The notes below the pieces were generated by a model. The model ran no database searches. It was not told where the DNA came from and saw nothing but the letters and a program-made list of their open reading frames with translations. From contig CAWJQC010000007.1 of assembly GCA_963844965.1 (NCBI GenBank), positions 128,001 through 192,000 of the forward strand: a stretch of 64,000 nucleotides of DNA, read 5' to 3'. A program made the position numbers and the translations under genes. This stretch comes from an uncultured bacterium. GTDB lineage: Bacteria > Patescibacteriota > Minisyncoccia > UBA6257 > 2-01-FULL-56-20. How positions within the stretch are numbered: position 1 is the first letter of the stretch; each line of letters opens with the position of its first letter. Below, in pieces: positions 1 to 64,000 of the stretch.

Positions 1-51
1 TTTAATCGACAAGTTCAGAAACCAACTTAAACTTCATTGGAGTGTTATGTA

Positions 52-73
52 GGTGGCTTGCGCCACCTTTTTT
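52..73 (+). terminator. GC hairpin (ggtggc/gccacc) followed by a 6-T run; terminator of the upstream gene, immediately before the gap leader
   Basis: Seen in sequence: 6-bp GC stem plus T6. A TATAAT-like box lies at 76-81. Confidence 0.5.
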
Positions 74-87
74 GTTATAATAAAAGC

Positions 88-214
88 ATGAATCCCGTTA
101 GAAGCCGCGATTGCTTTATAGACCAACCACAGCTCACCCTAACAATGAACGGTCGTTTTATTAAAATTAAATTTTACAGATCGCAATTGATCGCGATCTG
201 CTTCTAACGGGATG
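88..214 (+). promoter_or_regulatory. Structured leader copy 1. The 5' arm ATGAATCCCGTTAGAAGC (88-105) pairs with GCTTCTAACGGGAT (200-213), which covers the uORF stop and the gap start codon. It encodes a 39-codon uORF beginning MNPVRS (88..207).
   Basis: Perfect 14-bp complementarity. An inner second helix is present (cgcgat / atcgcg). The uORF stop TAA at 205-207 lies 4 nt before the gap ATG at 212. A paralogous copy sits upstream of murA. Confidence 0.5.
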
Positions 215-1237
215 AAAAAAGCACGCATAGCGATTAATGGTTTCGGGCGCATCGGCAGGTTGTTTTTCCGCTCCGCTTTCGGCGCGCCGGATTTTGAAAT
301 TGTCGCCGTAAATGACCTGGGCGATTTGGAAAATTTTGTTTACTTGCTGAAATACGACACGGTTTACGGCCGCTACGCGAAGAATGTCGGCGCGAAAAAC
401 GGCAACTTGGTTGTTGACGGCAGCGAGATAAAATTTTTACAGATTAAAGACCCGGCGCAGCTTCCATGGAAGGACCTGAAAGTGGATATCGCGGTTGAGT
501 CCACGGGGCTTTTTGAGTCATACGAAAAAGCGAAAGCGCATTTGGATGCCGGCGCGAAGAGAGTGGTGCTTACGGCTCCGGCGAAAGACGATGACGGCGC
601 GCTCGGCAGGACGGTTCTTATGGGCGCGAACGATGACGACTTGAAAACATGCGCCATAACCTCAAATGGTTCCTGCACGACGAATTCCGTTTCTCCCGTG
701 ATTGAGATTCTCTCGGAAAATCCGGGAATTCTCAAGGCGACGCTCTCTACCATACACGCTTATACGGCGACGCAGAATCTGGTGGACGGTCCGGTTCGCG
801 GCGGGAAAGATTACCGGCGGGGCAGAGCCGCGGCGCAGAATATCACGCCGTCAACGACCGGCGCGGCAATTGCCGTAACGCGCGTAACACCCTCGCTTAA
901 GGGAAAATTTGACGGGGTCGCTTTACGCGTGCCGACAGCCACCGGCTCCGTTTCCGACATCACGTTCCTTGCCAAGCGCAAGACGTCGGCCGAGGAGATA
1001 AACGATATTTTGTGCAAAGCCGCCGCTTCGCCGCGCTGGCAGGGGATTCTTAAAGTGAGCGAGGACCAGCTTGTTTCCTCGGATATCGTTGGCGAACCGT
1101 ACGGCGCGATTGTGGATCTGGGTTTCACGAAAGTAATTGACGGCGATTTGGTGAAAGTTCTATCTTGGTATGACAATGAAGCCGGATATGTCGCCACACT
1201 AATAAAACATGTACAAGAAGTTGCTAAACTTATTTAG
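212..1237 (+). CDS. gap: glyceraldehyde-3-phosphate dehydrogenase
   Basis: NGFGRIGR NAD-binding motif and SCTTN catalytic-Cys motif in a 341-aa full-length ORF. Confidence 0.95.
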   Translation: MKKARIAINGFGRIGRLFFRSAFGAPDFEIVAVNDLGDLENFVYLLKYDTVYGRYAKNVGAKNGNLVVDGSEIKFLQIKDPAQLPWKDLKVDIAVESTGLFESYEKAKAHLDAGAKRVVLTAPAKDDDGALGRTVLMGANDDDLKTCAITSNGSCTTNSVSPVIEILSENPGILKATLSTIHAYTATQNLVDGPVRGGKDYRRGRAAAQNITPSTTGAAIAVTRVTPSLKGKFDGVALRVPTATGSVSDITFLAKRKTSAEEINDILCKAAASPRWQGILKVSEDQLVSSDIVGEPYGAIVDLGFTKVIDGDLVKVLSWYDNEAGYVATLIKHVQEVAKLI

Positions 1238-1357
1238 TGGCGACATAGCTGGCCGAAGGAGGGGTCGGGAGGAAAATACGAGGTTCCTCCCGTGTAGGAA
1301 ATTACTCAAAACCGAGGGTTGTGAGGGAGCGATTTGCTGTATAGCGAATCGCGACGT

Positions 1358-1412
1358 GGGCTACGTTTCCACGCTGGTAAAACACGTAAAAAAAGTAGCG
1401 GAATTAATCTAA
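1358..1412 (+). repeat. Diverged duplicate of the last 17 codons of gap (GYVSTLVKHVKKVAELI* versus GYVATLIKHVQEVAKLI*), 120 nt downstream of the gap stop and in another frame
   Basis: Peptide and nucleotide similarity to gap 1187..1237. Confidence 0.7.
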
Positions 1413-1416
1413 AGAC

Positions 1417-2019
1417 ATGTTCAAAGAATTTAAGGGCCGCGAGCTGCAACCTCGGGATATAATGATACGCGAACTGTTGCGGAATTTTGCCGGTTTGAAG
1501 CCTTTTGACAAACTGGAAATTTCTTCCAGCATTGCAGAACTAAAAACTAAAAAAGAGTTCACAGATTTAATTGAGGCCGGATCTACGGAACTTGCCCGCG
1601 ATCTGCTTTTTAACATCGCCAATTCTATGATTAAAAAACGGCTTGAATTGAGAAAAAGTGAACTGGGAAAAATAAAAGAGAAAGGCCCGGCGCCTGCGCC
1701 CGATAGAACGAGATTTCGTGATGACGAACTGGTTGAGAAGCTTATGGGAGTGCTTGAAGAAAAATTTGATGTTTCGGAGAAAGAAAGGTCTGTGCAAATA
1801 CAAAAACTGAGGACTTGGCAGCCGAAAAGCACCGAGGGAATGAGTCATGGCAAGCGTGGGCGCGACACCCCGCATACTGTTCTGCGCAAAAATATGCGCG
1901 GAGGAAAAAAAATATCGGAATTGCCGGTCAATCCAAGTGTTTTACACGCCATTGATGATGCCGAAGATGCCGAAATACAGAAGCGGATTGCCGGCGGCGA
2001 ACAAGAATCGGAAACTTAA
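1417..2019 (+). CDS. hypothetical protein
   Basis: 200-aa ORF with a charged, coiled-coil-like composition and no recognisable motif. Confidence 0.35.
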   Translation: MFKEFKGRELQPRDIMIRELLRNFAGLKPFDKLEISSSIAELKTKKEFTDLIEAGSTELARDLLFNIANSMIKKRLELRKSELGKIKEKGPAPAPDRTRFRDDELVEKLMGVLEEKFDVSEKERSVQIQKLRTWQPKSTEGMSHGKRGRDTPHTVLRKNMRGGKKISELPVNPSVLHAIDDAEDAEIQKRIAGGEQESET

Positions 2020-2020
2020 C

Positions 2021-2701
2021 ATGAGCGAGCGGAACGTCAGTTTAATACTTTTTATAATATCTTTGATTGCGATTTTCACCGCTTTCGCGTTTTACGCCGC
2101 TTTTTACTTCACGACTTCGTTTTTGATTCACGACAGCGTGAATAAAACCTTGCTTTGGAGCGGGCTTTTTGACAGGCAAATTCGGGTTCAGGCGGAGAAA
2201 AAAGTGAACAGCTCCCCCGCCGTTCCTTCGGGTCAGATTGATACCTCAAATTGGAAAACCTACCGCAACGAGAAATACGGATTTGAGGTAAAATACCCGG
2301 CAGAATTAGAGATACGCAGTCCTTCGGAGAGCCCTCTTCCCGGTGAGCTCATGATCCACATTATAGCCGATGACTATAAAAACACCGAAGAGGGACCGGC
2401 TGCGTTTTATGAAGGCAAGGATGAAATTATATGGAAAAGCCGATTGTCTCACGAAACTTCTTATAAAGTTGGCGATCAGTGCCTAGAGGGAGATTGGGGT
2501 TTCGGGACTTACAACAGGGAAGAAATAAATTGCACAGTTTTTAATCTGCATCCGTATGCGATTAAAGAGGAGGTACCCAACATTGTGGAGCTCAGTTTGC
2601 CCACACAAAATTTCGACCTAACAATAGAAATTTATTATAGAAAATACTCTGACGAAGTTTTGCAGCAAATCCTCTCCACGTTCAAGTTTATTCAAACATA
2701 A
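2021..2701 (+). CDS. membrane-anchored hypothetical protein carrying the conserved block DTSNWKTYRNEKYGFEVKYP and ending TFKFIQT
   Basis: ATG at 2021 followed by an N-terminal TM helix. It is a paralog of 5582..6304. Confidence 0.55.
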   Translation: MSERNVSLILFIISLIAIFTAFAFYAAFYFTTSFLIHDSVNKTLLWSGLFDRQIRVQAEKKVNSSPAVPSGQIDTSNWKTYRNEKYGFEVKYPAELEIRSPSESPLPGELMIHIIADDYKNTEEGPAAFYEGKDEIIWKSRLSHETSYKVGDQCLEGDWGFGTYNREEINCTVFNLHPYAIKEEVPNIVELSLPTQNFDLTIEIYYRKYSDEVLQQILSTFKFIQT

Positions 2702-2793
2702 TGCGAATCTGCGAATGTGTGCGAATGCCGTGAATGATTGGGATTTAAAATTTATTTAGAAATTAGAAATTAGTAATTAGAAATTTTTGTATT

Positions 2794-3243
2794 ATGCTCA
2801 TCTATATCGGCGCGGACCACCGCGGGTTCAATTTAAAAGAGCGGATAAAAGGTTTTCTGCGCGAACGCGGCTATGAATCTTTTGACGTCGGCAACGCGAA
2901 GTACGACGCGAACGACGATTACCCGGATTACGCCGAGAAAGTCGCGAAGGGAGTGGCGGCCGAACCGGGACGAGATAAGGGAATTCTGATCTGCGGTTCC
3001 GGAGTCGGGATGGATATCGTGGCGAACAAGTTCAAAGACGTGCGCTCCGTTTTGGCTCTTAGCACCGACCATGTTTTTGACGCCCGTCACGACGACAACG
3101 TGAACGTTTTGAGCCTGGCGGCTGATTTTATTACCGAGGAGGACGCCTTCAAGATTGTGGGGATCTTTTTGGAGACACCGTTCGCCGGAGATGCCAAGTA
3201 TAAAAGGCGGCTTGAAAAAATTTCCCAAATAGAGAACCGCTGA
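2794..3243 (+). CDS. rpiB: ribose-5-phosphate isomerase B
   Basis: IGADHRGF and ICGSGVGM motifs; 149 aa. Confidence 0.9.
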   Translation: MLIYIGADHRGFNLKERIKGFLRERGYESFDVGNAKYDANDDYPDYAEKVAKGVAAEPGRDKGILICGSGVGMDIVANKFKDVRSVLALSTDHVFDARHDDNVNVLSLAADFITEEDAFKIVGIFLETPFAGDAKYKRRLEKISQIENR

Positions 3244-3296
3244 CGGGAGATTGGAACATAAAAAAGGCCACCGCTGCGCGATGGCTGTTTTCGTAT

Positions 3297-3866
3297 TTAT
3301 TCAACGTGGACTGGCTGGCTGGCGGGAAAAACGTCACAGTGCTTTTCCTTCCAGGCAATCCATTTTTCTGAGGTTGTGGCGAATACTTTTTCGTGCATGT
3401 CCATTATTTCGACAAGCGAAAGTGGACGGTAGTTTTCGCCGCAGGGGTCCGGCACGTAGGTGGGACCATCTCCGCCCCACGACTTTCTCCTATAGAACCA
3501 ACCTTGTTCGTTCGTCGAATCCGGACCCTTGAAGAGTATCGTTGTGTCGTGCCACGATTCTTGCGCCAGCGGCATTTGTCCGAGTATTTCGGCGTGTTTC
3601 TCGTTATACGTTTTCTTGATTAGGTATGCCGTAAAACTTCTGATTTGTTCCAGTTCCAAATCCGTGGGCATGACCGAGTTAGCGTATAGCGACGCTATCC
3701 AGCCCGTGTTTGGGTGAGATGAACCAACCGGGATTTTGAATTCTGTTTGAATGCGTTCTATTTCGGATTCCGTCAAGTATTGCTTCATTTTCCCTCCGTT
3801 GATGGATGATTGGCAGAGCTGAGACAAGTTTACGCCGAATTCGGTTTTCGTGTCAATAAATGCCAT
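3297..3866 (-). CDS. hypothetical protein
   Basis: 189-aa ORF with ATG at 3864-3866 on the minus strand; no family recognised. Confidence 0.4.
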   Translation of the reverse strand: MAFIDTKTEFGVNLSQLCQSSINGGKMKQYLTESEIERIQTEFKIPVGSSHPNTGWIASLYANSVMPTDLELEQIRSFTAYLIKKTYNEKHAEILGQMPLAQESWHDTTILFKGPDSTNEQGWFYRRKSWGGDGPTYVPDPCGENYRPLSLVEIMDMHEKVFATTSEKWIAWKEKHCDVFPASQPVHVE

Positions 3867-3894
3867 GAGGTCGTTGTGCTACAATGAAACCATA

Positions 3895-4542
3895 ATGGAG
3901 GTTATCCCCGTAATAAATTGCCACGACAAAGATTTTGAGTGTGTGCTCGCGAAGGTCGCAATCGTGGAAAAGTTTCTGAAGAAAGGCGACTGGTTACACC
4001 TGGACGTTTCCGACGGACGCTTCACATTCAACAGGTCATGGAGAAATCCTACCCAGTGGGCGAACTTGCGTTCGGGATTTAACCTGGAAGCTCACCTGAT
4101 GGTTGAGGAGCCGGAGAGATATATTGAGGATTGGATCGCCGCCGGCGCGAAGCGGTTGATTATGCACGCGGAGACAATAAGCGAGCAAAGTGCGAAGCAT
4201 ATGGCGCAAAGAGCCAAACATCGCGGCGTGGAAGCGATGCTCTCAAGCGCGCCGCACACGACGTTCTCGGAACTTTGGCCATTTTTGAAATTATTCGGGG
4301 AATTTCAGGTTTTGGCCGTTGATCCGGGTCCGTCCGGCCAGAAATTTTTGCCGGTTGTCCTTGAAAAGATCAGGTTTTTGAGGAATTTCGCGCCGAGTGC
4401 TAAAATTGAAGTTGACGGAGGCATGACGCCGGAGACCGCCCGCGATGTAAGAGCGGCCGGAGCGGATATTGTCGCCTCCGCGACATATATTTTCGGAAGC
4501 AAGGACCCGAAGAGGGCGTACAAAGAACTTAGGAAAGTTTAA
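3895..4542 (+). CDS. rpe: ribulose-phosphate 3-epimerase
   Basis: HLDVSDGRF, VDPGPSGQKF and VDGGM motifs. Start chosen at MEVIPV so the gene does not overlap 3297..3866; alternative starts exist from 3850. Confidence 0.8.
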   Translation: MEVIPVINCHDKDFECVLAKVAIVEKFLKKGDWLHLDVSDGRFTFNRSWRNPTQWANLRSGFNLEAHLMVEEPERYIEDWIAAGAKRLIMHAETISEQSAKHMAQRAKHRGVEAMLSSAPHTTFSELWPFLKLFGEFQVLAVDPGPSGQKFLPVVLEKIRFLRNFAPSAKIEVDGGMTPETARDVRAAGADIVASATYIFGSKDPKRAYKELRKV

Positions 4543-4665
4543 AATGTAAAAATCAAAATGAAAAATGACAATGCAAAATGTCAAAATTGATTTTTTTTTA
4601 AAACCTTTACCATTTTTAATTTTTAATTGTCATTTTAAACTTTGATTTTTTAACTTTACATTTTT
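4541..4665. repeat. AT-rich imperfect palindrome between rpe and tkt, built from aaaatgN repeats
   Basis: The left arm (aaaatgtaaaaatcaaaatgaaaaatgacaat) is mirrored on the right as attgtcatttt...tttgatttt...tttacattt. Confidence 0.5.
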
Positions 4666-5526
4666 ATGTTGGATCTTCACGAGAAAAAAATAAGGCATTT
4701 GGAATTTATCGCGAACAAGTTACGCGAGGACGTGATTGGGATGGTTTCGGGGGCAGGTTCGGGACATATCGCTGGACCTCTCGGGATGGCCGACATCTTC
4801 GCCGCTCTTTATTTCCATATTTTGAGTCACAATCCCAAAAACCCCGGATGGGAGGGGCGCGACCGGCTGGTTTTGTCCAACGGCCATATCTGCCCTGTTC
4901 AATACGCGGCTCTTGCCCGTGCCGGTTATTTTCCGCTGGAGGAATTGAACACTTTGCGCCAGATCAATTCGCGGCTTCAGGGCCATCCGCATAGGAAAGC
5001 CTTGCCTGGGATTGAGACGACCTCCGGTCCTCTCGGAAGCGGAATTTCACAGGCAATCGGAATGGCGTTCGCGGCCCGGCTGGACGGCAAAAAATACCGC
5101 GTTTATTGTTTAACTTCCGATGCCGAACACGAGGAAGGCAACACTTGGGAAGCGTTGATGTTCGCCGGGAAGAACCGATTGAGCAATCTGACCGTTGTCG
5201 TTGACCGCAACAACATTCAGATAGACGGTTTTACGGAGAACGTGATGCCGCTTGAACCCTTGCGCGCCAAGTATGAAACGTTTAACTGGGAAGTTCTGGA
5301 GATCGACGGCCACGACTTCCGCCAAATTATTTCCGCCGTGGCCGAAGCGCAAGCGATTTACGAAAAGCCGACTGTGATAATAGCCCACACGATTCCCGGC
5401 AGGGGTGTTGGTTTCATGGAGTATGACTATCTCTGGCACAGCAAGCCGTTCAAGCCGGGGGAAGCGGAGAAGGCTTTGCGTGAATTGAGAACGTTGGGCG
5501 GAAAAATAGGAGGCGAACACGAATAG
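4666..5526 (+). CDS. transketolase, N-terminal (TPP-binding) subunit
   Basis: GSGHIAGPLGMADIF and DRLVLSNGH motifs; split-type transketolase. Confidence 0.9.
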   Translation: MLDLHEKKIRHLEFIANKLREDVIGMVSGAGSGHIAGPLGMADIFAALYFHILSHNPKNPGWEGRDRLVLSNGHICPVQYAALARAGYFPLEELNTLRQINSRLQGHPHRKALPGIETTSGPLGSGISQAIGMAFAARLDGKKYRVYCLTSDAEHEEGNTWEALMFAGKNRLSNLTVVVDRNNIQIDGFTENVMPLEPLRAKYETFNWEVLEIDGHDFRQIISAVAEAQAIYEKPTVIIAHTIPGRGVGFMEYDYLWHSKPFKPGEAEKALRELRTLGGKIGGEHE

Positions 5527-5581
5527 TTAGAAAGTAGTAGGTAGTAAGTAGAAAGTAGAACAGAAACAAAGTAGAAATACA

Positions 5582-6304
5582 ATGGAAACAAGAGAAATAT
5601 TCATGAGCAGGAAAGGTTTCGCGCCAATTTTCGTAATTCTTATCGTTGTCGTTGCTATTGCCGCGGCTGTGATCGCTGGGATTGTTGTAAAAAATACAAC
5701 AAAGAATAGGCAAGCGGTTGAGCAAGCGGCGGCGCCAGCGGAGCAATCGGCGACGGTTTCGAGTACGCCAGCCGCGGCGAGTTCAACAATCGAAGTCGTA
5801 GGTTCCTCGACTGGTTCGACAAGCTCACAGCAAGCAAGTTCGGGACAAGCGTCGGTTGATACCTCTACTTGGCAAACCTACCGCAACGAGGAGTATGGGT
5901 TTGAGGTGAAGTATCCGTCAAACTATGTTGCCGAAGAAATTTCGGATGTAGTTCACGAATTCGATCTGCTCGTCTATCCCCATGGCAATTACGGCGAAGG
6001 TGAGGAAATTCCCGGACTTAACGTATTTATTGATAGTCAGCCGCTCAAACTCATAAAGAACGTCGGAAAGACCTATTCGGATATCGAAGATTTTGTAAAG
6101 AACGAGCCAAGTTGGTTCAAAACGCCTGCGCAGTTGGTAGATTTCAACGGTATCAAGGCCGCGCAATCATTGACCGGTCAGAATAACAGATATGTTCAAT
6201 ACAATTTTATTAACGGCCAGCTGTTCTTTTCGGTGTATGTCGACCAGTTTGTTGATACTGCCGAAATCGAGAACATTGCGCGTACTTTCGAATTCATAAA
6301 ATAA
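5582..6304 (+). CDS. membrane-anchored hypothetical protein, paralog of 2021..2701 (DTSTWQTYRNEEYGFEVKYP ... TFEFIK), inserted between the two transketolase halves
   Basis: N-terminal TM helix, Ser/Thr/Ala-rich linker, and the shared conserved block. Confidence 0.55.
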   Translation: METREIFMSRKGFAPIFVILIVVVAIAAAVIAGIVVKNTTKNRQAVEQAAAPAEQSATVSSTPAAASSTIEVVGSSTGSTSSQQASSGQASVDTSTWQTYRNEEYGFEVKYPSNYVAEEISDVVHEFDLLVYPHGNYGEGEEIPGLNVFIDSQPLKLIKNVGKTYSDIEDFVKNEPSWFKTPAQLVDFNGIKAAQSLTGQNNRYVQYNFINGQLFFSVYVDQFVDTAEIENIARTFEFIK

Positions 6305-6308
6305 AACC

Positions 6309-7325
6309 GTGATTAACCTAGAGGCAAAATTATCCGAAAAAGTTTTTAAGGTAGAGGTGGAGCAAAAGCCGATTCGTGACGGCTACGGCGAGGGTCTGCT
6401 TTTGGCCGGCGAAGCGAACCGGAATGTTGTTGCATTGACCGCCGACCTCACTGAGTCCACGCGCGCGAACGCATTCGCTGAAAAATTCCCCGAAAGATTT
6501 TTTGAGTGCGGCGTTGCCGAACAGAATATGGCGGCGATCGCGGCGGGACTGGGTATTTCCGGAAAAATTCCGTTCATTTCCTCCTTCGCCACATTTTCTC
6601 CGGGGCGTAATTGGGAACAGATTCGGACAACTATCGCTTATAACGATTCCAACGTGAAGATCGCTGGGCATCATACCGGCGTGTCAACCGGTCCCGACGG
6701 CGCGACGCATCAGGCAACGGAGGATATCGCGATGATGAGGACATTGCCCAACATGAAAGTGATTGTGCCGTGCGATGCGATTGAAGCGCGAAAGGCGACG
6801 CTCGCCGCCGCGCATATTTGGGGACCGGTTTACTTGCGTTTCGCGCGCGAAAGAACTCCCATAATGACAACCGAAGCGACTCCGTTCGTGCCTGGCAAAG
6901 CTGAAATTTTTTGGGGAGACCCCTCGGCAAGCTCGGGGCGACGGCTGAAGCCGTCGGTTTTAATCGTCGGTTGCGGCAGTTTGTTGTACAACGCGCTTAT
7001 TGCTGCGCGCGATTTGGAAAGAATAAAAATCGGCACGATAGTTTTGAATTGCCACACGATAAAACCGCTGGATGAGAATAAAATCGCGGAGCTCGCGAAA
7101 AAAATCGGCGCGGTAGTTACCGTTGAGGAGCATCAGATCGCAGGCGGCCTTGGTGGTGCGGTTGCCGAGCTCTTGGCTAAACACGCACCGGTGCCGATGG
7201 AGTTTGTAGGAGTGCGCGACACCTTCGGCGAATCCGGCCCACCCGCGGCGCTTGTAGAAAAGTACGGAATGGGAGTTGATAGTATAAAGGTGGCGATTAG
7301 AAAAGTTTTAAGACGGAAGAAGTAA
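6309..7325 (+). CDS. transketolase, C-terminal subunit
   Basis: FFECGVAEQNM motif and pyrimidine-binding/C-terminal domains; 338 aa. Confidence 0.9.
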   Translation: MINLEAKLSEKVFKVEVEQKPIRDGYGEGLLLAGEANRNVVALTADLTESTRANAFAEKFPERFFECGVAEQNMAAIAAGLGISGKIPFISSFATFSPGRNWEQIRTTIAYNDSNVKIAGHHTGVSTGPDGATHQATEDIAMMRTLPNMKVIVPCDAIEARKATLAAAHIWGPVYLRFARERTPIMTTEATPFVPGKAEIFWGDPSASSGRRLKPSVLIVGCGSLLYNALIAARDLERIKIGTIVLNCHTIKPLDENKIAELAKKIGAVVTVEEHQIAGGLGGAVAELLAKHAPVPMEFVGVRDTFGESGPPAALVEKYGMGVDSIKVAIRKVLRRKK

Positions 7326-7374
7326 TCTGTCTCCGAAAGTTGGGCGAGTAAAAAAACAAATCCCCAGCCGCGTT

Positions 7375-8763
7375 ATGGATAATAATCCTATGCCAGTTCC
7401 GCCGGAATTAAGCTTGCCGCCTCGTCCGCGTTCTTCGCGAGTAAAATGGATTTTAGTCATCCTCATCGTGATTGTAGCGGTCGGCGCCGGTTTTTACTTC
7501 GGGTCAGCGAGGCGCGCTCAGGAACTTTATTCCGGCGGCACCGAGCCCGTCGGATCAATTCAGAAACTCCAAAGTAATTTTTCTTACAAGCCCTGCGTCC
7601 AAGCCAGTTCTTCGGATGCCATCGGCGCCCTCGTGAATGCCAACAATTGCTTTGCTTTCAACGCGTACGAGGATATTAAAGAATCATCCAATGGAAATAT
7701 TTTTTTCTCACCCTACAGTATCTCTGAAGCGGCCGGAATGGTGTATGAAGGAGCACGAGGCGAGACTGCGTTGCAGATACAGAACGTATTTGAGTTTCCC
7801 GATAACGCCGACGCCAGAAAATCGGCACTACTCGCAATATACAACGATTTGAATTCTACAAGCAGCGAGTATGCGTTAAATGTCGCGAATGCGGTGTGGG
7901 TAGAGCGCGATTTTCCGATTCTGGATGATTACTTGAGCACCGTCCGGCAATACTACGGCGGCGAAGCAACGAATCTTGATTTTGCCGGCAATCCCGGGCA
8001 AGCGACGGACGCAGTAAATAAGTGGGTCTCGGACAAAACCAGCGGCAAGATTCCGACGCTTTTTGACGGTCCTCTGAGCCAGCAGGCCAAACTTGTTCTT
8101 ACGGACGCCATTTATTTCAAAGGTTCCTGGGCTCACGCCTTTGAGGCCGGTCAAACGAAACCAGCGACGTTTCGCCCGATGGGAGGAGCGAGCGTTCAAG
8201 TCCCAACAATGCAGTCGGTCGGATCGGATAACGAGTACGCTTACGCCGAAACGGACGACCTCCAATTATTGGAGCTGCCCTATAAAGGGAACAAGTTGGA
8301 TATGGTGATTATTTTGCCGAAGAGCGACGATCCTTCGCACGTTGAAAGTTTGCTCTCGCCGCAAAATCTCACCGACTGGGAAAGGCAGGCTTTTAGCCGG
8401 AAGGTTGACATGTATATTCCGAAATTCACATTTAGCGAAGGATACGATCTTGGTCAGCTGCTTCAGGGGATGGGCATGACACTGGCCTTCGATTCGCATC
8501 CGGGGATAGCCGATTTTTCCGGAATTGACGGCAAAAAAGACCTTTACATTGACGTCGCAGTTCACAAAGCGTTCGTTGCCGTGGACGAAAAAGGAACGGA
8601 GGCTGCCGCGGCGACAGGCTTCGGTTTCGCTCCGACGATGGCTGTTTTCGTGCCGCCTCCGCGAGTAATTTTCCGCGCCGACCACCCGTTTATCTTTTTA
8701 ATTCAGGATGTTGAAAACGGCGACATTCTTTTCTTGGGCAAAGTCGTGGATCCTAAAAGTTAA
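7375..8763 (+). CDS. serpin-family serine protease inhibitor with an N-terminal TM anchor
   Basis: NIFFSPYSISEAAGMVYEGARGET serpin signature, a reactive-centre-loop region (EKGTEAAAATGFGF) and a C-terminal FIFLIQD motif. Confidence 0.8.
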   Translation: MDNNPMPVPPELSLPPRPRSSRVKWILVILIVIVAVGAGFYFGSARRAQELYSGGTEPVGSIQKLQSNFSYKPCVQASSSDAIGALVNANNCFAFNAYEDIKESSNGNIFFSPYSISEAAGMVYEGARGETALQIQNVFEFPDNADARKSALLAIYNDLNSTSSEYALNVANAVWVERDFPILDDYLSTVRQYYGGEATNLDFAGNPGQATDAVNKWVSDKTSGKIPTLFDGPLSQQAKLVLTDAIYFKGSWAHAFEAGQTKPATFRPMGGASVQVPTMQSVGSDNEYAYAETDDLQLLELPYKGNKLDMVIILPKSDDPSHVESLLSPQNLTDWERQAFSRKVDMYIPKFTFSEGYDLGQLLQGMGMTLAFDSHPGIADFSGIDGKKDLYIDVAVHKAFVAVDEKGTEAAAATGFGFAPTMAVFVPPPRVIFRADHPFIFLIQDVENGDILFLGKVVDPKS

Positions 8764-8901
8764 GCTCTGCGCGCGGAAAATTTTTTAAAAGCGCCGATTT
8801 TCTGCTATACTTTAATTATGTTTGACGTTGTTGCTCGGTTCTGTGAGCTAGGATAATAGAGCTAAAATTACTAAAGGCGTGACTAAAACACATAAATAAG
8901 C

Positions 8902-9897
8902 ATGAGAAAAAAATATGACTTGGTGACCGTGGGGGATTGCGTTGTTGACGCTTTTATCCAGCTTCGTGAAGCATCGGTGCATTGCGACAAAAATCATGAG
9001 CAATGCGAGCTTTGCATGGCTTTCGGGGATAAAATTCCCTACGATTCGCTCGTAGTGATGCCTGCAGTCGGCAATTCATCAAACGTGGCGGTGGGTACCC
9101 GGCGTTTGGGCCTGCGAACCGCCATCCTTGCCGCCATCGGCGACGATTACTACGGTAAGCAAATACTGGACGTATATCGGCGGGAGAAGGTAAGCCCTGA
9201 GTTCGTGAAGATCAACAAGGGAATACCAACGAATTATCATTTTGTGCTGACGTTCAAGGCCGAACGGACGATCTTGATAAAACACGAGAATTACGATTAT
9301 TACAGCCCCAATCTCCTGGGAAGTACCGATTGGATCTACTTTTCTTCAATGGGCGAACATACCTTGCCGTTCCATAGGAAGCTCGCCGATTATTTGGCGC
9401 GCCATCCCCGCGTGCGTATGGGTTTCAATCCTGGAACTTATCAGCTGCGTTTCGGAAAGGACAAACTCCGAGATATTTATAGAAGAAGCCACGTGCTTTT
9501 TGTGAATCGGGAGGAAGCCGGACATATCCTTGGTATCGGCGATTTAGATATCAAAAAACTTCTTTACGGTCTCCACGGATTGGGTCCGAAAATTGTCGTG
9601 ATTACCGACGGTCCCTCCGGAGCCTACGCGTCCGACGGGCGCGAGCGGTTGTTCATTCCGAAACACTCCGATCCCAAGCCGCCGGTTTCGCGTACCGGAG
9701 CGGGCGATGCCTTTTCGTCTGGTTTTATGGCGGCTCTTATTTACGGCCTTCCGCTTGAAGACGCTTTAAGATGGGGTCCGGTTGAATCTATGCGCGTCGT
9801 CCAGTTTTTTGGAGCTCAGACCGGTCTCCTTACCAAAAACGAGATTCTGACATTACTGAACAAGGCTCCAAGATCCTTCAAGCCAAAAAAGATTTGA
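8902..9897 (+). CDS. PfkB-family carbohydrate kinase (ribokinase/fructokinase-like)
   Basis: TGAGDAFSSGF anion-hole motif near the C-terminus; 331 aa. Confidence 0.8.
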   Translation: MRKKYDLVTVGDCVVDAFIQLREASVHCDKNHEQCELCMAFGDKIPYDSLVVMPAVGNSSNVAVGTRRLGLRTAILAAIGDDYYGKQILDVYRREKVSPEFVKINKGIPTNYHFVLTFKAERTILIKHENYDYYSPNLLGSTDWIYFSSMGEHTLPFHRKLADYLARHPRVRMGFNPGTYQLRFGKDKLRDIYRRSHVLFVNREEAGHILGIGDLDIKKLLYGLHGLGPKIVVITDGPSGAYASDGRERLFIPKHSDPKPPVSRTGAGDAFSSGFMAALIYGLPLEDALRWGPVESMRVVQFFGAQTGLLTKNEILTLLNKAPRSFKPKKI

Positions 9898-9900
9898 TTC

Positions 9901-10812
9901 ATGAAAGCATTAAAGGACTTTCTCAAAGAAACCGATGCGGGAGGATTTGCCATTGGGCATTTCAATTTTTCCGACCTTGCGGGTCTTAAGGCGATCTTTG
10001 AGGCGGCGGAGGAGTTAAATGTTCCGGTTATGGTCGGGGTTTCGGAGGGCGAGCGGGAATTCGTTGGGGTCTGGCAAGCGGCCGCGCTCGTGAAAAGTTT
10101 GCGCGAAGAATACGATTACCCGATTTTTTTGAATGCCGACCACACGCATTCTTTGGAAAAGGTCCGGGAAGCCGCCGAAGCCGGTTTTGACGAGATTTTG
10201 TTTGACCCCACACCTAACTTCGTTGGGAGAGGGGCAAGCGGCTCCGAGTCCGTGTTGGAGGAAAGTATTAGATTGACGAAAGAAGCGGTGCGGCTCGTAA
10301 AATCCATAAATAAAAAGATTTTGGTTGAGGGGGAGATTGGCTACATCGGTAGTTCATCGGAGGTGATGAAGGAGCGGCCGGAGGGGATAGAGCTTACGAT
10401 GCCGGAAGAAGCGCAGATGTTCGTGAAAGAAACCGGTGTTGATGTTCTGGCGCCGGCGGTCGGCAATATGCACGGGCTCTTAGCGCGGACGGGCGCGGAC
10501 GGTACGCGGACTTACGCGGAAAAGCGGTTGGATATCGCTCGCGTTAAGGCGATAAAGGATGCAGTGAAAATTCCGCTTACTTTGCATGGCGGTTCCGGCA
10601 CGGCTGACGAAGATTTTGTCGCGGCTATTAAAGCCGGAATCAATATAATCCACATAAATACGGAAATCCGCCTTGCTTGGCGCCGCGGCGTGGAAGAGGG
10701 ACTGAAAAACAATCCCGACGAAATCGCGCCCTATAAAATTCTGCCGCCGGCGGTAGAAGGAATTAAAAAAATCGTAAAAGAGAGATTGGAATTATTTAGG
10801 AGAGAAACTTAG
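9901..10812 (+). CDS. fba: class II fructose/tagatose-bisphosphate aldolase family
   Basis: FAIGHFNF, NADHTHS and LHGGSG motifs. Confidence 0.75.
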   Translation: MKALKDFLKETDAGGFAIGHFNFSDLAGLKAIFEAAEELNVPVMVGVSEGEREFVGVWQAAALVKSLREEYDYPIFLNADHTHSLEKVREAAEAGFDEILFDPTPNFVGRGASGSESVLEESIRLTKEAVRLVKSINKKILVEGEIGYIGSSSEVMKERPEGIELTMPEEAQMFVKETGVDVLAPAVGNMHGLLARTGADGTRTYAEKRLDIARVKAIKDAVKIPLTLHGGSGTADEDFVAAIKAGINIIHINTEIRLAWRRGVEEGLKNNPDEIAPYKILPPAVEGIKKIVKERLELFRRET

Positions 10813-10953
10813 TTGTTGCGGCGCAGTGAGAGCAGTTTGGCTCAAAAAATATAGCCGCAGCACTGTGCGCTTCAAGTAACTTTTTCAGCCGCCGCGGCCT
10901 TATATTGTAGGTAGAGAGTTGCGGTCGGCTTATTTTTTTGTTATCCTATAGCC

Positions 10954-11007
10954 ATGGATCTATCCGTTCAAAAACGCGAAAAATTAACGGCGGAGCCACT
11001 ATCCTGA
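10954..11007 (+). other. 17-codon uORF MDLSVQKREKLTAEPLS* that mimics the first 10 codons of rplY (MELVVQKREKF), located 120 nt upstream
   Basis: Nucleotide and peptide similarity to the rplY start at 11077. Confidence 0.5.
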
Positions 11008-11076
11008 GGGTAAAGCCCGAAGGATCTCGTTGAGATTCTTCGCTTCGCTCAGAATGACACGCCACATTGTTTTAAT

Positions 11077-11778
11077 ATGGAACTCGTTGTTCAAAAAAGA
11101 GAAAAATTTGGCAAAGCGGTAAGGTCTCTGCGTGAACAGGGCCTGATTCCGGCCGAGCTGTATGGCCGCGGGATTAAAAATTTGCATTTGGCGGTTCCCG
11201 CGAAGGATTTTCTTAAGACATGGAAGCAGGCCGGCGCGAACACCGTAGTTAATGTGCTTGTGGAGAACAGAAAACACCCCGTGCTCATATACGACGTTAA
11301 GAAAGATTACCTGACCGGCGAAGTTGAACATGTTGATTTCTACGCCGTGCGCATGGACGAGAAAATCAAGGCCAAAATTCCGCTTGAATTTGTGGGCGAG
11401 GCGCCGGCGGTCAAGGAAAAAAGCGGCATTTTAAATAAAGCTATGGCCGAAATTGAGGTTGAAGCGTTGCCGGCAAATTTGCCGCACAGCTTTGAAGTGG
11501 ATATCTCGTCGCTGGATGATATCAATAAGAGCATCTACGTTAAGGACATTAAGGTGCCGAAGGATGTAAGCGTTATTGTTGATCCGGAGACGGTTATCGC
11601 AACCGTTACGCCGCCGGCCAAGGAGGAAGAAAAAGTTGAAGCGCCGGTTGATATGAGTGCGGTTAAAGTTGAAGGCGAGGAAAAGAAGGCGGAACGGGCG
11701 GCGGAAAAGGTTAAGGGAGAAGAGGGTGGCGAACCACTTGTGAAGCCCGTGAAGGAAGAGCCCCCGAAAAAAGCATAG
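11077..11778 (+). CDS. rplY: 50S ribosomal protein L25 / general stress protein Ctc
   Basis: L25 N-terminal domain plus a Lys/Glu-rich C-terminal tail. Confidence 0.85.
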   Translation: MELVVQKREKFGKAVRSLREQGLIPAELYGRGIKNLHLAVPAKDFLKTWKQAGANTVVNVLVENRKHPVLIYDVKKDYLTGEVEHVDFYAVRMDEKIKAKIPLEFVGEAPAVKEKSGILNKAMAEIEVEALPANLPHSFEVDISSLDDINKSIYVKDIKVPKDVSVIVDPETVIATVTPPAKEEEKVEAPVDMSAVKVEGEEKKAERAAEKVKGEEGGEPLVKPVKEEPPKKA

Positions 11779-11898
11779 AGTAATGGCCAGATCTAAGGGT
11801 CCGAAGCCAAAAGTTTTAGGTGACATAAGCCTGCCTGCCGCAGCACTCGGCGGGCAGGTTCTTCTAAAATCCCTGGGCGGCGCGATAACTTTACGGCC

Positions 11899-13275
11899 TT
11901 GCCCGAGAGGTTGAATTTGAGCTACGAGAAAGTTCTGCGCCTGCCGCTCACCAATTTTTTCAAGTTGCTGCTCTGCCTTCTCGCGGCGGCCTTTTTGGTT
12001 TTGGGAACCGTCACCGCGCCGACGATTTTTATGCTTGCATCCGGCCAGTCCAGCGCGACAAGCACCGCTGAACGGCAGCAGCTTGAAACGCAGCTCGCGG
12101 GACTGGAGGATCAGATAAATCAGTACGAAGACCAGATAACCGGCTATCAAAAACAGGGGAATTCTCTTAAGGGCGAGATAGATATTCTGAACGATAAGGT
12201 GGCGAAGCTGAACCTACAGATTCAAGCCATCAATCTGACCCTGGCGGACATTAACAAGAACATAGACGAAACCAAATCGCAGATTGACATTACGGAATCC
12301 AGCATTGAGGCGAAGAAACTTTCGCTCGCCCAGCTGCTTCGGGAGCTTTACGAAGGCGAGAGCCAATCCCTTGTGGAGATTTTTCTGCAAAATCCTCACT
12401 TGTCAGATTTCTTCGCCGACGCGCAAAACGTGACATTGCTGCAGGATAATTTGCGCGTCAGCGTTGAGCAGATTACCGATTTGAAAAACCAGCTTCAGGA
12501 CAAACAAAACCAGTTCTTTTTGGCGAAGGCCGACGCTGAAACCACCCAGGCGTATCAAGCGAGTCAAAAAGCCGAAATCGCGGACACCAAGGAACAGAAA
12601 AACGAACTTCTCACCGAGACAAAGGGACAGGAATCCAAATATCAGACGCTCCTCCAGCAAACCAAGGAAACAGCCGCGCAGATCAGAAGCAGGATTTTTC
12701 AATTGTTGGGAGGCGGTGAACTGAGTTTTGAGGATGCCTACCAGTATGCGAAGCTCGCCGGCGGGGCGACGGGAATTGACCCGTCTTTGATTCTGGCCGT
12801 TCTTGACCGTGAGTCGGCTCTGGGGCAGAACGTCGGTAAATGCAACTATAAGACGGCGATGAGTCCTGCGAATCAGACGTTATTCCTGCAAATTATGAGC
12901 GAGCTTGCCATTAGTCCCGACACGGTCACCGTTTCTTGCCCGAACAGCGACGGGGTGTACGGCGGCGCGATGGGTCCGGCGCAGTTCGTGCCTTCAACGT
13001 GGAATTTTTATAAGGATGCCGTATCCAAAATTACCGGCAATTCACCGGCGTCGCCATGGAACAACGCCGACGCCTTCGCCGCCACGGCGCTTTATCTGAA
13101 GGATGGGATGACCGGCTGTAAGGCGATTTACAGCGTGAACGACAGCATCAACCGCTGCACGGCCGCGAAATATTACGCCGGCTCGCGCTGGCGGAGCTAT
13201 CTTTGGACATACGGGGAGGCTGTCGTTGACCGCGCGAAGAGCTTTGCGGAGGACATAGCGACGATAACGAGCTGA
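11899..13275 (+). CDS. secreted coiled-coil protein with a C-terminal lytic transglycosylase-like domain
   Basis: Signal/TM segment, a long Q/E/K-rich coiled coil, then a DRESALGQN...GAMGPAQFVPSTW SLT-like motif. The alternative (TTG) start is uncertain. Confidence 0.5.
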   Translation: MPERLNLSYEKVLRLPLTNFFKLLLCLLAAAFLVLGTVTAPTIFMLASGQSSATSTAERQQLETQLAGLEDQINQYEDQITGYQKQGNSLKGEIDILNDKVAKLNLQIQAINLTLADINKNIDETKSQIDITESSIEAKKLSLAQLLRELYEGESQSLVEIFLQNPHLSDFFADAQNVTLLQDNLRVSVEQITDLKNQLQDKQNQFFLAKADAETTQAYQASQKAEIADTKEQKNELLTETKGQESKYQTLLQQTKETAAQIRSRIFQLLGGGELSFEDAYQYAKLAGGATGIDPSLILAVLDRESALGQNVGKCNYKTAMSPANQTLFLQIMSELAISPDTVTVSCPNSDGVYGGAMGPAQFVPSTWNFYKDAVSKITGNSPASPWNNADAFAATALYLKDGMTGCKAIYSVNDSINRCTAAKYYAGSRWRSYLWTYGEAVVDRAKSFAEDIATITS

Positions 13276-13356
13276 TTTTTGCGTAACCAATCACTCGCAC
13301 AATCGTTTAAGTTAATATGTTCTGGTTGGTCGCGGTGTGACGAATTAAGTTGAGCA

Positions 13357-14637
13357 GTGATAATGGTATTCAAAAAAATAACTTTAGCCAACGGTTTGAG
13401 AATCATCCTCGCGCCGCAGCCTCAGAGTTTGGCGGCGACGGTTTTGATATTGGTCGCGGCCGGTTCTGAGTACGAAACAAATAAGATAAACGGCATATCG
13501 CATTTTCTGGAGCACATGATGTTCAAAGGAACCATCAATCGTCCGAAGCCTGGCATGATTGCCGAGGAGCTGGCGGCACTGGGCGCCCAAACCAACGCCT
13601 TTACTTCGCAAGAATACACTGGCTATTGGGGTAAGGCGGAAAATCACAAGCTGCCAAAAATTTTGGATATCGTATCCGATTTATATTTAAATCCGTTATT
13701 TAATCAAGAGGAGATAGAAAAAGAACGCGGAGTGATTATAGAGGAAATAAATAGATACGAAGATACGCCGCCACGGCGCGTGCAAGAATTTTTTACTTCG
13801 CTTTTATATGGTGACCAGCCGGCAGGGTGGGACATTGCTGGAAAAAAAGAGACCATAAGAAAGATCACGAAGAACGATTTTTTGAGGTATCGCGGAATCC
13901 ATTATATAGCACCTAAAACAGTGGTAGCAATTGCGGGAAAGTTTAACGAAAAAGAAGTTGAAGAACAAATTAGGAAGCGTTTTGGCGACTTAAGGCGCTA
14001 CGCCGTAGTCCGCAAAAGAAGAACTTCGGACAAACAAAGCAGAGCGGCGACGTTCGTTAAATTTAAAAATTCCGACCAAAGCCATCTCGTGCTTGGTGTG
14101 AGGGCTTTCGACCTATTTGACAAGAGAAGATATGCCATAGAGGTATTGGCGCACGTTCTTGGAAACTACTCAAGTATGAGTTCGCGGCTTTTCAAAAGAG
14201 TGAGAGAAGAAATGGGCGCGGCCTATTATATTGATGCTGGGGCGGACCTCTATCTTGATCACGGCTACCTTGCTGTTTCTGCAGGCGTGGATCATAAGAA
14301 GGTCAAACTGGTTATAGATGTTATTTTGGAGGAAATGAGACGCCTGAAGAAGGAATTGGTAGGCGAAAGTGAGCTTCAGAGGTCAAAAGACCATATCGTT
14401 GGGAATATGATATTAGGGCTGGAAACATCAGATGAGCTTGCCGGATTTTGCGGTCAGCAGGAAATATTAACCCGGCGTGTTTTGCCCGTTGAGCGATTAA
14501 TTGCTAAAATTCAAGGCGTGAGGGCTGGGGAGGTAAGAGCCGTCGCGAATCATATTTTTAGGGCCGATAAACTTAATCTTGCCATCATCGGGCCCTACAA
14601 AAAATCACAGATGTTTAAAAAAATCTTGAAATTATAA
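13357..14637 (+). CDS. M16-family zinc peptidase (insulinase-like)
   Basis: HFLEHMMFKGT inverted zinc-binding motif; 426 aa. Confidence 0.85.
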   Translation: MIMVFKKITLANGLRIILAPQPQSLAATVLILVAAGSEYETNKINGISHFLEHMMFKGTINRPKPGMIAEELAALGAQTNAFTSQEYTGYWGKAENHKLPKILDIVSDLYLNPLFNQEEIEKERGVIIEEINRYEDTPPRRVQEFFTSLLYGDQPAGWDIAGKKETIRKITKNDFLRYRGIHYIAPKTVVAIAGKFNEKEVEEQIRKRFGDLRRYAVVRKRRTSDKQSRAATFVKFKNSDQSHLVLGVRAFDLFDKRRYAIEVLAHVLGNYSSMSSRLFKRVREEMGAAYYIDAGADLYLDHGYLAVSAGVDHKKVKLVIDVILEEMRRLKKELVGESELQRSKDHIVGNMILGLETSDELAGFCGQQEILTRRVLPVERLIAKIQGVRAGEVRAVANHIFRADKLNLAIIGPYKKSQMFKKILKL

Positions 14638-14640
14638 TTC

Positions 14641-14740
14641 CTTACGAAAGTACGAAAACATACGAAATTACGAAAAAGGTGAGCCATGCCATTTCGTACA
14701 TTCGTACAATTTCGTATTTTCGTAAGACAAATTTCGTATG
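14641..14740. repeat. Palindromic element copy A: four direct TACGAAA heptamers, a core ggtgagcc, then four TTTCGTA heptamers
   Basis: Near-identical architecture to the element at 63850..63940. Confidence 0.8.
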
Positions 14741-15767
14741 CCGGAAACAAGGACATCTGAAATTTCGTGGGTTACTCTGTGGCGGATTTTGTTTTTCGCC
14801 TTGCTTGTCGCGGTTCTCTACCTGGGGAGGCAGATTCTTTTGGGGTTATTTCTTGCCATAATTATTTCGTCGGGCATAGAGGTGGTGGTGAATTTTTTTG
14901 AGAGGGTGGGCATACCGAGAACGCTAGGTGTGATTTTGCTTTTTCTTGCCGGCTTGGTGCTCATAATTATTGTCATTTATACGGTTATTCCCCTGATAGT
15001 GGTTGATTTGAATTCCATTTTTTTCGGTTTTGATAAGTCAACGGCCGGCGTCATTTGGACATCACTCGTAGAGTCTGAGAACTTCGCAGTCGGTAAACAC
15101 GCTTCTGAGCGGTCTTTCGCAGCAATTTTTTTCCGGGAGCGCTTCTCCTTTGGATGTTTTTTCAAAGACTCTCGGAAGTTTCGGGCTTGTCATGGCGGTG
15201 ATCGTAAGTTCGTTTTATTTGAGCATAAGCCGCGACGGAGTGGAGAGGTTTATAAAAGCCGTGCTGCCCGCCGATTACGAGAAGTCGGCTTTGAGCATCT
15301 ATGAGCGCTCAAGGAAGAGAATTGGCTTTTGGTTCCGAACGCAGATTTTTTTGAGTCTGCTAATCGGGCTTTCGGTTTGGGGAGTGCTCGTTCTTCTTGG
15401 CGTGAGGCACGCTTTTCTCCTCGGCATAGCGGCGGCTATTTTTGAAATTGTCCCCTATGTGGGCCCAATTCTTTCCGGCGCGCTCGCGGTTCTTATGGCG
15501 CTTTCCACGTCCGTATCCCTCGCGCTTTATACTTTGATAGCATTTCTAATTATCCAGCAACTTGAATCACACGTATTGGTGCCGCTTTTGATGAGGCGCG
15601 CCGTTGGTTTGCATCCGGTGATAGTCATCATCGCTCTCTTAATCGGCATAGAGGTCGGCGGAGTTTTGGGTGCCTTGATCTCCGTTCCGGCAGCCGCGGT
15701 TTTTGAAGAGGCGCTTGACGAATGGTCGCAGAAGAAACGGCCGAAAGAACCGGAACCCGTTATTTAA
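14738..15767 (+). CDS. AI-2E family transporter (PerM/YhhT-like) with an apparent -1 frameshift near 15070
   Basis: Two overlapping ORFs (14738..15304 and 15150..15767) together give a ~343-aa AI-2E protein. The reading frame changes at about 15068-15074. Confidence 0.7.
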
Positions 15768-15875
15768 TGCAATCCGAAAAATCCGAATTTCATCCGAATG
15801 ACCCAAATAGAATAAACAAAAACCATTTGGAGCATTCGGATGTATTCGCAGATTCGGATTGCTGTAGCGAAGCGT

Positions 15876-17276
15876 ATGAAAAAGTTTTACATTACGACGA
15901 CGCTTCCTTATGTGAACGCGCCGCCCCATATCGGTTTCGCTCTGGAGATTATCCAGGCGGATGTCATCGCCCGCTCCCGAAAGCTCGCGGGCGATGATGT
16001 GTTCTTTAATACGGGGACGGACGAGCACGGCTTGAAAGTATATCGCAGAGCGGTGGAAGAAAAAAAAGACCCGCAGGTTTACGTAAATGAATGTGCGGAG
16101 AAGTACGAAGATTTAAAACGTACGCTTGGCGCTGATTACACGAATTTTATCCGCACGACCGATCCCCATCACGTGAATGCCACGCGGGAATTTTGGAGAA
16201 AGTGCGACGAAAACGGTTATATCGAAAAAAAGCTCTATAAGATCAAGTACTGTGTTGGCTGCGAACTGGAAAAAACCGACTCCGAGCTTGAGAACGGCCG
16301 TTGCATAATTCACCCGAATCTTGAGATTGAAATAATAGAGGAAGAAAATTATTTTTTTCAATTCTCCCGGTATCCAGAAGTCCCTCCTCGTGCTTTACGA
16401 AAAATATCCGGATTTTGTTTTGCCAAGCGCAGCGTTTAAATGAGATAAAAAAATTTGTTGAGGGCGGCTTGCAGGATTTCAGCGTTTCGCGCCTCAAAAA
16501 AAAGATGCCGTGGGGCATTTCCGTCCCCGGGGGACGAAGAGCATGTGATGTATGTTTGGTTTGACGCTTTGGTGAATTATGTATCGGCTTTGGGCTGGCC
16601 GGAGAACAAAAAGAAGTTCGCCGATTTTTGGGGGACAGAAGCGGCGCCGAATGCCGTGCAGATCGCGGGAAAAGACAATCTTCGCCAACAGTCGGCAATG
16701 TGGCAAGCGATGCTTATGGCGGCCGGATTGCCCACTTCGCGGCAGATTCTCATACACGGTTTTATTACTAGCGGCGGCAGTAAGATGAGCAAAAGCTTGG
16801 GCAACGTGGCGGACCCGTTCTTTTTGGTCCAAAAATACGGCACGGACGCATTGCGCTACTGGCTACTGCGTGAGATTCCCGCCTTTGAAGACGGAGATTT
16901 TGAGGAAGAAAAATTGCGCGAGCGGTACAATGGCGACCTAGCGAACGGATTGGGAAATTTTGCCGCGCGCGTTTTAACGCTCGGCGCCGGCCTCGGTAAA
17001 GTTTCGGAAGGTTTAAAACCCGATGCCGAGATATCGGGATATATAGAAAAAACAAAAAAGGTGGTTTCGGAAAAAACGGAAGGATTCAAATTCCACGAGG
17101 CGCTTGCCGCGATTTGGGATTTGACCGGCTTCGGCGATTCGTATGTGAATAAGACCGCGCCGTGGGGGATAAAGGATGCGGCGGAAAAAACACAGACAGT
17201 TTTCAATTTGGTAGTGATTTTGGATAATGTGGCGGCGATGCTTCGGCCATTTTTGCCGGGAACGCGCGCAAGATAA
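15876..17276 (+). CDS. metG: methionyl-tRNA synthetase (short form), interrupted by three single-base insertions between 16374 and 16533
   Basis: PYVNAPPHIGF (HIGH) and KMSKS motifs. The frame goes 0, 1, 2, then back to 0, and conserved MetRS sequence (QKSLLVLYEKYPDFVLPSAAF, NEIKKFVEGGLQDFSVSRL, PGDEEHVMYVWFDAL) is recovered in the shifted frames. Confidence 0.85.
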
Positions 17277-17338
17277 CTGAGTGCATAAATTGGGACGGCG
17301 AACTGAAAATAAAAAAGGGCGGGATTTATTCCCGCGCC

Positions 17339-18052
17339 TTAAATAGAAGTCAGAATGGTCTGTATGGCCGTTTGTACTTGAAGCATGGAACATATTGCTT
17401 TCTCGCCATGTTTTGGAAAATCTGGCGCGGCTTCCATAACCCGCTGATGCGAGTGATAGCCGCCGCTGAAGCCGATGGTGTTCAGTACTTGTCCGTGAGT
17501 GCTGTTGTACCATCTGGCAGCCAGTTTTTTGGCGGCAATCAGGCCATCGCGGGTGTCATCTACATATACGGCATTTTTCCAATCAATGAGGCCGTCGATA
17601 AAAGCGAATACATCCCAGAATGCCTCGGTTTTATCAAAAGAGCTGCCGCAGGCGAAAAGTAAAACATGAGGTGGCGTCAAACCCAGCACCTTTAATTTTT
17701 CCCAGAGAATGCCGTGGTCTTCGGCACTTAGGATGCCGACCGCAGCACCCAACAATTTGCAGGAGTTGATGAGTTCTGCGGCTCCATCGCGCAGCTTTGC
17801 TTCATTGTGGTGCTCGTCAAGGTATGATTTGCGGATTGTGTTTAGGCGTTCGGGCGTGGCGGTTTCCGGTATGCCGTGCCGGCGATAGAAATCCATGAAA
17901 TCAGCTCCGATTTCCGAACGGTATTCGTCAATGGTCGGAGCCGGTAAGCCGAAGGAGTTGAAGATTCGCGTCACGCTGCCATAATTTAATAATAGGTCGT
18001 CCCAAAGCGTTCCATTCCAGTCCAGGACAATGACGGTTTGTTCCTGTCGCAT
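17339..18052 (-). CDS. HAD-family hydrolase
   Basis: DWNGTLWDD motif I and YVDDTRDG motif. Confidence 0.7.
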   Translation of the reverse strand: MRQEQTVIVLDWNGTLWDDLLLNYGSVTRIFNSFGLPAPTIDEYRSEIGADFMDFYRRHGIPETATPERLNTIRKSYLDEHHNEAKLRDGAAELINSCKLLGAAVGILSAEDHGILWEKLKVLGLTPPHVLLFACGSSFDKTEAFWDVFAFIDGLIDWKNAVYVDDTRDGLIAAKKLAARWYNSTHGQVLNTIGFSGGYHSHQRVMEAAPDFPKHGEKAICSMLQVQTAIQTILTSI

Positions 18053-18100
18053 GCAGCTCCTTTTTAACAATTAAACTGGATTTATGATAAATTAATTCAT

Positions 18101-19073
18101 ATGGACCGTCAATCGGAAAAATCAATTTTTTTTGACGCGCACACGCATGTTCAATTTCAGGCGTTCGCTGGCGATTATAAGGAAGCCGTCGGGCGCGCTT
18201 TGAGTTCGGGCGTCGGCATGGTGAATGTCGGCACACAGAAGGACACCTCGCGGCGGGCCGTGGAAATCGCGCACGAATACGAGAACGAAAAAATTTTCGC
18301 AGCGGTCGGTTTGCATCCGATTCATACCGGTAAATCGTTTCACGACGAGGATGAACTTGGCCTACCGCGGACAGACGCAGATGATACGCAGACAGACGCG
18401 GAAAATTTTCAGCGTAAGTCCGCGTTAAATCCGCATGGGTCGGCGTCTGCTGGCTTCTGGAGCAGGGCGGAGGAATTCGATCATGAGTACTATAAAAAAC
18501 TCGCGCTGGACCAAAAGTTGTGGCGGTAGGGGAATGCGGATTGGACTATTACCGTGCGACAAGCGACATGGGACAAGCGACATGGAATGAAATGAAGGCG
18601 CTAAACAGAGGCAGGTGCTTGGGGCACAGATACAACTTGCGCGGGAAATAAAAAAGCCCTTAATGCTCCACTGCCGAGACGGAAAAAAGTCCGGCACGGG
18701 GCCGGCATTTGATGATTTGGTTAATATTTTAGAGAGTCATGCGGCAGGTGTTCCCTTTGTGAGCCACTCTTTCGTCCGCAATCTCGGGTTGGCGAAAAAA
18801 TTACTTGATTTGGGTTCGTATTTTTCTTTTAACGGCATTATTACATTCACGCACGATTACGATGAAGTTGTGCGTTTTCTGCCGGTGGACAGGATATTGT
18901 CCGAGACAGATGCGCCGTATCTCGCGCCTGTGCCCCATAGGGGCAAACGCAACGAACCGGCGTATGTGGTAGAGGTTGTTAAGAAGATGGCGGAAATAAG
19001 AGGCCTTTCGATTGAAAAGATGGCAGAGCAGATTCGGGAAAATACGGGAAAAATTTTCGGTTTGAGATTTTGA
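18101..19073 (+). CDS. tatD: TatD-family deoxyribonuclease with two frameshifts at about 18513 and 18600 and a perfect 14-bp tandem duplication (18558-18571 / 18572-18585)
   Basis: FDAHTHV, KVVAVGECGLDYYR and PLMLHCRD motifs are found in three different frames. Confidence 0.75.
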
Positions 19074-19150
19074 GAGGCACATAAACAAAAAAGTTTACAC
19101 CGGTGGGGCAGTTGTTAACCGCGTTTTTTTGAGTTACAATTTTTTTAACG

Positions 19151-22100
19151 ATGAAGAAGTATAACTTCGGAGAAATAGAGAAAAAGTGGCAGGAGGCGTG
19201 GGAGAAAGAAGAGCTTTACCGTGCCGACGACAAGAGCAAGAGAGAAAAAAAATATGTTCTGATTGAATTTCCGTATCCGTCTGGCGAGGGGCTACACATG
19301 GGGCACCTCCGGCCTTATGTTGCTGGAGACGTTTATAGCCGCCATTTGCGGATGTGCGGATATGAAGTTATGTATCCTATCGGCTGGGACGCGTTCGGAC
19401 TGCCCGCGGAGAACTATGCCATCAAGAACGGAATTCAACCGTCAATCTCAACGGCGCGGAACGTGAAAAATGCGAAGCAGCAGCTCAAAAGCTGGGGGAT
19501 GGGTTTTGACTGGTCGCGCGAGATAAATACGACCGACCCGAATTACTATAAATGGACACAGTGGATATTCCTGCAGCTTTGGAAAGCCGGCCTGGCTTAT
19601 GAAGCCACCGGTCTTATAAATTGGTGCCCGAAGGACAAAACCGGTTTGGCGAATGAGGAGGTAATTAACGGTTGCTGCGAGCGTTGCGGGGCGCTCGTGG
19701 AAAAAAAGGAAATGCGGCAGTGGTACCTCAAAATTACCGCCTACGCCGAAAAACTCTTGGAAGGTTTGAAGACGCTTGATTGGCCGGAAAAAATAAAAGT
19801 TCAGCAGGAAAACTGGATCGGCCGTTCGGAAGGAGCGGAAATAGATTTTGAAGTCGCTGGGCAAAAACCGAAGAAGGTAATATTGATGCATGGGAAAGAT
19901 GCAAATCCTGACGAAAAGTGGTATCCGTGGCTTGCGGAAGAAGTTCAAGAGCGCTGTACTAAATTTATTGCGCCTCGTCTGCCGGAATCCGACAATCCCG
20001 AACTTGAAGCATGGCTTCGTGAAATAGAAAAAGCGAATCCCGATGAAGATACTATTCTTATTGGACATTCTCGCGGTGGGGTGGCGATTTTGAGGTGGCT
20101 GGAAAATCTTAGGTCGGGGAAAGTCGTTAAAAAGGTAATAATAGTAGCTTCGGACAGGGGAGATGCCAAAAAGGAATCGCGGGGTTTTTTTGGCAAACCC
20201 TACGATTTCAAAAAAATACGGTCTCATTGCGACAGTTTTGTTGTTCTACATTCAAGGGACGATGAATGGGTGCCATTTGAAGCGGGTGAATATATTGCCA
20301 AAAATCTGAACGCCAACTTTTTGATTTTTGACGGCAGGGGACACTTCGGAAAAAAATTGCCAAAACAGGAAATTTCCGAACTCGTTGGTGAAATTTTTCC
20401 GAGTATCAAGGTTTTCACCACCCGCCCCGACACGCTTTTCGGTGCGACGTATATGGTTTTGTCGCCGGAACACGAACTTATATTAAAAATTAAAAATCAA
20501 ATATTAAATTGGGGGGAAGTTGAAAAATATATAAAAGTTGCTCAGGGCAAATCAGAGGAAGAACGTATTGCCGAAGGAAAGGAAAAAACCGGCGTGGAGC
20601 TCAAAGGAATCAAGGCGATTAATCCGGCGACGAAGGAAGAAGTTCCCATTTGGGTGGCGGATTATGTGCTTGCGGGATATGGCACGGGCGCGATCATGGC
20701 TGTGCCGGCGCACGACGAACGGGATTTTGAATTTGCGAAGAGGTATAAATTACCGATCAGGGAAGTTATAGCCCCGCTATTTATCGAGAAAGGAGGTCTA
20801 GATGCTTGGAGAGAGACCGGTGTTACAAAAAAACGCAACACAGTCAGTTGTATCATCAAACATTGGTCCGAGGATAAGTACCTTTGTCTGCGCTGGGTGC
20901 ACGATAACTGGCGCGGATTTGTAATCGGTGGCGTGGAAGGTGGCGAAGACATCATAGAAGCTGCCTGTAGGGAAATACGAGAAGAAACCGGATTCAAGAA
21001 TGTAAAATTTATAAAAGTACTTGGAAACGAGATTCACTATAAATTTTTTGCCTCCCATAAAAACGAAAACAGATGGAATGTTGGTCACGGGATTTATTTC
21101 GAACTCTTGAATGGCGAAAGTGATGAAATTTCTGAACAAGAAAAGAAATTGCATAGCGTTGTGTGGATTGATAAGGATAAAGTGGCCGATTTTATCGCCA
21201 ACGACCCCAGCGATTCTTTGTTGTGGGAGCGCCTTAATGGCGTATCGCGGCCGTTTATTGAGGAAGGAGTTCTGGTTGGTTCTGATAAATTCACCGGTAT
21301 GAATTCCGAAAAAGCCAAATGGGAAATTACGAAACTCGTCGGTGGGAAGAAACAAATTCAATATCGCCTGCGCGACTGGGTTTTTTCGCGCCAGCGCTAT
21401 TGGGGCGAGCCGATTCCGCTCGTCCACTGCGCGAAGTGCGGGATTGTTCCCGTGCCGGAAGAGGAATTGCCGCTGAAACTCCCGGAAGTGGAGAAATACG
21501 AACCTACCGGCACCGGCGAATCGCCGCTTGCTGCCGTGGATTCCTGGGTGAATACAAAGTGTCCTGAGTGCGGCGGGAGAGCGAAACGTGAAACTAACAC
21601 CATGCCGCAGTGGGCCGGAAGTTCGTGGTATTACCTCGCATACATAATGCGAGGAATTTCCCCGCCCGCGCCGACGCTTCGGCGGGCAGGCAATTTCCCC
21701 GCCAAAGGCGAGGCTAGCCAAGAGCTACAATTTCCAATTTCCAAATATCAAGAAGCTTTTAGGCATTGGCTGCCGGTTGACGTTTATTTCGGCGGCATGG
21801 AGCATACGACGCTTCATCTTCTTTATTCGCGGTTTTGGCACCAATTTCTCTACGATAAAAAATTCGTGCCGACGCCGGAACCTTATCTGCGTCGCGTGCC
21901 GCACGGGATAATTCTCGGTCCCGACGGCGAGAAGATGTCTAAAAGCCGCGGCAATATCGTGAGTCCCGACGAAATCGTGAAAAATTTTGGAGCGGATTGC
22001 CTCCGCATGTACGAACTATTCCTTGGTCCGCACGAGGCGACGGTTAGCTGGAAAAGCGAGGGCATTTTGGGGATTTCGCGGTTTCTGGAGCGCGTTTGGA

Positions 22101-22610
22101 AATTCTATGGAGTAATCGCGAATAATGCGAACCATGGACAAAATAATGCGAATGTTACAAGAAATTTACAACGGACGATCAAAAAAGATCACTGAAGATA
22201 TTGAAACATTCCACTACAATACTGCCATTAGCGCACTTATGATACTCTTGAACGACCTTGAAAAGACCGGCGCGGGAAAAGAAGTCGGAGAAATATTTTT
22301 GAAACTTCTCGCTCCGTTCGCTCCGCACATAACGGAGGAATTGTGGGGTGGGGCGTTTGGCAAAAAAACTTCCATCCATCGCGAGGCGTGGCCACAATAC
22401 GACGCAAATTTGATAAAAGAGGAAACATTCACGCTCGTGATCCAGGTGAATGGCAAAGTGCGTGACAGCGTGGAGGCGGCCGCGGGCGTAAGCGAATCGG
22501 AAGCGAAAGAGCTGGCTTTGGGCAGGGAAAAAATTAAAAATATTCTCGGCTCGGCAAAACCCAAACGCGTGATCTACGTTCCGAGCAAGTTAATTAATAT
22601 TGTGCTTTAA
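19151..22610 (+). CDS. leuS: leucyl-tRNA synthetase with two in-frame inserted hydrolase domains (an alpha/beta serine hydrolase at about 19870-20410 and a Nudix domain at about 20780-21260); +1 frameshift in the A6 run at 22181-22186 before the anticodon-binding domain
   Basis: HMGH, TTRPDT, YGTGAIMAVPAHDERD and YRLRDWVFSRQRYWGEPIP motifs plus KMSKS form a LeuRS core. The inserts carry the GHSRGG / HSRDDEW / GRGHF triad and the Nudix box GGVEGGEDIIEAACREIREETG. The C-terminal domain continues in ORF 22125..22610. Confidence 0.9.
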
Positions 22611-22617
22611 TTAAAGA

Positions 22618-23595
22618 ATGAAGGGAGGAGCGAGGGCAATAATGATATTGATCTTTATAGTGGTGATCGGCGTCGGGATATTTTTAGCTCACTCCGGTTT
22701 TGTCTCTGGTCTTAAGTCCTTCACTTCGGGATTGACCCGCTTGTTCCCACCTTCCTCGTCATCGTCTTCCTCGCAAGGGGGGGTGTCGTCAACGCAACCG
22801 GCATCTTCGCAATCTGCGCCTCCGTCCGTGCCGTGGTATGAACAATCATCCACTCCGCCCGCCAATTCTTCTGCCGCGGTGCCGTGGTATGAACAGACAG
22901 GGACGTCCTCGATTAATCCTTCGGATATTCCAACCGGTTACACGATCGATCAACTCTCGCCGTATTTTCACAGGGTGCGGCTTCGTTACGTCTCGGCCGG
23001 CTCGTTTTATTCGGTTGGGCAGATTTCTTTATACGCGAATCTGAACGGCAGCGATACGGTTGACGTGACGGGATGGATGCTCAGGGCGAACACTGGCGGC
23101 GAAGTTGTGCCGCAGGCGGTGAATTTATACGACCCGTCGGGGCTTGCCGCGCCGGATGATATTGTTTTGAAGAGCGGGGACTACGTGAATATCTACACCT
23201 CGGCAAGCGCCATCGGCGAAAATTTGCGGCTCAACAAATGCACGGGCTATTTGGAGGACACAAATCATTTCAATCCGTCTCTGCCACAAGATTGTCCATC
23301 CATCAGCCAATCCGACATTTCCGGTTTCAGCGGCCAGTGTCAGAATTATATTACGTCTTTGTACAGTTGCGCGCTGCCGGCTCCCAATCCGCCGGTGCCT
23401 CAAAACGATTACGGATGCATCAATTATTTAACCACGATAAACTTTAAAGGGTGTTACGAGAGGCACAGTGGCGACTCCGATTTTCTGAGCCACGAATGGC
23501 GTGTCTGGACCAGCTACACATTTTTGGACCAATATCACGACAAGCTCCAGCTTTTGGACAAAAACGGACTGCTCGTGGATTTGTACCAGTACTAG
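22618..23595 (+). CDS. membrane-anchored secreted protein with a Ser/Pro-rich linker and PWYEQ repeats
   Basis: N-terminal TM helix, low-complexity linker and Cys-rich C-terminal domain. Confidence 0.5.
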   Translation: MKGGARAIMILIFIVVIGVGIFLAHSGFVSGLKSFTSGLTRLFPPSSSSSSSQGGVSSTQPASSQSAPPSVPWYEQSSTPPANSSAAVPWYEQTGTSSINPSDIPTGYTIDQLSPYFHRVRLRYVSAGSFYSVGQISLYANLNGSDTVDVTGWMLRANTGGEVVPQAVNLYDPSGLAAPDDIVLKSGDYVNIYTSASAIGENLRLNKCTGYLEDTNHFNPSLPQDCPSISQSDISGFSGQCQNYITSLYSCALPAPNPPVPQNDYGCINYLTTINFKGCYERHSGDSDFLSHEWRVWTSYTFLDQYHDKLQLLDKNGLLVDLYQY

Positions 23596-23671
23596 AAATT
23601 AGAAAATAGGAAACAGGGGAATAAACATAAAAAATCAAAGCCGCCTCTTCGGAGGCGGTCTTTTGAATGGC

Positions 23672-24274
23672 TTAACTTCTGTCATCCGCGTCCATTCTGA
23701 GTCTCGGAGTGTTGCCTTTCTCTGCATGCTCTTCCGCCTGGTATGCCAATTTCTCAATATACATTCTGAAGATTTGCAGACCGGGTTGAAGTACGACGGG
23801 AGACGTTCCTAGATTGGTTAGTTCAACCATCAGTTGGGAGGGTTTGGTAATGCCGTGACCGGGATGGATAAATCCATGTGAAGCGTGGTTCAGAAAGATT
23901 CTACCAAGTTCGGTGGTGTTTTCCAGTTTGGCCAAGAGCCACTTATTGATGCCAAGCGATTCTCTGGTTTGGGCAATAATGCTTTGACCCGAACCTAGAA
24001 CATATCTCCCAAGTCCCATATATGGCTCGAAGGCCGTTTCAATCGACTCTTTGCTTGCGGGATCGATGGGCGTCGTATTTTCACGCGGGATGCGGAAGCG
24101 ATTACCAAGGTGAAGATAATAGCAGATGTTTCCAAGTGATTTTTCGTCGAACGGAACGATAATCAGGGCACCCAGTTCCATAAGTTTTGGGAAAAAGTAG
24201 CCCGGCAGTCGGCCCGATTTAATGTCATCAATCGTGCGTATCTCGTTCAATAGATCTTCCGCCGGTCCGTTCAT
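23672..24274 (-). CDS. dCTP deaminase-like protein (dUTPase superfamily)
   Basis: YLHLGNRF and LGRIFLNHASHGFIHPGHGITKPSQLMVELTN resemble the Dcd core. AAGGAGG precedes the ATG at 24274-24272. Confidence 0.55.
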   Translation of the reverse strand: MNGPAEDLLNEIRTIDDIKSGRLPGYFFPKLMELGALIIVPFDEKSLGNICYYLHLGNRFRIPRENTTPIDPASKESIETAFEPYMGLGRYVLGSGQSIIAQTRESLGINKWLLAKLENTTELGRIFLNHASHGFIHPGHGITKPSQLMVELTNLGTSPVVLQPGLQIFRMYIEKLAYQAEEHAEKGNTPRLRMDADDRS

Positions 24275-24436
24275 TGTCGCCCTCCTTATTAATACGCTGC
24301 GATTAGTATATAACACAGTTAATCGCTCCACAAGTCCGCTGTTGCTTATTTTTTGCGTTGCAGTATAATGCGGCTATCCGGTTGAGCTTCGCTCGCCGGA
24401 AATTAAAAGCTCCTTGAGAGCTCGGAGGTACGGGAT

Positions 24437-24634
24437 ATGGACAATGTACTGAAAATTAAGATGGTTGAAAAAAGAGCTTTAGGAAAGATGCTCGCCGCTC
24501 TATGTGAATTTGATGTTCGGAGCTTTTCGGGGTCGCTTAATGGCAACTATGCCGAGGTTGAGTTCACTTTTAATTCTCCGCAAGAGAAAGAAGCGGCGCT
24601 TGCCAGGCTGAATGGATTAAATTTAATTTTCTGA
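24437..24634 (+). CDS. small hypothetical protein
   Basis: 65-aa ORF followed by a hairpin and T-run terminator at about 24667-24698. Confidence 0.3.
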   Translation: MDNVLKIKMVEKRALGKMLAALCEFDVRSFSGSLNGNYAEVEFTFNSPQEKEAALARLNGLNLIF

Positions 24635-24892
24635 ACCATCTCGCATTCAATTCTTTTTCAGAACAAAAGCCGCTTCTCCCGAAGCGACCGTTTTTTATGA
24701 ACAGATAGTTTTTGCTGAGAGGCAAAAACACCTTATGGCCTTAGAAGCGAGGCGTTCGTTTCGAGAAGCTATCGGAGGCGATTCGAGCTTGGTGTCGCCT
24801 TAGGCGACGCGAATCGCCGAGATGCAGCGGGCGACTTGCCGCTGGAGCAAATTGAACCGCGGTTCCCGAAACAAATGCCGAGCGTCACTTCC

Positions 24893-25968
<1,076 letters not shown>

Positions 25969-26037
25969 AAAATAAATTCCGCCTCTATGTGCGTTAAGGC
26001 GGCATTAATGAGCTGGTGAATTTGATCGTCCTTCGGC

Positions 26038-26694
26038 TTACTTCGTGTAGACCCAAATGCGCGCCGACATGCCGTCCTTGAGCTCAGGATACTTTGCCGG
26101 ATTGAAACGGATATAAACATTGAATTGATATGTCGGACGCTGGCTGAAAATATTGGAAGTCGTGTTCCCCTGTGAGATCCGGCCCACTTCGTCAACAACG
26201 CCGTAATACTCCTTAGAACCGAACGCGTCCACCGTGAACTTCGTCAGGTCGCCTACTGCCACGCTTGCAAGTCCCTTATCTTCGTCCAGGTGGCCCACGA
26301 CGCGAAGCTGGGTAGGATCAATCATCGTCGCCACGACGGACTGTCCGGTCAGTGCGCTTTCAAACTCGCCGATGTTTTGATCGATCGAAACTATCTCGCC
26401 GCTCGTTTCCGACTCAACGATCCCGTTCCCGACGCGGGCAATGGGCTGGTTCGCCGTTACCATGTCGCCGACTTTCACAAACACCGTTTGCAGCGGACCA
26501 GAGTTCGCCGGCGATAAGTTAATGACCGGCGCCTGGACGACCGATAGGTCGATATAGACCGTCCTTGATGAAACGTACCAGTATGCTCCGCCGCCGATTA
26601 CGACACAAGCAACGAGGGCGACAATAACCGTGGCCCTGATTACACGGCGGTTACCCTTTATTTCTTGTCCTGTTTTTAATTCTTGTTCGGCCAT
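26038..26694 (-). CDS. HlyD-family periplasmic adaptor (short)
   Basis: N-terminal TM helix plus a beta-barrel/lipoyl-like adaptor domain. Confidence 0.6.
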   Translation of the reverse strand: MAEQELKTGQEIKGNRRVIRATVIVALVACVVIGGGAYWYVSSRTVYIDLSVVQAPVINLSPANSGPLQTVFVKVGDMVTANQPIARVGNGIVESETSGEIVSIDQNIGEFESALTGQSVVATMIDPTQLRVVGHLDEDKGLASVAVGDLTKFTVDAFGSKEYYGVVDEVGRISQGNTTSNIFSQRPTYQFNVYIRFNPAKYPELKDGMSARIWVYTK

Positions 26695-26706
26695 GTCAAA
26701 AATAGA

Positions 26707-28269
26707 TTAGAAATTTGCGAGGGTATCACCCTCATTTATCCCCGACGTAATTTCCGTCATACCGTTGTCGCCAACAGGGCCGATCTGAACCTGTTTTTGT
26801 TCAGTCCCAGCGGGGGTTTTCACGAGCACGAAATATTCGTTGCCGTTATTGAGTACGAGCCGACTCGGCACAAAGATCACGCCGTCGTCTTCGGCGAGGA
26901 CGATGTGAACGTTTCCCGTCATGCCGTCTTTCACTTGCGGCTCTGGATTCGTGAAGAAAAGCGTAACAAGGTACGAAGGCGTGCCGTTTACTTGTGTCTC
27001 CGCGCTGTCTATCGCCGTTATGGTCGCTGGGAATGTCGTTCCGGTACCGAACGCGTCCAGAGTTACCGCGGCCGCATCGCCAACTTTAACTTTTACGACG
27101 TCATATTCGGAAACATAGGTTTGAACTTCAAGTCCGCCATTATTTACGAGCGAAAGAACCTGCATGCCGGGTGACACCACTTGTCCGACCTGCGCGGTGA
27201 GGTCTTGCACCGTACCGGGGAACGGCGCAGCAAGCGAAGTATCGTCCAAAGCAACTTGCGCGGCAGCGGCAGCGGCCTGCGCTTGCGCGATGGCTGCCTG
27301 TTGCTCCTGGATCTCCTGCGATGTTGAACTGGCGGTCGTAAGGTTCAACCCCGCTTGCGCTTGCGCGATGGCGGATTTTTCGGAAGCAATATTCTGTTCG
27401 GCAGCGGTGATCTCCGTGACCGCCCCGTTCACTTCATTCAATCCCGTTGTCGCTGAAGTCTTGTAAGTTGCGGCGGTAGACGCTGACAGGCCTTCTTCGT
27501 CGGTGAGCGCCGTCAGCGCCTCATTCATAAGGTTTTGGATCGGCGAGAGATAGTCCGCGGCGTTTTGGAGTGTCGTATCAAAAACCGCATCAGGAGAACT
27601 TGCGGTCATATTTGCCAATTCCGTCTGCCATGCGTTGAGGTCGGCGCTCGCGGAAACCCTCAGATTTTGAATATTATTAAGCAATTGAGAGTCGCTCACG
27701 CTGAACGTAAGCTGTGGATTATTTCCTTCTGGGTCTGAGAAGAATGCGGCGAGCTGGGTGCGCACCGCATCGTTCGCTTTGGCGTAGGCGTCATTCAAAG
27801 TATTGGGAATTCCCGTATAATCATTCGCGAGCGATTGTTCTGCGGACGCGAGCGCGGCCTGCGATACGGCGATCGTCTGCGATGTGGCGCCCGTTTGTAG
27901 TTCGTCTAGTTTCACCTGAGCCGCCGCAAGAGCAGCGTTTGCCTGTTCAGCGCCCGCTTTGAACGTCGCACCGTTCAGGTCCGCAAGCGTTTCTCCGGTG
28001 CCCACCACATCCCCTTCTTTCACATACACATGCGCTATCTTACCTGCTTCCTGAAAAGAAATGCCTGCCTTATCCTCCGCGACCACCGTTCCCGGCTCGT
28101 CGAGCGCCTCCACGACATTACCGCGCGCAACGGCGTAAGAACCAAGCGTGGGCGCCGCGTTGGAAAAAATATACCACACCGCGCCGCCGGCAACGAGAAC
28201 AACGGCAACCCCGGCGACAAACCGGAAATGGACAACGAAAAACTTTTTTATAACATTAGACCGTTCCAT
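26707..28269 (-). CDS. HlyD-family membrane fusion protein with a long Ala/Gln-rich coiled coil
   Basis: TM anchor, lipoyl-like domain, extended coiled coil and a C-terminal beta domain. Confidence 0.65.
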   Translation of the reverse strand: MERSNVIKKFFVVHFRFVAGVAVVLVAGGAVWYIFSNAAPTLGSYAVARGNVVEALDEPGTVVAEDKAGISFQEAGKIAHVYVKEGDVVGTGETLADLNGATFKAGAEQANAALAAAQVKLDELQTGATSQTIAVSQAALASAEQSLANDYTGIPNTLNDAYAKANDAVRTQLAAFFSDPEGNNPQLTFSVSDSQLLNNIQNLRVSASADLNAWQTELANMTASSPDAVFDTTLQNAADYLSPIQNLMNEALTALTDEEGLSASTAATYKTSATTGLNEVNGAVTEITAAEQNIASEKSAIAQAQAGLNLTTASSTSQEIQEQQAAIAQAQAAAAAAQVALDDTSLAAPFPGTVQDLTAQVGQVVSPGMQVLSLVNNGGLEVQTYVSEYDVVKVKVGDAAAVTLDAFGTGTTFPATITAIDSAETQVNGTPSYLVTLFFTNPEPQVKDGMTGNVHIVLAEDDGVIFVPSRLVLNNGNEYFVLVKTPAGTEQKQVQIGPVGDNGMTEITSGINEGDTLANF

Positions 28270-28324
28270 AAGATTATTTGATTATACAATAATTATAAAT
28301 TATATAATATACCGACTATGCGTT

Positions 28325-29074
28325 TTAAACTTCAATTTTATCAAAGAAGTAGCCGCCCAGCAATGAAAATGTCAACGCCATCCCTACAAGAACCAGCGCA
28401 TCTGTCCCAAATCCTAAATCGTGATGTCCAATGTTGGCAAGGAGGACACGCAGGGCGTCAATGCCGTACGTCAAGGGATCGATGCGGGAGATGAACGTAA
28501 GCCAACTCGGCAATCCTTGCAGCTCAAACAGCGCGCCTGAAAGGAAGAAAAGCGGCATGACCAAAAAATTCATGATAAGCGAAAAGGCTTGCATATCGTC
28601 AAGAAACGAGCCGATGATGGTGCCGATCGATGCAAAAATAAGCGCGATTAAAAACATTATGAATATCGCGGGAAAAACCGCCGCCCAGCTTGTCGGTTGG
28701 AAACCAAAGAAGGTTGATATGACGAGAACGATAACGCCTTGTATGGTGGCGACGGTTGCGCCGCCCAGGGTTCTCCCGATCATAACGTCGGTGCGCGGCA
28801 TCGGAGCTACCAGTGTTTCTTTCAAAAATCCGAACTGACGGTCCCAAATTACTTCTATGCCCGTGAAAATGGCGGTGAATATGATGCTCATTCCGACGAT
28901 GCCGGGCGCCAGATAGTCAAGGTAGTTGCCCCCTCCCGCTCCTAACGAACCGCCAAAACCATAACCGAACATGACGAGGAATATAATCGGTTGGGCGAGA
29001 GTGCCGATCATGCGCGCCCTGGAGCGCAGATATTTCTTGATTTGCCGAAGCCAAAGATAATAGATTTTTTTCAT
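28325..29074 (-). CDS. ABC-2 type transporter permease
   Basis: Six predicted TM segments in the ABC-2 pattern; sits next to the ATPase. Confidence 0.8.
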   Translation of the reverse strand: MKKIYYLWLRQIKKYLRSRARMIGTLAQPIIFLVMFGYGFGGSLGAGGGNYLDYLAPGIVGMSIIFTAIFTGIEVIWDRQFGFLKETLVAPMPRTDVMIGRTLGGATVATIQGVIVLVISTFFGFQPTSWAAVFPAIFIMFLIALIFASIGTIIGSFLDDMQAFSLIMNFLVMPLFFLSGALFELQGLPSWLTFISRIDPLTYGIDALRVLLANIGHHDLGFGTDALVLVGMALTFSLLGGYFFDKIEV

Positions 29075-29086
29075 ATGTTGAGGGCG

Positions 29087-29875
29087 TTATCTTCTTCCCA
29101 TTCGGCGGCCTATGGCTCTTGCATGGTCGGCGGAACCGGCCCCTTCATCGCGAATGGTCTTGCCTGTGAGCGCGAGGAACGCGTCCTCAAGGAACTCCGT
29201 ATTCGTTTGCTTCTTTAGCTCGTCGGGAGTCCCAGTGGCGATAATCTTACCCTCATCCATTATGGAGATACGATCCGCCATCCTGTCAGCTTCCTCCATA
29301 TAATGTGTCGTGAGAAAAATCGTCATTCCCTTGGTCTTGTTGAGTTCCTGCAGGCGGTCCCACATGAGATTTCTTGTTTGAGGGTCAAGGCCTGTTGTCG
29401 GCTCATCAAGGAAAAGAATCTTGGGCTCGTGCAAGAGTCCCCGTGCGATTTCAAGCCGGCGTTTCATGCCTCCGGAAAATTCTTTGACCAAACTGTCTTT
29501 ACGGTCCCAGAGGTCAACGAATTTCAGGAGTTCTTCGTTTCGTTGCCGCCGCTCTACATCCGGCACGTCATAGAGCACCCCGTGCAGATCCATATTTTCC
29601 CAGGCGGTCAGGTCGTCATCCAAACTCGGGTCTTGGAAGACGATCCCGAATGTTCGGCGCGCCTTTTCCGGTTCGCGCACCGGATCAATATCGTTGAGCG
29701 TCATGGTTCCTGAAGTGGGGTGAAGAAGCGTCGTGAGCATCTTGACTGTGGTAGTTTTCCCCGCACCGTTAGGACCGAGGAAAGCAAATACTTCTCCGTC
29801 GTGTACCGTGAAAGAAACATTATTTACCGCCGTAAGATTGCCGTATTTTTTGGTTAGATTTTTTACTTCAATCAT
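29087..29875 (-). CDS. ABC transporter ATP-binding protein
   Basis: Walker A GPNGAGKTT, signature SGGMKRRL and Walker B ILFLDEPT. Confidence 0.9.
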   Translation of the reverse strand: MIEVKNLTKKYGNLTAVNNVSFTVHDGEVFAFLGPNGAGKTTTVKMLTTLLHPTSGTMTLNDIDPVREPEKARRTFGIVFQDPSLDDDLTAWENMDLHGVLYDVPDVERRQRNEELLKFVDLWDRKDSLVKEFSGGMKRRLEIARGLLHEPKILFLDEPTTGLDPQTRNLMWDRLQELNKTKGMTIFLTTHYMEEADRMADRISIMDEGKIIATGTPDELKKQTNTEFLEDAFLALTGKTIRDEGAGSADHARAIGRRMGRR

Positions 29876-29886
29876 ATTGCTGGGAA

Positions 29887-30363
29887 TTATTGCGGGACAC
29901 CATCAGTAATCTTTTTACTGAGGGCGGCGTATTGGGCCAACTCTTTGTCGGTAAGAACATTGAACATGGCGGTAAATCTTTGCAGGTTCCTGGCTTTCAT
30001 ATCGGCCATCCGCTTTTTATGCTGGTCCGAAAGTCTCAACGAAAGCGCGCGCCTATCGCGAGTGTTGTTCTCGCGCACGAGGTACTCCTTGTTCACAAGT
30101 TCGTCAACCAGCTGGGTTGCGGCGCTGCTCGTTATACCAAGACATTTTCCAAGTTCTTTAATGCTTATATCCTCCTTTTTTGTCACAATAGCCAATACTG
30201 CCCACTGGGAAGGGGTGATATGATGCTTGTCGCCTTTCGCATGATGGCAAAATTTGCCGGATTTCTTAGCGCCGGTAAGGCCCTGCGTCATAAATTTTCG
30301 TCTGATCGCATACATACCCTCAGCAATGCTTTCAATGCGCTGTTTCCTTGTTTTCATGGCCAT
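29887..30363 (-). CDS. MarR-family transcriptional regulator
   Basis: Winged helix-turn-helix (ISIKELGKCLGITSSAATQLVDELV...RDRRAL). Confidence 0.8.
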   Translation of the reverse strand: MAMKTRKQRIESIAEGMYAIRRKFMTQGLTGAKKSGKFCHHAKGDKHHITPSQWAVLAIVTKKEDISIKELGKCLGITSSAATQLVDELVNKEYLVRENNTRDRRALSLRLSDQHKKRMADMKARNLQRFTAMFNVLTDKELAQYAALSKKITDGVPQ

Positions 30364-30524
30364 TCAATTAAGTAACTTAATGTATAAGTATCTTAATAGA
30401 TTGGGATTTTCTTGTCAACCGCCACGGGCTGTGCATAACTCCAGATATAGACGTGCTTCAATTACCCCCGCCTAGAGAGTTATAATAATTAAAAGGTCGG
30501 TTTTATATTGCCAATCATAAATAC

Positions 30525-30908
30525 ATGGATGTCTCTATCCCTATTACTCAAGCACTGGGAATCATTTTCGCGGTAATGGGCTTGTCGGTGGTTATCGACA
30601 GAAAGAACGTGTCAGCCGGCCTTGAAAAGGTAACTCAGGACCGAGGATTCTTGTGGTTGTGGAGTTTTCTCATTTTGACCATGGGTGCCGTCATCGTTGT
30701 GATGAACAATGACTGGACCACCCCCGGTCTGCCGCTCATTGTCACCATCCTCGGATGGCTCACGGTCATAAAGGGAGCTTTTCTCCTCCTACTTCCCGGC
30801 CCCGCTATCTCGCTATACCAGAAATGCAACAAGGACAGCGTGCTCATATTCGGTGGAATTGTTGCCTTTATTCTGGGCTTGGTTTTGCTTTACTTGGGAT
30901 TTATGTAA
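30525..30908 (+). CDS. hypothetical membrane protein
   Basis: 127 aa with four predicted TM segments. Confidence 0.45.
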   Translation: MDVSIPITQALGIIFAVMGLSVVIDRKNVSAGLEKVTQDRGFLWLWSFLILTMGAVIVVMNNDWTTPGLPLIVTILGWLTVIKGAFLLLLPGPAISLYQKCNKDSVLIFGGIVAFILGLVLLYLGFM

Positions 30909-30987
30909 GCGTGCGCTAGATCAAAAGCGGGCGGGTATCGCCGTGTGTCTGTAGATCCTATCGCGGGTAGTCTGCTATAATTGGCCA

Positions 30988-31233
30988 ATGGCTTCAAATC
31001 CCCAAAATCCTCGAAAGTTGACCCCGATTTGGAGAGCAATAATCGAGATCGGTTTCATAATCTTCCTATTCTATTCCAATCTTTTGATGGGCGAGTTTAC
31101 TCGTGCAAACGGACAAGGGAAGAGTTTGATTTTTGCTCTTCGGGACATTTTTACGATCAACAATTTCCTTATCGCCATAATTTCCGGACTTATCGGCTAC
31201 GTGGTTTTTGAATATCTTCGGAAGAAACTCTAA
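30988..31233 (+). CDS. small membrane protein
   Basis: 81 aa with two TM segments. Confidence 0.4.
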   Translation: MASNPQNPRKLTPIWRAIIEIGFIIFLFYSNLLMGEFTRANGQGKSLIFALRDIFTINNFLIAIISGLIGYVVFEYLRKKL

Positions 31234-31370
31234 TGCTCTTGAGGGCCGCGTTATTCAAGCTCGAAAAAGTTCGAATCCTTGCCCCCTGCGACTTTTCGTC
31301 GCGTAATCTGAGCTTCTGGAAACATTGAAAAATATAGGGGAACTGTCCCTCGAACGGGTGCACACTCCTG

Positions 31371-31457
31371 CGGAGGGTACAGGATTCGAACCTGTGAGGG
31401 GATTTCTCCCCAACCGCATTTCGAGTGCGGCGCGTTAGACCACTCTGCCAACCCTCC
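31371..31457 (-). tRNA. tRNA-Ser (anticodon CGA)
   Basis: Acceptor ggagggt/accctcc, anticodon arm ccgca-cuCGAaa-tgcgg, long variable arm and T-loop ttcgaat. Confidence 0.85.
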
Positions 31458-31630
31458 ATTTCTATGCTTGACTTATTTTCAACTCCGTTTTTGATTTTAT
31501 ATCAAGTGTGCGGAACTGGCAATTGCCGCTAAACGCAAACCGGATGGCCGGATTGTTATGCTCTTGACTAAGGAAAACGGCGGACTTACTATGGTTGAAG
31601 CTTTGAACGCAATACGGATAAGGAGGGAGA

Positions 31631-32002
31631 ATGCAGGGTTTATCCGAAGAAGCCAACCCCGATCTTTCCAATATTGATTTCTCAGACATCATGGCCCTAG
31701 AGATGGTTGTGAGAAAAATCGTGAGCGATGCCGGAATCGGCGAGCACTGTGCTGTTATCGGCGGTTCCGAGGAGAATAGGGTTGTGGTCGTGAAATGCGG
31801 GAAGTTTTCGTGGGGACCGGATTGCACGGCCGCCACCCTGAGATATGTTGATGGTCCCGTCCTGTGTAGCGTGAGGCATCTCAATGGTGCCGTGGAATGC
31901 ACCTTGCATCTGTGCGCCAGAAAAAAACTTTCTCCCGAAAGTTACGAGGAGCTCGTGCATTGCATGGAAGACAGCGGCTTCCATGTGACCGTTGAGGCCT
32001 GA
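31631..32002 (+). CDS. hypothetical Cys-rich protein
   Basis: Strong SD sequence (aaggaggga) before the ATG and a TTGACT-17-TACTAT promoter-like sequence upstream. Confidence 0.4.
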   Translation: MQGLSEEANPDLSNIDFSDIMALEMVVRKIVSDAGIGEHCAVIGGSEENRVVVVKCGKFSWGPDCTAATLRYVDGPVLCSVRHLNGAVECTLHLCARKKLSPESYEELVHCMEDSGFHVTVEA

Positions 32003-32089
32003 GGTTGAGCGGGTGGAAAATTAAGTATTATGTATGTGCCGTCCCTTTGTGGGACGGTATTTTTTTGTCTGACTGCTCTGAACAGCGCG

Positions 32090-32189
32090 TTTTGCGACTG
32101 CTCTGCTGTTGCAAAACGCGCGTGGGGTTTTGCGACAAATTACCGATTTGTTGCAATAACCCCCGTTTTGCGACACTTTGTGATATAAT
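32090..32189 (+). promoter_or_regulatory. Three TTTTGCGAC direct repeats at exact 38-bp spacing (32090, 32128, 32166), interleaved with TTGCAA(A/T)AAC repeats and ending in a TATAAT box at 32184-32189, upstream of xer
   Basis: The periodic 9-mer repeats are directly visible. Confidence 0.45.
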
Positions 32190-32196
32190 GGAATCA

Positions 32197-33108
32197 ATGT
32201 CGGAAGTAGAAAATTTGGTTCGGGACTACCTGAATTATTTGGAAATAGAACGGAATCGCTCGCCGAAGACGCGGGAAAATTATGAGCGGTATCTTAGGGA
32301 ATTTTTTAAGTTTTCAAAAGCGAAAACGCCCAGCGACATTACGGAATCCGCCGTGCGGGATTTCCGCATGTACCTCGCTCGCCCCGCCAATCGTGGCGGG
32401 GTAAACCGCAGCATAAAAAAGGTGACGCAAAGTTATTATGTGATAGCCCTGCGTAATTTTTTGAAATATCTCGCGAGGCACGACATAAAAGTTCTGGCGC
32501 CGGAAAAGATAGAGCTTCCCAAGATTCCCGAACGGCAGATTGAAGTTCTGGAATACGGCGACCTGGAACGGTTGCTTGCCGCACCGAAAGGCACGGACCT
32601 CCGCAGCCTGCGCGATAAGGCGATACTGGAACTTTTCTTTTCAACCGGTCTGCGGCTTTCCGAACTGTGCGGTCTTTCGCGTTACATTGACCTCAAGCGC
32701 GGAGAGTTGTCCGTCCGCGGCAAGGGCGACAAGTTGCGCGTCGTCTTCCTCTCCGATTCCGCGAAAAAAGCGATACAGAATTATCTTGATAAGCGGACGG
32801 ACGCCGAAGAGGCGCTTTTCGTGAGTTTAACCAGGGCGGGGAAGGTTATCGGCAAAATAATTCCGCGGGCGGTTGAGAGAATCATAGAACGGCGCGCGCG
32901 CGAAGCCGGCATCGCGAAAAAGATACATCCGCACCAATTGCGGCATTCGTTCGCGACGGATCTGCTCGTGAACGGCGCCGACCTGCGTTCCGTTCAGGAA
33001 CTTTTGGGCCACGCGAACATTTCAACCACACAGATTTATACGCATCTCACGAACAAGGAACTAAGAGAGGTCCACGAGGCGTTCCATGCCCGCCGCAGGA
33101 AAGAATAG
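32197..33108 (+). CDS. tyrosine recombinase, XerC/XerD family
   Basis: HPHQLRHSFATDLL and LLGHANISTTQIYTHL catalytic motifs. Start placed at the ATG downstream of the -10 box. Confidence 0.85.
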   Translation: MSEVENLVRDYLNYLEIERNRSPKTRENYERYLREFFKFSKAKTPSDITESAVRDFRMYLARPANRGGVNRSIKKVTQSYYVIALRNFLKYLARHDIKVLAPEKIELPKIPERQIEVLEYGDLERLLAAPKGTDLRSLRDKAILELFFSTGLRLSELCGLSRYIDLKRGELSVRGKGDKLRVVFLSDSAKKAIQNYLDKRTDAEEALFVSLTRAGKVIGKIIPRAVERIIERRAREAGIAKKIHPHQLRHSFATDLLVNGADLRSVQELLGHANISTTQIYTHLTNKELREVHEAFHARRRKE

Positions 33109-33135
33109 CTGGCCGGTTTCCACGGATGTTTTCAA

Positions 33136-34519
33136 TCAAAGTCCGTAAGTGAACGGCGCGGCATAAAGGAAACCAGCGAAGCTCAAAATGGCGATGACGG
33201 CGAGTACCGCGCCCCGCCGAAGCGTAAGAGAATTCCAGTCGTCAACTTTCAGTATCTTCGTTATGGACCAGACGAGAAGGCCAATGGCGAAAATGTAGGC
33301 GGGGAAGTAGTGGTAAAGAAACGTGCTGCGGCGAACGATTGTGGCGAAGGGCAGGATGGATACAACGAAACCGGCGAGGAGAACGAAAAACGGCTTGTTC
33401 TCCCCGAAAGCGCGTGTTCGGAGGAATTTTTTAAGATAGCGCGGCAGGATGGCCAAGGCGCAGATCGCGGCGAGAGTACTTGAGTACCAGATGAAGGGAT
33501 TGCCGGTAAGGACAATTTGTTTCACGTGGTTCGCGACTGTCTCGTAAAAATATGTCATGGGAATTTGCATCGCCGGCCAGAGAGTACCACGGACTCTGAA
33601 GTATATTTGGACTACCCACGACATAGTTGCCGAAAGAAAAGAAGAGATCGGCAAGCGGAGCTGTGAGGTAGGGGAGACGAGGTGTTGCCGTGTAGGATAT
33701 CATGCCCAAAGATTTCAGAACGTCCAGATGCTCCATCGGCGTAAATATCGCGTAATTTACGGAAAAGACAATAAGGAACACAAGCACCGCGGCTATAGAA
33801 AATTTTTTCAGGTCGCTTTTCTCTGCAGCGGTTTCGCCGGTTTTTTTCTTCAGTAGATAATAAATCAAGAGGGGTCCCGCGAATACTACGGCCGTCATCT
33901 TCACTCCCAAGGCGAGTCCCCAGACGGCGCCCGCGGCCGTGGGCCACTGCGGTTTTTTGAAATAAAGCGCTAGAGCGGCAAAACCGAAAGCGAGGTACAT
34001 CCCGTCCATGAGAATCAGGCGCGTTTCAAGAAGCAATGCGTTCTCAAGTGTCAAAAATAACGCCCCTAAGATGGCGCCAATATTCGGCACGCCAAGGCTT
34101 CTAAGGAACCAATAAAAAATTAAGGCGAGCGCCGCGCCGAAAATCGCGCTCACTACTCTCAGAGGTATGTATGGAAAATTATTGAATGGTGAATTGCCGC
34201 CGGTAACGGTTATCTCGTCGCCGCCGGCTTTTTCTTGGCCTTTGATTATTACGAAATCGGTATTCTTGACGTTCTGCGGCGTTGCCGCGAGGGACAGGGT
34301 CGCCGAGTAGATTAACTTGCCGAACGGCGGATGGATGTCAAAGAACGGCACGCCCTTCACGTAATCCGCGGCGTAGGTCGCGAAATGCGCCTCGTCAAAA
34401 ACCGGTCGCGGCGGATAAGAAATATTCAAAAGGTGAAGATAAAAGCCGAGAGCCGTTATGGCGACAAGCGTGGCGAACGTGAAAATTTTATTTTTGGACA
34501 TTTCCGTTTTTCCGACCAC
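33136..34519 (-). CDS. GT39/PMT-family (ArnT-like) membrane glycosyltransferase with a frameshift within 33431-33654
   Basis: An N-terminal FDEAHFATYA motif, with the C-terminal TM region continuing in an overlapping frame (ORF 33136..33654). Confidence 0.7.
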
Positions 34520-34613
34520 CCATTTCCCCTTTTGTTTAATCTACCAGATTATAAAACAAAATCAGCCAATCGCAAGGAGTAACAAAAACCCCGCCAGTGG
34601 GGATTTTTATTGC

Positions 34614-34633
34614 TCGTGGACCTGGGGGGAATC
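34614..34633 (-). repeat. Exact 20-nt copy of the 3' end of tRNA-Ala(GGC) (tcgtggacctggggggaatc), preceded by its own terminator-like hairpin
   Basis: Identical to 34805-34824. Confidence 0.7.
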
Positions 34634-34807
34634 TCACGCGCTCGGTCGCCTGAGGCGACCTGTGCTTTTTAAAACCCTCGGTTTTTAATATTTTCCTACA
34701 CGGGGAACCGAGCGCGGTTCCCCGACCCCCTCCGCTGTTCGATTCCCTCAAAACCAGGTAACAAAAGAAAAAGGCGGCCGTCGCCGACCGCCTTTTTCTT
34801 TTGTTCG

Positions 34808-34878
34808 TGGACCTGGGGGGAATCGAACCCCCACCTCTTCCATGCCATGGAAGCGTTCTGCCACTATACTACAGGCCC
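34808..34878 (-). tRNA. tRNA-Ala (anticodon GGC)
   Basis: G3:U70 pair, anticodon arm cttcc-atGGCat-ggaag, T-loop ttcgatt, discriminator A. Confidence 0.8.
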
Positions 34879-35244
34879 ATTGGCAGATTTTGATCTGTTA
34901 TTCTTGAACTCGGGAGAATGTATCGTGTCGTAGATGCTGCCGTTCGGATTGATTATTATCGCCTTTATAACGGTTTCTATTGTTGGGTTGTCTGTTATAG
35001 TTTTGCCGTCTTCATCTTCCTTGCAGATCGGGATTTTATCCATTTTCATTAGGTGGTGGGCGACGCCGTTCATTGAAATAATAAACTGCGTCGGCGTTTT
35101 TTCAATGCCGAATCTATATCCATCCTCTTTCAATTTCGCCGCCACCTTCTCCACGCGTCCATCAATCTCCCTCATCTTTTCCATTCTCTGTCTTTCTAGC
35201 TCTTTTCCTTGCTCGGCAGTTACATATCCGCCGTTTGTTTTCAT
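34864..35244 (-). CDS. hypothetical protein
   Basis: 126-aa ORF whose 3' end overlaps the tRNA 5' end by about 15 nt. Confidence 0.35.
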   Translation of the reverse strand: MKTNGGYVTAEQGKELERQRMEKMREIDGRVEKVAAKLKEDGYRFGIEKTPTQFIISMNGVAHHLMKMDKIPICKEDEDGKTITDNPTIETVIKAIIINPNGSIYDTIHSPEFKNNRSKSANGPVV

Positions 35245-35258
35245 CGTCTTGCACTTAC

Positions 35259-35510
35259 TTATTTTACAGGCTGATTATCCGCGGAGGAAGATTTCTTGCT
35301 GAAAACGTAGAGATACAAAATCTCCAAAATGCCGACCGTGTTTACTACAAGCAAAACAACAAACCAAATTTTACTGCCCAAGTGTGCTGCTCTCCATAGG
35401 GCAAGGCCCTTCCACGCGAGCGACCAGATGACGAGGATGGCGAGGACGAATCCCGCGCCCGCGCTGAGCGCGCCGAAGCCGAACACGGCGCCCAACGAAT
35501 TACTCCACAT
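35259..35510 (-). CDS. small membrane protein
   Basis: 83 aa with two TM helices. Confidence 0.4.
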   Translation of the reverse strand: MWSNSLGAVFGFGALSAGAGFVLAILVIWSLAWKGLALWRAAHLGSKIWFVVLLVVNTVGILEILYLYVFSKKSSSADNQPVK

Positions 35511-35615
35511 ATATTTGTTAATAATGTCCGATGTTTGCGACCTTTGCCTCTCAAGCCATAATCATTTATAGTTTATACGATTCGCCCCCGTAGTTCAACT
35601 TGTTTCGCATTGGTT

Positions 35616-35687
35616 CCCCTTGTAGCTCAACGGATAGAGCAGTCCCGTCCTAAGGGAAAGATGAGGGTTCAATTCCTTCCAAGGGGA
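35616..35687 (+). tRNA. tRNA-Arg (anticodon CCT)
   Basis: Acceptor ccccttg/caagggg, D-stem gctc/gagc, anticodon loop guCCUaa, T-arm gaggg-ttcaatt-ccttc. Confidence 0.8.
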
Positions 35688-35835
35688 CACGGAGTACCAG
35701 TTTCCATTTTGAAGAATCGTAGTTCGTCTTTCCCAGCGGAGCCGCCTTTTTGTTTTCGTGTTAAAATTTACTTATGCCCGGTAGTAGAACTGTGATATCG
35801 GGCAATCAATAAAAATCGCAGTTCACTATCGGACT

Positions 35836-36327
35836 ATGCAGGAATATCTGGGCGAAGCCGTAATTTTGAACCGCGAGCCTGTGGGCGACCTTGACCTGCG
35901 CCTTTCTATTTTTACGAAGCGGTTCGGTAAGTTTGTGGCGAAGGCCAAGAGCGCGCGCAAGATAACTTCCAAGCTTGCCGGACACTTGCAGCCCGGAAAT
36001 CTTGTTGACGCAAGGATTGTTGAAAAGAATGGTCTGCAGATAGTTGATGTGCTGAAAAAACTGCGGCTGAGTATTGCTCCTGCCGATCTGCATCGCCTGA
36101 ATTTGATTCTCGCGGAAGCCGAGCCGGATTTGCGACTCTGGCGCGAGCTTGTAAGTGGCGAATTCGGTTGGCCGGAGGTGTTGAAAATTTTGGGGTGGGA
36201 TCCCAGCGTGGCGCGATGCGGCGCTTGCAATAGCGCGGAGAAGCTCGCTTTCAGCATTCCCGGGCAGGATTTTTTTTGCGGGAATTGCGTTTCAAAATTG
36301 GACCAGAATGAGGTAATATATATTTAA
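35836..36327 (+). CDS. recO: DNA repair protein RecO (short form)
   Basis: N-terminal OB-fold region (EAVILNREPVGDLDLRLSIFTKRFGK) and a C-terminal CxxC...CxxC zinc motif. Confidence 0.75.
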   Translation: MQEYLGEAVILNREPVGDLDLRLSIFTKRFGKFVAKAKSARKITSKLAGHLQPGNLVDARIVEKNGLQIVDVLKKLRLSIAPADLHRLNLILAEAEPDLRLWRELVSGEFGWPEVLKILGWDPSVARCGACNSAEKLAFSIPGQDFFCGNCVSKLDQNEVIYI

Positions 36328-36329
36328 TG

Positions 36330-36420
36330 TCTGTTGATTAACGAATTAACGGATTGCGTATTAACGGATTCGGTTTTTGATTCGTTAATTCGTTGATGCG
36401 TTAATAAATAATTTTTAACT
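36330..36420. repeat. Palindromic element built from TTAACG(A/G)ATT repeats and their inverse
   Basis: ttgattaacgaattaacggattgcgtattaacggattcgg ... gattcgttaattcgttgatgcgttaata. Confidence 0.5.
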
Positions 36421-36423
36421 CGT

Positions 36424-38252
36424 ATGTCACCGAGCAACAAGTACAACGAAAGTTATATTTCGCCTTGGGAGGGTGATAAAGACGCCATGGTGGGCAAGAG
36501 CGGAAGGTCTAAATCGGCGAAGCACCGCAACCGCGGCCCCATATTGATCGCTGTGGCGGCGCTTATCGCGGTAATAGCCGTCTTATTTTATTTCGCGTTT
36601 CTGCGGAAACCGGCGGGGCCGGATGTGGGCATGGAATTTCTGAATCCTGGAGCGATACTGGCCGGCGACGGGTTCACTCTCACAGTTTCGATTTCCAATT
36701 ATTCGGACATTGTTCTCCGGGACGCGAGGGTTTCGCTTGTTCTGCCCGACGGCGTTTCGTTTACGGAATCGCAGGCCGACCAGCGCGTTGATGAGAGAAC
36801 CATAGGCGATTTCGGGCCCGGGAGCGTCAATCAACAGTCCTTTAATTTGATAGTTACGAACGGCAGCAATGTATTGAAACATATCCAGGCTAAATTTGAC
36901 TACGCGACGGGCGGGAGCACAAGCGCCGAATTTGAGAGTGTCGGAGAATATGATCTCTCGGTTGGGCAACCGGCAATCGGTTTGAATCTGAGCGCGCCGC
37001 AGAGCATTTTCAACAGCCAGGATTTCACAGTCAAGGTTTCGTACATAAACAACACCAGCCACGATTTCAAAAATTTGCATTTAAACGTTGATTATCCGCC
37101 GATATTCGGATTCAAATCCAGCACGATGCAGCCCGAGTCCGGGAGCAATAATTCTTGGGATTTAGGGACGCTCGCTTCCGGCTCCAGCGGCGTTATATCC
37201 ATAACCGGCAGCGTTGTTGGGCCGGAAAAGTCGTTTTTCAACTTCGGCGCTTCTTTAACATCCGACCTTATGGGTAATACTTACACGATCAATAGCCAGA
37301 CGGCGTCCGTGGCCATTTCCGCGGCGCCGCTCGCGCTTCAAGTCACGCGCCGGAGCACGGCGGATAATGCACTGCATGCCGGTGACCCCGTTACTTACAA
37401 TCTTAATTACGTGAATAATTCCGATGTTACCATGCAGGACGTTACGATAAGCGCCAAACTTACCGGTGAAATGTTTGATTTCACGACGGTTGACACCAAA
37501 GCCTACTTTAATTCGCTGACCGATACGATTAATTGGTTCGCGGCGAACACTCCGGAGCTCCAGAGCATCGCTCCGGGACAGGGAGGGTCGGTTGCTTTCG
37601 CGATCAAAGTCAAAGATTCTTTTCCGATCCGGCTGATGAGCGACAAAAATTACACCTTGCGGCTGGACGCGCAGATTCATCCCCGACGGTTCCGGCAAAT
37701 ACGGCCGCGAACAAGACGGTTTCCATTGCCAGCATTGAAGACAAAGTCGCGGGAAAAATTGATCTGGCGGCGGAAGCGTATTGGCGCGACGCGCAGAGCG
37801 GGATTTTAAATCAAGGGCCTTACCCGCCGAGAGTGGATCAGCCGACGCAGTACACCATACACTGGCGGCTCACAAATTATTCCACAGACGTGGCAAATAT
37901 CACGGTTTCGGCGTATCTGCAGTCAGGCAGCCGGTTCACTGGAGTTGTGAGTTCCAATATCGCGAGTAGCACGCCGACGTACAATCCGGATTCCGGCCTG
38001 GTTACGTGGCAGGTCGGTTCTTTGCCGGCAACGAAAGGGATCACTGGAGCTCCGGCCGAAGCGGTTTTCCAGATAGAAAACACGCCGTCACTCACGCAGG
38101 TCAACCAAAACGTGTCGCTTCTGGGGGAAACGAAAGTTGAGTGGACGGATTCTTTCGTTGGAGCGGTGTACGACGCTACTGCTCCGCCGCTGGACACCTC
38201 CCTTCCGTATGATAAAACGATAACGGATACAGGCAGGACGGTGGAGAATTAG
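36424..38252 (+). CDS. large secreted surface protein with repeated beta-rich (DUF11/CARDB-like) domains; -1 frameshift near the C4 run at 37681-37684
   Basis: N-terminal TM helix and Ser/Thr/Asn-rich repeats. The frame change is recovered by ORF 37533..38252. Confidence 0.55.
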
Positions 38253-38310
38253 AAATTAGGAAGCAGAAAATAGAAAACAGGGATATGCCCAAAACAGATA
38301 AAGGCGATTA

Positions 38311-39675
38311 ATGGACAAGATTGTGTCTTTGGCGAAGCGCAGAGGGTTTATTTTCCCCGGCTCGGAAATTTATGGAGGACTTGCCAACTCCTGGGATTAT
38401 GGGCCGCTTGGTGTGGAGCTCAAGAATAATATCAAAAATTTCTGGTGGGACAGATTTGTGCACAGGCGCGACGACATCGTGGGATTGGACGCGGCTTTAA
38501 TAATGAACCCCAAGGTGTGGGAAGCGAGCGGTCATCTCAAAGAATTTATTGACCCGTTGATTGAATGCAAAAAGTGCCACGAACGCTTCCGCGCCGACGA
38601 GCTTTTTAAAAAAGGCAGCTGGAAGAAAGAGCAGGAATTCTTGGGAACGCTTTCGGAAGCCGACAAAGAGAAAAGGGTCCGCGACCTGTTTGACAAATGC
38701 CCGAGTTGCGGTGCGGAAGACCAGTTTACGATACCGCGCAATTTCAACATGATGTTTAAGACGTTCATCGGCCCCGCCTACGGCGAGAAATCCGTCGCTT
38801 ACTTCAGGCCGGAAACGGCGCAGGCGATGTTCGTTGATTTCAAGAGTATTTTGAACACAACGCGCAAGACCGTTCCTTTCGGCATCGCCCAGGTTGGAAG
38901 GGCGTTTAGGAACGAAATAACGCCGGGCAATTTCGTTTTCCGGACAAGAGAATTTGAGCAAATGGAAATAGAATATTTCATCCGCGAGAAGGACTGGGAA
39001 AAATATTTTGACTATTGGCGCAAGGAGATGCTGGATTGGGTCGGGGATCTGGGTATCAAACCGGCGCGCATCCACGAGAGCGAAATCAAAGAGGAAGACC
39101 GCGCGCATTATTCGTCAAAAACCGTGGATTTTGAATACAATTTCCCGTTTGGCAGAAAAGAACTTTACGGCTTGGCGTATAGAACGGATTTTGACCTCAA
39201 GAATCATGAAAAGTTTTCCGGCGCTAACCTGAAGTACCGCGATCCGAAAACCGGAGAGGAGTTCTGGCCGCACGTCATTGAGCCGAGCATGGGTGTTGAG
39301 CGCCTTTTGCTTGCCGTAATGCTTGAAGCGTATGCCGAGGATGGCGACAGAGTTATTTTGAAACTTCCGGCAAAATTGGCGCCGCATAAGGCGGCGGTGT
39401 TTCCGCTCTTGGCCAACAAGCCAGAACTTATAAAGCTCGCAAAGAAAATATATGACGATTTGCGCCAACAGTTCGTGGTCGCTTGGGACGACCGCGGCAA
39501 CATCGGCAAGCGCTACTACGCGCAGGATGAAATCGGCACGCCCTGCTGCATCACCGTTGATTTTGATTCGCTGGAGGAGGACGACGTTACCGTGCGTGAT
39601 AGAGATACGGCGAAACAGGAGAGGATTAAAATAGCCGAACTCGAAGAATATTTGAAAGAGCACATAGGACCATGA
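38311..39675 (+). CDS. glyQS: glycyl-tRNA synthetase (alpha2 dimer type)
   Basis: Class II motifs, FRNEITPGNF, a zinc-ribbon insertion (CKKCHERF...CPSCG) and a C-terminal anticodon-binding domain. Confidence 0.9.
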   Translation: MDKIVSLAKRRGFIFPGSEIYGGLANSWDYGPLGVELKNNIKNFWWDRFVHRRDDIVGLDAALIMNPKVWEASGHLKEFIDPLIECKKCHERFRADELFKKGSWKKEQEFLGTLSEADKEKRVRDLFDKCPSCGAEDQFTIPRNFNMMFKTFIGPAYGEKSVAYFRPETAQAMFVDFKSILNTTRKTVPFGIAQVGRAFRNEITPGNFVFRTREFEQMEIEYFIREKDWEKYFDYWRKEMLDWVGDLGIKPARIHESEIKEEDRAHYSSKTVDFEYNFPFGRKELYGLAYRTDFDLKNHEKFSGANLKYRDPKTGEEFWPHVIEPSMGVERLLLAVMLEAYAEDGDRVILKLPAKLAPHKAAVFPLLANKPELIKLAKKIYDDLRQQFVVAWDDRGNIGKRYYAQDEIGTPCCITVDFDSLEEDDVTVRDRDTAKQERIKIAELEEYLKEHIGP

Positions 39676-40664
39676 CGGAAGTAATCGAACAGAAGGAGGA
39701 GCAGGTGGAAGCAGAAAAAGAACCGAAAATGAATTTTACGATATTTTATTCGGGTCATGTCAGAGCAGGAGATTTTGATAAATTGAAAGCGCTCTTCGAA
39801 GAAGCTGATATATACGTTCCGGAATCTATTGGATGGGATAAAAGGGAAAAGGAACTCTTTAGCAGGATGTCGGCTGGAGAGATAGACGGGGAAACATTTA
39901 AAGAAATGTTGTCGAAGTTCGAAAAAGACGACCCCGTCCTAGCCGAGGAATATAAGATAATTTACAATTCACATAAACCGATAGAATTCCTCGATGTTCC
40001 CGGAGATAATCAGACACATAAAGACACCGTGATGGCTCTTGAGGGCGAGTACGACGCTTATCTCGGTTTTTTGGACGGAGAATTTGACGAGGCGGTCTCG
40101 GAAATGAAGGGAGCTTCGGAAAAGTATGCAATTGCGCAGCAGGAACGGGAAAAGTACATAAAGTCGTTGGCGAACAGCAGATTGAAAGATTTAGTCGAGA
40201 AAAACCAGGCGCTTAAAGACAAGATTAAAAAAGGAGGCGGTATAAATGTTTTAATGAGCATAGGCGCGGATCACACGGCATTGGCCAGCGGTTTAAAAAA
40301 GGATTGGCCAGGGGGCGTAGAGACGAAATTCAGCGACTCGCCCTTTATATTCGATTATGACGCGGAATTGTACCGGCGTTATATGTTCAATAAGGAAGTT
40401 GGCGATGAATTGGTTGCCAAAGCCTTACTTTCCAGAGGATTGGTCTATAAATTTCGAAATTTTTGCAGAAATCATCAAGAGATAAGCGTTGTTTCAAGAA
40501 AAATTATTTCCGGCTTGACGTTTAATGATATAAGGAAAATTTCCGAAAGTTTGGGGGCTGGCGACGATTTGCAAAAAGCTTTTGATTCGTTGGGCAGGGA
40601 TATAAAAATCCCCGAATCGCGCGAAGAAGTAGATAAAATACTAGGAAAAAATAATAAATCATGA
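39672..40664 (+). CDS. hypothetical protein
   Basis: 330 aa. Its stop TGA overlaps the ATG of the murA leader uORF (ATGA). Confidence 0.5.
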   Translation: MTEVIEQKEEQVEAEKEPKMNFTIFYSGHVRAGDFDKLKALFEEADIYVPESIGWDKREKELFSRMSAGEIDGETFKEMLSKFEKDDPVLAEEYKIIYNSHKPIEFLDVPGDNQTHKDTVMALEGEYDAYLGFLDGEFDEAVSEMKGASEKYAIAQQEREKYIKSLANSRLKDLVEKNQALKDKIKKGGGINVLMSIGADHTALASGLKKDWPGGVETKFSDSPFIFDYDAELYRRYMFNKEVGDELVAKALLSRGLVYKFRNFCRNHQEISVVSRKIISGLTFNDIRKISESLGAGDDLQKAFDSLGRDIKIPESREEVDKILGKNNKS

Positions 40665-40805
40665 ATCCCGTTAAAAGCCCTGCCTGGCAGGCAGGCGCGG
40701 TCGCGTTGCAATAAATAAATTTATCAATACTATACTATGAAAAAGTTGAGTGAGGTAAAAAAATGTATGCAGGGCGGTACGACCGCGACCTGCTTCTAGC
40801 GGGAT
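40661..40805 (+). promoter_or_regulatory. Structured leader copy 2. The 5' arm ATGAATCCCGTTAAAAGC (40661-40678) pairs with GCTTCTAGCGGGAT (40792-40805), which covers the murA start codon. It encodes a 17-codon uORF beginning MNPVKS (40661..40714).
   Basis: The outer helix pairs with one G-U wobble and one A-C mismatch. The inner helix co-varies with copy 1 (cggtcgcg / cgcgacc). The uORF is translationally coupled (ATGA) to the upstream gene. Confidence 0.5.
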
Positions 40806-42069
40806 GAAATTCATTATCCACGGCGGTAAAAAACTTTCGGGCGAAATAGAAGTGATGGGCGCCAAAAATTCGGTTTTGAAGGCGATGGCGGCTTCGCTTT
40901 TGTTCGCGAACCCCGTGACGATAGAAAATGTCCCGCAGATTGAGGACGTGGCGCGTATGTCCGAATTGCTTATGGACTTGGGAGCCGCGATAAAGAAACC
41001 GGACGAGCGGACGCTCGTGATTGATTGTGGCGTCGTCAGAGAAACGGCGATAAAAACCGAAATTGCCAACAAACTCCGCGCTTCAATCGTTCTCGCGGGA
41101 CCGCTTCTCGCGCGGAGCGGCAATGTTATTTTTCCGCATCCCGGCGGCTGCGTGATAGGGAAACGCCCAATTGATATATTTCTGGACGGCTGGCGGGCGA
41201 TGAGGGCGAAAGTGGAGGAAAAGAAAAATCGTTTTGGGGTCTCGGCGAAGAAACTTTTCGGCGCGGATTTCACTTTCCGCGTCGTCTCGGTGACGGGAAC
41301 GGAAACGTTAATGATGACGGCGGCACTGGCGCACGGGAAGACGGTTTTGCGTAACGCCGCCTGCGAGCCGGAAATTCCGGCTCTCGCGGAATTTTTGAAC
41401 AACTCCGGAGCGAAGATAAAGGGAGCCGGAACACCGATGATTGAAATTGAAGGGACCGGCGGCAAGTTGCTCAAAGCGAAGCGTCCGTTCCGCGTCATTC
41501 CGGATAGGATTGAAGCCGGAAGTTTCCTGATTTTGGGCGCGGCTCTCGGGAAAAAAGTCAGAGTAACCGATTGCGACCCCGAGCACCTTTCGGCGCTTAT
41601 GATTCAACTCAAGGACGCCGGCGTGAATTTGAAAGTTGAAAAAAATTGGATTGAGGTCGGGCGGCCGAAGCATCTCAAGGCCGCGAATGCCAAAACAAAA
41701 GAATATCCCGGCTTTCCCACGGACCTTCAGGCGCCGTACGCCGTGCTTATGACGCAAGCCGAAGGCGAAAGCATGATTTTTGAAACGATTTTTGAGGGGC
41801 GGCTGGCTTACGCTGACGACCTGAAGCGAATGGGAGCGAATATCGTCCTATGCGACCCGCATAGGATTTTGATTAAGGGTCCGACGCCGCTCCACGGCCG
41901 CGAGATGGAAATGCCGGATCTCCGCGCCGGTCTCGCGTTTGTCATCGCCGCTTTATTGGCGGAAGGCGAATCAACGATAGGTAACGTTTATCAGATAGAC
42001 CGCGGCTACGAAAAGATAGATGAGCGACTGAGGAAGCTGGGAGCGGAGATTGAAAGAACGGAACGGTGA
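40804..42069 (+). CDS. murA: UDP-N-acetylglucosamine 1-carboxyvinyltransferase
   Basis: Full-length 421-aa EPT-family protein with the active-site Cys region (PHPGGCVIGKRPID). Confidence 0.95.
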   Translation: MKFIIHGGKKLSGEIEVMGAKNSVLKAMAASLLFANPVTIENVPQIEDVARMSELLMDLGAAIKKPDERTLVIDCGVVRETAIKTEIANKLRASIVLAGPLLARSGNVIFPHPGGCVIGKRPIDIFLDGWRAMRAKVEEKKNRFGVSAKKLFGADFTFRVVSVTGTETLMMTAALAHGKTVLRNAACEPEIPALAEFLNNSGAKIKGAGTPMIEIEGTGGKLLKAKRPFRVIPDRIEAGSFLILGAALGKKVRVTDCDPEHLSALMIQLKDAGVNLKVEKNWIEVGRPKHLKAANAKTKEYPGFPTDLQAPYAVLMTQAEGESMIFETIFEGRLAYADDLKRMGANIVLCDPHRILIKGPTPLHGREMEMPDLRAGLAFVIAALLAEGESTIGNVYQIDRGYEKIDERLRKLGAEIERTER

Positions 42070-42125
42070 GTGAGTCATTCTGAGCGTAGCGAAGAATCTC
42101 CACGCGCAGTTATTTCACATATATC

Positions 42126-42425
42126 GTGACTAACAAGTATAATTCGGTTATTTATACTGGTATCACGAACGACATCGTGCGGCGAATGGGTGAGCATGTT
42201 CGCAAAGCGGTTCCGGGTTTTACATCAAGATATAGTGTATGTAAATTGGTGTGGTTCGAAGAATTCAAGACACCGGAGGAGGCCATCACCGCAGAGAAAC
42301 GAATCAAAGGGTGGGTGCTAAAAAAGAAAGTGGCGTTGATCAAAGAGAAAAATCCTGAATTCATAGATTTATTGCATGGAGATCCTTCGGTTTTGCCTCA
42401 GGATGACAATGGGGAGAGGCGTTGA
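42126..42425 (+). CDS. GIY-YIG nuclease family protein (UPF0213/YhbQ-like)
   Basis: SVIYTGITNDIVRRMGEH...KLVWFEEF GIY-YIG core. Confidence 0.75.
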   Translation: MTNKYNSVIYTGITNDIVRRMGEHVRKAVPGFTSRYSVCKLVWFEEFKTPEEAITAEKRIKGWVLKKKVALIKEKNPEFIDLLHGDPSVLPQDDNGERR

Positions 42426-42457
42426 TTTTTATACTCAAAAGATATAGATTTAAGTCA

Positions 42458-43466
42458 ATGTTCACCAAGAAAATCGGTATTGACTTAGGCACGACCAACA
42501 CCGTGGTTTTCGTGCCTGGCAAGGGATTTATCATCAACGAGCCGACTATTGTCGCCTTGATTAAGCCCGACAATACGGTGCTTGCCGTGGGTGTGGAGGC
42601 GAAGGAAATGATCGGGCGGACGCCGGAAGAAATCGTCGCCTACAGGCCGCTTAAGGATGGCGTGATTGCCGACTATTACATCACGAAGGCGATGCTTACG
42701 TATTTCATCTCCAAGGCCTCTGGCTGGTTCAATGTTTTCAAACCGGACGTTGTCATCTCGGTTCCGGCTGGAATTACGCAGACCGAGCGGCGCGCCGTTA
42801 CGAACGCCGCGAAAGAAGCCGGAGCGGGAAACGCTTTTATCGTGCGCGAGCCGGTTCTCGCCGCTTTGGGCGCTGGAATTCCAATTAACGCCCGTTCGGG
42901 GAACATGATCATCAACATCGGCGGCGGCACTTCCGAAGTCGGCGGTCATCGCTTTGGGCAGCATAGTTTCCTGGACGAGCTTGCGCATTGCCGGCAACAG
43001 ATTTGACCAGGCAGTCAGCGATTATGTGAAAAGGAAATACGCCTTGGCCATCGGCGAGCAGACGGCCGAGAACGTGAAAATTGAGATCGGCTCGGCATGG
43101 CGACAAAAGAAAAGATGGAATATGAACTCCGCGGCCGCGATTTGATAACCGGGCTGCCGAAAGATATATGTCATCAATTCCAACGAAATAGCGGACGCAC
43201 TGAATCCGTTCCTCGTGGATATCGCCGGCTCAATTCAAAGCGTTTTTAACGTGACTCCGCCGGAGCTTGTCGCGGACATCATGGAGAAGGGGATTATTCT
43301 TTCCGGCGGCAGCGTCCAGCTTCACAATATGCCGGAATTTTTTGAAAGATTTTTGGGCGTGCAGGCCTATGTCGCCGAGGATCCGTTATTCTGCGTCGCC
43401 AAAGGCACGGGGCTGATTCTGGACCACTTGGATATGTATAAGAGGACGCTTTTGAACAAGAGATAA
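42458..43466 (+). CDS. mreB: rod shape-determining protein MreB, interrupted by three single-base insertions at about 42935, 43100 and 43170
   Basis: IGIDLGTTNT and IGGGTSEV(AVIALGSIVS) motifs and the C-terminal GIILSGGS...AEDPLFCVAKG are split across four frame segments. Confidence 0.8.
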
Positions 43467-43467
43467 T

Positions 43468-44395
43468 ATGGAAGCTGGGTTGCAAAAACTGTTTCGCTGC
43501 ATACTTCACGGGAGTTTTGGGAGGTATTTTGACGAGATAAAACGGGTTCGTCGCATTTTTGTTGCCGCCGGCATTGAAGTGCTCGCGCCGAGAGCCGAAG
43601 AGATCAAAAAGATCGAGAATGGTTTCGCGATTTTTGATGGCGACGGCGATGCGGATCCGCGTCTGATTGAACTTCGCTATTTACATAATCTTAAATGCCT
43701 TGGCGAGGACGGTTTCAGTTATTTTGTAAATCCCGAGGGATATATCGGCAAAAGCGCCTCTTATGAACTCGGCATTGCGCAAGTTTCAAACGTGAGATGT
43801 TTCTTTGTGGAAAAACTGGCCGATCATCCGGCGTATCTCCACGCGAACTCCATCTGGAAACCGGAATTGCTGGCTGAATTCATAAAAGAAAAAAAACGCT
43901 TACCTGAGCCGCAAATCAAGCCGAACGAGGTTAAGATACACAAATTATGGGAAGAGCTTATGGTACCCGGCTCGGTGGTTGCCGTCGGCGGCATTATTGA
44001 ATACGTGTCGGACAAGAAAGAAAAAGAAATTTTACTTGTGAAGACGCACAAGTGGGGCGGGCGGTACTCTATCGTCGGCGGGAGGGTGCGCAGGAATGAG
44101 CGACTTAATGATGCGTTAACCCGCGAGTATCAGAGAAGAAACTGGTTTAAAATCGTACATCGGCGAACACATATGCACCTTTGATCAGATAAAAAACTCC
44201 GGTTATTACTTGAGCGGCATTCAGCATGTTTTTGTGGATAAAATCGTGCGCGTGACAGATAAGCGTGTCCGTTTGAACGAGGAGGCGCAGGAATTTTTAT
44301 GGGTTCCGCCTAAGATTGCGCTCGGCGAATTAGACATAGAACCCAACGCGCGGCAAACCCTGAGCCTTTATTCAAAAATGACCGTTGTATCATAA
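43468..44395 (+). CDS. Two-domain protein: a nucleoside 2-deoxyribosyltransferase-like (DNPH1/Rcl-like Rossmann) N-terminal domain fused to a Nudix hydrolase; +1 frameshift at about 44128 inside the Nudix box
   Basis: YFVNPEGYIGKSASYELGIAQ motif, then the Nudix box GGRV..NE.LNDALTREIREETG restored across the shift and continued by ORF 44210..44395. Confidence 0.6.
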
Positions 44396-44403
44396 CAAAG
44401 AGC

Positions 44404-45283
44404 ATGCTCATCGGCCACGGAAAAATCATTGAGGACCTGAAACGGCTGGCAGCCGAGAAAAAACTTTCGCACGGCTACATTTTTTACGGTCCGGCGATGG
44501 TCGGGAAGCGGCTTGTGGCTCAGAACTTCGCGAATTTTTTGGAGACCGACGATTTCAGCGAACCGAAATTATTAAGAGATACTCTGCTCATTGCGCCGGA
44601 CGCGAAAGGAACGGTAAGCATTGATTCCATCCGCACGATAAAAAATTTCCTCTGGCAAAAGCCGAACACTAGTGCCTATCGCACGGTTATAATTGACGAT
44701 GCCGAACTTATGACGTCGGAGGCACAGAAACGCCCTGCTCAGAGTTGCCGAGGAGCCGCCGCATTCCACACTCCTCATTTTGATTACAAGCGATATTGAC
44801 GGGTTAGCGGAGACGATAACTTCGCGGCTCCAGAAAATTTATTTTTCTGTTGTTCCCCGGAGGGCGCTGGCGGATTGGGCGAGGCGAGAGTTTCCCGACG
44901 CCAAAAATTTGGAAGGATTTGTGGCGCGTTCGTTCGGGAAACCGGGCCTCCTTTCGGCGATGATTCGGGATAAAAAATTCCAGGCGCTTTTGAAGTTGGC
45001 CGATGATTTGCTAAAATTAAAAGGCGATAAGCGTGATTTCATAAAAAGATTGCTTGCACCGGAAGATTTTGACCTCCCGAAATTTCTTGACGCGCTAATA
45101 CTTGTTATTTCATCGGAAGCGCCTTGCCCTCCTAACTTTTTGCGAACCAAAGCGATGATTGATGCCAACTCAATCGCGCAAAAAGTTTGGAGGGTGAACT
45201 GGCACAAGTTTCTGGAGTTGAGGCGCGAAGTTGCCTACTTTAATCTCAATCCGCGTTTGCAATTGGAAAATTTATTTCAATAA
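44404..45283 (+). CDS. holB: DNA polymerase III delta-prime subunit; +1 frameshift at about 44735
   Basis: AAA+ clamp-loader fold (GYIFYGPAMVGKR, SEAQNALLRVAEEPP restored, TSRLQKIYF). Confidence 0.7.
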
Positions 45284-45295
45284 TCCACCGAATCA

Positions 45296-45859
45296 ATGCC
45301 TCCCATAGCAGAACAATATCTAAAAGAATTGGAATCCGCGCTTAAAACCGTCGTGGATAAATTGCACGAGGAACTTCGGGCGATTCGGGGCAACCGGCCG
45401 TCGGCGGATATTATCTCGGACATCAAGGTTAACGTCTATGACCAGTGGATGACGGTGAAGCAGCTGGGTTCGCTCTCGGTTCTTCCGCCGCGCGGCGTTC
45501 AGGTTAATGTCTGGGACAAGAATGCCGTGGGCGCTGTCGCTAAAGCGATTGAGAGCGCGAAAATCGGGCTTTCCGTTACGAATGACGGCAACAACGTGAT
45601 AGCGACACTTTCGCCTTTGGGCAACGAGCGGCGGGAAGAGCTCACAAAGCTTGTCAAAAAAACCGCCGAGGGCTACAGAATTCAAATCAGGGCGAAGCGG
45701 GACGAGGCGATAAAGAAATTGAAAGAAGCGGAGACGAGCAAGCAGGCGAGCGAGGATGAGGTTTTTAAAACGAAGGAAAAAATTCAAAAAGCTGTGGACG
45801 AAGCGAACAAGAAAGTGGAGGAGATGGTTGAAGGAAAACTGAAGGAGCTGGCGGAGTAA
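45296..45859 (+). CDS. frr: ribosome recycling factor
   Basis: 187 aa with typical RRF length and motifs (LRAIRGNRPSADII, VIATLSPL, EERREEL). Confidence 0.9.
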   Translation: MPPIAEQYLKELESALKTVVDKLHEELRAIRGNRPSADIISDIKVNVYDQWMTVKQLGSLSVLPPRGVQVNVWDKNAVGAVAKAIESAKIGLSVTNDGNNVIATLSPLGNERREELTKLVKKTAEGYRIQIRAKRDEAIKKLKEAETSKQASEDEVFKTKEKIQKAVDEANKKVEEMVEGKLKELAE

Positions 45860-45939
45860 GCGGCCAGCCCCCTGCGTTATTCATAATTCACGCGAATCAA
45901 CTCGCTAACTAATTAACCGACTAATTTAACTAATAATCT

Positions 45940-47013
45940 ATGTTAATCGTCCTTATCGTTATCATCGGTCTTTCGCTTTTGATTCTCGGCCACGAAGCCG
46001 GCCATTTTTTTGTGGCCAAACTTTTCGGAATGAAAATAGATGAATTTGGTTTCGGTTTCCCGCCGCGGATTACCGCGAAGAAGAAAGGGGAGACGGAATA
46101 CAGCGTAAATTGGCTGCCGTTCGGCGGGTTCGTGAAAATCGCCGGCGAGGACGATTCAGCGCCTTCGGGTAAAGTCGGAGAACAGGCGGACGGACAAGCC
46201 GGCGGTGTTTCGGAAGAAGAAAAGAAAAAATTGTTTAACTTCCGGCCGGTTTGGCAGAGAGCCCTCGTTCTTTTTGCCGGCGTCGCCGCGAATATGATAA
46301 TCGGCTGGCTTCTGCTGTCGCTTGTCTTTTTTGTCGGGGCACCCTCTGCGCTTGCGATAGCCGCCGTGCAGAAAAATTCTCCGGCGGAAAAAGTGGGTCT
46401 CTTGGCTGGCGACGTCATAGAACATTACGCGAACTATACGGATTTCATCAAATTTGTGGATGACAATCGCGGCAGACCGATAACCATAAGCGTCCTGCGC
46501 GCCGGCAAAGAGCTGACTTTCAGCGTTGTTCCGAGAACCGAAACCGCTCCCAACGAAGGAGCCATAGGAATTGAGATCGCGGAAGGCGGGCCAGTGGCCG
46601 AAAGTTTGCCGAGCTCGCTCTATGATGGTTTTAGGGTATCCGTTGAAATTTTGGGATTGACCTACGTGGCGTTGTATCAGCTTGTGGTCGGTTTGCTTCT
46701 GCACGCCTCTTTGATTCCCGGCGTGGTTGGTCCGATCGGCATTGTCGCGGTCGCGTCCGAGACGAGCAAGCTCGGATTTATGTACTTCGTTTCTATTATC
46801 GCGCAGATATCCTTGGGACTCGCGGCGATCAACTTCATCCCGTTTCCCGCGCTTGACGGAGGCAGATTCTTTCTTCTTTTGATCGAAAAAATCAAGGGCT
46901 CCCGCGCCTTTTCGCAAAGAGTTGAGGCCACGATCAACAACGTCGGATTGGCGTTCCTGATAGTTCTGATTCTTTTGATAAGCATCCGGGATTTTTCGTA
47001 TTACATACTGTAA
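45940..47013 (+). CDS. rseP: site-2 protease RseP (M50 family)
   Basis: HEAGHF zinc motif, PDZ insert and a C-terminal LDGG motif. Confidence 0.85.
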   Translation: MLIVLIVIIGLSLLILGHEAGHFFVAKLFGMKIDEFGFGFPPRITAKKKGETEYSVNWLPFGGFVKIAGEDDSAPSGKVGEQADGQAGGVSEEEKKKLFNFRPVWQRALVLFAGVAANMIIGWLLLSLVFFVGAPSALAIAAVQKNSPAEKVGLLAGDVIEHYANYTDFIKFVDDNRGRPITISVLRAGKELTFSVVPRTETAPNEGAIGIEIAEGGPVAESLPSSLYDGFRVSVEILGLTYVALYQLVVGLLLHASLIPGVVGPIGIVAVASETSKLGFMYFVSIIAQISLGLAAINFIPFPALDGGRFFLLLIEKIKGSRAFSQRVEATINNVGLAFLIVLILLISIRDFSYYIL

Positions 47014-47119
47014 ACGATTGCTGCGCCCGAGCTTTTTCTGGTTTTTTGTAGCCGGAAAAATTGTACGTTACGGGCCGAATGCTTTTGTGAAAGTTATATT
47101 TATGGTATGATAGACGGCA

Positions 47120-48121
47120 ATGAAAAAGAAAAGCGTGGTTCTTATCGGCGGAGGGGTGGGCGCGTCAACATTTACGAAGGCGTTGAAAGATTTGCCCATC
47201 AGTTTGACAACAGTTGTCAGCGTTTTTGACGACGGCGGTTCCACTGGCGCGATCAGGCGCGACTATGGCGGCATTGCTCTCGGCGACTTTCGGCAGTGCG
47301 TTTTCGCGAGTTTGGGGTTGGATGGAAAGATTTTGCAGTCGTTGAACCACCGCTTTGGGCGGGGGAATCTTTTTGGCGTGAACGCGGGAAATCTTCTGTT
47401 GCGGTCCTTTTTGGATCAGTGCGAAACGGAACGCGACGGCGTGCGCGAATTGCATTGTTTATTGGGTCTTCGGAATCGGGTAATGCCGATTTCATACGAT
47501 TTCGCGCGTCTTTGCGGGAAGTTATCCAATGGAAGGATTCTCGGTGACCAGCAGCAGATAGCCGATCATTTAAGTTTCGCGGAGGCATCTATCAAAGAAT
47601 TATATCTTGATCCCGGCGCGAGGATTAATCCTGACTTACGAAAAGTGATAAGCGAGGCGGATTATCTTATTTTCGCACCGGGTCACTTCTTCACGAGTGT
47701 TTTACCGCATATTTACGTTAAAGGTTTCGCCGCCGCGTGGAAAGAAAGTAAGGCGAAGAAAATGTGGTTTTTTAATCTATTGGCGCACAGAGGGCAGGAC
47801 AGCTATTATACGCTCCGCGATTATTTACGATGGTTTGAGCGTGTTTTGGGGAGGCACCCCTTTGATGTTCTCGTGCTGAATAAGGATGTTGATAAGAAGA
47901 TTTTGGAAATCGTGAAAGACCGATTTGAGAAAACAAGAGTCACCGACGATGATTTGCGGTACGCGAAAGGCATTGGCGTGGAAATCGTGGTTGCCGATCT
48001 CGTGTCCTCCGAACTTCGTCCACAGCAAAAAAATGACGTGATAATGCGTGCGCCGCTTTGCCACGACCCCCGGAAAATAAAAAAATTCTTCGCTGGCCAA
48101 ATTCTCGCAAAGCGACGGTAG
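47120..48121 (+). CDS. YvcK/CofD-family protein (UPF0052, gluconeogenesis factor-like)
   Basis: LIGGGVG....VVSVFDDGGSTG...GD.R signature. Confidence 0.75.
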   Translation: MKKKSVVLIGGGVGASTFTKALKDLPISLTTVVSVFDDGGSTGAIRRDYGGIALGDFRQCVFASLGLDGKILQSLNHRFGRGNLFGVNAGNLLLRSFLDQCETERDGVRELHCLLGLRNRVMPISYDFARLCGKLSNGRILGDQQQIADHLSFAEASIKELYLDPGARINPDLRKVISEADYLIFAPGHFFTSVLPHIYVKGFAAAWKESKAKKMWFFNLLAHRGQDSYYTLRDYLRWFERVLGRHPFDVLVLNKDVDKKILEIVKDRFEKTRVTDDDLRYAKGIGVEIVVADLVSSELRPQQKNDVIMRAPLCHDPRKIKKFFAGQILAKRR

Positions 48122-48328
48122 ATTGAATCGGTGTTACAACTTGATTTTCTTCGCGAAGTCTTTGTAAAGCGCGATTTGTCTGAACGTGCGGGCGAGCCCG
48201 GTAGTGATTCTGCGATTGCAATTCGGATAGTATAAATTTTGTCGAGCGAGGTGCTGTTTCTTAAATAGCTTATCTTGATTGTGGCTATGAAATTGCTCCG
48301 AATTGTGGTGGAAAATATCGCAGAACTA
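48122..48328. repeat. Degenerate extra copies of the 3'-terminal repeat unit of the kinase-like gene, continuing past its stop codon
   Basis: The reverse-strand translation beyond the double stop reads KQHLARQNLYY...ITTGLARTFRQIALYKDFAKKIKL, paralleling the in-gene C-terminus RKEHNLARALGQTALYKDFVRKMKK, which is itself repeated. Confidence 0.55.
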
Positions 48329-49357
48329 CTACCGGGCGAGATTGTGTTCTTTGCGCGAGTTTGGTTTAGTTTTTTTCATTTTTCTGACAAAGTCCTTGTA
48401 TAGAGCGGTTTGCCCGAGAGCCCTAGCAAGGTTGTGCTCCTTTCTTGATTTATATCTGGACTTGTCCCAGCCGAAATAAAAATCATCAATGTAGTCGTTA
48501 AGGAAGCGGCTCGCGAGACCGAGAATCACGAGTCCGGTGGCTTTGGGCATGAGCCGCCACTCGCGTTCACTCAAGTAGTTTTTTGAGCCAAGCTTATAGC
48601 CGCGGAGGAAGGCGCGGTATTTTTTTGTATCAAATGTGTTTCGCTGGTCGTCCTCTTTTTTTCCGCAAAGGGAACGCAGGGCGTCGCCGAGATCGCAAAG
48701 AGGGGAAAGTTTCTGGATCGTGTCCATGTCAATCATGGCCACGGCGCAGTCGTTGTCGTCAAAAATAAAGTTGGAAATTTTCGGGTCGGTGTGGATGAGG
48801 CGGCGCGGCAGATCTTTCGGCAGGAAATGAGAAGGAAATTCGGAGATTAATAACTTCGCGGCGTTGTGCACACGGGCGTCCTTATCCTGAATCAATTTTT
48901 TATTGTGTTCGCGCAGTTTTTTGAGAACGGCGTCGTATTGGAACATGGGAAGTGGCTTCTTGACGGGCGTTTTAAAGTTTTTGAGTGTCAGGTGGAATTT
49001 CCCGAGCTCGCGTCCGGCCTCTTCCGCCATTTTTATATTTTTGGCTCGCGTGTACACATGGCCGGGAATCGCCGTTAACAGTCGCCAAAAACAAGCGCCG
49101 TTTTTGGCGAGGAGCTTCCCCCTTTTTGTGAGAATAATGCGTTGCGCGGGAAAGTTTTTGCTCGCGAGAAATACGGAAGCTGCCAGATAATTTTCCGTTG
49201 GTTCCTTCCGCGAAATAAGCGGATGGAGTTTCTGAAGAACGTAAACCCCGGTATTCGCGCGGACGATATACGTTTCGTTGAAAATGCCGGTCTTCACTGG
49301 ATAGAGTTTGGATATCTTGCCGATATGCCAGTTTTTGATGGCTTGCCTTGGAGACAT
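48329..49357 (-). CDS. aminoglycoside/choline kinase-like phosphotransferase (protein kinase-like fold)
   Basis: APH-family layout with a Brenner-like IHTDPKISNF and a DMDT region. The start is uncertain (49357 or 49435). Confidence 0.65.
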   Translation of the reverse strand: MSPRQAIKNWHIGKISKLYPVKTGIFNETYIVRANTGVYVLQKLHPLISRKEPTENYLAASVFLASKNFPAQRIILTKRGKLLAKNGACFWRLLTAIPGHVYTRAKNIKMAEEAGRELGKFHLTLKNFKTPVKKPLPMFQYDAVLKKLREHNKKLIQDKDARVHNAAKLLISEFPSHFLPKDLPRRLIHTDPKISNFIFDDNDCAVAMIDMDTIQKLSPLCDLGDALRSLCGKKEDDQRNTFDTKKYRAFLRGYKLGSKNYLSEREWRLMPKATGLVILGLASRFLNDYIDDFYFGWDKSRYKSRKEHNLARALGQTALYKDFVRKMKKTKPNSRKEHNLAR

Positions 49358-49441
49358 TGTGCTTATATTACACAATTTATGGTTTTTAAAACAATACCCG
49401 GCAGGACCTGAAATTGATATAATTCTCGTATGCAACTTTTA

Positions 49442-49925
49442 ATGACGCTCGGAGAAAAAGATTCCCCCGGAACTATAAGATACGCAAAGCTGCGCGAGCT
49501 GTTGTTTTTGATTCAGAAGGGAAAATAGCATTACTCCATGTTACCAATCACCATTATTATAAAATTCCTGGTGGTGGCATCGAAAAGAACGAGGATGTCT
49601 TAGCGGGTCTCAGAAGAGAATGTCTAGAAGAAATCGGTTGCGATATTGAGATTGCGGGGGAGATAGGAAAGATAATCGAACATCGTCATTTTCCTGATGC
49701 CCAGGATGAGGAACAGGAATCGTTTTGCTATACCGCCAACGTAAAAGGAGAGAAGGGAAACCCTCATTTTGAGCAGGGTGAGATTGATGATGGATTTCAG
49801 GCACAATGGGTAGACTTGAAAACTGCGATCAATTTGTTGAGAAACAGCAAGCCCGATACTTATGAAGGTTCATTCATCGTTGCGAGAGATCTTAGATTTA
49901 TCGAGGAAGCCATTAAGAATACCTA
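49442..49925 (+). CDS. Nudix hydrolase; -1 frameshift near 49465
   Basis: Nudix box GGGIEKNEDVLAGLRRECLEEIG. The N-terminus MTLGEKDSP is in a neighbouring frame. Confidence 0.7.
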
Positions 49926-50156
49926 AAAATCGAGATACTTTCTTAATTTGCGGTAGCCTGCTTGCCGGCATCGCCGTCTTTCTATGAGCATAAGGCGCTT
50001 GCTCTGAGAAGCTTGCGGAGGCGATAAAAGCTGGGTTTTTGCGCAGCAAAATTTTGTCGTCGAGCGGCAGCGAAAAACTTCCGCAGGGGAAGTTTTATCG
50101 CGGTTCTTGGAGCAAACGCCCGGAGCGGGGTTATCCACACCATCCCCACAGACGCC

Positions 50157-50184
50157 TTGACAGGGTTTTGGGGAGGAGTATAAT
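50157..50184 (+). promoter_or_regulatory. Sigma70-type promoter TTGACA-16-TATAAT
   Basis: Exact consensus hexamers at 50157-50162 and 50179-50184. Confidence 0.6.
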
Positions 50185-50190
50185 TGAAAT

Positions 50191-50288
50191 CAAGAATGAA
50201 CGAGCTCAAAAAACTTTCAGGTAGAAGCGGCTGATTTTCGCGCGCTTTTCGGCGCACGGAAAAACCGCTTTACCAGCGGTTTTTTGGT
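50191..50288 (+). ncRNA. Candidate small RNA of about 98 nt, between the consensus promoter and an intrinsic terminator (aaaaaccgct-ttacc-agcggtttttt)
   Basis: Promoter and terminator bracket a segment with no plausible ORF (a 12-codon ORF at most). Confidence 0.3.
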
Positions 50289-50506
50289 TCTTCAGAGCCG
50301 ACCGAAGCTTGAAATAATGCCCGCCCTTATTGGCGCGGACAGCCCCGAAATGTAGAGTCGGGGTTTGTATATCGGAAGCCCTGCGTCACATCTCATTCCG
50401 ACGCAAGTCGGGATTCTCGAAAAATATATAATCGCATTATTGTTTTTCGGGACAATTTCTCGTGGCGAGCAGGGCATAGCCGAGACTGAGAGAAGGAAAT
50501 TTGTGT

Positions 50507-50586
50507 GGGCCCCGTAGCGCAGATTGGTCAGCGCGCCCGACTGTTCAAGCGGGAGGTCGCTGGTTCGAATCCAGCCGGGCCCACCA
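50507..50586 (+). tRNA. tRNA gene with CCA. The acceptor, D and T arms are canonical (given one extra C in the 5' acceptor), but the anticodon arm is irregular (4-bp stem cccg/cggg with a 10-nt loop actgttcaag). Identity unresolved; Asn-GTT is one possible reading.
   Basis: T-arm gctgg-ttcgaat-ccagc, D-arm gcgc-agattggtca-gcgc, 3' end cgggccc-a-cca. Confidence 0.55.
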
Positions 50587-50614
50587 AATCTTTAGCTCTT
50601 TGGTTTTTGTTTGT

Positions 50615-50703
50615 GGCGGGATGGCGGAGTGCTAATCGCGGCAGGCCGTAACCCTGCTCTCCCATCGCGGAGTTCGAAGGTTGAAATCCCTCTCTCGCCA
50701 CCA
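50615..50703 (+). tRNA. Type II tRNA, Tyr-like (anticodon GTA), with an atypical C33 and an A51-C63 mismatch; encoded CCA
   Basis: Acceptor ggcggga/tctcgcc, anticodon arm gcagg-ccGTAac-cctgc, variable arm ctcc-catcgc-ggag, T-loop ttgaaat. Confidence 0.55.
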
Positions 50704-50717
50704 AATTTTTTGGATTC

Positions 50718-50788
50718 GGCGCGGTCGTCAAGTGGCAAGACTGAGGGCTTGCAAGCCCTTATCGGGGGTTCGATTCCCTCCCGCGCCT
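50718..50788 (+). tRNA. tRNA-Cys (anticodon GCA)
   Basis: Acceptor ggcgcgg/ccgcgcc, discriminator U, loop ttGCAag, T-arm ggggg-ttcgatt-ccctc. Confidence 0.8.
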
Positions 50789-51455
50789 ACACCCTACACA
50801 TTTTTTGAAACTAAAATGTGTAGGGCTCTTTCTCTCAGTCTCGGCAACCCCGACGTAAAGTCGGGGTTAAAGTCAGCATTGGGATGGTTGGCATTTCCGC
50901 CGCAAGGCGGAAAATTAAGAGCGAATGGTGGATGCCCTTGACATCAAAAGGCGACGAAGGACGCGGCGTAGCGGCGATACGCCTCGGGGAGGTGCGTAGC
51001 AACCTGTGATCCGGGGATTTCCGAATGGGGAAACCCAATTGAGCAAACCTCAATTTTTTTGCCGCAAGGCAAAAAGCAAACCCGCTGAAGTAAAACATTC
51101 CAGTAAGCGGAGGAATAGAGAACTAATGTTATTCCCTTAGTATCGGCGAGAGAAAAGGGAAGAGCCTAAACCTAAGTTTTCGCAAGAAAAGTTTGGTGTT
51201 ATAAGGTAAAAACACTTTGGATATAACGTTGAGCGTTATCCGCCAACGGCGGAGCGGCGACCAGCGTTATATCTAAAAAGGAGTTACAAATTGATTTGTT
51301 AGCCGAAGCCCACTGGAAAGGGGCGCCAAAGGGGGTGATAGCCCCGTAGGCGAAAACGAATCAACTTCTCGTTTTTATCCTTGAGTACTCTGAGGTAAAT
51401 TAGCTTCGGAGGAATTCGCCTGTACTATCAGGCAAGGCTAAATACTTTTGATGAT

Positions 51456-51492
<37 letters not shown>

Positions 51493-51688
51493 CAGGCCGG
51501 TGAGGCCGTTGAAATAGAACCTGAAACCATTCGTTTACAAGGAATTGAACCACGAACGTTCTGCCGCAAGGCGGGACGAGTGGGACAATGTGCCTATTGA
51601 AGAATGAGCCAACGACTTATTTTGCATTGCTCGTGTAAGCATCTATAAGATGCGTACGCACAGCGAAAGCGAGTCTTAATAGGGCGAA

Positions 51689-51972
51689 AACCATCTCAAA
51701 TTTTTGGACTGAAAAATAAAAACCGGTCAGTTTTTAGCTGCCGGTCTGCGAGATACCAATTCTTGTTCTAATTTTCTGACCTGAGCGTCCAGTTTTTCTT
51801 GAAGGCCACGATGCCTCAAGTATCTCCTGCCGCTTACGTGCGATCGATGTTTTTTCCTGGTCCAGATGGAATGTTGGGCCACGCAAACTCCTTTTGTCGG
51901 GCGACTGTAGATCTGGAAGGATTTTAGGATGAGCCGAATAGAAAGTCAACAGTCCAAAAATTTGAGATGGTT
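51689..51972 (+). other. Intervening sequence A in 23S helix 25 (about 284 nt), closed by a perfect 23-bp inverted repeat (aaccatctcaaatttttggactg / cagtccaaaaatttgagatggtt)
   Basis: The flanking rRNA sequence AATAGGGCG / GACCCGAAGCC matches the helix-25 IVS site. Confidence 0.7.
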
Positions 51973-52486
51973 AGGCAGTGCAACATAGACCCGAAGCCAG
52001 ATGAGCTTGCCTTGGCCAGGGTGAAATCCGCCGAAAGGCGGATGGAGGCCCGAACTGGTGGGTTGTTCAAAACCTTCGGATGAGCTGAGGTAAGGAGTGA
52101 AAAGCTAATCGAATCTGGTAATAGCTGGTTCTCTCCGAAATAGTTTTACGACTAGCGGCGCAGAAAATTTCGCGGGGGTAGAGCACTGGATGATTCGTAA
52201 AGGCCGAAAGGCCGACGAATCAATCAAACTCCGAATACCGCGATTGGAACCTGCGCTAGTCAGACTGCGGGGGCTAAGCTCCGTGGTCGCGAGGGAAAAA
52301 GCCCAGATCGTCAGCTAAGGTCCCTAAATCCATGCTAAGTGTTAAAGGTAGTCTTCTGCCATAAACAGATAGGAGGTTGGCTTAGAGGTAGCCATCCTTT
52401 AAAGAGTGTGTAACAACTCACTATTCGACGGCAGGGGGCGCGAAAATGTACCGGGGCTAAGCATGGTACCGAAGCTACGAATTACC

Positions 52487-52587
52487 TTGTGCTCCGCACA
52501 AGAATTTTCAGGTAATAATTTTCAATTTTCAAATGGTTTGGAAATTGTAAATTGCAAAATTGGAAATTCTCGCGCGCAGCGCGAGGT
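52487..52587 (+). other. Intervening sequence B in 23S helix 45 (about 100 nt): terminal hairpins gtgctccgcac and ctcgcgcgcagcgcgag around an AT-rich palindrome
   Basis: Sits between GAAGCTACGAATTACC and GTAGTGGTAGGAGAGC, the helix-45 IVS site. Confidence 0.65.
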
Positions 52588-52884
52588 AGTGGTAGGAGAG
52601 CATTCGTATTGCACTGAAGCTCGACCCGCGAGGGCGAGTGGAGCGGTACGAAGAGACAATGTTGGTATGAGTAACCACAATCCCAATGAGAAATTGGAAC
52701 CCCGAAAATCCAAGGTTTCCGTGGCACTGGCAATCAACCACGGGTTAGGCGGCCCTAAGCCGATCCCGAAAGGGGCAGGCGATGGACAGACGGTTAATAT
52801 TCCGTCCCTTCCCTATGGTTATCTGCCGCATGACGGAGGAAATAAGCTTGCGTGCCTTATTGGTTTGGCATGGTTTGCCTCAAA

Positions 52885-53033
52885 GCGTGTCTCACTGCGT
52901 TCGACACTATAGTTAAACAATTTTTCAGTTAACGAGTTGCGAGTTAACGAGTTGAAAACAAAAAACCCGTTAACACGTTAACTCTTTAACTCGTTAATAA
53001 TTAATTATTGGGTGGCGAGCGGAGCGAGGCACG
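52885..53033 (+). other. Intervening sequence C (helix 58 region), a member of the CGTGYCTCACTNNCGTTCGRCAC ... GAGCGGNGCGAGGCACG family
   Basis: Closing helix cgtgtctc / gaggcacg; interior gttaacgagtt repeats and their inverse. Confidence 0.65.
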
Positions 53034-53237
53034 TTGGAGGCCGACCGAAGGTTCGGTTTTTACCGGGCCGACGCAGGCGAAGAGCCTTCCAAGAAAAGCG
53101 CGGCGGTCACGCCGTAGAGAATCCGTACCGGAAACCGACACAGGTGGATTGGGCGAGAAGCCCTAGGGGAACGAGTGATTTGCCTCTAAGGAACTCGGCA
53201 AACAAGCGGCCGTAAGTTAGCAATATGGCCTGCCCGA

Positions 53238-53353
53238 CCGTGCCTCACTGCGTTCGGCGCGGAATTTAAAATTTTACAATTTTTAATTTTCAAACTGTTT
53301 GCAAAATTGAAAATTATATATTGAAAATTCCGCACGAGCATAGCGAGGTGCGG
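53238..53353 (+). other. Intervening sequence D (helix 63 region), same family
   Basis: Closing helix ccgtgcctc / gaggtgcgg (G-U compensated); interior aattttcaaa / tttgcaaaattgaaaatt palindrome. Confidence 0.65.
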
Positions 53354-54297
53354 TTGGGCCGCAGCGAAAGTCCCTTTGGCGACTGTTTACCAAAAACACA
53401 GCTCCCTGCGAACTCGCAAGAGGATGTATAGGGGGTGACGCCTGACCGATGCGAGAAGGTCAAGGCCGACGGTGCACGTAGCACATAGCATGTAACACAA
53501 AACAAGAAAAAATAAATAAAACCTGCTCCATGTTACATGTTGCGTGCTGCGTGTGCTGATTGGCTCAAGCCCTCGTCAATGTCAGCGGTAACTATAACCG
53601 TTCTAAGGTAGCGCAATTCCTTTTCGGGTAAGTTCCGAAGCGCACGAAAGGCGTAACGATCAAAGGACTGTCTCAGAGGCAAGCTCGGTGAAAATGCGAT
53701 TCCCGTGAAGACGCGGGATACCTGCAGCGGGACGAAAAGACCCCGGAAGCTTTACTGCAGCTTGGTATTGTTTCTAGGGCTTTGATGCGTAGCGTAGTGG
53801 GGAGCCTTTGAAGCTCCGCTCTCGGGCGGGGTGGAGGCGACAATGAAACACCCATCTTCAAAGTTTTAGCGACTAACCAGTTGGGGACCCTACACTCTCT
53901 AGATAAATTTTGGAAATCCAGAGAGTGTAGGGAAACCCAACCGGGACAGTGCTTGGTAGGCAGTTTAAATGGGGCGTTTTCCTCCAAAAAAGTAACGGAG
54001 GAGTTTATTAAGGTCGGCTTAGCCCGGATGGAAATCGGGCAGGACGTGCAAACGCAAAAGCCGGCTTAACTGCAAGGCCTACAAGCCGCGCAGATGCGAA
54101 AGCAGAAGTTAGTGACCCGACCACACATTATAGAATGGTGGGAGACACCGGACAAAAGCTACTCCGGGGATAACAGGCTGGTGAAGTCCGAGAGTCCCTA
54201 TCGACGACTTCGCTCGGCACCTCGATGTCGGCTCGGCACAGCGCGGGGGTGAAGAAGCTCCCAAGCGTTTGGCTGTTCGCCAATTAAAGTGCCACGT

Positions 54298-54338
<41 letters not shown>

Positions 54339-54456
54339 TGCTGCAGGCGTTTACACTTGAGGGGAGTTGGCCCTAGTACGAGAGGACTGGGCTGAACTGA
54401 CCTCTGGTCTACCGGCTTTGGTACCAACTGAAGCGCCGGGTAGCTATGTCGGGAAG

Positions 54457-54490
<34 letters not shown>

Positions 54491-54510
54491 ACCCCAAGAT
54501 TAGGTGTAGT

Positions 54511-54648
54511 CGTGCCTCACTATCGTTCGGCACGGTATCGATGCAAATATACTAATCGTACTAATGATGCGAATTTGATTCCATTGGTATCATTAGCATT
54601 CACTTGCATATTGGTATCGATACTCGTGATGAGCGGCAGCGAGGCACG
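54511..54648 (+). other. Intervening sequence E (helix 98 region), same family
   Basis: Closing helix cgtgcctc / gaggcacg; interior palindrome gtatcgatgcaaatatactaat ... attggtatcgatac. Confidence 0.65.
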
Positions 54649-54961
54649 ACAAGGTTTCGTTGAAGACTACAACGCATATAGGCTCTAGGTGTAAGATCCG
54701 TAAGGATTTCAGCCAAGGAGTACTAATAACCTGTTTTGCCAACCATCCCAATGCTGACTTGTGTGCTGTTTTGGAGAACCGCGGTTCGATTCGCTCCAGC
54801 GGCGAATCGCCCGCTGCTTCTCGCTCCGACGGCTCGCTTCAGGCGAGACCAAGCCCGTCGGAGCTCCGAAAGCTTCTCCAAAACAGCACACTGCGTCCGT
54901 TCAGAAAGTTTAGGTGTTTTCGCGAAGCGAAAACAGCAATTTAAAGATTAAAACGACTCTT

Positions 54962-55084
54962 TGATGTCGGTGTTTTATTCTCGTGTGTCCCACCTCTTCC
55001 CATTCCGAACAGAGAAGTGAAAGCACGAGCATCCGATGATACTACCGCCTTCGGGCGAAGGGAAAGTAGGATATGCCGACATCA
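54962..55084 (+). rRNA. 5S rRNA
   Basis: Helix I gatgtcgg / ccgacatc and a CCGAACAGAGAAGTGAAAGC loop region; about 120 nt. Confidence 0.85.
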
Positions 55085-55208
55085 AAGAGCCGTTTTTTTG
55101 TTTGAAAAAAAGTTTTCCTGCTCAAATTTTTGGAGATATTGACAAAATTTACTACCAAGAATTATCATTACTGCGGAACCTTTTTATGACCCAGGAGGTA
55201 AATAACCT

Positions 55209-55490
55209 ATGCGAGTTGAAGCGACACGTTTTGCTTGCGGCGATCCCAACGTTAAATCCCACATACTAATCTCTATTCTGGATGTCACGCCGGCGCCGGA
55301 CACACCAAACATTCTGCAAAGGGTCGTGACGACACTCAGGTCCGCGGCAGGATATCACGGAATCAAGTTTTCAATAAACGCACCCTACGAAGCCGGCAAT
55401 TCACTTTGGCTCCGTTTCGATGAGGGAGTGGGTCAATTTGAGGAAGATCCCATCGAGGCACTAAGAAAAGCGGGCCTTCTGGACGCTTAG
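55209..55490 (+). CDS. hypothetical protein
   Basis: 93-aa ORF with SD ccaggaggt and an upstream TTGACA-18-TATCAT. Confidence 0.4.
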   Translation: MRVEATRFACGDPNVKSHILISILDVTPAPDTPNILQRVVTTLRSAAGYHGIKFSINAPYEAGNSLWLRFDEGVGQFEEDPIEALRKAGLLDA

Positions 55491-55658
55491 ATTATTTACA
55501 ATTGTTACCTTGTGGCCACATCTGAATTTGACAATGTGACCACTTTTTTCTCCAAAAATTTGAGCAAGAGGATATTAAGGTTTTGATATTTTTTCTCCAG
55601 ACGACAGAGAAAAAATTTAGCCACGTTGTTTGCGTGGCTGTGTGGCGTGCTCGGAGTT

Positions 55659-56304
55659 TTACGAAATTTTCGCTTCGGTGAGGTGCATATGTTTTTTGAT
55701 GGCCGTCACCAGTAAATCATATTTATCTTGCTTGATGGTAAATCTCACATTGAACGAACTGAAGGAATGGGCGGATCGAAGTGAGCGGATTTGGAAGTCG
55801 GCTATGTTAAATTCGTTAGCGACTCCGATAAGCCTTGGTAGCCCGGTATTATTTACGTCAATGCAGACAACTCTCGTTTCGTCCGTTTTGGACTGAATTA
55901 GGCTGGCCATTGCTGCGACCTCCTTTTGCAAGTGCCGGTTACTATAATACTTCGGGTCAAATTTTTTCGCAAACTTACCTGCCCGTTCAGTGGCACAGGA
56001 TTTTCTCTATAAACTCCGCCATATGGGACCGGGCTCCGACGAATCGCCAAGTATATTTCAGGTGTTTGCCGGTGCGACCCTCCGGTGAGTTTGTATAAAC
56101 GTTGTTTCCATGGCCGAAAATAACTTTCGTTTTGCAAGCAAGGCATTCAAGTTTTCCAATTTCCCCCTCCGCCTCTTTAAAACTGCCCCTGAAAGGAATT
56201 ACGAGAATTGCCAAGCTTTCCCCCTGTTTATCTTTCCACCCACCGGCCCCGCCCCGCTTTTCAATTTTCAAGGTCATTTTGCGCCCGTCTTTTAAGATCA
56301 TCAT
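55659..56304 (-). CDS. hypothetical protein, apparently frameshifted between 55931 and 55987
   Basis: Two adjacent same-strand ORFs (105 aa and 90 aa) with no recognised family. Confidence 0.3.
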
Positions 56305-56354
56305 CTACCTCCTCTAAGCTGCCGTGTTTATTCTACGGCGCTTTTTGTTTTTTA

Positions 56355-56804
56355 TCAAGAGCCTAATTCGTGCACTTTGCCGCGGCCGGCCTTCTTCTCG
56401 CCGGTTATCTTTTTATTTTTTAGTCGTTCTTCACGGGCCGAGTGGGGCACTTTTGTCGCGATGCGCGGGGCGCACTCGGCGAGCGCTTCGTTCACGAAGC
56501 GGTTGAGTTTTTCCGCTACAATGTCTTTGTTCTGCTTCTGCGTTCTTTGTGATTGTTCATAAAGAACTACCTCACCTACGTCATTCACACGGTTCGCGAG
56601 CGGAGCGTATGCCAATATTTTTTCTTTTTGTTCGTCACTCAGAACTTTTGATCCGCGGACATTCCAGCGCAAAACCGCCTTGGTCTCCACCTTGTTTACG
56701 TTTTGCCCGCCTTTGCCGCCGCTCCGCGCATGGGTGATCACGTATTCCGATTCGGGGATAGTAAGCTTGCTGCTCATTTCGTTGTCATTGGTTTCAAGGC
56801 CCAC
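56355..56804 (-). CDS. arfB: alternative ribosome-rescue factor ArfB (peptidyl-tRNA hydrolase with a GGQ motif)
   Basis: SGGKGGQNVNKVETKAVLRW GGQ domain plus a basic C-terminal tail; 149 aa. Confidence 0.8.
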   Translation of the reverse strand: MGLETNDNEMSSKLTIPESEYVITHARSGGKGGQNVNKVETKAVLRWNVRGSKVLSDEQKEKILAYAPLANRVNDVGEVVLYEQSQRTQKQNKDIVAEKLNRFVNEALAECAPRIATKVPHSAREERLKNKKITGEKKAGRGKVHELGS

Positions 56805-56858
56805 AATATCAATTATTTTTTATTTCCGCGATATTATCAAGTTGTGAATTATGCGCGT

Positions 56859-56887
56859 TTGACTTGTGGAGCGCGGTCGTCTATAAT
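56859..56887 (+). promoter_or_regulatory. Promoter TTGACT-17-TATAAT upstream of rpsB
   Basis: Hexamers at 56859-56864 and 56882-56887. Confidence 0.6.
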
Positions 56888-56897
56888 TTTCTCTTAT

Positions 56898-57714
56898 ATG
56901 GCTGATATGGCTGAAGATAAATTGGCTGCCGCTGGCGGCCAGACAATTGCATATCCGGAAGAAGCTTCCCGCGAAATGATTGACGCGGGTGTTTTCTGCG
57001 GCCGCAAGAAGTCAAAGATCAACCCGAAGATGAAAGACTACGTCATCGCTAACCGCGGCGGCATCGGAATCATCAATTTGGCGAAAACCGTTGAAGCTGT
57101 GGACAAGGCCGCCGGACTTCTAAAAGAAAAAGTCAAAGGCGGCGGTCTCCTGCTTATTGTTGGCACGCAACCTCCTGCCGAGGAAGGTATTTTAAAACTG
57201 GCCAACAAATTTAACCTGCCGAGCGTGACTACGAGGTGGGCCGGGGGAACCATTACGAATTTCAAGATCATTTCCAAGCGGATCGAATATTTTAAAAAAC
57301 TTCGCGGTGACCTTGCATCCGGAGCTTTGACGGATAAATACACCAAGAAAGAACGCCTGATGCTTGAAAAGGAATTGGGCCGCCTTACGGAACTTTTCGG
57401 CGGGCTTGAAAGTTTAACAAGAGAACCGGACGTGCTGATAATTATTGATCCGAATCTTCACGAGCACTGCGGTTCGCGAAGCAAGGCGCATGAAGATCCC
57501 CGTGATTGCCCTGGCAAATGTTGATGCCGACCCGGATATGGTGGAATACCTCGTTCCAGGAAACGATAAATCGCGCAAGAGTATAAATTGGTTTTTGGGA
57601 AGGATTGAGTCGGCAGTGGAAGAAGCCGCGGCTATGCGCGCATCCGCCAAACTTGCCGAGGAAAAAGCGAAGGCAGAAACCCCCCCGGCAGATAAGGCAA
57701 AAAATAGTTTATAA
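56898..57714 (+). CDS. rpsB: 30S ribosomal protein S2; +1 frameshift at about 57465
   Basis: NPKMKDYV, GIGIINL and VGTQ motifs. The C-terminal part (AVREARRMKIPVIALANVDADPD) is in the next frame (ORF 57445..57714). Confidence 0.85.
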
Positions 57715-57759
57715 TTATTTTATACGGTGGCTTGCGCGGTCAAATCTGTTTTTTATGGT

Positions 57760-58212
57760 ATGAGAAATAACGCAAAGGACATACAAAAACTACGTGAAAT
57801 TACAGGAGCCGGCGTGATGGACTGCAAGAGGGCGCTCGGTGAAGCCGGCGGCGATTTTGATGCCGCTATAAAATTAATACGTGAACGCGGCCTTGTAAAA
57901 GTTGAAAAACGGGCCGACAGGGACACCGGCGCCGGGCTTGTCCATTCCTACGTCCACAACGAAAGAATCGGCGTGCTTCTGGACTTGCGGGCCGAAACCG
58001 ATTTCGTCGTCCGCTCCGATCCTTTTCGGAAGCTCGCGCACGAACTTGCCATGCAAATAGCCGCGTCCGCGCCAGCCGATGTTGAAGAACTTCTGAATCA
58101 GTTATATATTAAGGATGAAACCCGAAAGGTAGTGGATGTCGTGAATGAGGTTATAGCGAGAGTAGGCGAGAATATCAGAGTCAACAAATTTTATAGGATA
58201 GAAATCAATTAA
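57760..58212 (+). CDS. tsf: elongation factor Ts (short form)
   Basis: IQKLREITGAGVMDCKRAL UBA-like N-terminus and adjacent to rpsB. Confidence 0.85.
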   Translation: MRNNAKDIQKLREITGAGVMDCKRALGEAGGDFDAAIKLIRERGLVKVEKRADRDTGAGLVHSYVHNERIGVLLDLRAETDFVVRSDPFRKLAHELAMQIAASAPADVEELLNQLYIKDETRKVVDVVNEVIARVGENIRVNKFYRIEIN

Positions 58213-58243
58213 TTTGTAACTTGCCCTCGCGGGCGAAGTTGGC

Positions 58244-58555
58244 ATGTTCCAATTCATTTTCACCAATATTCTGATGATCTCCGCGGGCGCGCTTATCTAC
58301 GTGGTGGCGCGCGCATTGCCGCGGCTTGAACCCGAGCCGCAACCGGAGAAGAAAAATATTCTGGAACGCTGGATCGCGTCCGAAGTCCCGGAGAAGGTTG
58401 ACACGGCCCTGAACGGTTTTACGGTGAAGTTTCTGAGGAAGGTCAAGGTTCTGCTTCTCAAAACTGATAACGCCCTGAGCGGCCATCTGCAAAGGATCAA
58501 ACCGGAGGCGAATGGCGCACCAAAACGGCAACGACAAGCCGAAGCCACTTATTGA
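58244..58555 (+). CDS. hypothetical membrane protein
   Basis: 103 aa with one N-terminal TM segment. Confidence 0.4.
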   Translation: MFQFIFTNILMISAGALIYVVARALPRLEPEPQPEKKNILERWIASEVPEKVDTALNGFTVKFLRKVKVLLLKTDNALSGHLQRIKPEANGAPKRQRQAEATY

Positions 58556-58652
58556 TTTCAAAGAAATCGCCGCGGAAAAGAATGCGGAAAAGGAGGTTGC
58601 CAACACGGAAAATTTAGGCGATAATCAAACACAGAAGGAAGCATAGCTTGTG

Positions 58653-58735
58653 GCGCAGGTGGCAGAGCGGTCAATTGCACCAGACTGTAAATCTGGCGCC
58701 TTCGGGCTACGCAGGTTCGAATCCTGCCCTGCGCA
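58653..58735 (+). tRNA. tRNA-Tyr (anticodon GTA), type II
   Basis: Acceptor gcgcagg/cctgcgc, anticodon arm ccaga-cuGUAaa-tctgg, variable arm gcc-ttcg-ggc, T-loop ttcgaat. Confidence 0.85.
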
Positions 58736-58740
58736 CAAAT

Positions 58741-58766
58741 AAAAAAGCCCAAATGGGCTTTTTTAT
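58741..58766 (+). terminator. Intrinsic terminator (aaaaaagccc-aaat-gggctttttt)
   Basis: Perfect hairpin flanked by an A-run and a T-run. Confidence 0.6.
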
Positions 58767-58829
58767 TTGTGCGCCTTGCGACATTCAGTTCTGTCCCGCG
58801 CGTGAAGTGCGCCGTGCTATAATTAAGCT

Positions 58830-59012
58830 ATGAATCCCTCGCACTCTCTTACGGTATACGTGATCGGCGTTATCATCGTCCTTGCTGTTGTTAACGGCAT
58901 CACATGGCTTGTGGGTGGCATGGGAAGGTTCAGAACCATGGAATTGGTTTCTCTTGGCTTTTTATTGGGAATGCTCGCGATGTATATAGCAATGCATGTT
59001 TATAGGTGGTAA
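58830..59012 (+). CDS. small membrane protein
   Basis: 60 aa with two TM segments. Confidence 0.35.
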   Translation: MNPSHSLTVYVIGVIIVLAVVNGITWLVGGMGRFRTMELVSLGFLLGMLAMYIAMHVYRW

Positions 59013-59122
59013 GAATTGGAGCACTGTCCGAAAGATTTTTTGTCAAAATTGTTTGAGGGTCGTCTGCTTCGGAACCCTGATATTTGCGCGATTTTGCATT
59101 TGTATGCATAATTTGATGGCGA

Positions 59123-59325
59123 GGGCCAGTAGTTTAGTGGCAGAACACCTCAGGCGCGCAACCCCGCACCAAAAAGCAAACCGGGCCTGTAGCTCAGTGG
59201 CAGAGCATCCGGTTTGCATCCGGAAGATAGGGGTTCGATTCCCCTCGGGTCCACAACAAAAATTTTGCTTTTTTGGTACGGGGCAAGTGAGGAGATCGCG
59301 GGTCCGATTCCCGCCTGGTCCACCA
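59123..59325 (+). tRNA. Split tRNA-Ala-like gene. The 5' half (59123-59152: acceptor, D-arm, 5' anticodon stem) and the 3' half (59288-59325: 3' anticodon stem, variable loop, T-arm, acceptor, CCA) are separated by 135 nt that contain a complete tRNA-Ala(TGC).
   Basis: The halves pair (gggccag/ctggtcc with G3:U70; cctca/tgagg; D gttt/gaac; T gcggg/cccgc). They are paralogous to the inner tRNA-Ala but carry compensatory changes. Confidence 0.5.
59183..59253 (+). tRNA. tRNA-Ala (anticodon TGC)
   Basis: G3:U70, anticodon arm tccgg-ttTGCat-ccgga, T-arm agggg-ttcgatt-cccct, discriminator A. Confidence 0.85.
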
Positions 59326-59384
59326 CGTTACGGTCAGAAGGATTCCATTTTTTCCGCCGCTGCGGTAAGATATTTCTGAACTAT

Positions 59385-59473
59385 GGTGGGGTGGCCGAGT
59401 GGTTGAAGGCGACGGTCTTGAAAACCGTTATACCCCCAAAAGGGTATCGTGAGTTCGAATCTCACCCCCACCG
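59385..59473 (+). tRNA. tRNA-Ser (anticodon TGA), type II
   Basis: Acceptor ggtgggg/ccccacc, discriminator G, loop cuUGAaa, long variable arm ataccc/gggtat, T-loop ttcgaat. Confidence 0.85.
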
Positions 59474-59540
59474 CAGAGTTGGAAAAGTTCCATCTTTGAC
59501 TCCACCGATTTTGTTGGTGTATAATTTACTTACCATTCAG

Positions 59541-59951
59541 ATGAAACGTGTTGTTACAATTTTAATAGTCGTTAGTTTCGTCGCCATTTCCGTTTTCGGA
59601 TTCATCGGGGTTGAGTTTATGACGAGTCACCACGAGGCCTGCATCGTTTCCACGGTGCATGGCGGAATGTGCCCGGAAGCATCGGCGCCGTTGGATTACA
59701 TAAACTTTCACATGAACGCGCTCAAGAGTTTTTCAACGGCGGTTTTCGGTTATAGTTCGGCGCTCGGCGCGCTGCTTTTGGTTTCAATTTTAGCCCTTGC
59801 GGCCGCTTTTAAACTTGTGGCGCCCGGTTTCGCGGACACGAACCTTGCAATTGCCCGTTTCGGAGCGGAACTTGCAAAACCCAGTTCGCCGCTTACGCGG
59901 CGGCTTTTGCGTTGGCTTTCTCTTTGTGAAAACAGTCCTGCTTTTTCCTAA
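59541..59951 (+). CDS. hypothetical membrane protein
   Basis: Start placed at MKRVVTILIVV. The upstream part of ORF 59214..59951 merely reads through the tRNA genes. Confidence 0.45.
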   Translation: MKRVVTILIVVSFVAISVFGFIGVEFMTSHHEACIVSTVHGGMCPEASAPLDYINFHMNALKSFSTAVFGYSSALGALLLVSILALAAAFKLVAPGFADTNLAIARFGAELAKPSSPLTRRLLRWLSLCENSPAFS

Positions 59952-60085
59952 GAGCGCCCGCTTGGAACCGCTTCATCCCGCTGAGGGCGGGATTGGTCGC
60001 GGCGGATTTTATCGCGCGCTCATTTTCCCGAAAAAGGGATTTTTTGTTGTTAGTTGAGCGGTAAAGTAAATCAAAAGTAAAAATT

Positions 60086-60865
60086 ATGCTGAAAAAAAGA
60101 TTATTTTGGCTGGTGCTTGTCGCCGTGGCGGTTCTCGGCGTGGGTATCTACTTCAATTCCGCCGGCGCGAATATTTTTGCTGGTGCGTCCGCGGGCGGCA
60201 AGTGGTTCCTGCTAATTCTCATCGTCGCGGCCTTAGCCGAGAGCTTAAATCCCTGCGCTTATTCGGTTTTGCTTCTTACCATCGCTTTTCTTTTCAGCTT
60301 GGGCAGGTCCAGAGCTCATATTCTACAGGCGGGAGGCGCGTTCATTTTGGGAATTTTTCTCGTCTACATCGGCATCGGCCTCGGCGCTTTGCAGGCGTTG
60401 CAGTTGTTCAACACGCCTCACTTTATGGCGAAAATCGGCGCGGTGATTCTCTTCGTTTTGGGGTCAATAAACCTCATAAACTCTTTCTTCCCGAAGTTCC
60501 CCATAAAATTGAGCATTCCGCAGTCGGCGCACAATAAAATGGCGCTGCTTATGGAAAAGGGTTTCATTCCCACGGCGTTTGCCCTGGGAGCGCTCGTCGG
60601 TCTCGGCGAATTTCCCTGCACGGGCGGGCCGTATCTCGTGGTGTTGGGGCTCTTGCACGATCAGGCGACGCGACTTGCCGGTTTGGCGTATTTGCTGCTC
60701 TTTAATTTGATTTTCATCTTGCCGCTCGTTATATTCTTATTAATAGCGAGCGAACAATCACTTCTTGCGAAAGTGCAGGAGTGGAAAAAATCAAGCACGG
60801 GAAACATGCGATTCTGGTCGGGAATCGTAATGGTCGTTCTGGGAGTGATAATTTTCTTCCTCTAA
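60086..60865 (+). CDS. ccdA: cytochrome c-type biogenesis / thiol-disulfide transporter CcdA (DsbD transmembrane-domain family)
   Basis: Two conserved Cys motifs (LNPCAYSVL and FPCTGGPY) in a six-TM protein. Confidence 0.75.
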   Translation: MLKKRLFWLVLVAVAVLGVGIYFNSAGANIFAGASAGGKWFLLILIVAALAESLNPCAYSVLLLTIAFLFSLGRSRAHILQAGGAFILGIFLVYIGIGLGALQALQLFNTPHFMAKIGAVILFVLGSINLINSFFPKFPIKLSIPQSAHNKMALLMEKGFIPTAFALGALVGLGEFPCTGGPYLVVLGLLHDQATRLAGLAYLLLFNLIFILPLVIFLLIASEQSLLAKVQEWKKSSTGNMRFWSGIVMVVLGVIIFFL

Positions 60866-60955
60866 CGGCTAAAATTATATAATGCGAAAATTGCGAATAC
60901 TGTATGCGAATAATGCGAAAAATTTTCGCGGTATTCGCATAAATAATTCGTAGAT
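60866..60955. repeat. Palindromic element built from (A/T)TGCGAA(A/T)A repeats and their inverse
   Basis: atgcgaaaattgcgaatactgtatgcgaataatgcgaaaaattttcgcggtattcgcat. Confidence 0.5.
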
Positions 60956-61468
60956 TTGCATTATGATCCTATGGACGAAATAAAGGATTTTGAAGCGTTG
61001 GTTAAAAAAGTTGAAGCGATGAAAAAATCCGGAACGGTGGATTTGTCCACCGAAGAGGATTTGAGCATCGCGATAATGAACCTCGTCAGCTTGGAAGAAC
61101 ACTTCTTTTTCACCGGCGAGAAAACCGGCAAGGAGGAATATTTTGACCTGCTCGGCGAGGTGCGGGAAATGCGCAAGAAACTTCTCGCCAAAATGATAGA
61201 CAAACACGAAGGCGAGACGTGGTGCATTTCCAAGCATCTCTTGGCGACAACGATGCGCTTGATAGAGGTCGGGACGAAGTTGCGGGGCGACAAGAAGCTG
61301 AAAGAAGCGAAAGAAGTTTTTGAACAGGCGTTCAAGATCTATTCCATGTTTTGGGCGCTGCGCCTGAAGTTGATTGATGCTTCCGGATTTAAACAAGCCG
61401 CGGCTAGCGAAAAACCCTGGACCCTGAAAGATATCGTTAATAAATTAGTTGATTGCTGCGATGAATAG
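60956..61468 (+). CDS. hypothetical protein
   Basis: 170 aa, soluble and helical. Confidence 0.4.
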   Translation: MHYDPMDEIKDFEALVKKVEAMKKSGTVDLSTEEDLSIAIMNLVSLEEHFFFTGEKTGKEEYFDLLGEVREMRKKLLAKMIDKHEGETWCISKHLLATTMRLIEVGTKLRGDKKLKEAKEVFEQAFKIYSMFWALRLKLIDASGFKQAAASEKPWTLKDIVNKLVDCCDE

Positions 61469-61865
61469 GAAATACATTATCCTGGTATTTGTGGTTTTGG
61501 GCATCGCCATTCTCCTTATCGCTTTTCTCTTTTACCCGAGATCGCCCTATGCCAAAGGCACGCTTGACGGGTTTGCCCAGTGCCTTTCGTCAAAAGGAAT
61601 TAAAATGTACGGCGCTTATTGGTGTCCTCATTGCCAGAACCAAAAGGCGGCTTTCGGCGATTCGTTCAAGTACGTGAATTACGTGGAGTGCACACAGGAG
61701 GTAGCGGCCTGTGAATCTGCCGGGGTCGTGGGCTATCCGACATGGGTTTTTCCGGACGGCAGGCGGCTTGAAGGCGAACAGAAACTTGAGGATTTATCCT
61801 CGGCAAGCGGCTGCGCATTGCCCGGCAGCGAACCGAGCGCATCGCCTTCTTCCACAACGCCCTAA
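61449..61865 (+). CDS. membrane-anchored thioredoxin-like protein
   Basis: WCPHC active-site motif after an N-terminal TM segment. Confidence 0.65.
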   Translation: MIAAMNRKYIILVFVVLGIAILLIAFLFYPRSPYAKGTLDGFAQCLSSKGIKMYGAYWCPHCQNQKAAFGDSFKYVNYVECTQEVAACESAGVVGYPTWVFPDGRRLEGEQKLEDLSSASGCALPGSEPSASPSSTTP

Positions 61866-61968
61866 CGCGAGCGGCTTCAGCCGCGTCCAATGACGCCACT
61901 TGACCCCTTCCGATGTTATTTGCTAACATCTTCGTGGCTTTGTTGCCAATCCAAGGAGGAGTATAAAA

Positions 61969-62430
61969 ATGAAGAACAGAGCGAACGGAGGGACGATTCC
62001 CGCATTTCCGAATTCATTTCCATACAACGAGTTGCTATTTCGCGGCAAGCTTTCGGCGAAAACGCGCACATGGCGCTGGAACCACACAGGGTTGACACTT
62101 CTTTACACATCTACGAGCACTGCTCGGGATGTGGCGGAGGCGCACGGTCTTGATCCGAAGAGTGCCCCCCGCAGTGTACTGGTCGGCATTGGTGAGCTTG
62201 TTCCGGTCCGTGAGCTTACCAGTGCTGAGGCGGATCAAATCGAGAAAGAATTCGCCAACGGAAGGCCCGACATTTTCATTGGCGCCGGACGATATCGCTA
62301 CGAATTCAAAAACCTGAAACGTTTCAAGAAGCCCGTTCCGTTCAAGCCGCCACAGGGAGCGGTGAGGTTATTCAACGTTCCGGTTTTCCTTGTAGCCAAA
62401 GCCCTCAAGGAAGTCGGCGTTTCTCTCTAG
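61969..62430 (+). CDS. hypothetical protein
   Basis: 153-aa ORF. Confidence 0.35.
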   Translation: MKNRANGGTIPAFPNSFPYNELLFRGKLSAKTRTWRWNHTGLTLLYTSTSTARDVAEAHGLDPKSAPRSVLVGIGELVPVRELTSAEADQIEKEFANGRPDIFIGAGRYRYEFKNLKRFKKPVPFKPPQGAVRLFNVPVFLVAKALKEVGVSL

Positions 62431-62561
62431 AACGTGGACTGAGCCGGACCAAGTATGGGACAGCAGTAATGCTGTCCTTTTCGTTTTCCTGAATCATCGT
62501 GATTCGAATATTGTCCGCCCATCAGGAAAATAATACCCGCTTCTGTTAGAATAAATAGGTA

Positions 62562-63842
62562 ATGGGTAAGATACGGAATCTTGACCAACTCGCGATAACC
62601 GAACTCCGGCGTTCGGCGCTTTTGCTCGCCGAGGCAGGACTTGAAGCCATTGATACGGAGAAAATCATAAAGAACAACGTCCGACTCAAAAACGGCACGG
62701 TTGAGGTCGGGGGACAAAGCTTTTCGCTGAAAAATATCGGCAAGATAATTTTTGTGGGCATCGGCAAGGTTGCTTCGGAAGCCGCGGCAACCGCGGAAAA
62801 GATTTTGGGAAAACATCTCGCCAGCGGGATTTTGGTTGACGTGAAACCCGCGCCGAAGCTCAAAAAAATAAAAGCGTTCCAGGGGACCCATCCTCTGCCC
62901 TCGGCGAAAAATGTTGTGGCGGCGAAGGCGATAGTCAAAACCTTGCATGGTCTTAAGGAAAACGATCTGGTTATTTTCGTGGTATCCGGCGGCGGCTCAA
63001 CTCTCTTGTGCCTGCCGTCTGATGATCGGAAAAGCGGCGAAGAATCGCGGATAATGAAAATTTTGATAGCCAAAGCGGCGACAATCCAAGAAATCAACAC
63101 GCTCCGCAAGCATTTGTCCCTCGCCCGCGGTGGATATTTGGCGAAGTGCGCCTATCCCGCGAATGTCGTTTCTCTGATCTTCTCAGACGTGCCGGGAGGC
63201 GATCTGGGCTTTGTGTCTTCAGGCCCGACGGTGAAGGACGGAACGACGGTTGAAGACGCCGAGAAAATAGTGGAAAAATATCAAGTTGAGAAACGCAAGC
63301 TCAACTTGATAGATACGCCGAAGGAAGATAAGTATTTCCAAAAGGTCAAAAACGTCCTCGTAGTTTCCAACGACACCGCGCTCACGGCGATGGAGGCGAA
63401 AGCTGGCGAGCTCGGTTTCAAGGCGCAGATCATGACGACATGCCTCGCGGGCGAGGCGGCGGACGTCGGTTTGCGCACCGTTCAAAATTTGCATGATGTC
63501 GGCGCGAAATCGGTTTTTCTATACGGCGGGGAGACGACGGTAGCCGTGAGAGGTACTGGACGCGGCGGACGGAACCTGGAACTCGCGCTCTCCGCCCTAC
63601 GGGAAGTGCGCGAAGGAGAACTCGTTCTGTCTTTGGCCTCCGACGGCCACGACAACGGCGAGTTCGCCGGCGCGATTTGTGATACAATTACAAAGGAAGC
63701 AGTGGAGAAAGCCGGTTTTGATATTGAAGCAGAACTGGAGAATAGCAACTCATATCCGGTTTTTGAAAAATCCGGGAATTATTTGCTCACCGACCATACT
63801 GGTTCAAATGTTTCGGATTTGGTGATTGCGATAAAAGAATAA
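62562..63842 (+). CDS. glycerate kinase (MOFRL family)
   Basis: Conserved MOFRL blocks (FVGIGKVASEAA, VVSGGGSTLLCLP, LYGGETTVAVRGTGRGGRNLELAL, SDGHDNGEFAGAI). Confidence 0.8.
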   Translation: MGKIRNLDQLAITELRRSALLLAEAGLEAIDTEKIIKNNVRLKNGTVEVGGQSFSLKNIGKIIFVGIGKVASEAAATAEKILGKHLASGILVDVKPAPKLKKIKAFQGTHPLPSAKNVVAAKAIVKTLHGLKENDLVIFVVSGGGSTLLCLPSDDRKSGEESRIMKILIAKAATIQEINTLRKHLSLARGGYLAKCAYPANVVSLIFSDVPGGDLGFVSSGPTVKDGTTVEDAEKIVEKYQVEKRKLNLIDTPKEDKYFQKVKNVLVVSNDTALTAMEAKAGELGFKAQIMTTCLAGEAADVGLRTVQNLHDVGAKSVFLYGGETTVAVRGTGRGGRNLELALSALREVREGELVLSLASDGHDNGEFAGAICDTITKEAVEKAGFDIEAELENSNSYPVFEKSGNYLLTDHTGSNVSDLVIAIKE

Positions 63843-63849
63843 ACATCAA

Positions 63850-63940
63850 TCTTACGAAAATACGAAAATATACGAAATTACGAAAACTAAATTTGAGGTG
63901 ACCACATTTCGTACGTTCGTAAAATTTCGTACTTTCGTAA
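63850..63940. repeat. Palindromic element copy B: four direct TACGAAA heptamers, a core gaggtgacc, then four TTTCGTA heptamers
   Basis: Paralog of 14641..14740. Confidence 0.8.
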
Positions 63941-64000
63941 GAGCGGGCAATAGCGAGCATGAAATCCAAAAAATTAATTCTCAAATTTGAAGAAGTCGGC

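Follow-up and report, generated by a model that had tools for sequence, protein, structure and literature searches.

A probably mobile family of hairpin elements at start codons of Patescibacteria genes

Results

Two hairpin elements overlap the start codons of gap and murA

The window, by which we mean the whole 64-kb stretch of DNA that was analyzed, carries the genes gap and murA, whose identities were confirmed with NCBIfam, and each of them is preceded by a hairpin-forming element. The names of the best protein matches assign the DNA to Patescibacteria/Parcubacteria. The first-pass annotation had described two leaders with common arms, inner helices and short upstream ORFs (uORFs), and we recovered all of these by direct reading of both copies. 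The two copies (four arms) are the only ones in the window; the remaining matches at 3 mismatches were at chance expectation. Copy 1, upstream of gap, comprises the following features, listed with its native context.

51-75, + strand: terminator-like hairpin and T-run of the upstream gene; native context outside the element, with the same arrangement before gap in the relatives L120 and L121
76-81, + strand: TATAAT box, ending 6 nt before the uORF ATG at 88
88-216, + strand: whole element with flanking repeats, read directly
88-92, + strand: left direct repeat ATGAA; on our reading the original gap start codon, now the uORF start
88-207, + strand: uORF of 39 codons (MNPVRS...LIAICF), whose stop is the conserved TAA at 205-207, 4 nt before the gap ATG
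92-111, + strand: 5' arm, ATCCCGTTAGAAGC (92-105) plus inner CGCGAT (106-111)
145-207, + strand: internal ATG-ORF of 20 codons, MNGRFIKIKFYRSQLIAICF, sharing frame and stop with the uORF
188-213, + strand: 3' arm, TGATCGCGATCTGCTTCTAACGGGAT, with TGA at 188-190 in the gap frame and TAA at 205-207, 4 nt before the ATG
212-216, + strand: right direct repeat ATGAA; working gap start codon (ORF 212-1237)

The outer helix of copy 1 pairs ATCCCGTTAGAAGC (92-105) with GCTTCTAACGGGAT (200-213) over 14 bp without a mismatch and extends over the first two bases, A and T, of the gap start codon (212-214), while the inner helix is formed by CGCGAT (106-111) and ATCGCG (190-195). The annotation had placed the TATAAT box about 7 nt before the uORF; the box is there, at a spacing of 6 nt. 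Judging from the relatives L120 and L121, which have TATAAT-N6/7-ATG directly at gap, the box at 76-81 is evidently the -10 of the native gap promoter, and its spacing to the ATG suggests a leaderless-type arrangement. Copy 2, upstream of murA, is composed as follows.

40661-40808, + strand: whole element with flanking repeats, read directly
40661-40665, + strand: left direct repeat ATGAA; TGA at 40662-40664 is the stop of the ORF 39672-40664 (ATGA overlap)
40661-40714, + strand: uORF of 17 codons, terminating within the element
40665-40705, + strand: 5' arm, ATCCCGTTAAAAGC, with an extra small hairpin CCTGCCTGGCAGGCAGG (40679-40695) and inner CGCGGTCGCG
40737-40799, + strand: internal ATG-ORF of 20 codons, MKKLSEVKKCMQGGTTATCF, ending at TAG 40797-40799, the conserved stop position
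40780-40805, + strand: 3' arm, CGACCGCGACCTGCTTCTAGCGGGAT
40804-40808, + strand: right direct repeat ATGAA; murA start codon (ORF 40804-42069)

Here the outer helix (40665-40678 with 40792-40805) includes one G-U and one A-C pair, and the inner helix joins CGCGGTCG (40696-40703) to CGACCGCG (40780-40787). The terminal stop of copy 2 carries an A-to-G change that leaves it a stop (TAG). The interiors of the two copies, described earlier as otherwise unrelated, are largely so, but both hold a 20-codon ATG-ORF that ends at the conserved stop of the 3' arm. We considered the 330-aa ORF upstream of copy 2 as a partner protein and rejected it, as it had no match in Pfam or NCBIfam and no homolog near other elements.

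RNA folding supported the hairpins that had been proposed. The outer helix was present in the MFE structures of copy 1 (-39.6 kcal/mol, z -4.9) and copy 2 (-55.7 kcal/mol, z -4.6), and in both cases none of 200 shuffles was as stable. A comparison of the whole window with Rfam 15 at the gathering score gave no match, and positions 1-400 searched at E up to 10 gave chance-level matches only. The annotation had also stressed that neither gene has a standard SD-led start. No SD is indeed present, but this is not special to the two genes, since nearly all genes across the window lack one; the anti-SD motif has been reported to be absent from about half of Parcubacteria 16S rRNAs (PMC9297842).

An internal sigma-70 promoter was rejected as a candidate, because the single weak match to the consensus (9/12) in copy 1 and the absence of any in copy 2 correspond to the level in shuffled sequences. 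Across the family described below, -10-like boxes before internal ATGs were likewise at background (23% vs 22%). The mreB gene in the window is frameshifted; given this, assembly indel errors may also affect the uORF frames.

The elements belong to a family found across Patescibacteria

We found more than 200 elements bounded by CCCGTTAGAAGC ... GCTTCTAACGGG in genome and metagenome contigs of Patescibacteria (CPR). Their length ranges from 50 to 208 nt, with most at 111-119 nt. The termini are near-invariant, reading (A/G)T-CCCGTTAGAAGC at the 5' end and GCTTCTAACGGG-AT at the 3' end; between them lie another helix, which covaries, and an interior rich in A. Arms of 12-14 nt are conserved in the more than 200 copies, and the family consensus helix has 14 bp with compensatory changes at its three inner pairs. 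Exact matches to the 14-mer were present in at least 119 genome contigs, of which 65 had a paired inverted arm 50-320 nt away; these paired contigs are almost all Patescibacteria MAGs and represent many classes, with Saccharibacteria MAGs among them. The viral-contig control gave 83 matches, none of which had a partner arm (0/83). We therefore rejected carriage by phages, as single, unpaired matches of this kind correspond to chance level.

Several copies can occur in one genome, as in the window (2 in 64 kb) and in L057 and L015 (3 within 8 kb in each), and both tandem copies (L071, L012, L085) and nested copies (L061, L100) were observed. All ORFs inside the elements have at most 55 codons, and no transposase gene lies inside. 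We looked for an autonomous copy or a transposase with these ends in about 240 loci, none of which had a pair of arms separated by 0.33-6 kb. The interior shows no conserved unpaired positions of the kind seen in ligand- or protein-binding RNAs. The covariation of the inner helix, noted earlier from the two window copies, is real, but it equals two common subfamily variants of the family (CGCGATCGC and CGCGGTCGC) and is therefore weak evidence for constraint at the RNA level. In the literature on CPR MITEs, start-codon palindromes and repeats of Saccharibacteria and Parcubacteria, we found no published description of the element.

Two observations on sequence conservation count against the MITE-like reading that we favor below. 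Between the two window copies, most of the interior is unrelated, which is unusual for a single MITE burst. The terminal 11-12 nt are invariant across very anciently diverged lineages, and a transposase site would account for such termini no better than functional constraint or a conserved factor of the host.

Relatives carry empty sites

In order to place the two copies in context, we compared gap and murA with their orthologs in relatives, in which both neighborhoods are syntenic with the window. The gap orthologs at 91% and 82% identity (L120, L121) are preceded by terminator-TATAAT-N6/7-ATGAA and lack the element. The murA orthologs at 83%, 81% and 75% identity (L124-L126) follow the stop of an aaRS gene after 7-19 nt, begin with ATGAA(A/G)TT and also lack it. 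Thus, both sites are polymorphic for the insertion, and the relatives have a single ATGAA where the window reads ATGAA-element-ATGAA. For the gap site of the window itself, a 22-mer of the predicted empty allele had 0 matches in metagenomes. In one short Logan contig (L123; ERR10755942), an identical gap gene adjoins an element with another interior; this contig could be a k-mer chimera.

These comparisons bear on the two readings that the first-pass annotation had offered. The one it preferred, a conserved translational-control leader of gap and murA, is contradicted by the absence of the motif upstream of the orthologs, an outcome that the annotation itself had named as refuting. Its alternative, in which a small inverted-repeat element contributes the start codon, gains support from the empty sites, the target-derived repeat described below, the more than 200 copies and their tandem and nested arrangement.

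The elements sit on start codons and are flanked by a direct repeat

In a first sample, ATG directly follows CGGG in 78/100 paired elements, and 73/80 ATGs after CGGG begin an ORF that spans 60 aa or more. A second sample, chosen by the 5' arm only, had ATG at this position in 84/94 elements, with long ORFs in 79/84. The 23 further copies with a TAA(A/G)CGGG 3' arm also precede an ATG. Overall, about 90% of the elements are directly followed by the ATG of a long ORF, and all of them have the same orientation, which could result from function instead of insertion bias. Judged by their translations, the genes behind the elements are housekeeping genes without relation to one another (topA, tig, aaRSs, clpP, lexA, secD, murG, pgk and ribosomal protein genes); their functions extend from replication, translation and secretion to cell wall and glycolysis.

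A second ATG lies upstream, 5-7 nt before CCCG, in 58/80 and 70/83 elements of two samples, and bases 4-5 of the repeat match those of the respective gene in 44/50 and 51/56 cases; about 20% of copies are missing the upstream repeat. The flanking repeat reads ATGNR, of which at least the GNR part is target-derived. The duplicated target has either 3 or 5 nt, and a GT-ended subfamily suggests 3 nt. Among the 155 elements with an upstream ATG and flanking sequence long enough to score, 76 lie no more than 20 nt behind an upstream ORF, with an ATGA overlap in 21 of these cases, and a -10-like box is found 4-9 nt upstream in 35/155.

A terminal stop and frame-biased small ORFs

All elements (211/211) have TAA, TAG or TGA 4-5 nt before the host ATG (-7 or -8), a position that was largely fixed by the search pattern; the two changes seen within TAA yield TGA and TAG. 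In 113/211 elements, this terminal stop closes an ATG-ORF with 10 or more codons; the corresponding numbers for the two remaining frames are 31 and 9. uORFs are open to the terminal stop in 12/33 cases compared to 3.6 expected, and none is fused to the gene. None of the uORFs in the frame of the gene stays open (0/17); in copy 1 this frame is closed by the TGA at -24, and other copies have either a UGA overlapping AUGA or a UGA at -24.

We additionally compared 20 distinct 23-codon ORFs, which are related and thus non-independent copies. Synonymous changes made up 40% of their single-base codon differences, compared to 19% and 18% in the shifted frames. The 23-codon ORF of this one subfamily thus shows a substitution pattern of the coding type, a signal that was absent from a small 24-codon subgroup.

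Discussion

We consider it likely that the gap and murA sites each hold a copy of a MITE-like, non-autonomous foldback element whose family is widespread in Patescibacteria and specialized for start codons. Small size without a transposase, terminal inverted repeats, target duplication, empty sites and multiple copies are all features of MITEs that we found here. Insertion would occur exactly at the start codon and duplicate the first bases of the gene, so that the ORF remains complete with its ATG rebuilt at the 3' end of the element. The original ATG, together with the native promoter or the overlap with the upstream gene, would then open a short ORF into the element. Provided that transcription runs through the element, the arms would pair in the transcript and enclose the A and U of the new AUG together with the 12-14 nt that precede it. 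Ribosomes might start at the old AUG, in a leaderless manner at gap and via the ATGA overlap with the upstream stop at murA, or else at the internal AUG of the element. Translating ribosomes would unwind the helix, reach the UAA or UAG that the 3' arm places 4-5 nt before the AUG, terminate there and reinitiate at the start of the gene. Such reinitiation would allow the element to sit on essential genes in genomes without SD-led initiation. The idea in the first-pass annotation that uORF translation opens the helix around the start codon remains plausible and gains from the terminal stop, even if the search pattern largely fixed the latter, and from the frame-specific ORFs, but not as a regulation specific to gap and murA. 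Helix opening would instead explain how any gene tolerates the insertion or makes use of it.

The near-invariant termini across many Patescibacteria classes, the strict orientation and ATG position, the stable hairpin with compensatory changes in its inner pairs and the conserved stop with a frame-specific micro-ORF could also be expected from a conserved, non-mobile cis-regulatory RNA leader. Its hairpin would be recognized by a CPR-wide protein, RNA or ribosome, with CUUCUAACGGG as the bound sequence, and control the translation of housekeeping genes including gap and murA. We regard such a leader as unlikely, given that it is absent from gap and murA of relatives at 75-91% protein identity, that the downstream genes have no common function and that the flanking repeat copies bases 4-5 of each gene. 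Tandem and nested copies, the lack of an Rfam family match and an interior without conserved unpaired positions also argue against it. Movement of the same element as a single-stranded DNA hairpin by a tyrosine HUH enzyme (REPIN/RAYT-like or IS200/IS605-like), rather than by a DDE transposase that works on the terminal inverted repeats, would be in line with an inner arm that keeps its complementarity by compensatory change and not by fixed sequence, with a hairpin that is retained while the interior varies in length and sequence, and with the failure to find a full-length, transposase-bearing copy among the loci searched. HUH systems, however, leave no target-site duplication and recognize sub-terminal hairpins within each end, whereas a target-derived repeat is present here and the palindromes of the arms themselves (GCGATCGC, GATCGCGATC) are too short to fold alone. 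This route of movement thus appears quite improbable.

A translational bypass or shunt, in which a ribosome at the first AUG skips the hairpin unread and lands on the matching AUG at the 3' foot, much as in phage T4 gene 60 or at the byp inserts of yeast mitochondria, strikes us as very unlikely. It would make use of the matched ATGNR take-off and landing sites at both feet of one hairpin that begins 4 nt after the first AUG, and most copies do retain the upstream ATG. Ordinary reinitiation, however, can reach the downstream AUG, the stop at -7/-8 and the frame-specific ORFs would be needless for a hop, a nascent-peptide signal is impossible at codon 1, and about 20% of copies do not have the upstream AUG. 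Integron-type attC sites flanking gene cassettes resemble the elements as imperfect palindromes of 50-200 nt whose ends contain GTTAGAA and TTCTAAC around a variable center. The boxes of attC are ordered RYYYAAC ... GTTRRRY, whereas the order here is inverted (GTTAGAA ... TTCTAAC), the genes are core housekeeping genes with synteny conserved in relatives, and most of them have the element on the 5' side only. Box order and synteny thus contradict the cassette reading, to which we assign a negligible probability. It is just as hard to credit chance similarity or an assembly artifact. The contig L123, with its identical gap gene joined to a different interior, may be a k-mer chimera and would fit an artifact, but it is contradicted by the independent origin of more than 200 copies in many assemblies and projects, by the unpaired controls (0/83) and by folding z-scores below -4.5.

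The probable MITE-like element family can be compared with several known systems. Correia elements of Neisseria are about 100-150 nt long, code for no transposase, and occur in many copies with terminal inverted repeats and a short duplication of the target; they are co-transcribed as hairpins with neighboring genes, whose expression they can alter, and insert at TA in intergenic regions at varied distances from genes. The CPR element is alike in its MITE size, the lack of a coded transposase, the terminal inverted repeats, the target duplication and the copy number. Unlike Correia elements, it coincides with a start codon in about 90% of copies and keeps a single orientation, with the ATG rebuilt and a stop 4-5 nt before it, and is common to many class- and phylum-level CPR lineages. 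To our knowledge, no parent IS of the CPR element has been described. REPINs, which are associated with RAYTs, are hairpin doublets of about 100 nt that share with it conserved ends, a variable spacer, high copy number and the lack of an internal transposase. They are extragenic, often located after genes, and differ in having neither a target duplication nor a link to start codons. Rickettsia palindromic elements, mobile palindromes of about 100-150 nt that survive in or at essential genes and are translated in frame, are similarly tolerated since their insertion is compatible with expression. The CPR element instead stays outside the protein, as the frame of the gene is closed and no fusion was found (0/17).

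With regard to translation, MIRUs are reportedly short repeats between operon genes with small ORFs that overlap or abut the flanking stop and start, and are said to have been interpreted as a case of translational coupling. They are direct tandem units of 40-100 bp restricted to mycobacteria. The small ORF whose stop adjoins the downstream start is common to both, whereas MIRUs have neither hairpins with inverted termini nor a duplicated start codon. Reinitiation, shunt and bypass devices, such as ATGA-type coupling, the CaMV shunt, T4 gene 60 and the byps of yeast mitochondria, resemble the CPR element in combining a short ORF and a stable hairpin before the real start with a stop few nt from the restart AUG. 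Those devices are fixed to particular genes or viruses, except for the byps, which lie inside coding regions, whereas the CPR device is borne by a repeated insertion element before arbitrary genes.

More tentatively, and with somewhat less than even confidence, we propose that the family represents a class of selfish or domesticated elements not previously described. It would use the start codon as a landing site, rebuild the ATG and bring along its own leader ORF of about 23 codons, under peptide-level selection in one subfamily, with a stop 4 nt before the host ATG. It might act as a portable translational-coupling cassette that delivers ribosomes to arbitrary essential genes of CPR bacteria, in which SD-led initiation is lacking, and its invariant termini might be read by a start-codon-specific transposition machinery or by the translation apparatus.

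Overall, if this interpretation is correct, a repeat family that is common to most major Patescibacteria lineages targets start codons with near-complete specificity and precedes essential genes without inactivating them. This raises the question of which machinery recognizes ATG as an insertion target. The elements would explain why CPR genomes contain spurious small ORFs and N-termini that are mis-annotated, their filled and empty sites would serve as a strain-level marker, and they might provide a portable expression part for the few cultivable Saccharibacteria. In addition, they would offer a handle on translation start and restart in CPR bacteria, many of which lack the anti-SD motif and which are barely tractable experimentally.

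Two copies of a foldback element in the window

Direct reading of the sequence confirmed the leader architecture that the first-pass annotation had described upstream of gap and murA, with its arms, inner helices and upstream reading frames (uORFs, read from the left ATG). NCBIfam confirmed the identities of both genes, and an arm scan found only these two copies in the window.

88 to 212, plus strand: copy 1, from its left ATG (88) to the gap ATG (212)
76-81, plus strand: TATAAT box of copy 1, six bases ahead of ATG 88
92-105 and 200-213, plus strand: outer arms of copy 1, ATCCCGTTAGAAGC and GCTTCTAACGGGAT, perfectly complementary
106-111 and 190-195, plus strand: inner helix of copy 1, CGCGAT and ATCGCG
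88 to 205-207, plus strand: uORF of copy 1, 39 codons, its TAA (205-207) four bases ahead of the gap ATG
40661 to 40804, plus strand: copy 2, from its left ATG (40661) to the murA ATG (40804); the TGA in the context of ATG 40661 is the stop of ORF 39672-40664
Within copy 2, plus strand: outer arms whose pairing includes one G-U and one A-C; inner helix CGCGGTCG and CGACCGCG; uORF of 17 codons
145-207 (copy 1) and 40737-40799 (copy 2), plus strand: internal ATG-ORFs of 20 codons, kept in both copies

The outer helix was present in the minimum-energy RNA structure of both leaders (-39.6 kcal/mol, z = -4.9 for copy 1; -55.7 kcal/mol, z = -4.6 for copy 2). For each copy, 0 of 200 shuffles reached the stability of the native leader. 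Each copy is flanked by the direct repeat ATGAA, which precedes the 5' arm and recurs as positions 1-5 of the gene; this feature, not emphasised in the first-pass annotation, turned out to be decisive. On a Logan contig (L123, ERR10755942, positions 1-127), next to a gap gene 100% identical to that of the window over 1108 nt, the arms are identical and the interior differs from copy 1, being of the canonical type (MKLNIRKINKLKYQTRELIAICF); this could reflect strain variation, interior replacement or a k-mer/assembly chimera.

Empty sites in relatives

Relatives were located by protein searches, and their contigs were then fetched for gap and murA. Two gap orthologs (91% and 82% identity) have the upstream terminator and TATAAT box as in the window; 6-7 nt beyond the box comes ATGAAC... 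or ATGAAA..., without the element. Three murA orthologs (83%, 81% and 75% identity) are sited after a class-II aminoacyl-tRNA synthetase gene, from which 7-19 nt lead to ATGAAATT... or ATGAAGTT..., again without the element. The window sequence therefore represents about 120-140 nt inserted at the start codon with duplication of ATGAA, and the earlier reading of a leader specific to gap and murA did not hold, as the relatives' orthologs lack the motif. On sequence grounds, the left ATG at gap is the original start, 6 nt past the -10 box in a leaderless-type arrangement, and the left ATG at murA retains the ATGA overlap with the upstream stop. The empty allele predicted for the gap site of this strain was absent from the metagenome collection.

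The surroundings of murA differ in further respects. A 330-aa ORF (39672-40664) without a Pfam or NCBIfam match lies between the synthetase gene and murA, each of its ends forming an ATGA overlap; it is missing in the three relatives, where the synthetase directly precedes murA. Between murA and mreB, a 99-aa ORF with a GIY-YIG nuclease domain (42126-42425) is found, at which place relatives have other or no small ORFs.

A family placed on start codons across Patescibacteria

An exact scan for ATCCCGTTAGAAGC with one genome per species returned at least 119 stretches, and a second, inverted arm was located 50-320 nt away in 65 of the 119 matches listed. Among these, the paired carriers were almost all MAGs labelled as Patescibacteria groups (Paceibacteria, Nomurabacteria, Saccharibacteria, Kerfeldbacteria, Levyibacteriota, Kaiserbacteria, Jorgensenbacteria, Yanofskybacteria, Moranbacteria, Zambryskibacteria and similar groups), and the matches listed from other phyla were single, unpaired and at chance expectation. 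As a control, 83 matches in viral contigs were inspected, and paired arms were present in none. We also observed paired elements on four contigs labelled Omnitrophota, Planctomycetota or Gammaproteobacteria (L007, L030, L045 and L047), which may be mis-binned CPR contigs or true occurrences outside Patescibacteria.

In 78 of 100 paired elements, an ATG directly follows ...CGGG on one strand, and a reading frame of 60 aa or longer begins at 73 of 80 such ATGs. Since the search pattern included the AT of the arm, a metagenome scan was then performed with the 5' arm alone, CCCGTTAGAAGCCGCGRTCGC. Here, the ATG follows in 84 of 94 paired elements with a long ORF in 79 of the 84, and all 23 apparent orphans carry a one-base variant 3' arm, ...CTTCTAA(A/G)CGGG, then ATG. 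Orientation to the gene is uniform throughout, lengths cluster tightly at 111-119 nt, and the consensus reads ..GAAGC-CGCG(A/G)TCGC.. on the 5' side and TGA(T/C)CGCGA(T/C)CTGCTTCTAACGGG-ATG on the 3' side. The downstream products, assigned by eye from translations, include topoisomerase I, trigger factor, several aminoacyl-tRNA synthetases, ClpP, LexA, SecD, RuvC, MurG, Pgk, Adk, RF2, SSB and ribosomal proteins. These are unrelated ordinary housekeeping proteins and do not make up a regulon.

The placement may reflect either target choice by some enzyme or the survival of such insertions only. Selection alone would not explain why survivors sit exactly on the ATG, which makes some target preference, AT|GNR, likely.

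Constraint on the termini and signs of insertion

The RNAalifold consensus of 49 copies contains a 14-bp outer helix, in which the outer 11 pairs are invariant and the double changes at the three inner pairs are compensatory (e.g. GAAGC/GCTTC to GAGAC/GTCTC, GAAAT/ATTTC and GAAGT/ACTTC). Constraint thus acts on sequence in the termini and on structure in the remainder of the stem. The A/T versus G/C difference between the inner helices of the window copies, which had been taken as covariation, is present, but it is what separates two common subfamilies. On the sense strand of the gene, the interior is rich in A (A 45%, T 31%) and hence orientation-specific rather than palindromic.

In the two samples, 58 of 80 and 70 of 83 elements have an upstream ATG at a distance of 5-7 nt from CCCG. 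Where the distance is 6 nt, the two bases after this ATG match those after the ATG of the gene in 44/50 and 51/56; base 4 varies freely, indicating that each target is the source of its own bases 4-5. A purine occupies position 5 in 79/80 and 76/84; on the left side, this base is the pairing partner of the U in the downstream AUG. The left repeat is missing in about 20% of copies. We further found tandem doublets with a shared regenerated ATGAA (contigs L071, L012 and L085), nested elements (L061 and L100), and a second subfamily with the ends AC-CCCG...CGGG-GT flanked by 3-nt repeats (GTA/GTA, TTA/TTA), one member of which (L051) creates a GTG start with ATGAAC opposite on the left. These sequences suggest a duplication of 3 nt (GNR), with the element itself supplying bases 1 and 2 of the start codon in use; the duplication may instead be 5 nt.

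A search of about 240 loci for arm pairs 0.33-6 kb apart found no full-length element or transposase with these ends. The 330-aa ORF beside copy 2 was rejected as a partner, being unrelated to other copies. Rfam gave no family match, and neither the sequence nor the concept of the element was found in the literature searched.

Stops, small reading frames and a proposed mechanism

A stop lies 4 nt before the ATG (5 nt in the TAAACGGG variant) in 211 of 211 3' arms, which is partly enforced by the search pattern. The triplet is TAA in 209, TAG in one (copy 2 of the window) and TGA in one, so that both substitutions seen inside it preserve a stop. A TGA at -24 in the frame of the gene is present in copy 1 and in roughly half of the main subfamily, and ATGA starts contribute a third-frame stop. 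None of 17 left-ATG uORFs is fused to the gene; terminal stops end 15 of 58 uORFs, and in elements 90 nt or longer, 12 of 33 uORFs are open to the end versus 3.6 expected from shuffled interiors.

In 113 of 211 elements, the conserved stop closes an ATG-ORF of 10 codons or more (31 and 9 in the shifted frames), many encoding peptides of about 23 codons of the form MK.NI.KINN(I/L)KYQ(T/I)RELIAICF. Pairwise differences among 20 distinct 23-codon versions numbered 761, 824 and 1117 at codon positions 1, 2 and 3, variation thus being greatest at the third. The synonymous share of single-base codon differences was 40% versus 19% and 18% in shifted frames (n = 20), an excess also present in the loop-encoded codons 9-13. 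This is suggestive of coding constraint on the micro-ORF, among copies that are related and with a smaller 24-codon subgroup lacking the coding-type signal. Sequence scans of both window copies and of -10-like boxes across elements revealed no sign of a promoter upstream of the internal ATG.

The frame of mreB (42422-43466) is split into at least three pieces in the window (Pfam MreB 2-159 at 42422-43006 and 253-326 at 43215-43466, the middle in another frame), and the relatives' orthologs are intact (335 aa). The gene may be a pseudogene, or the split may stem from homopolymer indel errors in the assembly; in the latter case, caution on uORF frames in the window is warranted.

Context was scored for 155 elements with an upstream ATG and sufficient flank. 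An upstream ORF directly precedes 76 of them, 21 of these as ATGA overlaps, and a -10-like box lies 4-9 nt before the left ATG in 35. These contexts fit SD-independent initiation sites. The window genes have essentially no SD, and the anti-SD motif is reported to be missing from about half of Parcubacteria 16S rRNAs (PMC9297842). In many window genes, a TATAAT-like box precedes the ATG by 6-10 nt (e.g. ORFs 26707-28269, 47120-48121 and 57727-58212), a pattern that suggests widespread leaderless or short-leader mRNAs.

Our analysis establishes a repeated, oriented foldback element at start codons, with a target duplication and a built-in stop before the rebuilt ATG. We infer that it would be transcribed as part of the mRNA, where the arms would pair and mask the new start from about -14 to +2. 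Ribosomes entering at the original start or the internal AUG could open the helix, terminate 4 nt upstream and then reinitiate on the gene. The geometry at gap would suit this exactly (-10 box, 5'-proximal AUG, 39 codons, UAA-CGGG-AUG). At murA, the 17-codon uORF stops inside the element; its translation would open up the 5' arm, and the 20-codon internal frame ends at UAG-CGGG-AUG.

Other features of the window

The 23S rRNA gene (50905-54743) spans 3839 nt versus a 2925-nt model, corresponding to about 0.9 kb of insertions, and contains a 168-aa ORF (52406-52912) without a Pfam match. Perfect inverted repeats of 24 nt flank the gene (50870-50893/54737-54760), and others of 23 nt lie within it (51689-51711/51950-51972). 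Three tRNA genes are located just upstream; a 16S gene is absent from the window. Several families of long intergenic hairpins built from short periodic units, each at distant sites, may be terminators or another repeat class.

Sites of intergenic periodic hairpins
TACGAAA-like, TTAGAAA-like, GCGGAC-like and GCGAAT-like units
14641-14727, 63850-63942; 2756-2783, 5527-5554, 38249-38276
10481-10523, 18363-18445; 2700-2739, 15821-15860, 60887-60957

Relation to known systems

Like a MITE, the element is small, has inverted termini and is marked by target duplications, empty sites and a multicopy occurrence; of the defining features, only a parent IS is lacking. This MITE-like identity is well supported. 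MIRUs of mycobacteria are small-ORF repeats coupled to flanking genes and come closest in the putative mode of working, in which there is also a resemblance to reinitiation or shunt devices of the uORF/hairpin kind. The palindromic elements of Rickettsia, which can coexist with essential genes through being expression-neutral, are similar in lifestyle. In contrast to all of them, the element combines near-absolute placement on start codons, with the ATG rebuilt, with a fixed orientation, a built-in stop and micro-ORF, and a range that spans many deep CPR lineages with invariant termini.

Follow-up and report, generated by a model that had tools for sequence, protein, structure and literature searches.

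Two long palindromes built of short repeated boxes, each lodged behind a gene, raise the question of whether they serve the host genes around them, arose in place by mutation, or were inserted from elsewhere. They lie in a stretch of 64,000 nucleotides, which we call the window; its G+C content is about 49%, and its proteins find their best matches in Patescibacteria (Liptonbacteria/Paceibacterota-like). An earlier note on this DNA described two near-identical hairpins, at 14641 and 63850, made of four boxes followed by four inverse boxes, and both the boxes and the z-scores of the folds confirm that description. We refer to these elements as E1 and E2:

14641 to 14726, no strand assigned: E1, a miniature TACGAAA-type palindrome with four boxes, a 16-nt loop and four inverse boxes
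14732 to 14738, plus strand: an extra fifth TTTCGTA box 3' of E1, overlapping the ATG of the AI-2E transporter gene
63850 to 63942, no strand assigned: E2, a second miniature TACGAAA-type element, after a glycerate kinase-like gene

The TACGAAA boxes of E1 start at 14643, 14651, 14661 and 14669 (spacing 8, 10, 8). They are followed by the loop AAGGTGAGCCATGCCA, which contains GGTGAGCC, and by TTTCGTA boxes at 14692, 14710 and 14718; the second box of the right arm, at 14701, matches at only 6 of 7 positions (TTCGTA). E2 has its direct boxes at 63853, 63861, 63871 and 63879, a loop that includes GGTGACC, and inverse boxes at 63907, 63916 (again 6 of 7), 63925 and 63933. The box order is thus LLLLRRRR in both, with the direct boxes 5'. 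Between the two elements the boxes are conserved, while the 1-3-nt spacers between boxes differ in a non-compensatory way. The window holds 28 occurrences of TACGAAA where 12.2 +/- 3.7 would be expected, and 15 of the 28 fall inside E1 and E2. As RNA, E1 folds with a dG of -37.3 kcal/mol (z -6.4) and E2 with -31.2 kcal/mol (z -5.7); in neither case did any of 200 dinucleotide shuffles fold as well, and both elements form long interrupted hairpins on both strands.

E1 fills the whole spacer between the stop codon of an M16 peptidase gene (14635-14637) and the ATG of the AI-2E transporter gene (14738). E2 follows the stop codon of the glycerate kinase-like gene (63840-63842), and its 3' tail, AGAGCGGGCAATAGCGAGC, reaches the next ATG at 63959. 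The idea that such elements sit at gene ends is therefore half right: they do begin just after stop codons, but they fill the entire spacer up to the start of the next, co-directional gene.

E1 and E2 have company in the window. The further sites that had been listed with them (at 36330, 60866 and 4541, in the 23S insertions, and as direct-only arrays at 2701 and 5521) are all real, and two members absent from that list, at 15771-15859 (ATCCGAA) and 18366-18445 (CGCRGA), were also seen:

2701 to 2785, plus strand: an orphan TGCGAAT arm (three to four boxes, spacing 8, 10), then an unrelated direct array of four TTAGAAA heptamers (2756-2785), without an inverse partner
4534 to 4664, no strand assigned: an AAAATGN-type A/T-rich repeat palindrome with a weak fold (z -1.85), filling the spacer between the rpe and transketolase genes
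5524 to 5577, plus strand: a direct-only GTAGAAA-type heptamer array (period 7, z 4.0) between two transketolase ORFs
15771 to 15859, no strand assigned: an ATCCGAA-type 3+3 palindrome (dG -39.4, z -7.6), directly 3' of the AI-2E gene stop (15765-15767)
18366 to 18445, plus strand: a CGCGGA/CGCAGA-type (CGCRGA) 4+4 element in frame within the window's tatD, with spacing 10, 11, 10 in each arm
36337 to 36405, no strand assigned: a TTAACGRA-type 3+3 palindrome (z -4.8), filling the spacer between recO and a DUF11 gene
52517 to 53553, plus strand: four short 23S rRNA insertions (at about 52517-52568, 52927-53004, 53259-53333 and 53475-53553), whose interiors are repeat-then-inverse hairpins
60887 to 60957, no strand assigned: a TGCGAAW-type 4+4 palindrome (dG -32.8, z -5.65), filling the spacer after the ORF at 60086-60865

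The TGCGAAW boxes are one base per box away from TACGAAA. The CGCRGA element encodes about 29 extra residues in a variable loop of the tatD product, where one relative has 10 and another none. The 23S gene of the window spans 3839 nt against a model of 2925 positions. An AAAATGN-like element is also present in a Saccharibacteria MAG (L015, 2751-2828). An exact 6-mer scan for repeat-then-inverse hairpins returned only E1 and E2 in the window, the other members being too degenerate, and an Rfam scan of the window at gathering thresholds returned only rRNA and tRNA genes, with nothing at the elements. Repeats are not a general property of the spacers here: in a periodicity survey that relied on crude gene picking, only about 9-10 of some 55 window spacers of at least 40 nt carried short-period repeats.

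Comparison with relatives shows that E1 is an insertion at a site that is empty elsewhere. In two genomes (L119 and L122) whose M16 peptidase is 73% and 69% identical to that of the window, the gene order of M16 peptidase, AI-2E transporter and MetRS is kept, and the spacer between the first two genes measures 6 and 14 nt, where the window has 100 nt. The AI-2E genes of the window and of both relatives begin at orthologous start codons (MPETRTSEISW / MPQETKAFEISW). Because these nearest empty-site genomes are only about 70% identical at the protein level, the boundaries of the insertion are not defined to the base. Target-site duplications were looked for around E1, E2 and five copies in a Nomurabacteria MAG, and none was found; the flanks instead extend the palindrome (tc...ga).

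Copies elsewhere were sought in one genome per species as three TACGAAA boxes 0-4 nt apart, a pattern that matched at least 118 stretches. These fall into two classes. The first consists of perfect 7-bp microsatellites beside other heptamer arrays, mostly in Bacteroidota, Planctomycetota and others, and is a different phenomenon from the E1/E2 family. The second has the architecture of E1 and E2 and comes almost only from Patescibacteria (CPR) MAGs of many classes: Uhr-, Nomura-, Doudna-, Harrison-, Moran-, Magasanik-, Falkow- and Sungiibacteria and Saccharibacteria, with a few MAGs labelled Gammaproteobacteria. Among the matches listed, about 40 copies of the same layout occur in 23 other assemblies, nearly all labelled Patescibacteria, and 4+4 is the commonest box count; the TACGAA array lies 5' of TTCGTA in 39 of them, and the reverse order, which would fold equally well, was found in none. 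The miniatures contain no ORF and measure 75-125 bp; their arms, 33-36 nt long, are 83-86% complementary. Some copies from distant lineages are nearly identical to E1 and E2, and over 136 nt, including the tail, E2 shares 78% identity with an element in the groES-groEL spacer of a Saccharibacteria MAG (L005). The window holds two copies in 64 kb, an 8-kb Moranbacteria locus (L052) five, and one Nomurabacteria MAG also five, in which arms and flanks are virtually identical and loops differ. Near-identical arms with variable loops within a genome fit selection on the arms, and fit gene conversion too. E1 and E2 thus belong to a dispersed CPR family, and the common origin that had been suggested for such elements holds for E1, E2 and the copies in other CPR genomes, which agree in box number, spacing and the degenerate second right-arm box. 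Phages were considered as vectors and rejected: the three-box pattern matched 105 stretches in IMG/VR, all of them direct arrays and none palindromic.

Could the family have arisen in place, with slippage making the repeats, template switching turning them into palindromes, and nothing moving at all? Some observations fit slippage. The window has direct-only heptamer arrays (2756-2785 and 5524-5577), perfect heptamer microsatellites, including (TACGAAA)n, occur in many unrelated phyla, and arrays differ from one another by whole units, as in the partial duplication of a right arm at L038 6646-6753. A purely mutational origin would, however, have to yield, across distant CPR lineages, an identical box in a 4+4 count, spaced 8-10-8 and with the second right-arm box degenerate each time, one of two equally foldable orders by 39 to 0 among the matches listed, and identical arms at five junctions of one genome. 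It would also have to place the arms around a single gene clade in six of six cases, as described below. We therefore strongly disfavour this explanation and give it only a slim chance.

The positions of the copies bear on what the elements might do for the host. Mapping the arrays in one genome per species placed them mostly between a stop codon and the next start codon. Most copies begin 2-14 nt past the stop codon and end 2-15 nt ahead of the next start, between co-directional genes. In Nomura- and Moranbacteria they occupy junctions of the S10 and spc ribosomal-protein operons (L3/L4, S19/L22, L22/S3, S3/L16, S8/L6 and L6/L18). Other copies lie within genes: TACGAAA-type elements are in frame inside tsaD in two loci (L010 and L115, one of them from a Harrisonbacteria MAG), where the insertion reads ...YENTKTYESTK...FRNF..FRTFVSK..., and a third in-frame miniature is found in a GT2 gene of L115.

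These positions, together with the empty site, speak against a hairpin that the host has selected as a bidirectional terminator, as the earlier note had proposed, or as a stabiliser of mRNA 3' ends. The start of the elements right after stop codons and their strong hairpins on both strands would suit such a role. E1 and E2 are nevertheless not terminators: neither has a U-tract or a terminator-like match; their stems are A/T-rich with internal loops, and their tails are AGACAAA and AGAGCGGG. Copies also stand amid co-transcribed ribosomal-protein genes, inside ORFs such as tsaD and tatD, and inside 23S rRNA, and relatives with the same gene pair have an empty site. We consider a host-selected hairpin of either kind very improbable. 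Much the same reasoning applies to the companion proposal of a regulator-binding array, in which TACGAAA boxes would be operators of a host transcription factor and define a regulon. Conserved boxes with variable spacers do look like protein-binding sites. The neighbouring genes, on the other hand, are unrelated (a peptidase, a transporter, a glycerate kinase, groES/groEL, ribosomal proteins, pilT/pilC, secD/secF), the elements lie mostly within operons and not in promoter regions, and here again the site is empty in relatives; we accord a regulon of this type hardly any likelihood.

What the arms belong to became apparent from a Saccharibacteria contig (L058), in which 410 nt separate a left arm of TACGAAA boxes from a right arm of TTTCGTA boxes between pilT and pilC. 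They bracket a frameshifted gene of the GxxExxY family (PF13366 PDDEXK_3, E 4.5e-16; TIGR04256). In our CPR loci there are four other GxxExxY coding regions, two of them genes and two embedded domains, and all four have boxes upstream and inverse boxes downstream, with one box each: CGCTGA, CCGAAT, CGCAGA and CTACGRAT. The same Saccharibacteria contig carries both a full CGCTGA cassette (3451-3852) and a gene-less CGCTGA hairpin (68-148), and a GxxExxY domain in L115 is flanked by ATCCGAA-type boxes. From this we set a prediction beforehand, namely that TACGAAA arms should be found around the genes for the intact proteins most similar to that of L058. A protein search with the L058 protein returned a large clade of proteins of about 130 residues, 60-76% identical, many from Patescibacteria, and the predicted arms were present in five of the five homologues looked up (L310, L311, L315, L317 and L318). 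Their left arms consist of four to five TACGAA boxes between the upstream stop codon and the gene's own start codon, and their right arms of TTCGTA boxes between the gene's own stop and the next start, four in number where the contig permits a count. The five lie in four contexts: beside an unknown ORF, at cupredoxin/dnaG, at pilT/pilC (twice) and at secD/secF. TACGAAA-type arms therefore bracket a GxxExxY gene in 6/6 members of the clade that we examined, and the arms of the homologues align box for box with those of E1 and E2; across miniatures and full cassettes, 17 columns of the left arm and 18 of the right are invariant. Within the 64-kb window itself, and inside the elements, we found no GxxExxY gene or remnant of one.

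The association extends beyond the TACGAAA type. A metagenome scan with a two-sequence GxxExxY profile gave 80 loci, with a modal layout of 4+4 boxes spaced 10, 11-12, 10 in both arms, a layout that the CGCRGA element in tatD matches. Of 74 real positions, 50 had three or more boxes upstream and also three or more inverse boxes downstream, as against 1 of 250 control positions shifted by 600-900 nt. The box varies by clade (CGCAGA, CGCGGA, GCGGAA, GCGGAT, ACGGAT, ACTGAT, GCTGAT, CACAGA); an identical box can occur in cassettes of different host genes, and one host gene can have cassettes of different boxes. The nuclease domain lacks its own start codon in 46 of the 80 loci, where it lies in frame, box arrays included, in a long host ORF. 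The embedding hosts are LepA (in the GTPase domain), RecG (in the helicase core), a class I aminoacyl-tRNA synthetase, GatB, GT2 and GT4 glycosyltransferases and transketolase. Among the loci examined here, we saw no GxxExxY gene inside an rRNA insertion. A plasmid-borne GxxExxY gene in Treponema was seen to have a single inverted pair and not arrays.

The GxxExxY protein keeps an intact nuclease motif, in which D, E and K are invariant. A confident structure model (pLDDT 89.9) predicts a PD-(D/E)XK fold closest to Cas4, tRNA-splicing endonuclease and Hjc. A sequence search of the PDB found no solved GxxExxY homologue, PADLOC was uninformative, and no known transposase or recombinase is associated with the cassettes. 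A survey of the PD-(D/E)XK superfamily lists PDDEXK_3 as "unknown" (PMC3424549). At the pilT/pilC site of three lineages the nuclease is 67-70% identical, as against 53-66% for PilT and 32-44% for PilC, which implies either strong constraint on the nuclease or a spread more recent than that of its neighbours. The cassette could recur at this site through ancient vertical descent and not through repeated insertion. Arms and gene would be co-inherited whether or not the protein binds the boxes. With regard to the suggestion of a common binding protein, a cognate protein for each box type is plausible, each type travelling with its own GxxExxY clade, but a single protein reading a CGAA core is not, given the cassettes with CGCAGA, GCGGAT, ACTGAT and CACAGA.

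Taking these observations together, we propose that E1 and E2 are probably gene-less miniatures of an insertion cassette that is widespread in Patescibacteria. The full cassette begins with four TACGAAA boxes, spaced about 7-8, 10-12 and 8, as its left arm and ends with four TTTCGTA boxes as its right arm. Between them lies a gene of some 390 nt, whose GxxExxY product of 130 residues is predicted to be a minimal PD-(D/E)XK nuclease (PDDEXK_3, TIGR04256), and the whole occupies exactly the stop-to-start gap between host genes. The miniature lacks the gene, and its arms, separated by a loop of 6-60 nt, give it the look of a long interrupted hairpin. The TGCGAAW, ATCCGAA, CGCRGA and TTAACGRA hairpins of the window would be miniatures of sister cassettes, with a box of their own for each nuclease clade. 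The link between box and nuclease gene was tested directly for the TACGAAA type; the ATCCGAA and CGCRGA elements are read as relatives from the matching boxes around GxxExxY domains elsewhere, and the TGCGAAW and TTAACGRA elements from their architecture.

How the cassettes spread can be outlined more tentatively. We infer that they are selfish and mobile, and that miniatures arise by gene loss or are mobilised in trans. The four boxes of each arm would then be putative recognition sites of the cognate nuclease; inverted four-box arms, with boxes about one helical turn apart in most clades, resemble transposon ends. The elements would persist at sites of low cost to the host: operon spacers, rRNA helix tips and, where the reading frame is kept, surface loops of proteins. 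The transcript hairpin may be a by-product or, at most, may bring the stop codon before it near to the start codon after it, which would let the host operon go on working.

A different function for the hairpin is conceivable at the RNA level, where the element would be an intervening sequence, its paired arms forming a processing stem cut by RNase III or by the GxxExxY nuclease. This is compatible with a cassette origin, and the two can coexist. Every copy within a protein gene, however, the 46 embedded GxxExxY domains included, keeps the reading frame and has no stop codon, which points to translation through the element and not to its excision. On the sense strand G.U is not in excess among the arm mismatches (24 G.U against 35 A.C), the spacers between boxes differ without compensation, and the in-ORF copy at 18366 barely folds (z -2.4). 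We thus judge a functional RNA processing stem to be unlikely. In host-gene orientation the arm mismatches also include 48 A.A against 11 T.T, an excess of A.A.

The proposed miniatures, and the cassettes from which they would derive, can be compared with several known systems. The Correia/NEMIS elements of Neisseria are likewise ORF-less, multi-copy sequences of 70-130 bp with the terminal inverted repeats of a longer, gene-carrying element, and they too insert between genes and are co-transcribed as hairpins. The miniatures described here differ in that they have no visible target-site duplication, that their inverted repeat is made of four 6-7-bp boxes and not of one continuous sequence, and that the parent encodes a 130-aa PD-(D/E)XK nuclease and not a known transposase. 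As in MITEs in general, the miniatures are short, lack an ORF, have inverted repeats, vary in presence between relatives and occur in several copies per genome, whereas the target-site duplication expected of MITEs is not seen; as for a parent, the same arms bracket a GxxExxY gene in all six clade members, the mobilising role of which is putative. Rickettsia palindromic elements, also about 100 bp long, occur in intergenic positions and, in frame, within genes, whose proteins gain a peptide from them; palindromes inserted in frame without a stop codon, which mark elements of that kind, are found here as well. Our elements come from another host phylum and have a box structure, so that homology to the RPE-1 to RPE-8 consensus sequences is not expected. 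No gene-carrying parent is known for any Rickettsia palindromic element, whereas the GxxExxY cassettes are a form with a nuclease gene.

Full cassettes recall other elements. The ORF-bearing 23S intervening sequences (S23p / 23S_rRNA_IVP) of Coxiella and Leptospira are selfish, sit at rRNA helix tips and enclose a small ORF in a stem of inverted repeats (PMC4990558). Shorter versions of them lack the ORF, as our miniatures do, and the 23S insertions of the window have a repeat-hairpin interior of the same sort. In our cassettes the ORF encodes a GxxExxY nuclease and not a four-helix-bundle protein, and the elements lie mostly outside rRNA. REP/BIME elements with their RAYTs offer a parallel in their many extragenic imperfect palindromes, placed after stop codons within operons, and in a dedicated small enzyme gene flanked by repeats; REPs, however, are single palindromes of 20-40 nt and RAYTs are HUH tyrosine transposases, in contrast to four-box arms and a PD-(D/E)XK fold. 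Inteins and homing endonuclease genes also place a nuclease domain in frame at conserved sites, as the cassettes do in LepA, RecG, aminoacyl-tRNA synthetase and GatB, and free-standing homing endonucleases recur at the same junction across lineages, as the cassettes do at pilT/pilC. Unlike inteins, the cassettes have inverted box arrays in the DNA, many unrelated insertion sites and no Hint or splicing domain, so the GxxExxY insert presumably stays in the host protein.

TIGR arrays are short-period repeats with palindromic features in CPR genomes, as our elements are (PMC12045711). They have a 36-nt period, two variable spacers of 8-10 nt and box C/D motifs, and adjoin a Nop-domain Tas gene (PMC12045711), whereas the boxes here stand 1-5 nt apart without such spacers and beside housekeeping genes. 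CRISPR and TIGR guide arrays were both rejected as identities for E1 and E2, given boxes without constant-length spacers and neighbours such as an M16 peptidase, an AI-2E transporter and a glycerate kinase-like gene. Integron attC sites were likewise rejected on inspection: the ends CTTACGAAA...TTTCGTAAG are without RYYYAAC/GTTRRRY cores, and copies sit in ribosomal-protein operons. Among the known families, none (MITE, Rickettsia palindromic element, intein or ORF-bearing 23S intervening sequence) fits on defining features, because target duplication, a known transposase and a Hint domain are all missing and each arm is an array of boxes. We class the miniatures as palindromic non-autonomous elements; the chance that the parent cassette is a new mobile class is considerable. 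Our literature search found no account of hairpins like E1 and E2, or of GxxExxY genes flanked by box arrays; its coverage was incomplete and an earlier description is possible, and we call the parent cassette apparently undescribed.

At its boldest, the proposal is that GxxExxY cassettes are a new class of mobile element, in which a putative box-recognising nuclease moves itself and its miniatures, with neither a classical transposase nor target duplication, into operon spacers, rRNA helices and, in frame, loops of essential proteins throughout the Patescibacteria. We advance this tentatively, as a possibility and not as what we expect. The elements call for some care in annotation: they break assemblies (many cassette contigs are only 1-3 kb long), inflate or split gene calls, and can pass for terminators, CRISPR-like arrays or domain fusions.

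Very small and compact as CPR genomes are, they carry unexplained insertions in rRNA genes and essential proteins, some of which one type of cassette now ties together. Odd intergenic hairpins and some in-frame protein insertions are connected in this way to GxxExxY / PDDEXK_3 cassettes, and the hairpins of the 23S insertions by resemblance only. If the bolder proposal is true, the GxxExxY system would have left its footprint in many of the CPR protein insertions and short rRNA insertions that so far lack an explanation, and each nuclease clade would be a natural sequence-specific enzyme, whose 6-7-bp specificity could be read from its own arms. Should the pairing of box and protein be real, the family would amount to a large natural set of small nucleases.

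At the junction between pilT and pilC, we found a GxxExxY nuclease gene between TACGAAA arms in three different lineages of Patescibacteria (CPR), each represented by one locus:

L058, 1700-2190: TACGAAA-armed GxxExxY cassette at pilT/pilC
L315, 1460-1937: TACGAAA-armed GxxExxY cassette at pilT/pilC
L317, 9958-10435: TACGAAA-armed GxxExxY cassette at pilT/pilC

Across these lineages, the nuclease is more conserved (67-70% identity) than the neighboring PilT (53-66%) and PilC (32-44%). The L317 contig also carries free-standing small GIY-YIG ORFs of 67 and 83 residues between its pilus genes (11691-11894 and 15844-16095), neither of which is flanked by box arrays.

Outside CPR, an annotated GxxExxY gene lies on plasmid pTS1 of Treponema saccharophilum (L321, 331266-331655); its flanks form a single inverted pair (CACGGATTCG / CGAATCCGTG), not four-box arrays. 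Long perfect 7-bp microsatellites, (TACGAAA)n among them, occur in Bacteroidota and other phyla (L002, L008, L021, L028, L089, and other non-CPR loci), where several different heptamers are often adjacent and drift from unit to unit. These microsatellites are a phenomenon distinct from the CPR palindromes.

Within the window, three consecutive genes are each divided into two ORFs by frameshifts:

14738-15767: AI-2E transporter gene, split
15840-17276: metG, split
18101-19073: tatD, split

A short homopolymer, in aaaag|ttg close to 18514-18520, marks the position of at least one of these frameshifts, and the split ORFs are probably assembly errors rather than biology. The window's leucyl-tRNA synthetase gene (19151-22195) has Ser_hydrolase/alpha-beta hydrolase and NUDIX domains nested within it; its counterparts in L119 and L122, relatives of the window organism, give identical Pfam matches. 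Two tRNA-like genes at 50508-50586 and 50718-50788, part of a three-tRNA cluster directly upstream of the 23S gene, have abnormal anticodon loops, with 4-nt and 2-nt “anticodons” assigned by ARAGORN, and score 51 and 48 bits against the Rfam tRNA model. At 34737-34828 lies a 44-nt inverted repeat, 77% complementary. Its right arm overlaps tRNA-Ala (34807-34878) in the 3' portion of that gene, and the repeat resembles a partial duplicate of the tRNA end in inverted orientation.

In L115 (MAG DAIDAM010000003), a single 852-residue GT2 glycosyltransferase ORF (1663-4221) contains three in-frame insertions: two are complete GxxExxY domains accompanied by their box arrays, and the third is a miniature that lacks the gene. 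The tsaD gene of L115 (region 4230-4800) holds an in-frame TACGAAA element and, in addition, direct heptamer arrays that split it among three reading frames; these arrays consist of AATCCGG three times plus CAAATTT three times, and of AATCAGA three times. The tsaD reading frame would shift if one 7-nt unit were gained or lost.

Follow-up and report, generated by a model that had tools for sequence, protein, structure and literature searches.

The 64,000-nucleotide stretch of DNA analysed here (the window) encodes a leucyl-tRNA synthetase (LeuRS) in which two additional hydrolase domains are embedded in frame, and it raises the question of whether these domains are artefacts, tolerated passengers or partners of the aminoacyl-tRNA synthetase (aaRS) that carries them. 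We favour, with moderate confidence and on comparative sequence evidence, the reading that this is a functional LeuRS with two competent enzymes in loops of its CP1 editing domain, which would act as tethered, LeuRS-linked accessory hydrolases.

The identity of the host protein is firmly established. The first open reading frame scores 852.9 bits against the TIGR00396 leuS_bact model (cut-off 548.4), that is, above the curated equivalog threshold, and contains both class I signatures, the HIGH-type and the KMSKS motifs. The features of the synthetase itself are as follows.

19151..22195, + strand: leuS ORF1, 1014 codons plus TGA, with the catalytic core, CP1 with two guests and KMSKS; ends prematurely
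19295..19306, + strand: HMGH (HIGH-type) signature, residues 49-52
20405..20773, + strand: native CP1 editing core, residues 419-541 (PF13603, 193.9 bits)
20417-20434, + strand: TTRPDT, residues 423-428, the T-rich motif of CP1
20699-20716, + strand: AVPAHD, residues 517-522, in CP1, with the conserved Asp
21662..21736, + strand: GC-rich filler PPAPTLRRAGNFPAKGEASQELQFP, 24-25 aa, query-specific, predicted to be disordered
21932..21946, + strand: KMSKS loop, residues 928-932
22125..22610, + strand: ORF2, LeuRS anticodon-binding and C-terminal domain, in the +1 frame; functional part from ~22184
22181..22186, + strand: A6 homopolymer with the +1 frame change; one A fewer gives the canonical ...TIKKITEDIE...

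The synthetic and editing motifs of the LeuRS are intact, and each of H.GH, KMSKS, TTR.DT and AVPAHD is kept in at least 90% of 120 LeuRS homologues. The full-length AF2 model is coherent (pLDDT 85.8, pTM 0.76) and retrieves LeuRS 1h3n in a Foldseek search with an E-value of 9e-64. The leucine-specific domain of the T. thermophilus and E. coli enzymes is missing, with GPDGE in its place; the LeuRS of M. mobile, which has GKDG instead of this domain, provides a precedent (PMC3643597). The filler PPAPTLRRAGNFPAKGEASQELQFP is missing from nearly all LeuRS homologues, and the model has pLDDT <50 at residues 838-856 of this region. Judged by its sequence, the protein is a genuine LeuRS of the bacterial type, from an ultra-small bacterium of the Patescibacteria (CPR) kind.

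The initial annotation described leuS as continuous over 1014 codons with the LeuRS landmarks, which holds for ORF1, where HMGH, TTRPDT, AVPAHD and KMSKS are all found, and treated positions 19151-22610 as one gene, which they are not in a single frame, the C-terminal domain being encoded by ORF2. ORF1 stops at a TGA (22193-22195) ahead of the anticodon-binding domain, which, together with the C-terminal domain, is present only in the +1 frame of the deposited sequence; there, ORF2 matches PF08264 Anticodon_1 at 80.7 bits. Deletion of one A at 22181-22186 makes these domains contiguous with leuS, restoring ...TIKKITEDIETFHYNTAISALM... in a 1152-aa protein whose C-terminal part aligns with residues 637-875 of T. 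thermophilus (Tt) LeuRS; the consensus of 58 homologues around the junction reads R.LHK.IKKV.EDIE.F.FNTAISA.MI. An identical 1014-aa shortened product is found in public NCBI/ENA records, and thus the frame shift belongs to the deposited assembly. Frame breaks also affect metG, tatD and the window's Nudix gene at 43468, with an indel density of ~1 per kb, mostly in A-runs and affecting essential genes (metG, leuS). Because these neighbours are broken too, the likeliest cause of the +1 frame change in leuS is an indel from sequencing or assembly and not biology. Programmed frameshifting at the A6 run is unlikely, given that a +1 shift would be needed on a short run with no recognisable stimulatory context and that similar breaks occur in the neighbouring genes. 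An alternative genetic code, as a reading of the in-frame stop in metG, can be ruled out since the metG junction uses all three frames around A-runs, which indicates indels and not recoding.

The first of the two guests is encoded just ahead of the native CP1 core.

19862..20404, + strand: guest 1, YdeN/RBBP9-type alpha/beta serine hydrolase, residues 238-418 (PF06821)
19889-19894, + strand: HG oxyanion motif
20069-20071, + strand: Ser307 of the catalytic triad
20261-20263, + strand: Asp371 of the catalytic triad
20342-20344, + strand: His398 of the catalytic triad

This domain lies at the CP1 entry strand, three residues before TTRPDT, where it replaces ~2 residues (Tt 240-243) of the T. thermophilus enzyme. 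It had been proposed to be an RBBP9/YdeN-type hydrolase with an intact triad, and sequence comparisons agree: it reaches 59.9 bits against Pfam PF06821 Ser_hydrolase (cut-off 22) and matches RBBP9 (2qs9/9fcr) with an E-value of 1e-19 and B. subtilis YdeN (1uxo) with 2e-14, the triad being in register, such that GHSRGG/HSRDDEW/GRGHF align to GHSSGA/GSTDDPF/DCGHF of RBBP9 (Ser75/Asp138/His165). Among 64 homologues, Ser307 is kept in 63, Asp371 in 59 and His398 in all. In the full-length AF2 model, residues 240-418 alternate between strand and helix (block pLDDT ~74-95), and the predicted fold is that of an alpha/beta-hydrolase. The specificity pocket of RBBP9, an aromatic aminopeptidase, comprises Tyr99, Leu103, Phe140, Leu141 and Glu108 (PMC8866121); in our alignment Tyr99 is replaced by Val, Leu103 by Arg and Glu108 by Lys in guest 1. 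The substrate specificity of RBBP9 is therefore not transferable, and that of guest 1 probably differs. RBBP9 is described, in an account relayed by PMC7730578, as an enzyme that activates valacyclovir, a valyl ester (Shenoy 2020).

The second guest follows the CP1 core.

20774..21250, + strand: guest 2, Nudix hydrolase, residues 542-700, in a variable CP1 loop (PF00293)
20927-20995, + strand: Nudix box GGVEGGEDIIEAACREIREETGF, residues 593-615, a perfect GX5EX7REUXEEXGU

Guest 2 replaces ~10 residues (Tt 362-373) of T. thermophilus LeuRS, and its assignment as a Nudix hydrolase with a canonical box is likewise upheld, with a match to PF00293 NUDIX at 41.6 bits (cut-off 21.1), an AF2 model with pLDDT 95.1 and Foldseek matches to 2azw and 3i7u (probability 1.00, TM ~0.83-0.84, normalised to target). 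The Glu and Arg residues of the box are kept in 54-58 of 58 homologues. Guest 2 is about equally distant (~18-20% identity) from Ap4A hydrolase, RppH, MutT1 and NudI and belongs to a subfamily with the signature EETGYKN...FYA.HK..NR, whose members are either free-standing or nested in LeuRS. In Ap4A hydrolases, specificity depends on an X-loop tyrosine (Tyr87 in human NUDT2; PMC5389931); guest 2 has aromatic residues, Tyr630 and Phe632/633 (consensus FY), at +15 to +18 after the box, as placed by sequence. The two further Nudix genes of the window had been read as a sign of lineage-specific elaboration of Nudix chemistry, a view that they do not support, being only distant paralogues (21-36% identity), and the same values rule out a recent duplication of these genes. 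From the models and comparisons, both guests match complete proteins that also exist on their own, and both are predicted to form domains that fold separately.

How unusual is this architecture? The insertions had been considered foreign to any known LeuRS architecture; they are in fact widespread and modular in public Patescibacteria LeuRS sequences, and a literature search found no paper describing a LeuRS with nested hydrolases. Alignment to related LeuRS, the check that the initial annotation had proposed, reveals plain, hydrolase-only, Nudix-only and dual forms, as well as larger ones with an extra Nudix, HAD, Ham1 or methyltransferase domain. Four loop sites hold the guests, in independent Patescibacteria assemblies that number in the dozens to hundreds. 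Nudix guests use sites 0, 1 and 2, Ser_hydrolase guests use sites 1, 2 and 3, and a single LeuRS can contain as many as three Nudix or two hydrolase copies; HAD, Ham1, methyltransferase and DUF559 domains appear at the same sites. Drawn from NCBI, JGI, ENA, Logan and MGnify, the 120 top homologues keep constant core segment lengths across the plain, hydrolase-only, Nudix-only and dual forms; the automatic JGI annotation of one public Patescibacteria LeuRS reads 'leucyl-tRNA synthetase/8-oxo-dGTP pyrophosphatase MutT/predicted alpha/beta hydrolase'. The Nudix subfamily of guest 2 is encoded by at least 185 GTDB species representatives, and in 71 of the best 80 representatives it is nested between CP1 and the downstream core; free-standing relatives of ~160 aa are also numerous. 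The subfamily of guest 1 is nested, in addition, in UvrB, SecA, Der/EngA, TsaD, Fmt, AlaRS and PheRS-beta, the hydrolase lineage of the window being common to the UvrB, PheRS-beta and Fmt guests, and 83 of its 150 top representatives are free-standing proteins of no more than 260 aa. The active sites of the guests are kept across dozens of homologues. The nested-guest design is common in Patescibacteria and apparently undescribed in the literature searched.

With respect to the origin of the guests, the core segments, including CP1, are closest to two plain LeuRS, P0011 and P0008 (0.76-0.88), the native CP1 core between the guests being 87% identical to that of P0011. By comparison, the nearest relative of guest 1 is in P0003 (0.59) and that of guest 2 in P0017 (0.50), and the guests of P0002, the nearest dual-insert LeuRS by core, are only 30-36% identical to those of the window. 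Identity in the core does not correlate with identity in the guests (Spearman 0.24 and 0.03), and GC3 is 0.39 in guest 1 and 0.45 in guest 2 versus ~0.58 in the core and other ORFs (z -5.1 and -3.4, respectively). Because the core is nearest to plain LeuRS, each guest has relatives of its own and guest GC3 is low, the sequence comparisons indicate that this leuS gained its two guests independently of one another and of the core. A single recombination tract that brought in a foreign CP1 along with both guests is ruled out, given that CP1 is native and the nearest relatives of the guests differ; a free hydrolase beside pheT is ruled out as the source of the nested copy by its 35% identity. In P0008 and P0011, the closest plain relatives, the same loops hold low-complexity fillers, which suggests that the sites are simply permissive. 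Within the window, the short fillers have no other copies and their hairpin z-scores are not significant, so far as they were examined as repeat elements.

If the guests are functional, what might they do? We propose that two complete small enzymes were joined in frame into two CP1 surface loops of a working synthetase and would serve it as tethered accessory hydrolases outside its catalytic cycle. Guest 1 would most likely hydrolyse alpha-aminoacyl esters or amides in which the alpha-amine is free, candidate substrates being mis-aminoacylated or stray aminoacyl-tRNA, aminoacyl-nucleotides and peptides supplying hydrophobic amino acids; guest 2, with its Ap4A/RppH-like fold, would most likely hydrolyse a dinucleoside polyphosphate or another nucleotide by-product. 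In genomes with plain LeuRS, a hydrolase encoded directly upstream of leuS could perform the same job in trans. Gene neighbourhoods lend this idea comparative support in the case of the serine hydrolase. In four of five informative loci, a small sample seeded with LeuRS-derived profiles, a free-standing hydrolase lies directly upstream of leuS: in three (L088, L091, L093) it is immediately upstream on the same strand, and in the fourth (L092) the operon consists of two hydrolase genes, a YbaK-like tRNA_edit gene, Ham1 and an archaeal-type leuS. In L083 the operon has the order pheS, NYN, Ser_hydrolase, HIT, pheT, the pheT product itself containing a nested hydrolase. These upstream genes, one of them accompanied by a YbaK-type deacylase and Ham1, support a LeuRS-linked role of the serine hydrolase, and the nested-guest design probably has to do with quality control in translation or with clean-up. 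The idea of LeuRS-linked proofreading or clearing is weakened by the nesting of the same hydrolase in UvrB, SecA, Der and TsaD, and by the free-standing Nudix relatives, none of the three examined adjoining an aaRS gene. More tentatively, the YdeN/RBBP9-type hydrolase, the Nudix subfamily, Ham1 and the YbaK-like deacylase might form, in ultra-small prokaryotes, a hitherto unrecognised guild for quality control or clean-up centred on LeuRS, of bacterial or archaeal type, that works either from within CP1 (in cis) or from genes directly upstream of leuS (in trans).

The best-surviving alternative, which we consider rather unlikely, is that permissive CP1 loops neutrally host small autonomous enzymes with no functional relation to leucylation, the guests being housekeeping or house-cleaning enzymes that gain constitutive expression in a tiny genome. 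The variety of unrelated hosts of the hydrolase and of unrelated guests at the same LeuRS sites would be expected under such a scenario, as would the low-complexity fillers in the loops of plain relatives, the existence of both guests as stand-alone genes and the lack of aaRS linkage of the free Nudix relatives. It accounts poorly for the repeated capture of the same two families, at four LeuRS sites and from at least two distant hydrolase lineages, for the position of the free-standing hydrolases directly upstream of leuS in four of five informative loci, archaeal-type leuS included, and for their co-occurrence with YbaK-like, HIT and Ham1 genes.

Selfish in-frame cassettes are still less probable. 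Here the guests would be mobile units that spread among conserved, essential genes, resembling inteins in host range but not in splicing; recombination in conserved flanks would carry them from one leuS allele to another, and they would merely be tolerated. The decoupling of guest and host-core phylogenies, the atypically low guest GC3, the sporadic distribution among close relatives and the insertion of whole-protein units without linkers into conserved housekeeping proteins are all consistent with this, as is a LeuRS (P0082) with a DUF559/REase-like endonuclease beside a degenerate hydrolase at site 1. A near-repeat of 23-26 nt that flanks guest 2 in the window also fits, but it is not seen in other homologues, which rejects target-site duplication as a general feature. 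Moreover, guests in general have no endonuclease, transposase or conserved terminal repeats, their nearest relatives are only ~50-63% identical and hence give no sign of recent spread, selfish spread alone would not require the strong conservation of catalytic residues, and the operon linkage to leuS is left unexplained.

That the insertions are chimeric or the frame-shifted leuS a decaying, non-functional copy is very improbable: the frame change does cut the protein before the anticodon-binding domain and several neighbouring genes are broken too, but the same nested architecture recurs in more than 70 independent assemblies of different sources (dozens to hundreds in all, which rules out an assembly chimera), every catalytic motif is preserved along the 1014 codons and the only break falls at a homopolymer, the AF2 model is coherent, and ~1 indel per kb, mostly in A-runs of essential genes, fits sequencing error better than decay.

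The accessory-hydrolase reading touches on central topics, namely aaRS fidelity and aaRS-derived signalling nucleotides such as Ap4A, in which new editing or clearing factors are rare. To our knowledge, neither the PF06821 nor the PF00293 family is an established aaRS partner; yet an essential synthetase carries both or is operon-linked to them, and this is seen over a very large share of bacterial diversity that is still little understood. If guest 1-type hydrolases deacylate aminoacyl esters, they would represent a new class of cis/trans editing factor; under the guild scenario, the serine hydrolase would constitute a new family of aminoacyl-ester editing enzymes, acting on aminoacyl-tRNA or aminoacyl-nucleotides, and the Nudix domain would clear the dinucleoside polyphosphates made by LeuRS. 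Even if the link is one of co-expression only, the recurrent nesting of whole enzymes in loops of essential proteins of reduced genomes (LeuRS, AlaRS, PheRS-beta, UvrB, SecA, Der, TsaD) is striking, with consequences for annotation, where nested-guest proteins are labelled 'alpha/beta fold hydrolase', for alignments of phylogenomic markers and for the understanding of domain insertion. The repaired LeuRS and the free-standing relatives make the question testable in vitro.

The locus can be compared with several known systems. With bacterial-type LeuRS (TIGR00396; T. thermophilus 1H3N/2BYT, E. coli 4AQ7, N. gonorrhoeae 7NU4) it has in common the HIGH and KMSKS motifs, the ZN1 region, CP1 with the T-rich and AVPAHD motifs, the overall fold and, once the frame is repaired, the anticodon-binding and C-terminal domains, whereas the two whole enzymes in the CP1 loops and the disordered 24-aa filler are additions. 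Guest 1 resembles RBBP9 and YdeN (PF06821; 2QS9, 9FCR, 1UXO) in its length of ~180 aa, Ser-Asp-His triad and HG oxyanion motif but is nested in another protein and does not keep Tyr99 and Leu103 of the RBBP9 pocket. Similarly, guest 2 shares the canonical box and the Nudix fold with Ap4A-hydrolase/RppH/MutT-type enzymes (PF00293; 3I7U, 1F3Y, 4S2X, 2AZW) but forms a subfamily of its own, with 18-20% identity to any characterised enzyme. Inteins are similar in being in frame in conserved housekeeping hosts, with a sporadic distribution and a phylogeny decoupled from that of the host; unlike inteins, the guests are enzymes whose active sites are conserved, and they presumably remain part of the mature protein. 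As noted initially, intein boundary motifs are missing: a Pfam search detected no Hint domain, and inspection of the junctions (...EVAG|QKPKK... and ...IFPS|IKVFTT... for guest 1, ...VIA|PLFIE... and ...GVSR|PFIEE... for guest 2) found neither Cys, Ser or Thr at the N-junction nor His-Asn plus nucleophile at the C-junction, which rules out an intein; junctions in seven other host proteins likewise have no intein residues. Rickettsia palindromic elements are reportedly in-frame selfish DNA in protein-coding genes; the fillers of leuS, tatD, P0008 and P0011 are, like them, short, in frame and in surface loops of essential proteins, a likeness that is limited to these fillers, without repeated copies in the window, and does not extend to the two enzyme guests. 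A further parallel is offered by aaRS with accessory hydrolases in cis or trans (fused editing domains versus the trans-editing factors YbaK/ProX/AlaX; NCBIfam NF040702 'ileS_w_GNAT'), where the same module is either fused or separate in the synthetase operon; in contrast to these known modules, the guests described here are not appended to the synthetase but nested inside its existing editing domain.

The gene at 19151 encodes a bacterial-type leucyl-tRNA synthetase (LeuRS), as indicated by a TIGR00396 score of 852.9 bits (cut-off 548.4) for the ORF 19151..22195 and by strong alignment with the LeuRS structures of T. thermophilus (Tt), E. coli and N. gonorrhoeae. The LeuRS landmarks are present and intact:

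19151..22195, plus strand: leuS ORF1, 1014 residues
Residues 49-52 of ORF1: HMGH
Residues 423-428 of ORF1: TTRPDT
Residues 517-522 of ORF1: AVPAHD
Residues 928-932 of ORF1: KMSKS

In the alignment to Tt, the leucine-specific domain (Tt ~580-636) is missing, with GPDGE in its place. A GC-rich (0.65) segment of 24-25 aa (21662-21736), peculiar to this leuS, occupies the place of the RY.DP.N.KEF... stretch normally found there. Within it are a direct repeat, AATTTCCCCGCC(N25)AATTTCCCCGCC, and a short palindrome, and it is predicted to be disordered.

Two additional enzymes, of the families named in the original reading of the sequence, are nested in the CP1 editing domain. Insert 1 (residues 238-418) takes the place of ~2 residues (Tt 240-243) on the strand entering CP1, three residues ahead of the T-rich editing motif, and matches Ser_hydrolase (PF06821, residues 244-400, 59.9 bits against a gathering threshold of 22); insert 2 (residues 542-700) sits in a variable loop of CP1, where Tt has ~10 residues (Tt 362-373), and matches NUDIX (PF00293, residues 582-678, 41.6 bits against 21.1). 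In its alignments to human RBBP9 (E 1e-19) and to YdeN of B. subtilis (E 2e-14), the hydrolase guest has its Ser/Asp/His triad at the equivalent positions; RBBP9 pocket residues are changed (Tyr99 to Val, Leu103 to Arg), so that its specificity probably differs. In the Nudix guest the Nudix box is perfect, and AlphaFold models the domain at pLDDT 95.1; the nearest solved folds, at 18-20% identity, are an E. faecalis MutT/Nudix protein, Aquifex Ap4A hydrolase, E. coli RppH, NudI and MutT1. In the full-length model (58-sequence alignment; pLDDT 85.8, pTM 0.76) each guest folds with confidence and disorder is confined to residues 838-856. Among homologues, the catalytic residues of the two guests and of the synthetase are conserved. 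The guests are modeled as separately folding domains on CP1, and their active sites are intact. A near-repeat, CCGCTATTTATCGAGAAAGGAGGTCT / CCG---TTTATTGAGGAAGGAGTTCT (20774-20799 and 21251-21273; peptides PLFIEKGGL and PFIEEGVL), lies on either side of the Nudix guest; it is absent from the other homologues and could be an insertion relic or microhomology.

A homology search with the window LeuRS returned 8000 LeuRS, among which the architecture of the 120 best was analyzed. Core segment lengths are nearly constant in this set, and extra material occurs at four discrete sites:

Site 0: query positions 170-235
Site 1: 8 aa or ~185 aa
Site 2: ~16-20 aa or ~162 aa
Site 3: query positions 740-830

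These 120 proteins include 14 plain LeuRS (those without enzyme guests), 34 with the hydrolase only, 29 with Nudix only and at least 17 with both, along with larger forms in which Pfam detects as many as three Nudix or two Ser_hydrolase domains. The guest families vary in site (Nudix at 0, 1 and 2; hydrolase at 1, 2 and 3), and HAD_2, Ham1p_like, Methyltransf_23 and DUF559 are rarer guests. Source names point to Doudna-, Woese-, Kaiser-, Taylor-, Nomura-, Moran-, Falkow-, Giovannoni- and Berkelbacteria and Paceibacterota, all Patescibacteria; with each GTDB species represented by a single genome, a scan recovered the Nudix subfamily from at least 185 species, and it lay between CP1 and the downstream LeuRS core in 71 of the 80 best loci. 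The recurrence of the same guests in constant-core LeuRS across Patescibacteria rules out an assembly chimera. In contrast to inteins, which combine junction nucleophiles, His-Asn and a Hint domain, the guests show none of these at their junctions or in Pfam matches, so that an intein is ruled out as well, just as the initial annotation had held. Its further claim, that the inserts fall outside known LeuRS architecture, stands insofar as no paper describing them was found in the searchable literature, where the nested architecture appears to be undescribed; they are common in Patescibacteria, however, rather than unique to this gene. Automatic labels already reflect the composite ('leucyl-tRNA synthetase/8-oxo-dGTP pyrophosphatase MutT/predicted alpha/beta hydrolase' at JGI; 'alpha/beta fold hydrolase' at NCBI).

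The span 19151-22610 given in the initial annotation is not a single frame, a break that it leaves unmentioned: ORF1 stops at TGA 22193-22195, and the anticodon-binding and C-terminal domains are encoded one frame over in ORF 22125..22610. Removal of one A from the A6 run yields ...NLQRTIKKITEDIETFHYNTAISALM..., in agreement with the family consensus, and a protein of 1152 aa, which fits the length expected from dual-insert homologues (1115-1160 aa). Public NCBI/ENA entries contain the identical 1014-aa truncated product, encoded on a contig of 331,718 bp. The frame breaks in the window are as follows:

22181-22186, plus strand: A6 run, point of frame switch in leuS
15840..17276: metG, broken, all three frames used around A-runs near 16380-16510
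18101..19073: tatD-like gene, broken, two frame changes required, near 18510 and 18600
43468..44395: Nudix fusion gene, shifted within its own Nudix box; REIREETG is regained on removing one T near 44150-44190

Further possible breaks are same-strand overlapping ORF pairs (1417..2019/1847..2701, 14738..15304/15150..15767 and 36424..37809/37533..38252). Essential genes here carry close to one indel per kb; at that density, the most economical reading of the leuS break is a sequencing or assembly error, and the several frame-broken genes suggest an error-prone, possibly long-read, assembly.

Elsewhere in the window, the 23S rRNA gene (50905-54743) measures 3839 nt against a 2925-nt model, which implies ~900 nt of insertion(s), of a kind typical of CPR rRNA genes; ORF 52406..52912 lies inside it. 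Upstream, ARAGORN predicts tRNAs with odd anticodon loops at 50508-50586 (4-nt 'gttc') and 50718-50788 (2-nt 'gc'), both scored as tRNA by Rfam, which may be indel-affected or unusual tRNAs. A tyrosine recombinase of the phage integrase family among tRNA genes Ser-CGA, Ala-GGC and Arg-CCT (32005-33108, 31370-31457, 34807-35688) may mark an integrated element, and this CPR-type genome encodes a full-length serpin (7375-8763; PF00079, 357 bits) that is extended at its N-terminus by ~88 aa.

With respect to the origin of the guests, all core segments of the window LeuRS, including the CP1 piece between the guests, are nearest to the plain LeuRS P0011 and P0008 (0.76-0.88 identity). Insert 1 is nearest to guests of distant LeuRS (P0003, 0.59; P0033; P0028), and insert 2 to a different set (P0017, P0105 and P0055; 0.48-0.50); in P0002, whose core is the nearest among dual-insert LeuRS, the guests share only 30-36% identity with those of the window protein. 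Across the family, core and guest identities are unlinked (Spearman 0.24 and 0.03), and GC3 is low in insert 1 (0.39, z -5.1) and insert 2 (0.45, z -3.4) compared with the core (0.53-0.60; reference mean 0.58 over nine other ORFs). Taken together, these comparisons indicate that CP1 is native and acquired its two guests separately, each from a different source. The vacant sites of P0008 and P0011 are filled by low-complexity peptides (RTNAEQTRNGADKIQRKSALSQRSSAS, RMNADNKLINADKNQHKSAINQHESA, RTDADNRADLRGN). Within tatD, an in-frame low-complexity filler (18366-18450, PRTDADDTQTDAENFQRKSALNPHGSASAG) is much like the peptides RTDADN..., INADKNQHKSAINQHESA and ADKIQRKSALSQRSSAS in vacant sites 1 and 2 of these two proteins; no second copy of it was found within the window, and its hairpin z is only -1.6. 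Fillers of the same kind in LeuRS and tatD indicate that the LeuRS loops are general insertion hot spots.

The guests also exist outside LeuRS. Searching exhaustively with HMMER and a profile of the hydrolase insert yielded 371 cluster representatives at E ≤ 1e-30; the best 150 of these comprise 83 free-standing proteins (~180 aa), 43 LeuRS and 24 other contexts. The hydrolase is also nested in UvrB, AlaRS, PheRS-beta, SecA, Fmt, Der/EngA and TsaD (P0166, P0175, P0187, P0152, P0213, P0231 and P0172; loci L081-L084), the UvrB and PheRS-beta hosts being intact genes on long contigs, and is fused to Ham1, methyltransferases, peptidase S51 and other alpha/beta hydrolases. Every host carries the stand-alone protein in full (HMM positions ~2-183 of 184), with no linkers, and judging from these sequences the nesting of whole enzymes in housekeeping proteins is a general phenomenon. 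The subclade of the window hydrolase contains free-standing proteins (0.57), among them a cluster with one member annotated in Ca. Spechtbacterales, and guests of PheRS-beta (0.49), UvrB (0.48) and Fmt (0.45); with the other guests of LeuRS site 1 the window hydrolase shares a median identity of 0.27. The Nudix subfamily was found either free-standing (~160 aa; signature EETGYKN...FYA.HK..NR) or in LeuRS, and in no other context. The 43468-44395 protein joins an N-terminal domain of ~170 aa, of no assigned family, to a Nudix domain that shares only 36% identity with the LeuRS guest across 69 aa.

We propose that the guests are, on balance, probably functionally linked accessory hydrolases. The hydrolase guest could be a tethered or co-expressed deacylase or esterase acting on aminoacyl-tRNA or aminoacyl-nucleotide, a role that is chemically plausible because such compounds carry, in ester or anhydride linkage, an alpha-aminoacyl group whose amine is free, as in the valyl ester prodrug valacyclovir. 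RBBP9 also activates this prodrug (Shenoy 2020, as cited in PMC7730578). Alternatively, the guest might be an aminopeptidase feeding hydrophobic amino acids to an auxotroph's synthetase. By analogy with its nearest relatives, Ap4A hydrolase and RppH-type enzymes, the Nudix guest could clear synthetase-made dinucleoside polyphosphates or other nucleotides. Aromatic residues (Tyr630, Phe632/633; consensus FY) lie +15 to +18 after its Nudix box and are possible counterparts of the specificity tyrosine in the X-loop of Ap4A hydrolases (Tyr87 of human NUDT2; PMC5389931).

Neutral piggy-backing, that is nesting in permissive loops with no LeuRS-specific role, is what the host range of the hydrolase alone would favor; yet it seems rather unlikely to us in view of the gene neighborhoods. 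The five best-scoring hydrolases that are free-standing and have informative contigs form a small sample, seeded from LeuRS-derived profiles; in four of the five, leuS follows immediately on the same strand:

L088: hydrolase separated by 6 nt from a plain leuS of 809 aa; hydrolase protein present on 11 contigs
L091: hydrolase upstream of a plain leuS
L093: hydrolase upstream of a leuS with nested Nudix
L092, 4001-8549 (GCA_020049755.1): overlapping operon of two hydrolases, a YbaK-like tRNA_edit, Ham1 and an archaeal-type leuS (TIGR00395, 750 bits)

The last of these could be a compact cluster of 'LeuRS accessory' genes. The fifth hydrolase adjoins a gene of the Methyltransf_23 type, a family also seen as LeuRS guest and fusion partner, and the operon of the PheRS-beta host reads pheS, NYN, a separate Ser_hydrolase protein, HIT, pheT. 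No aaRS genes were found beside free-standing Nudix relatives in the three loci examined. Fusion in some genomes and kept adjacency in others is a classic signature of functional association; the hydrolase neighborhoods thus argue for a LeuRS-linked role, counter to the host range, and the earlier idea of proofreading or product clearing gains partial, new comparative support.

A selfish in-frame cassette appears improbable; the sole hint of a nuclease able to mobilize a guest is an endonuclease-like domain (DUF559/REase_MTES_1575) that follows a degenerate hydrolase at site 1 of the LeuRS P0082 (residues 253-583). An artefact or pseudogene, to which the frame break might point, is very improbable for a protein with kept catalytic residues.

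Several of these features have parallels in known systems. The short in-frame fillers of tatD and of the P0008 and P0011 LeuRS loops resemble the Rickettsia palindromic elements and may represent a family of short DNA elements inserted in frame. The Mycoplasma mobile LeuRS, which has GKDG in the position of the leucine-specific domain and yet is active, resembles the window LeuRS with its GPDGE in the replacement of that domain by a short stretch (PMC3643597). The window LeuRS itself belongs with synthetases that carry accessory domains and with nested domain insertions.
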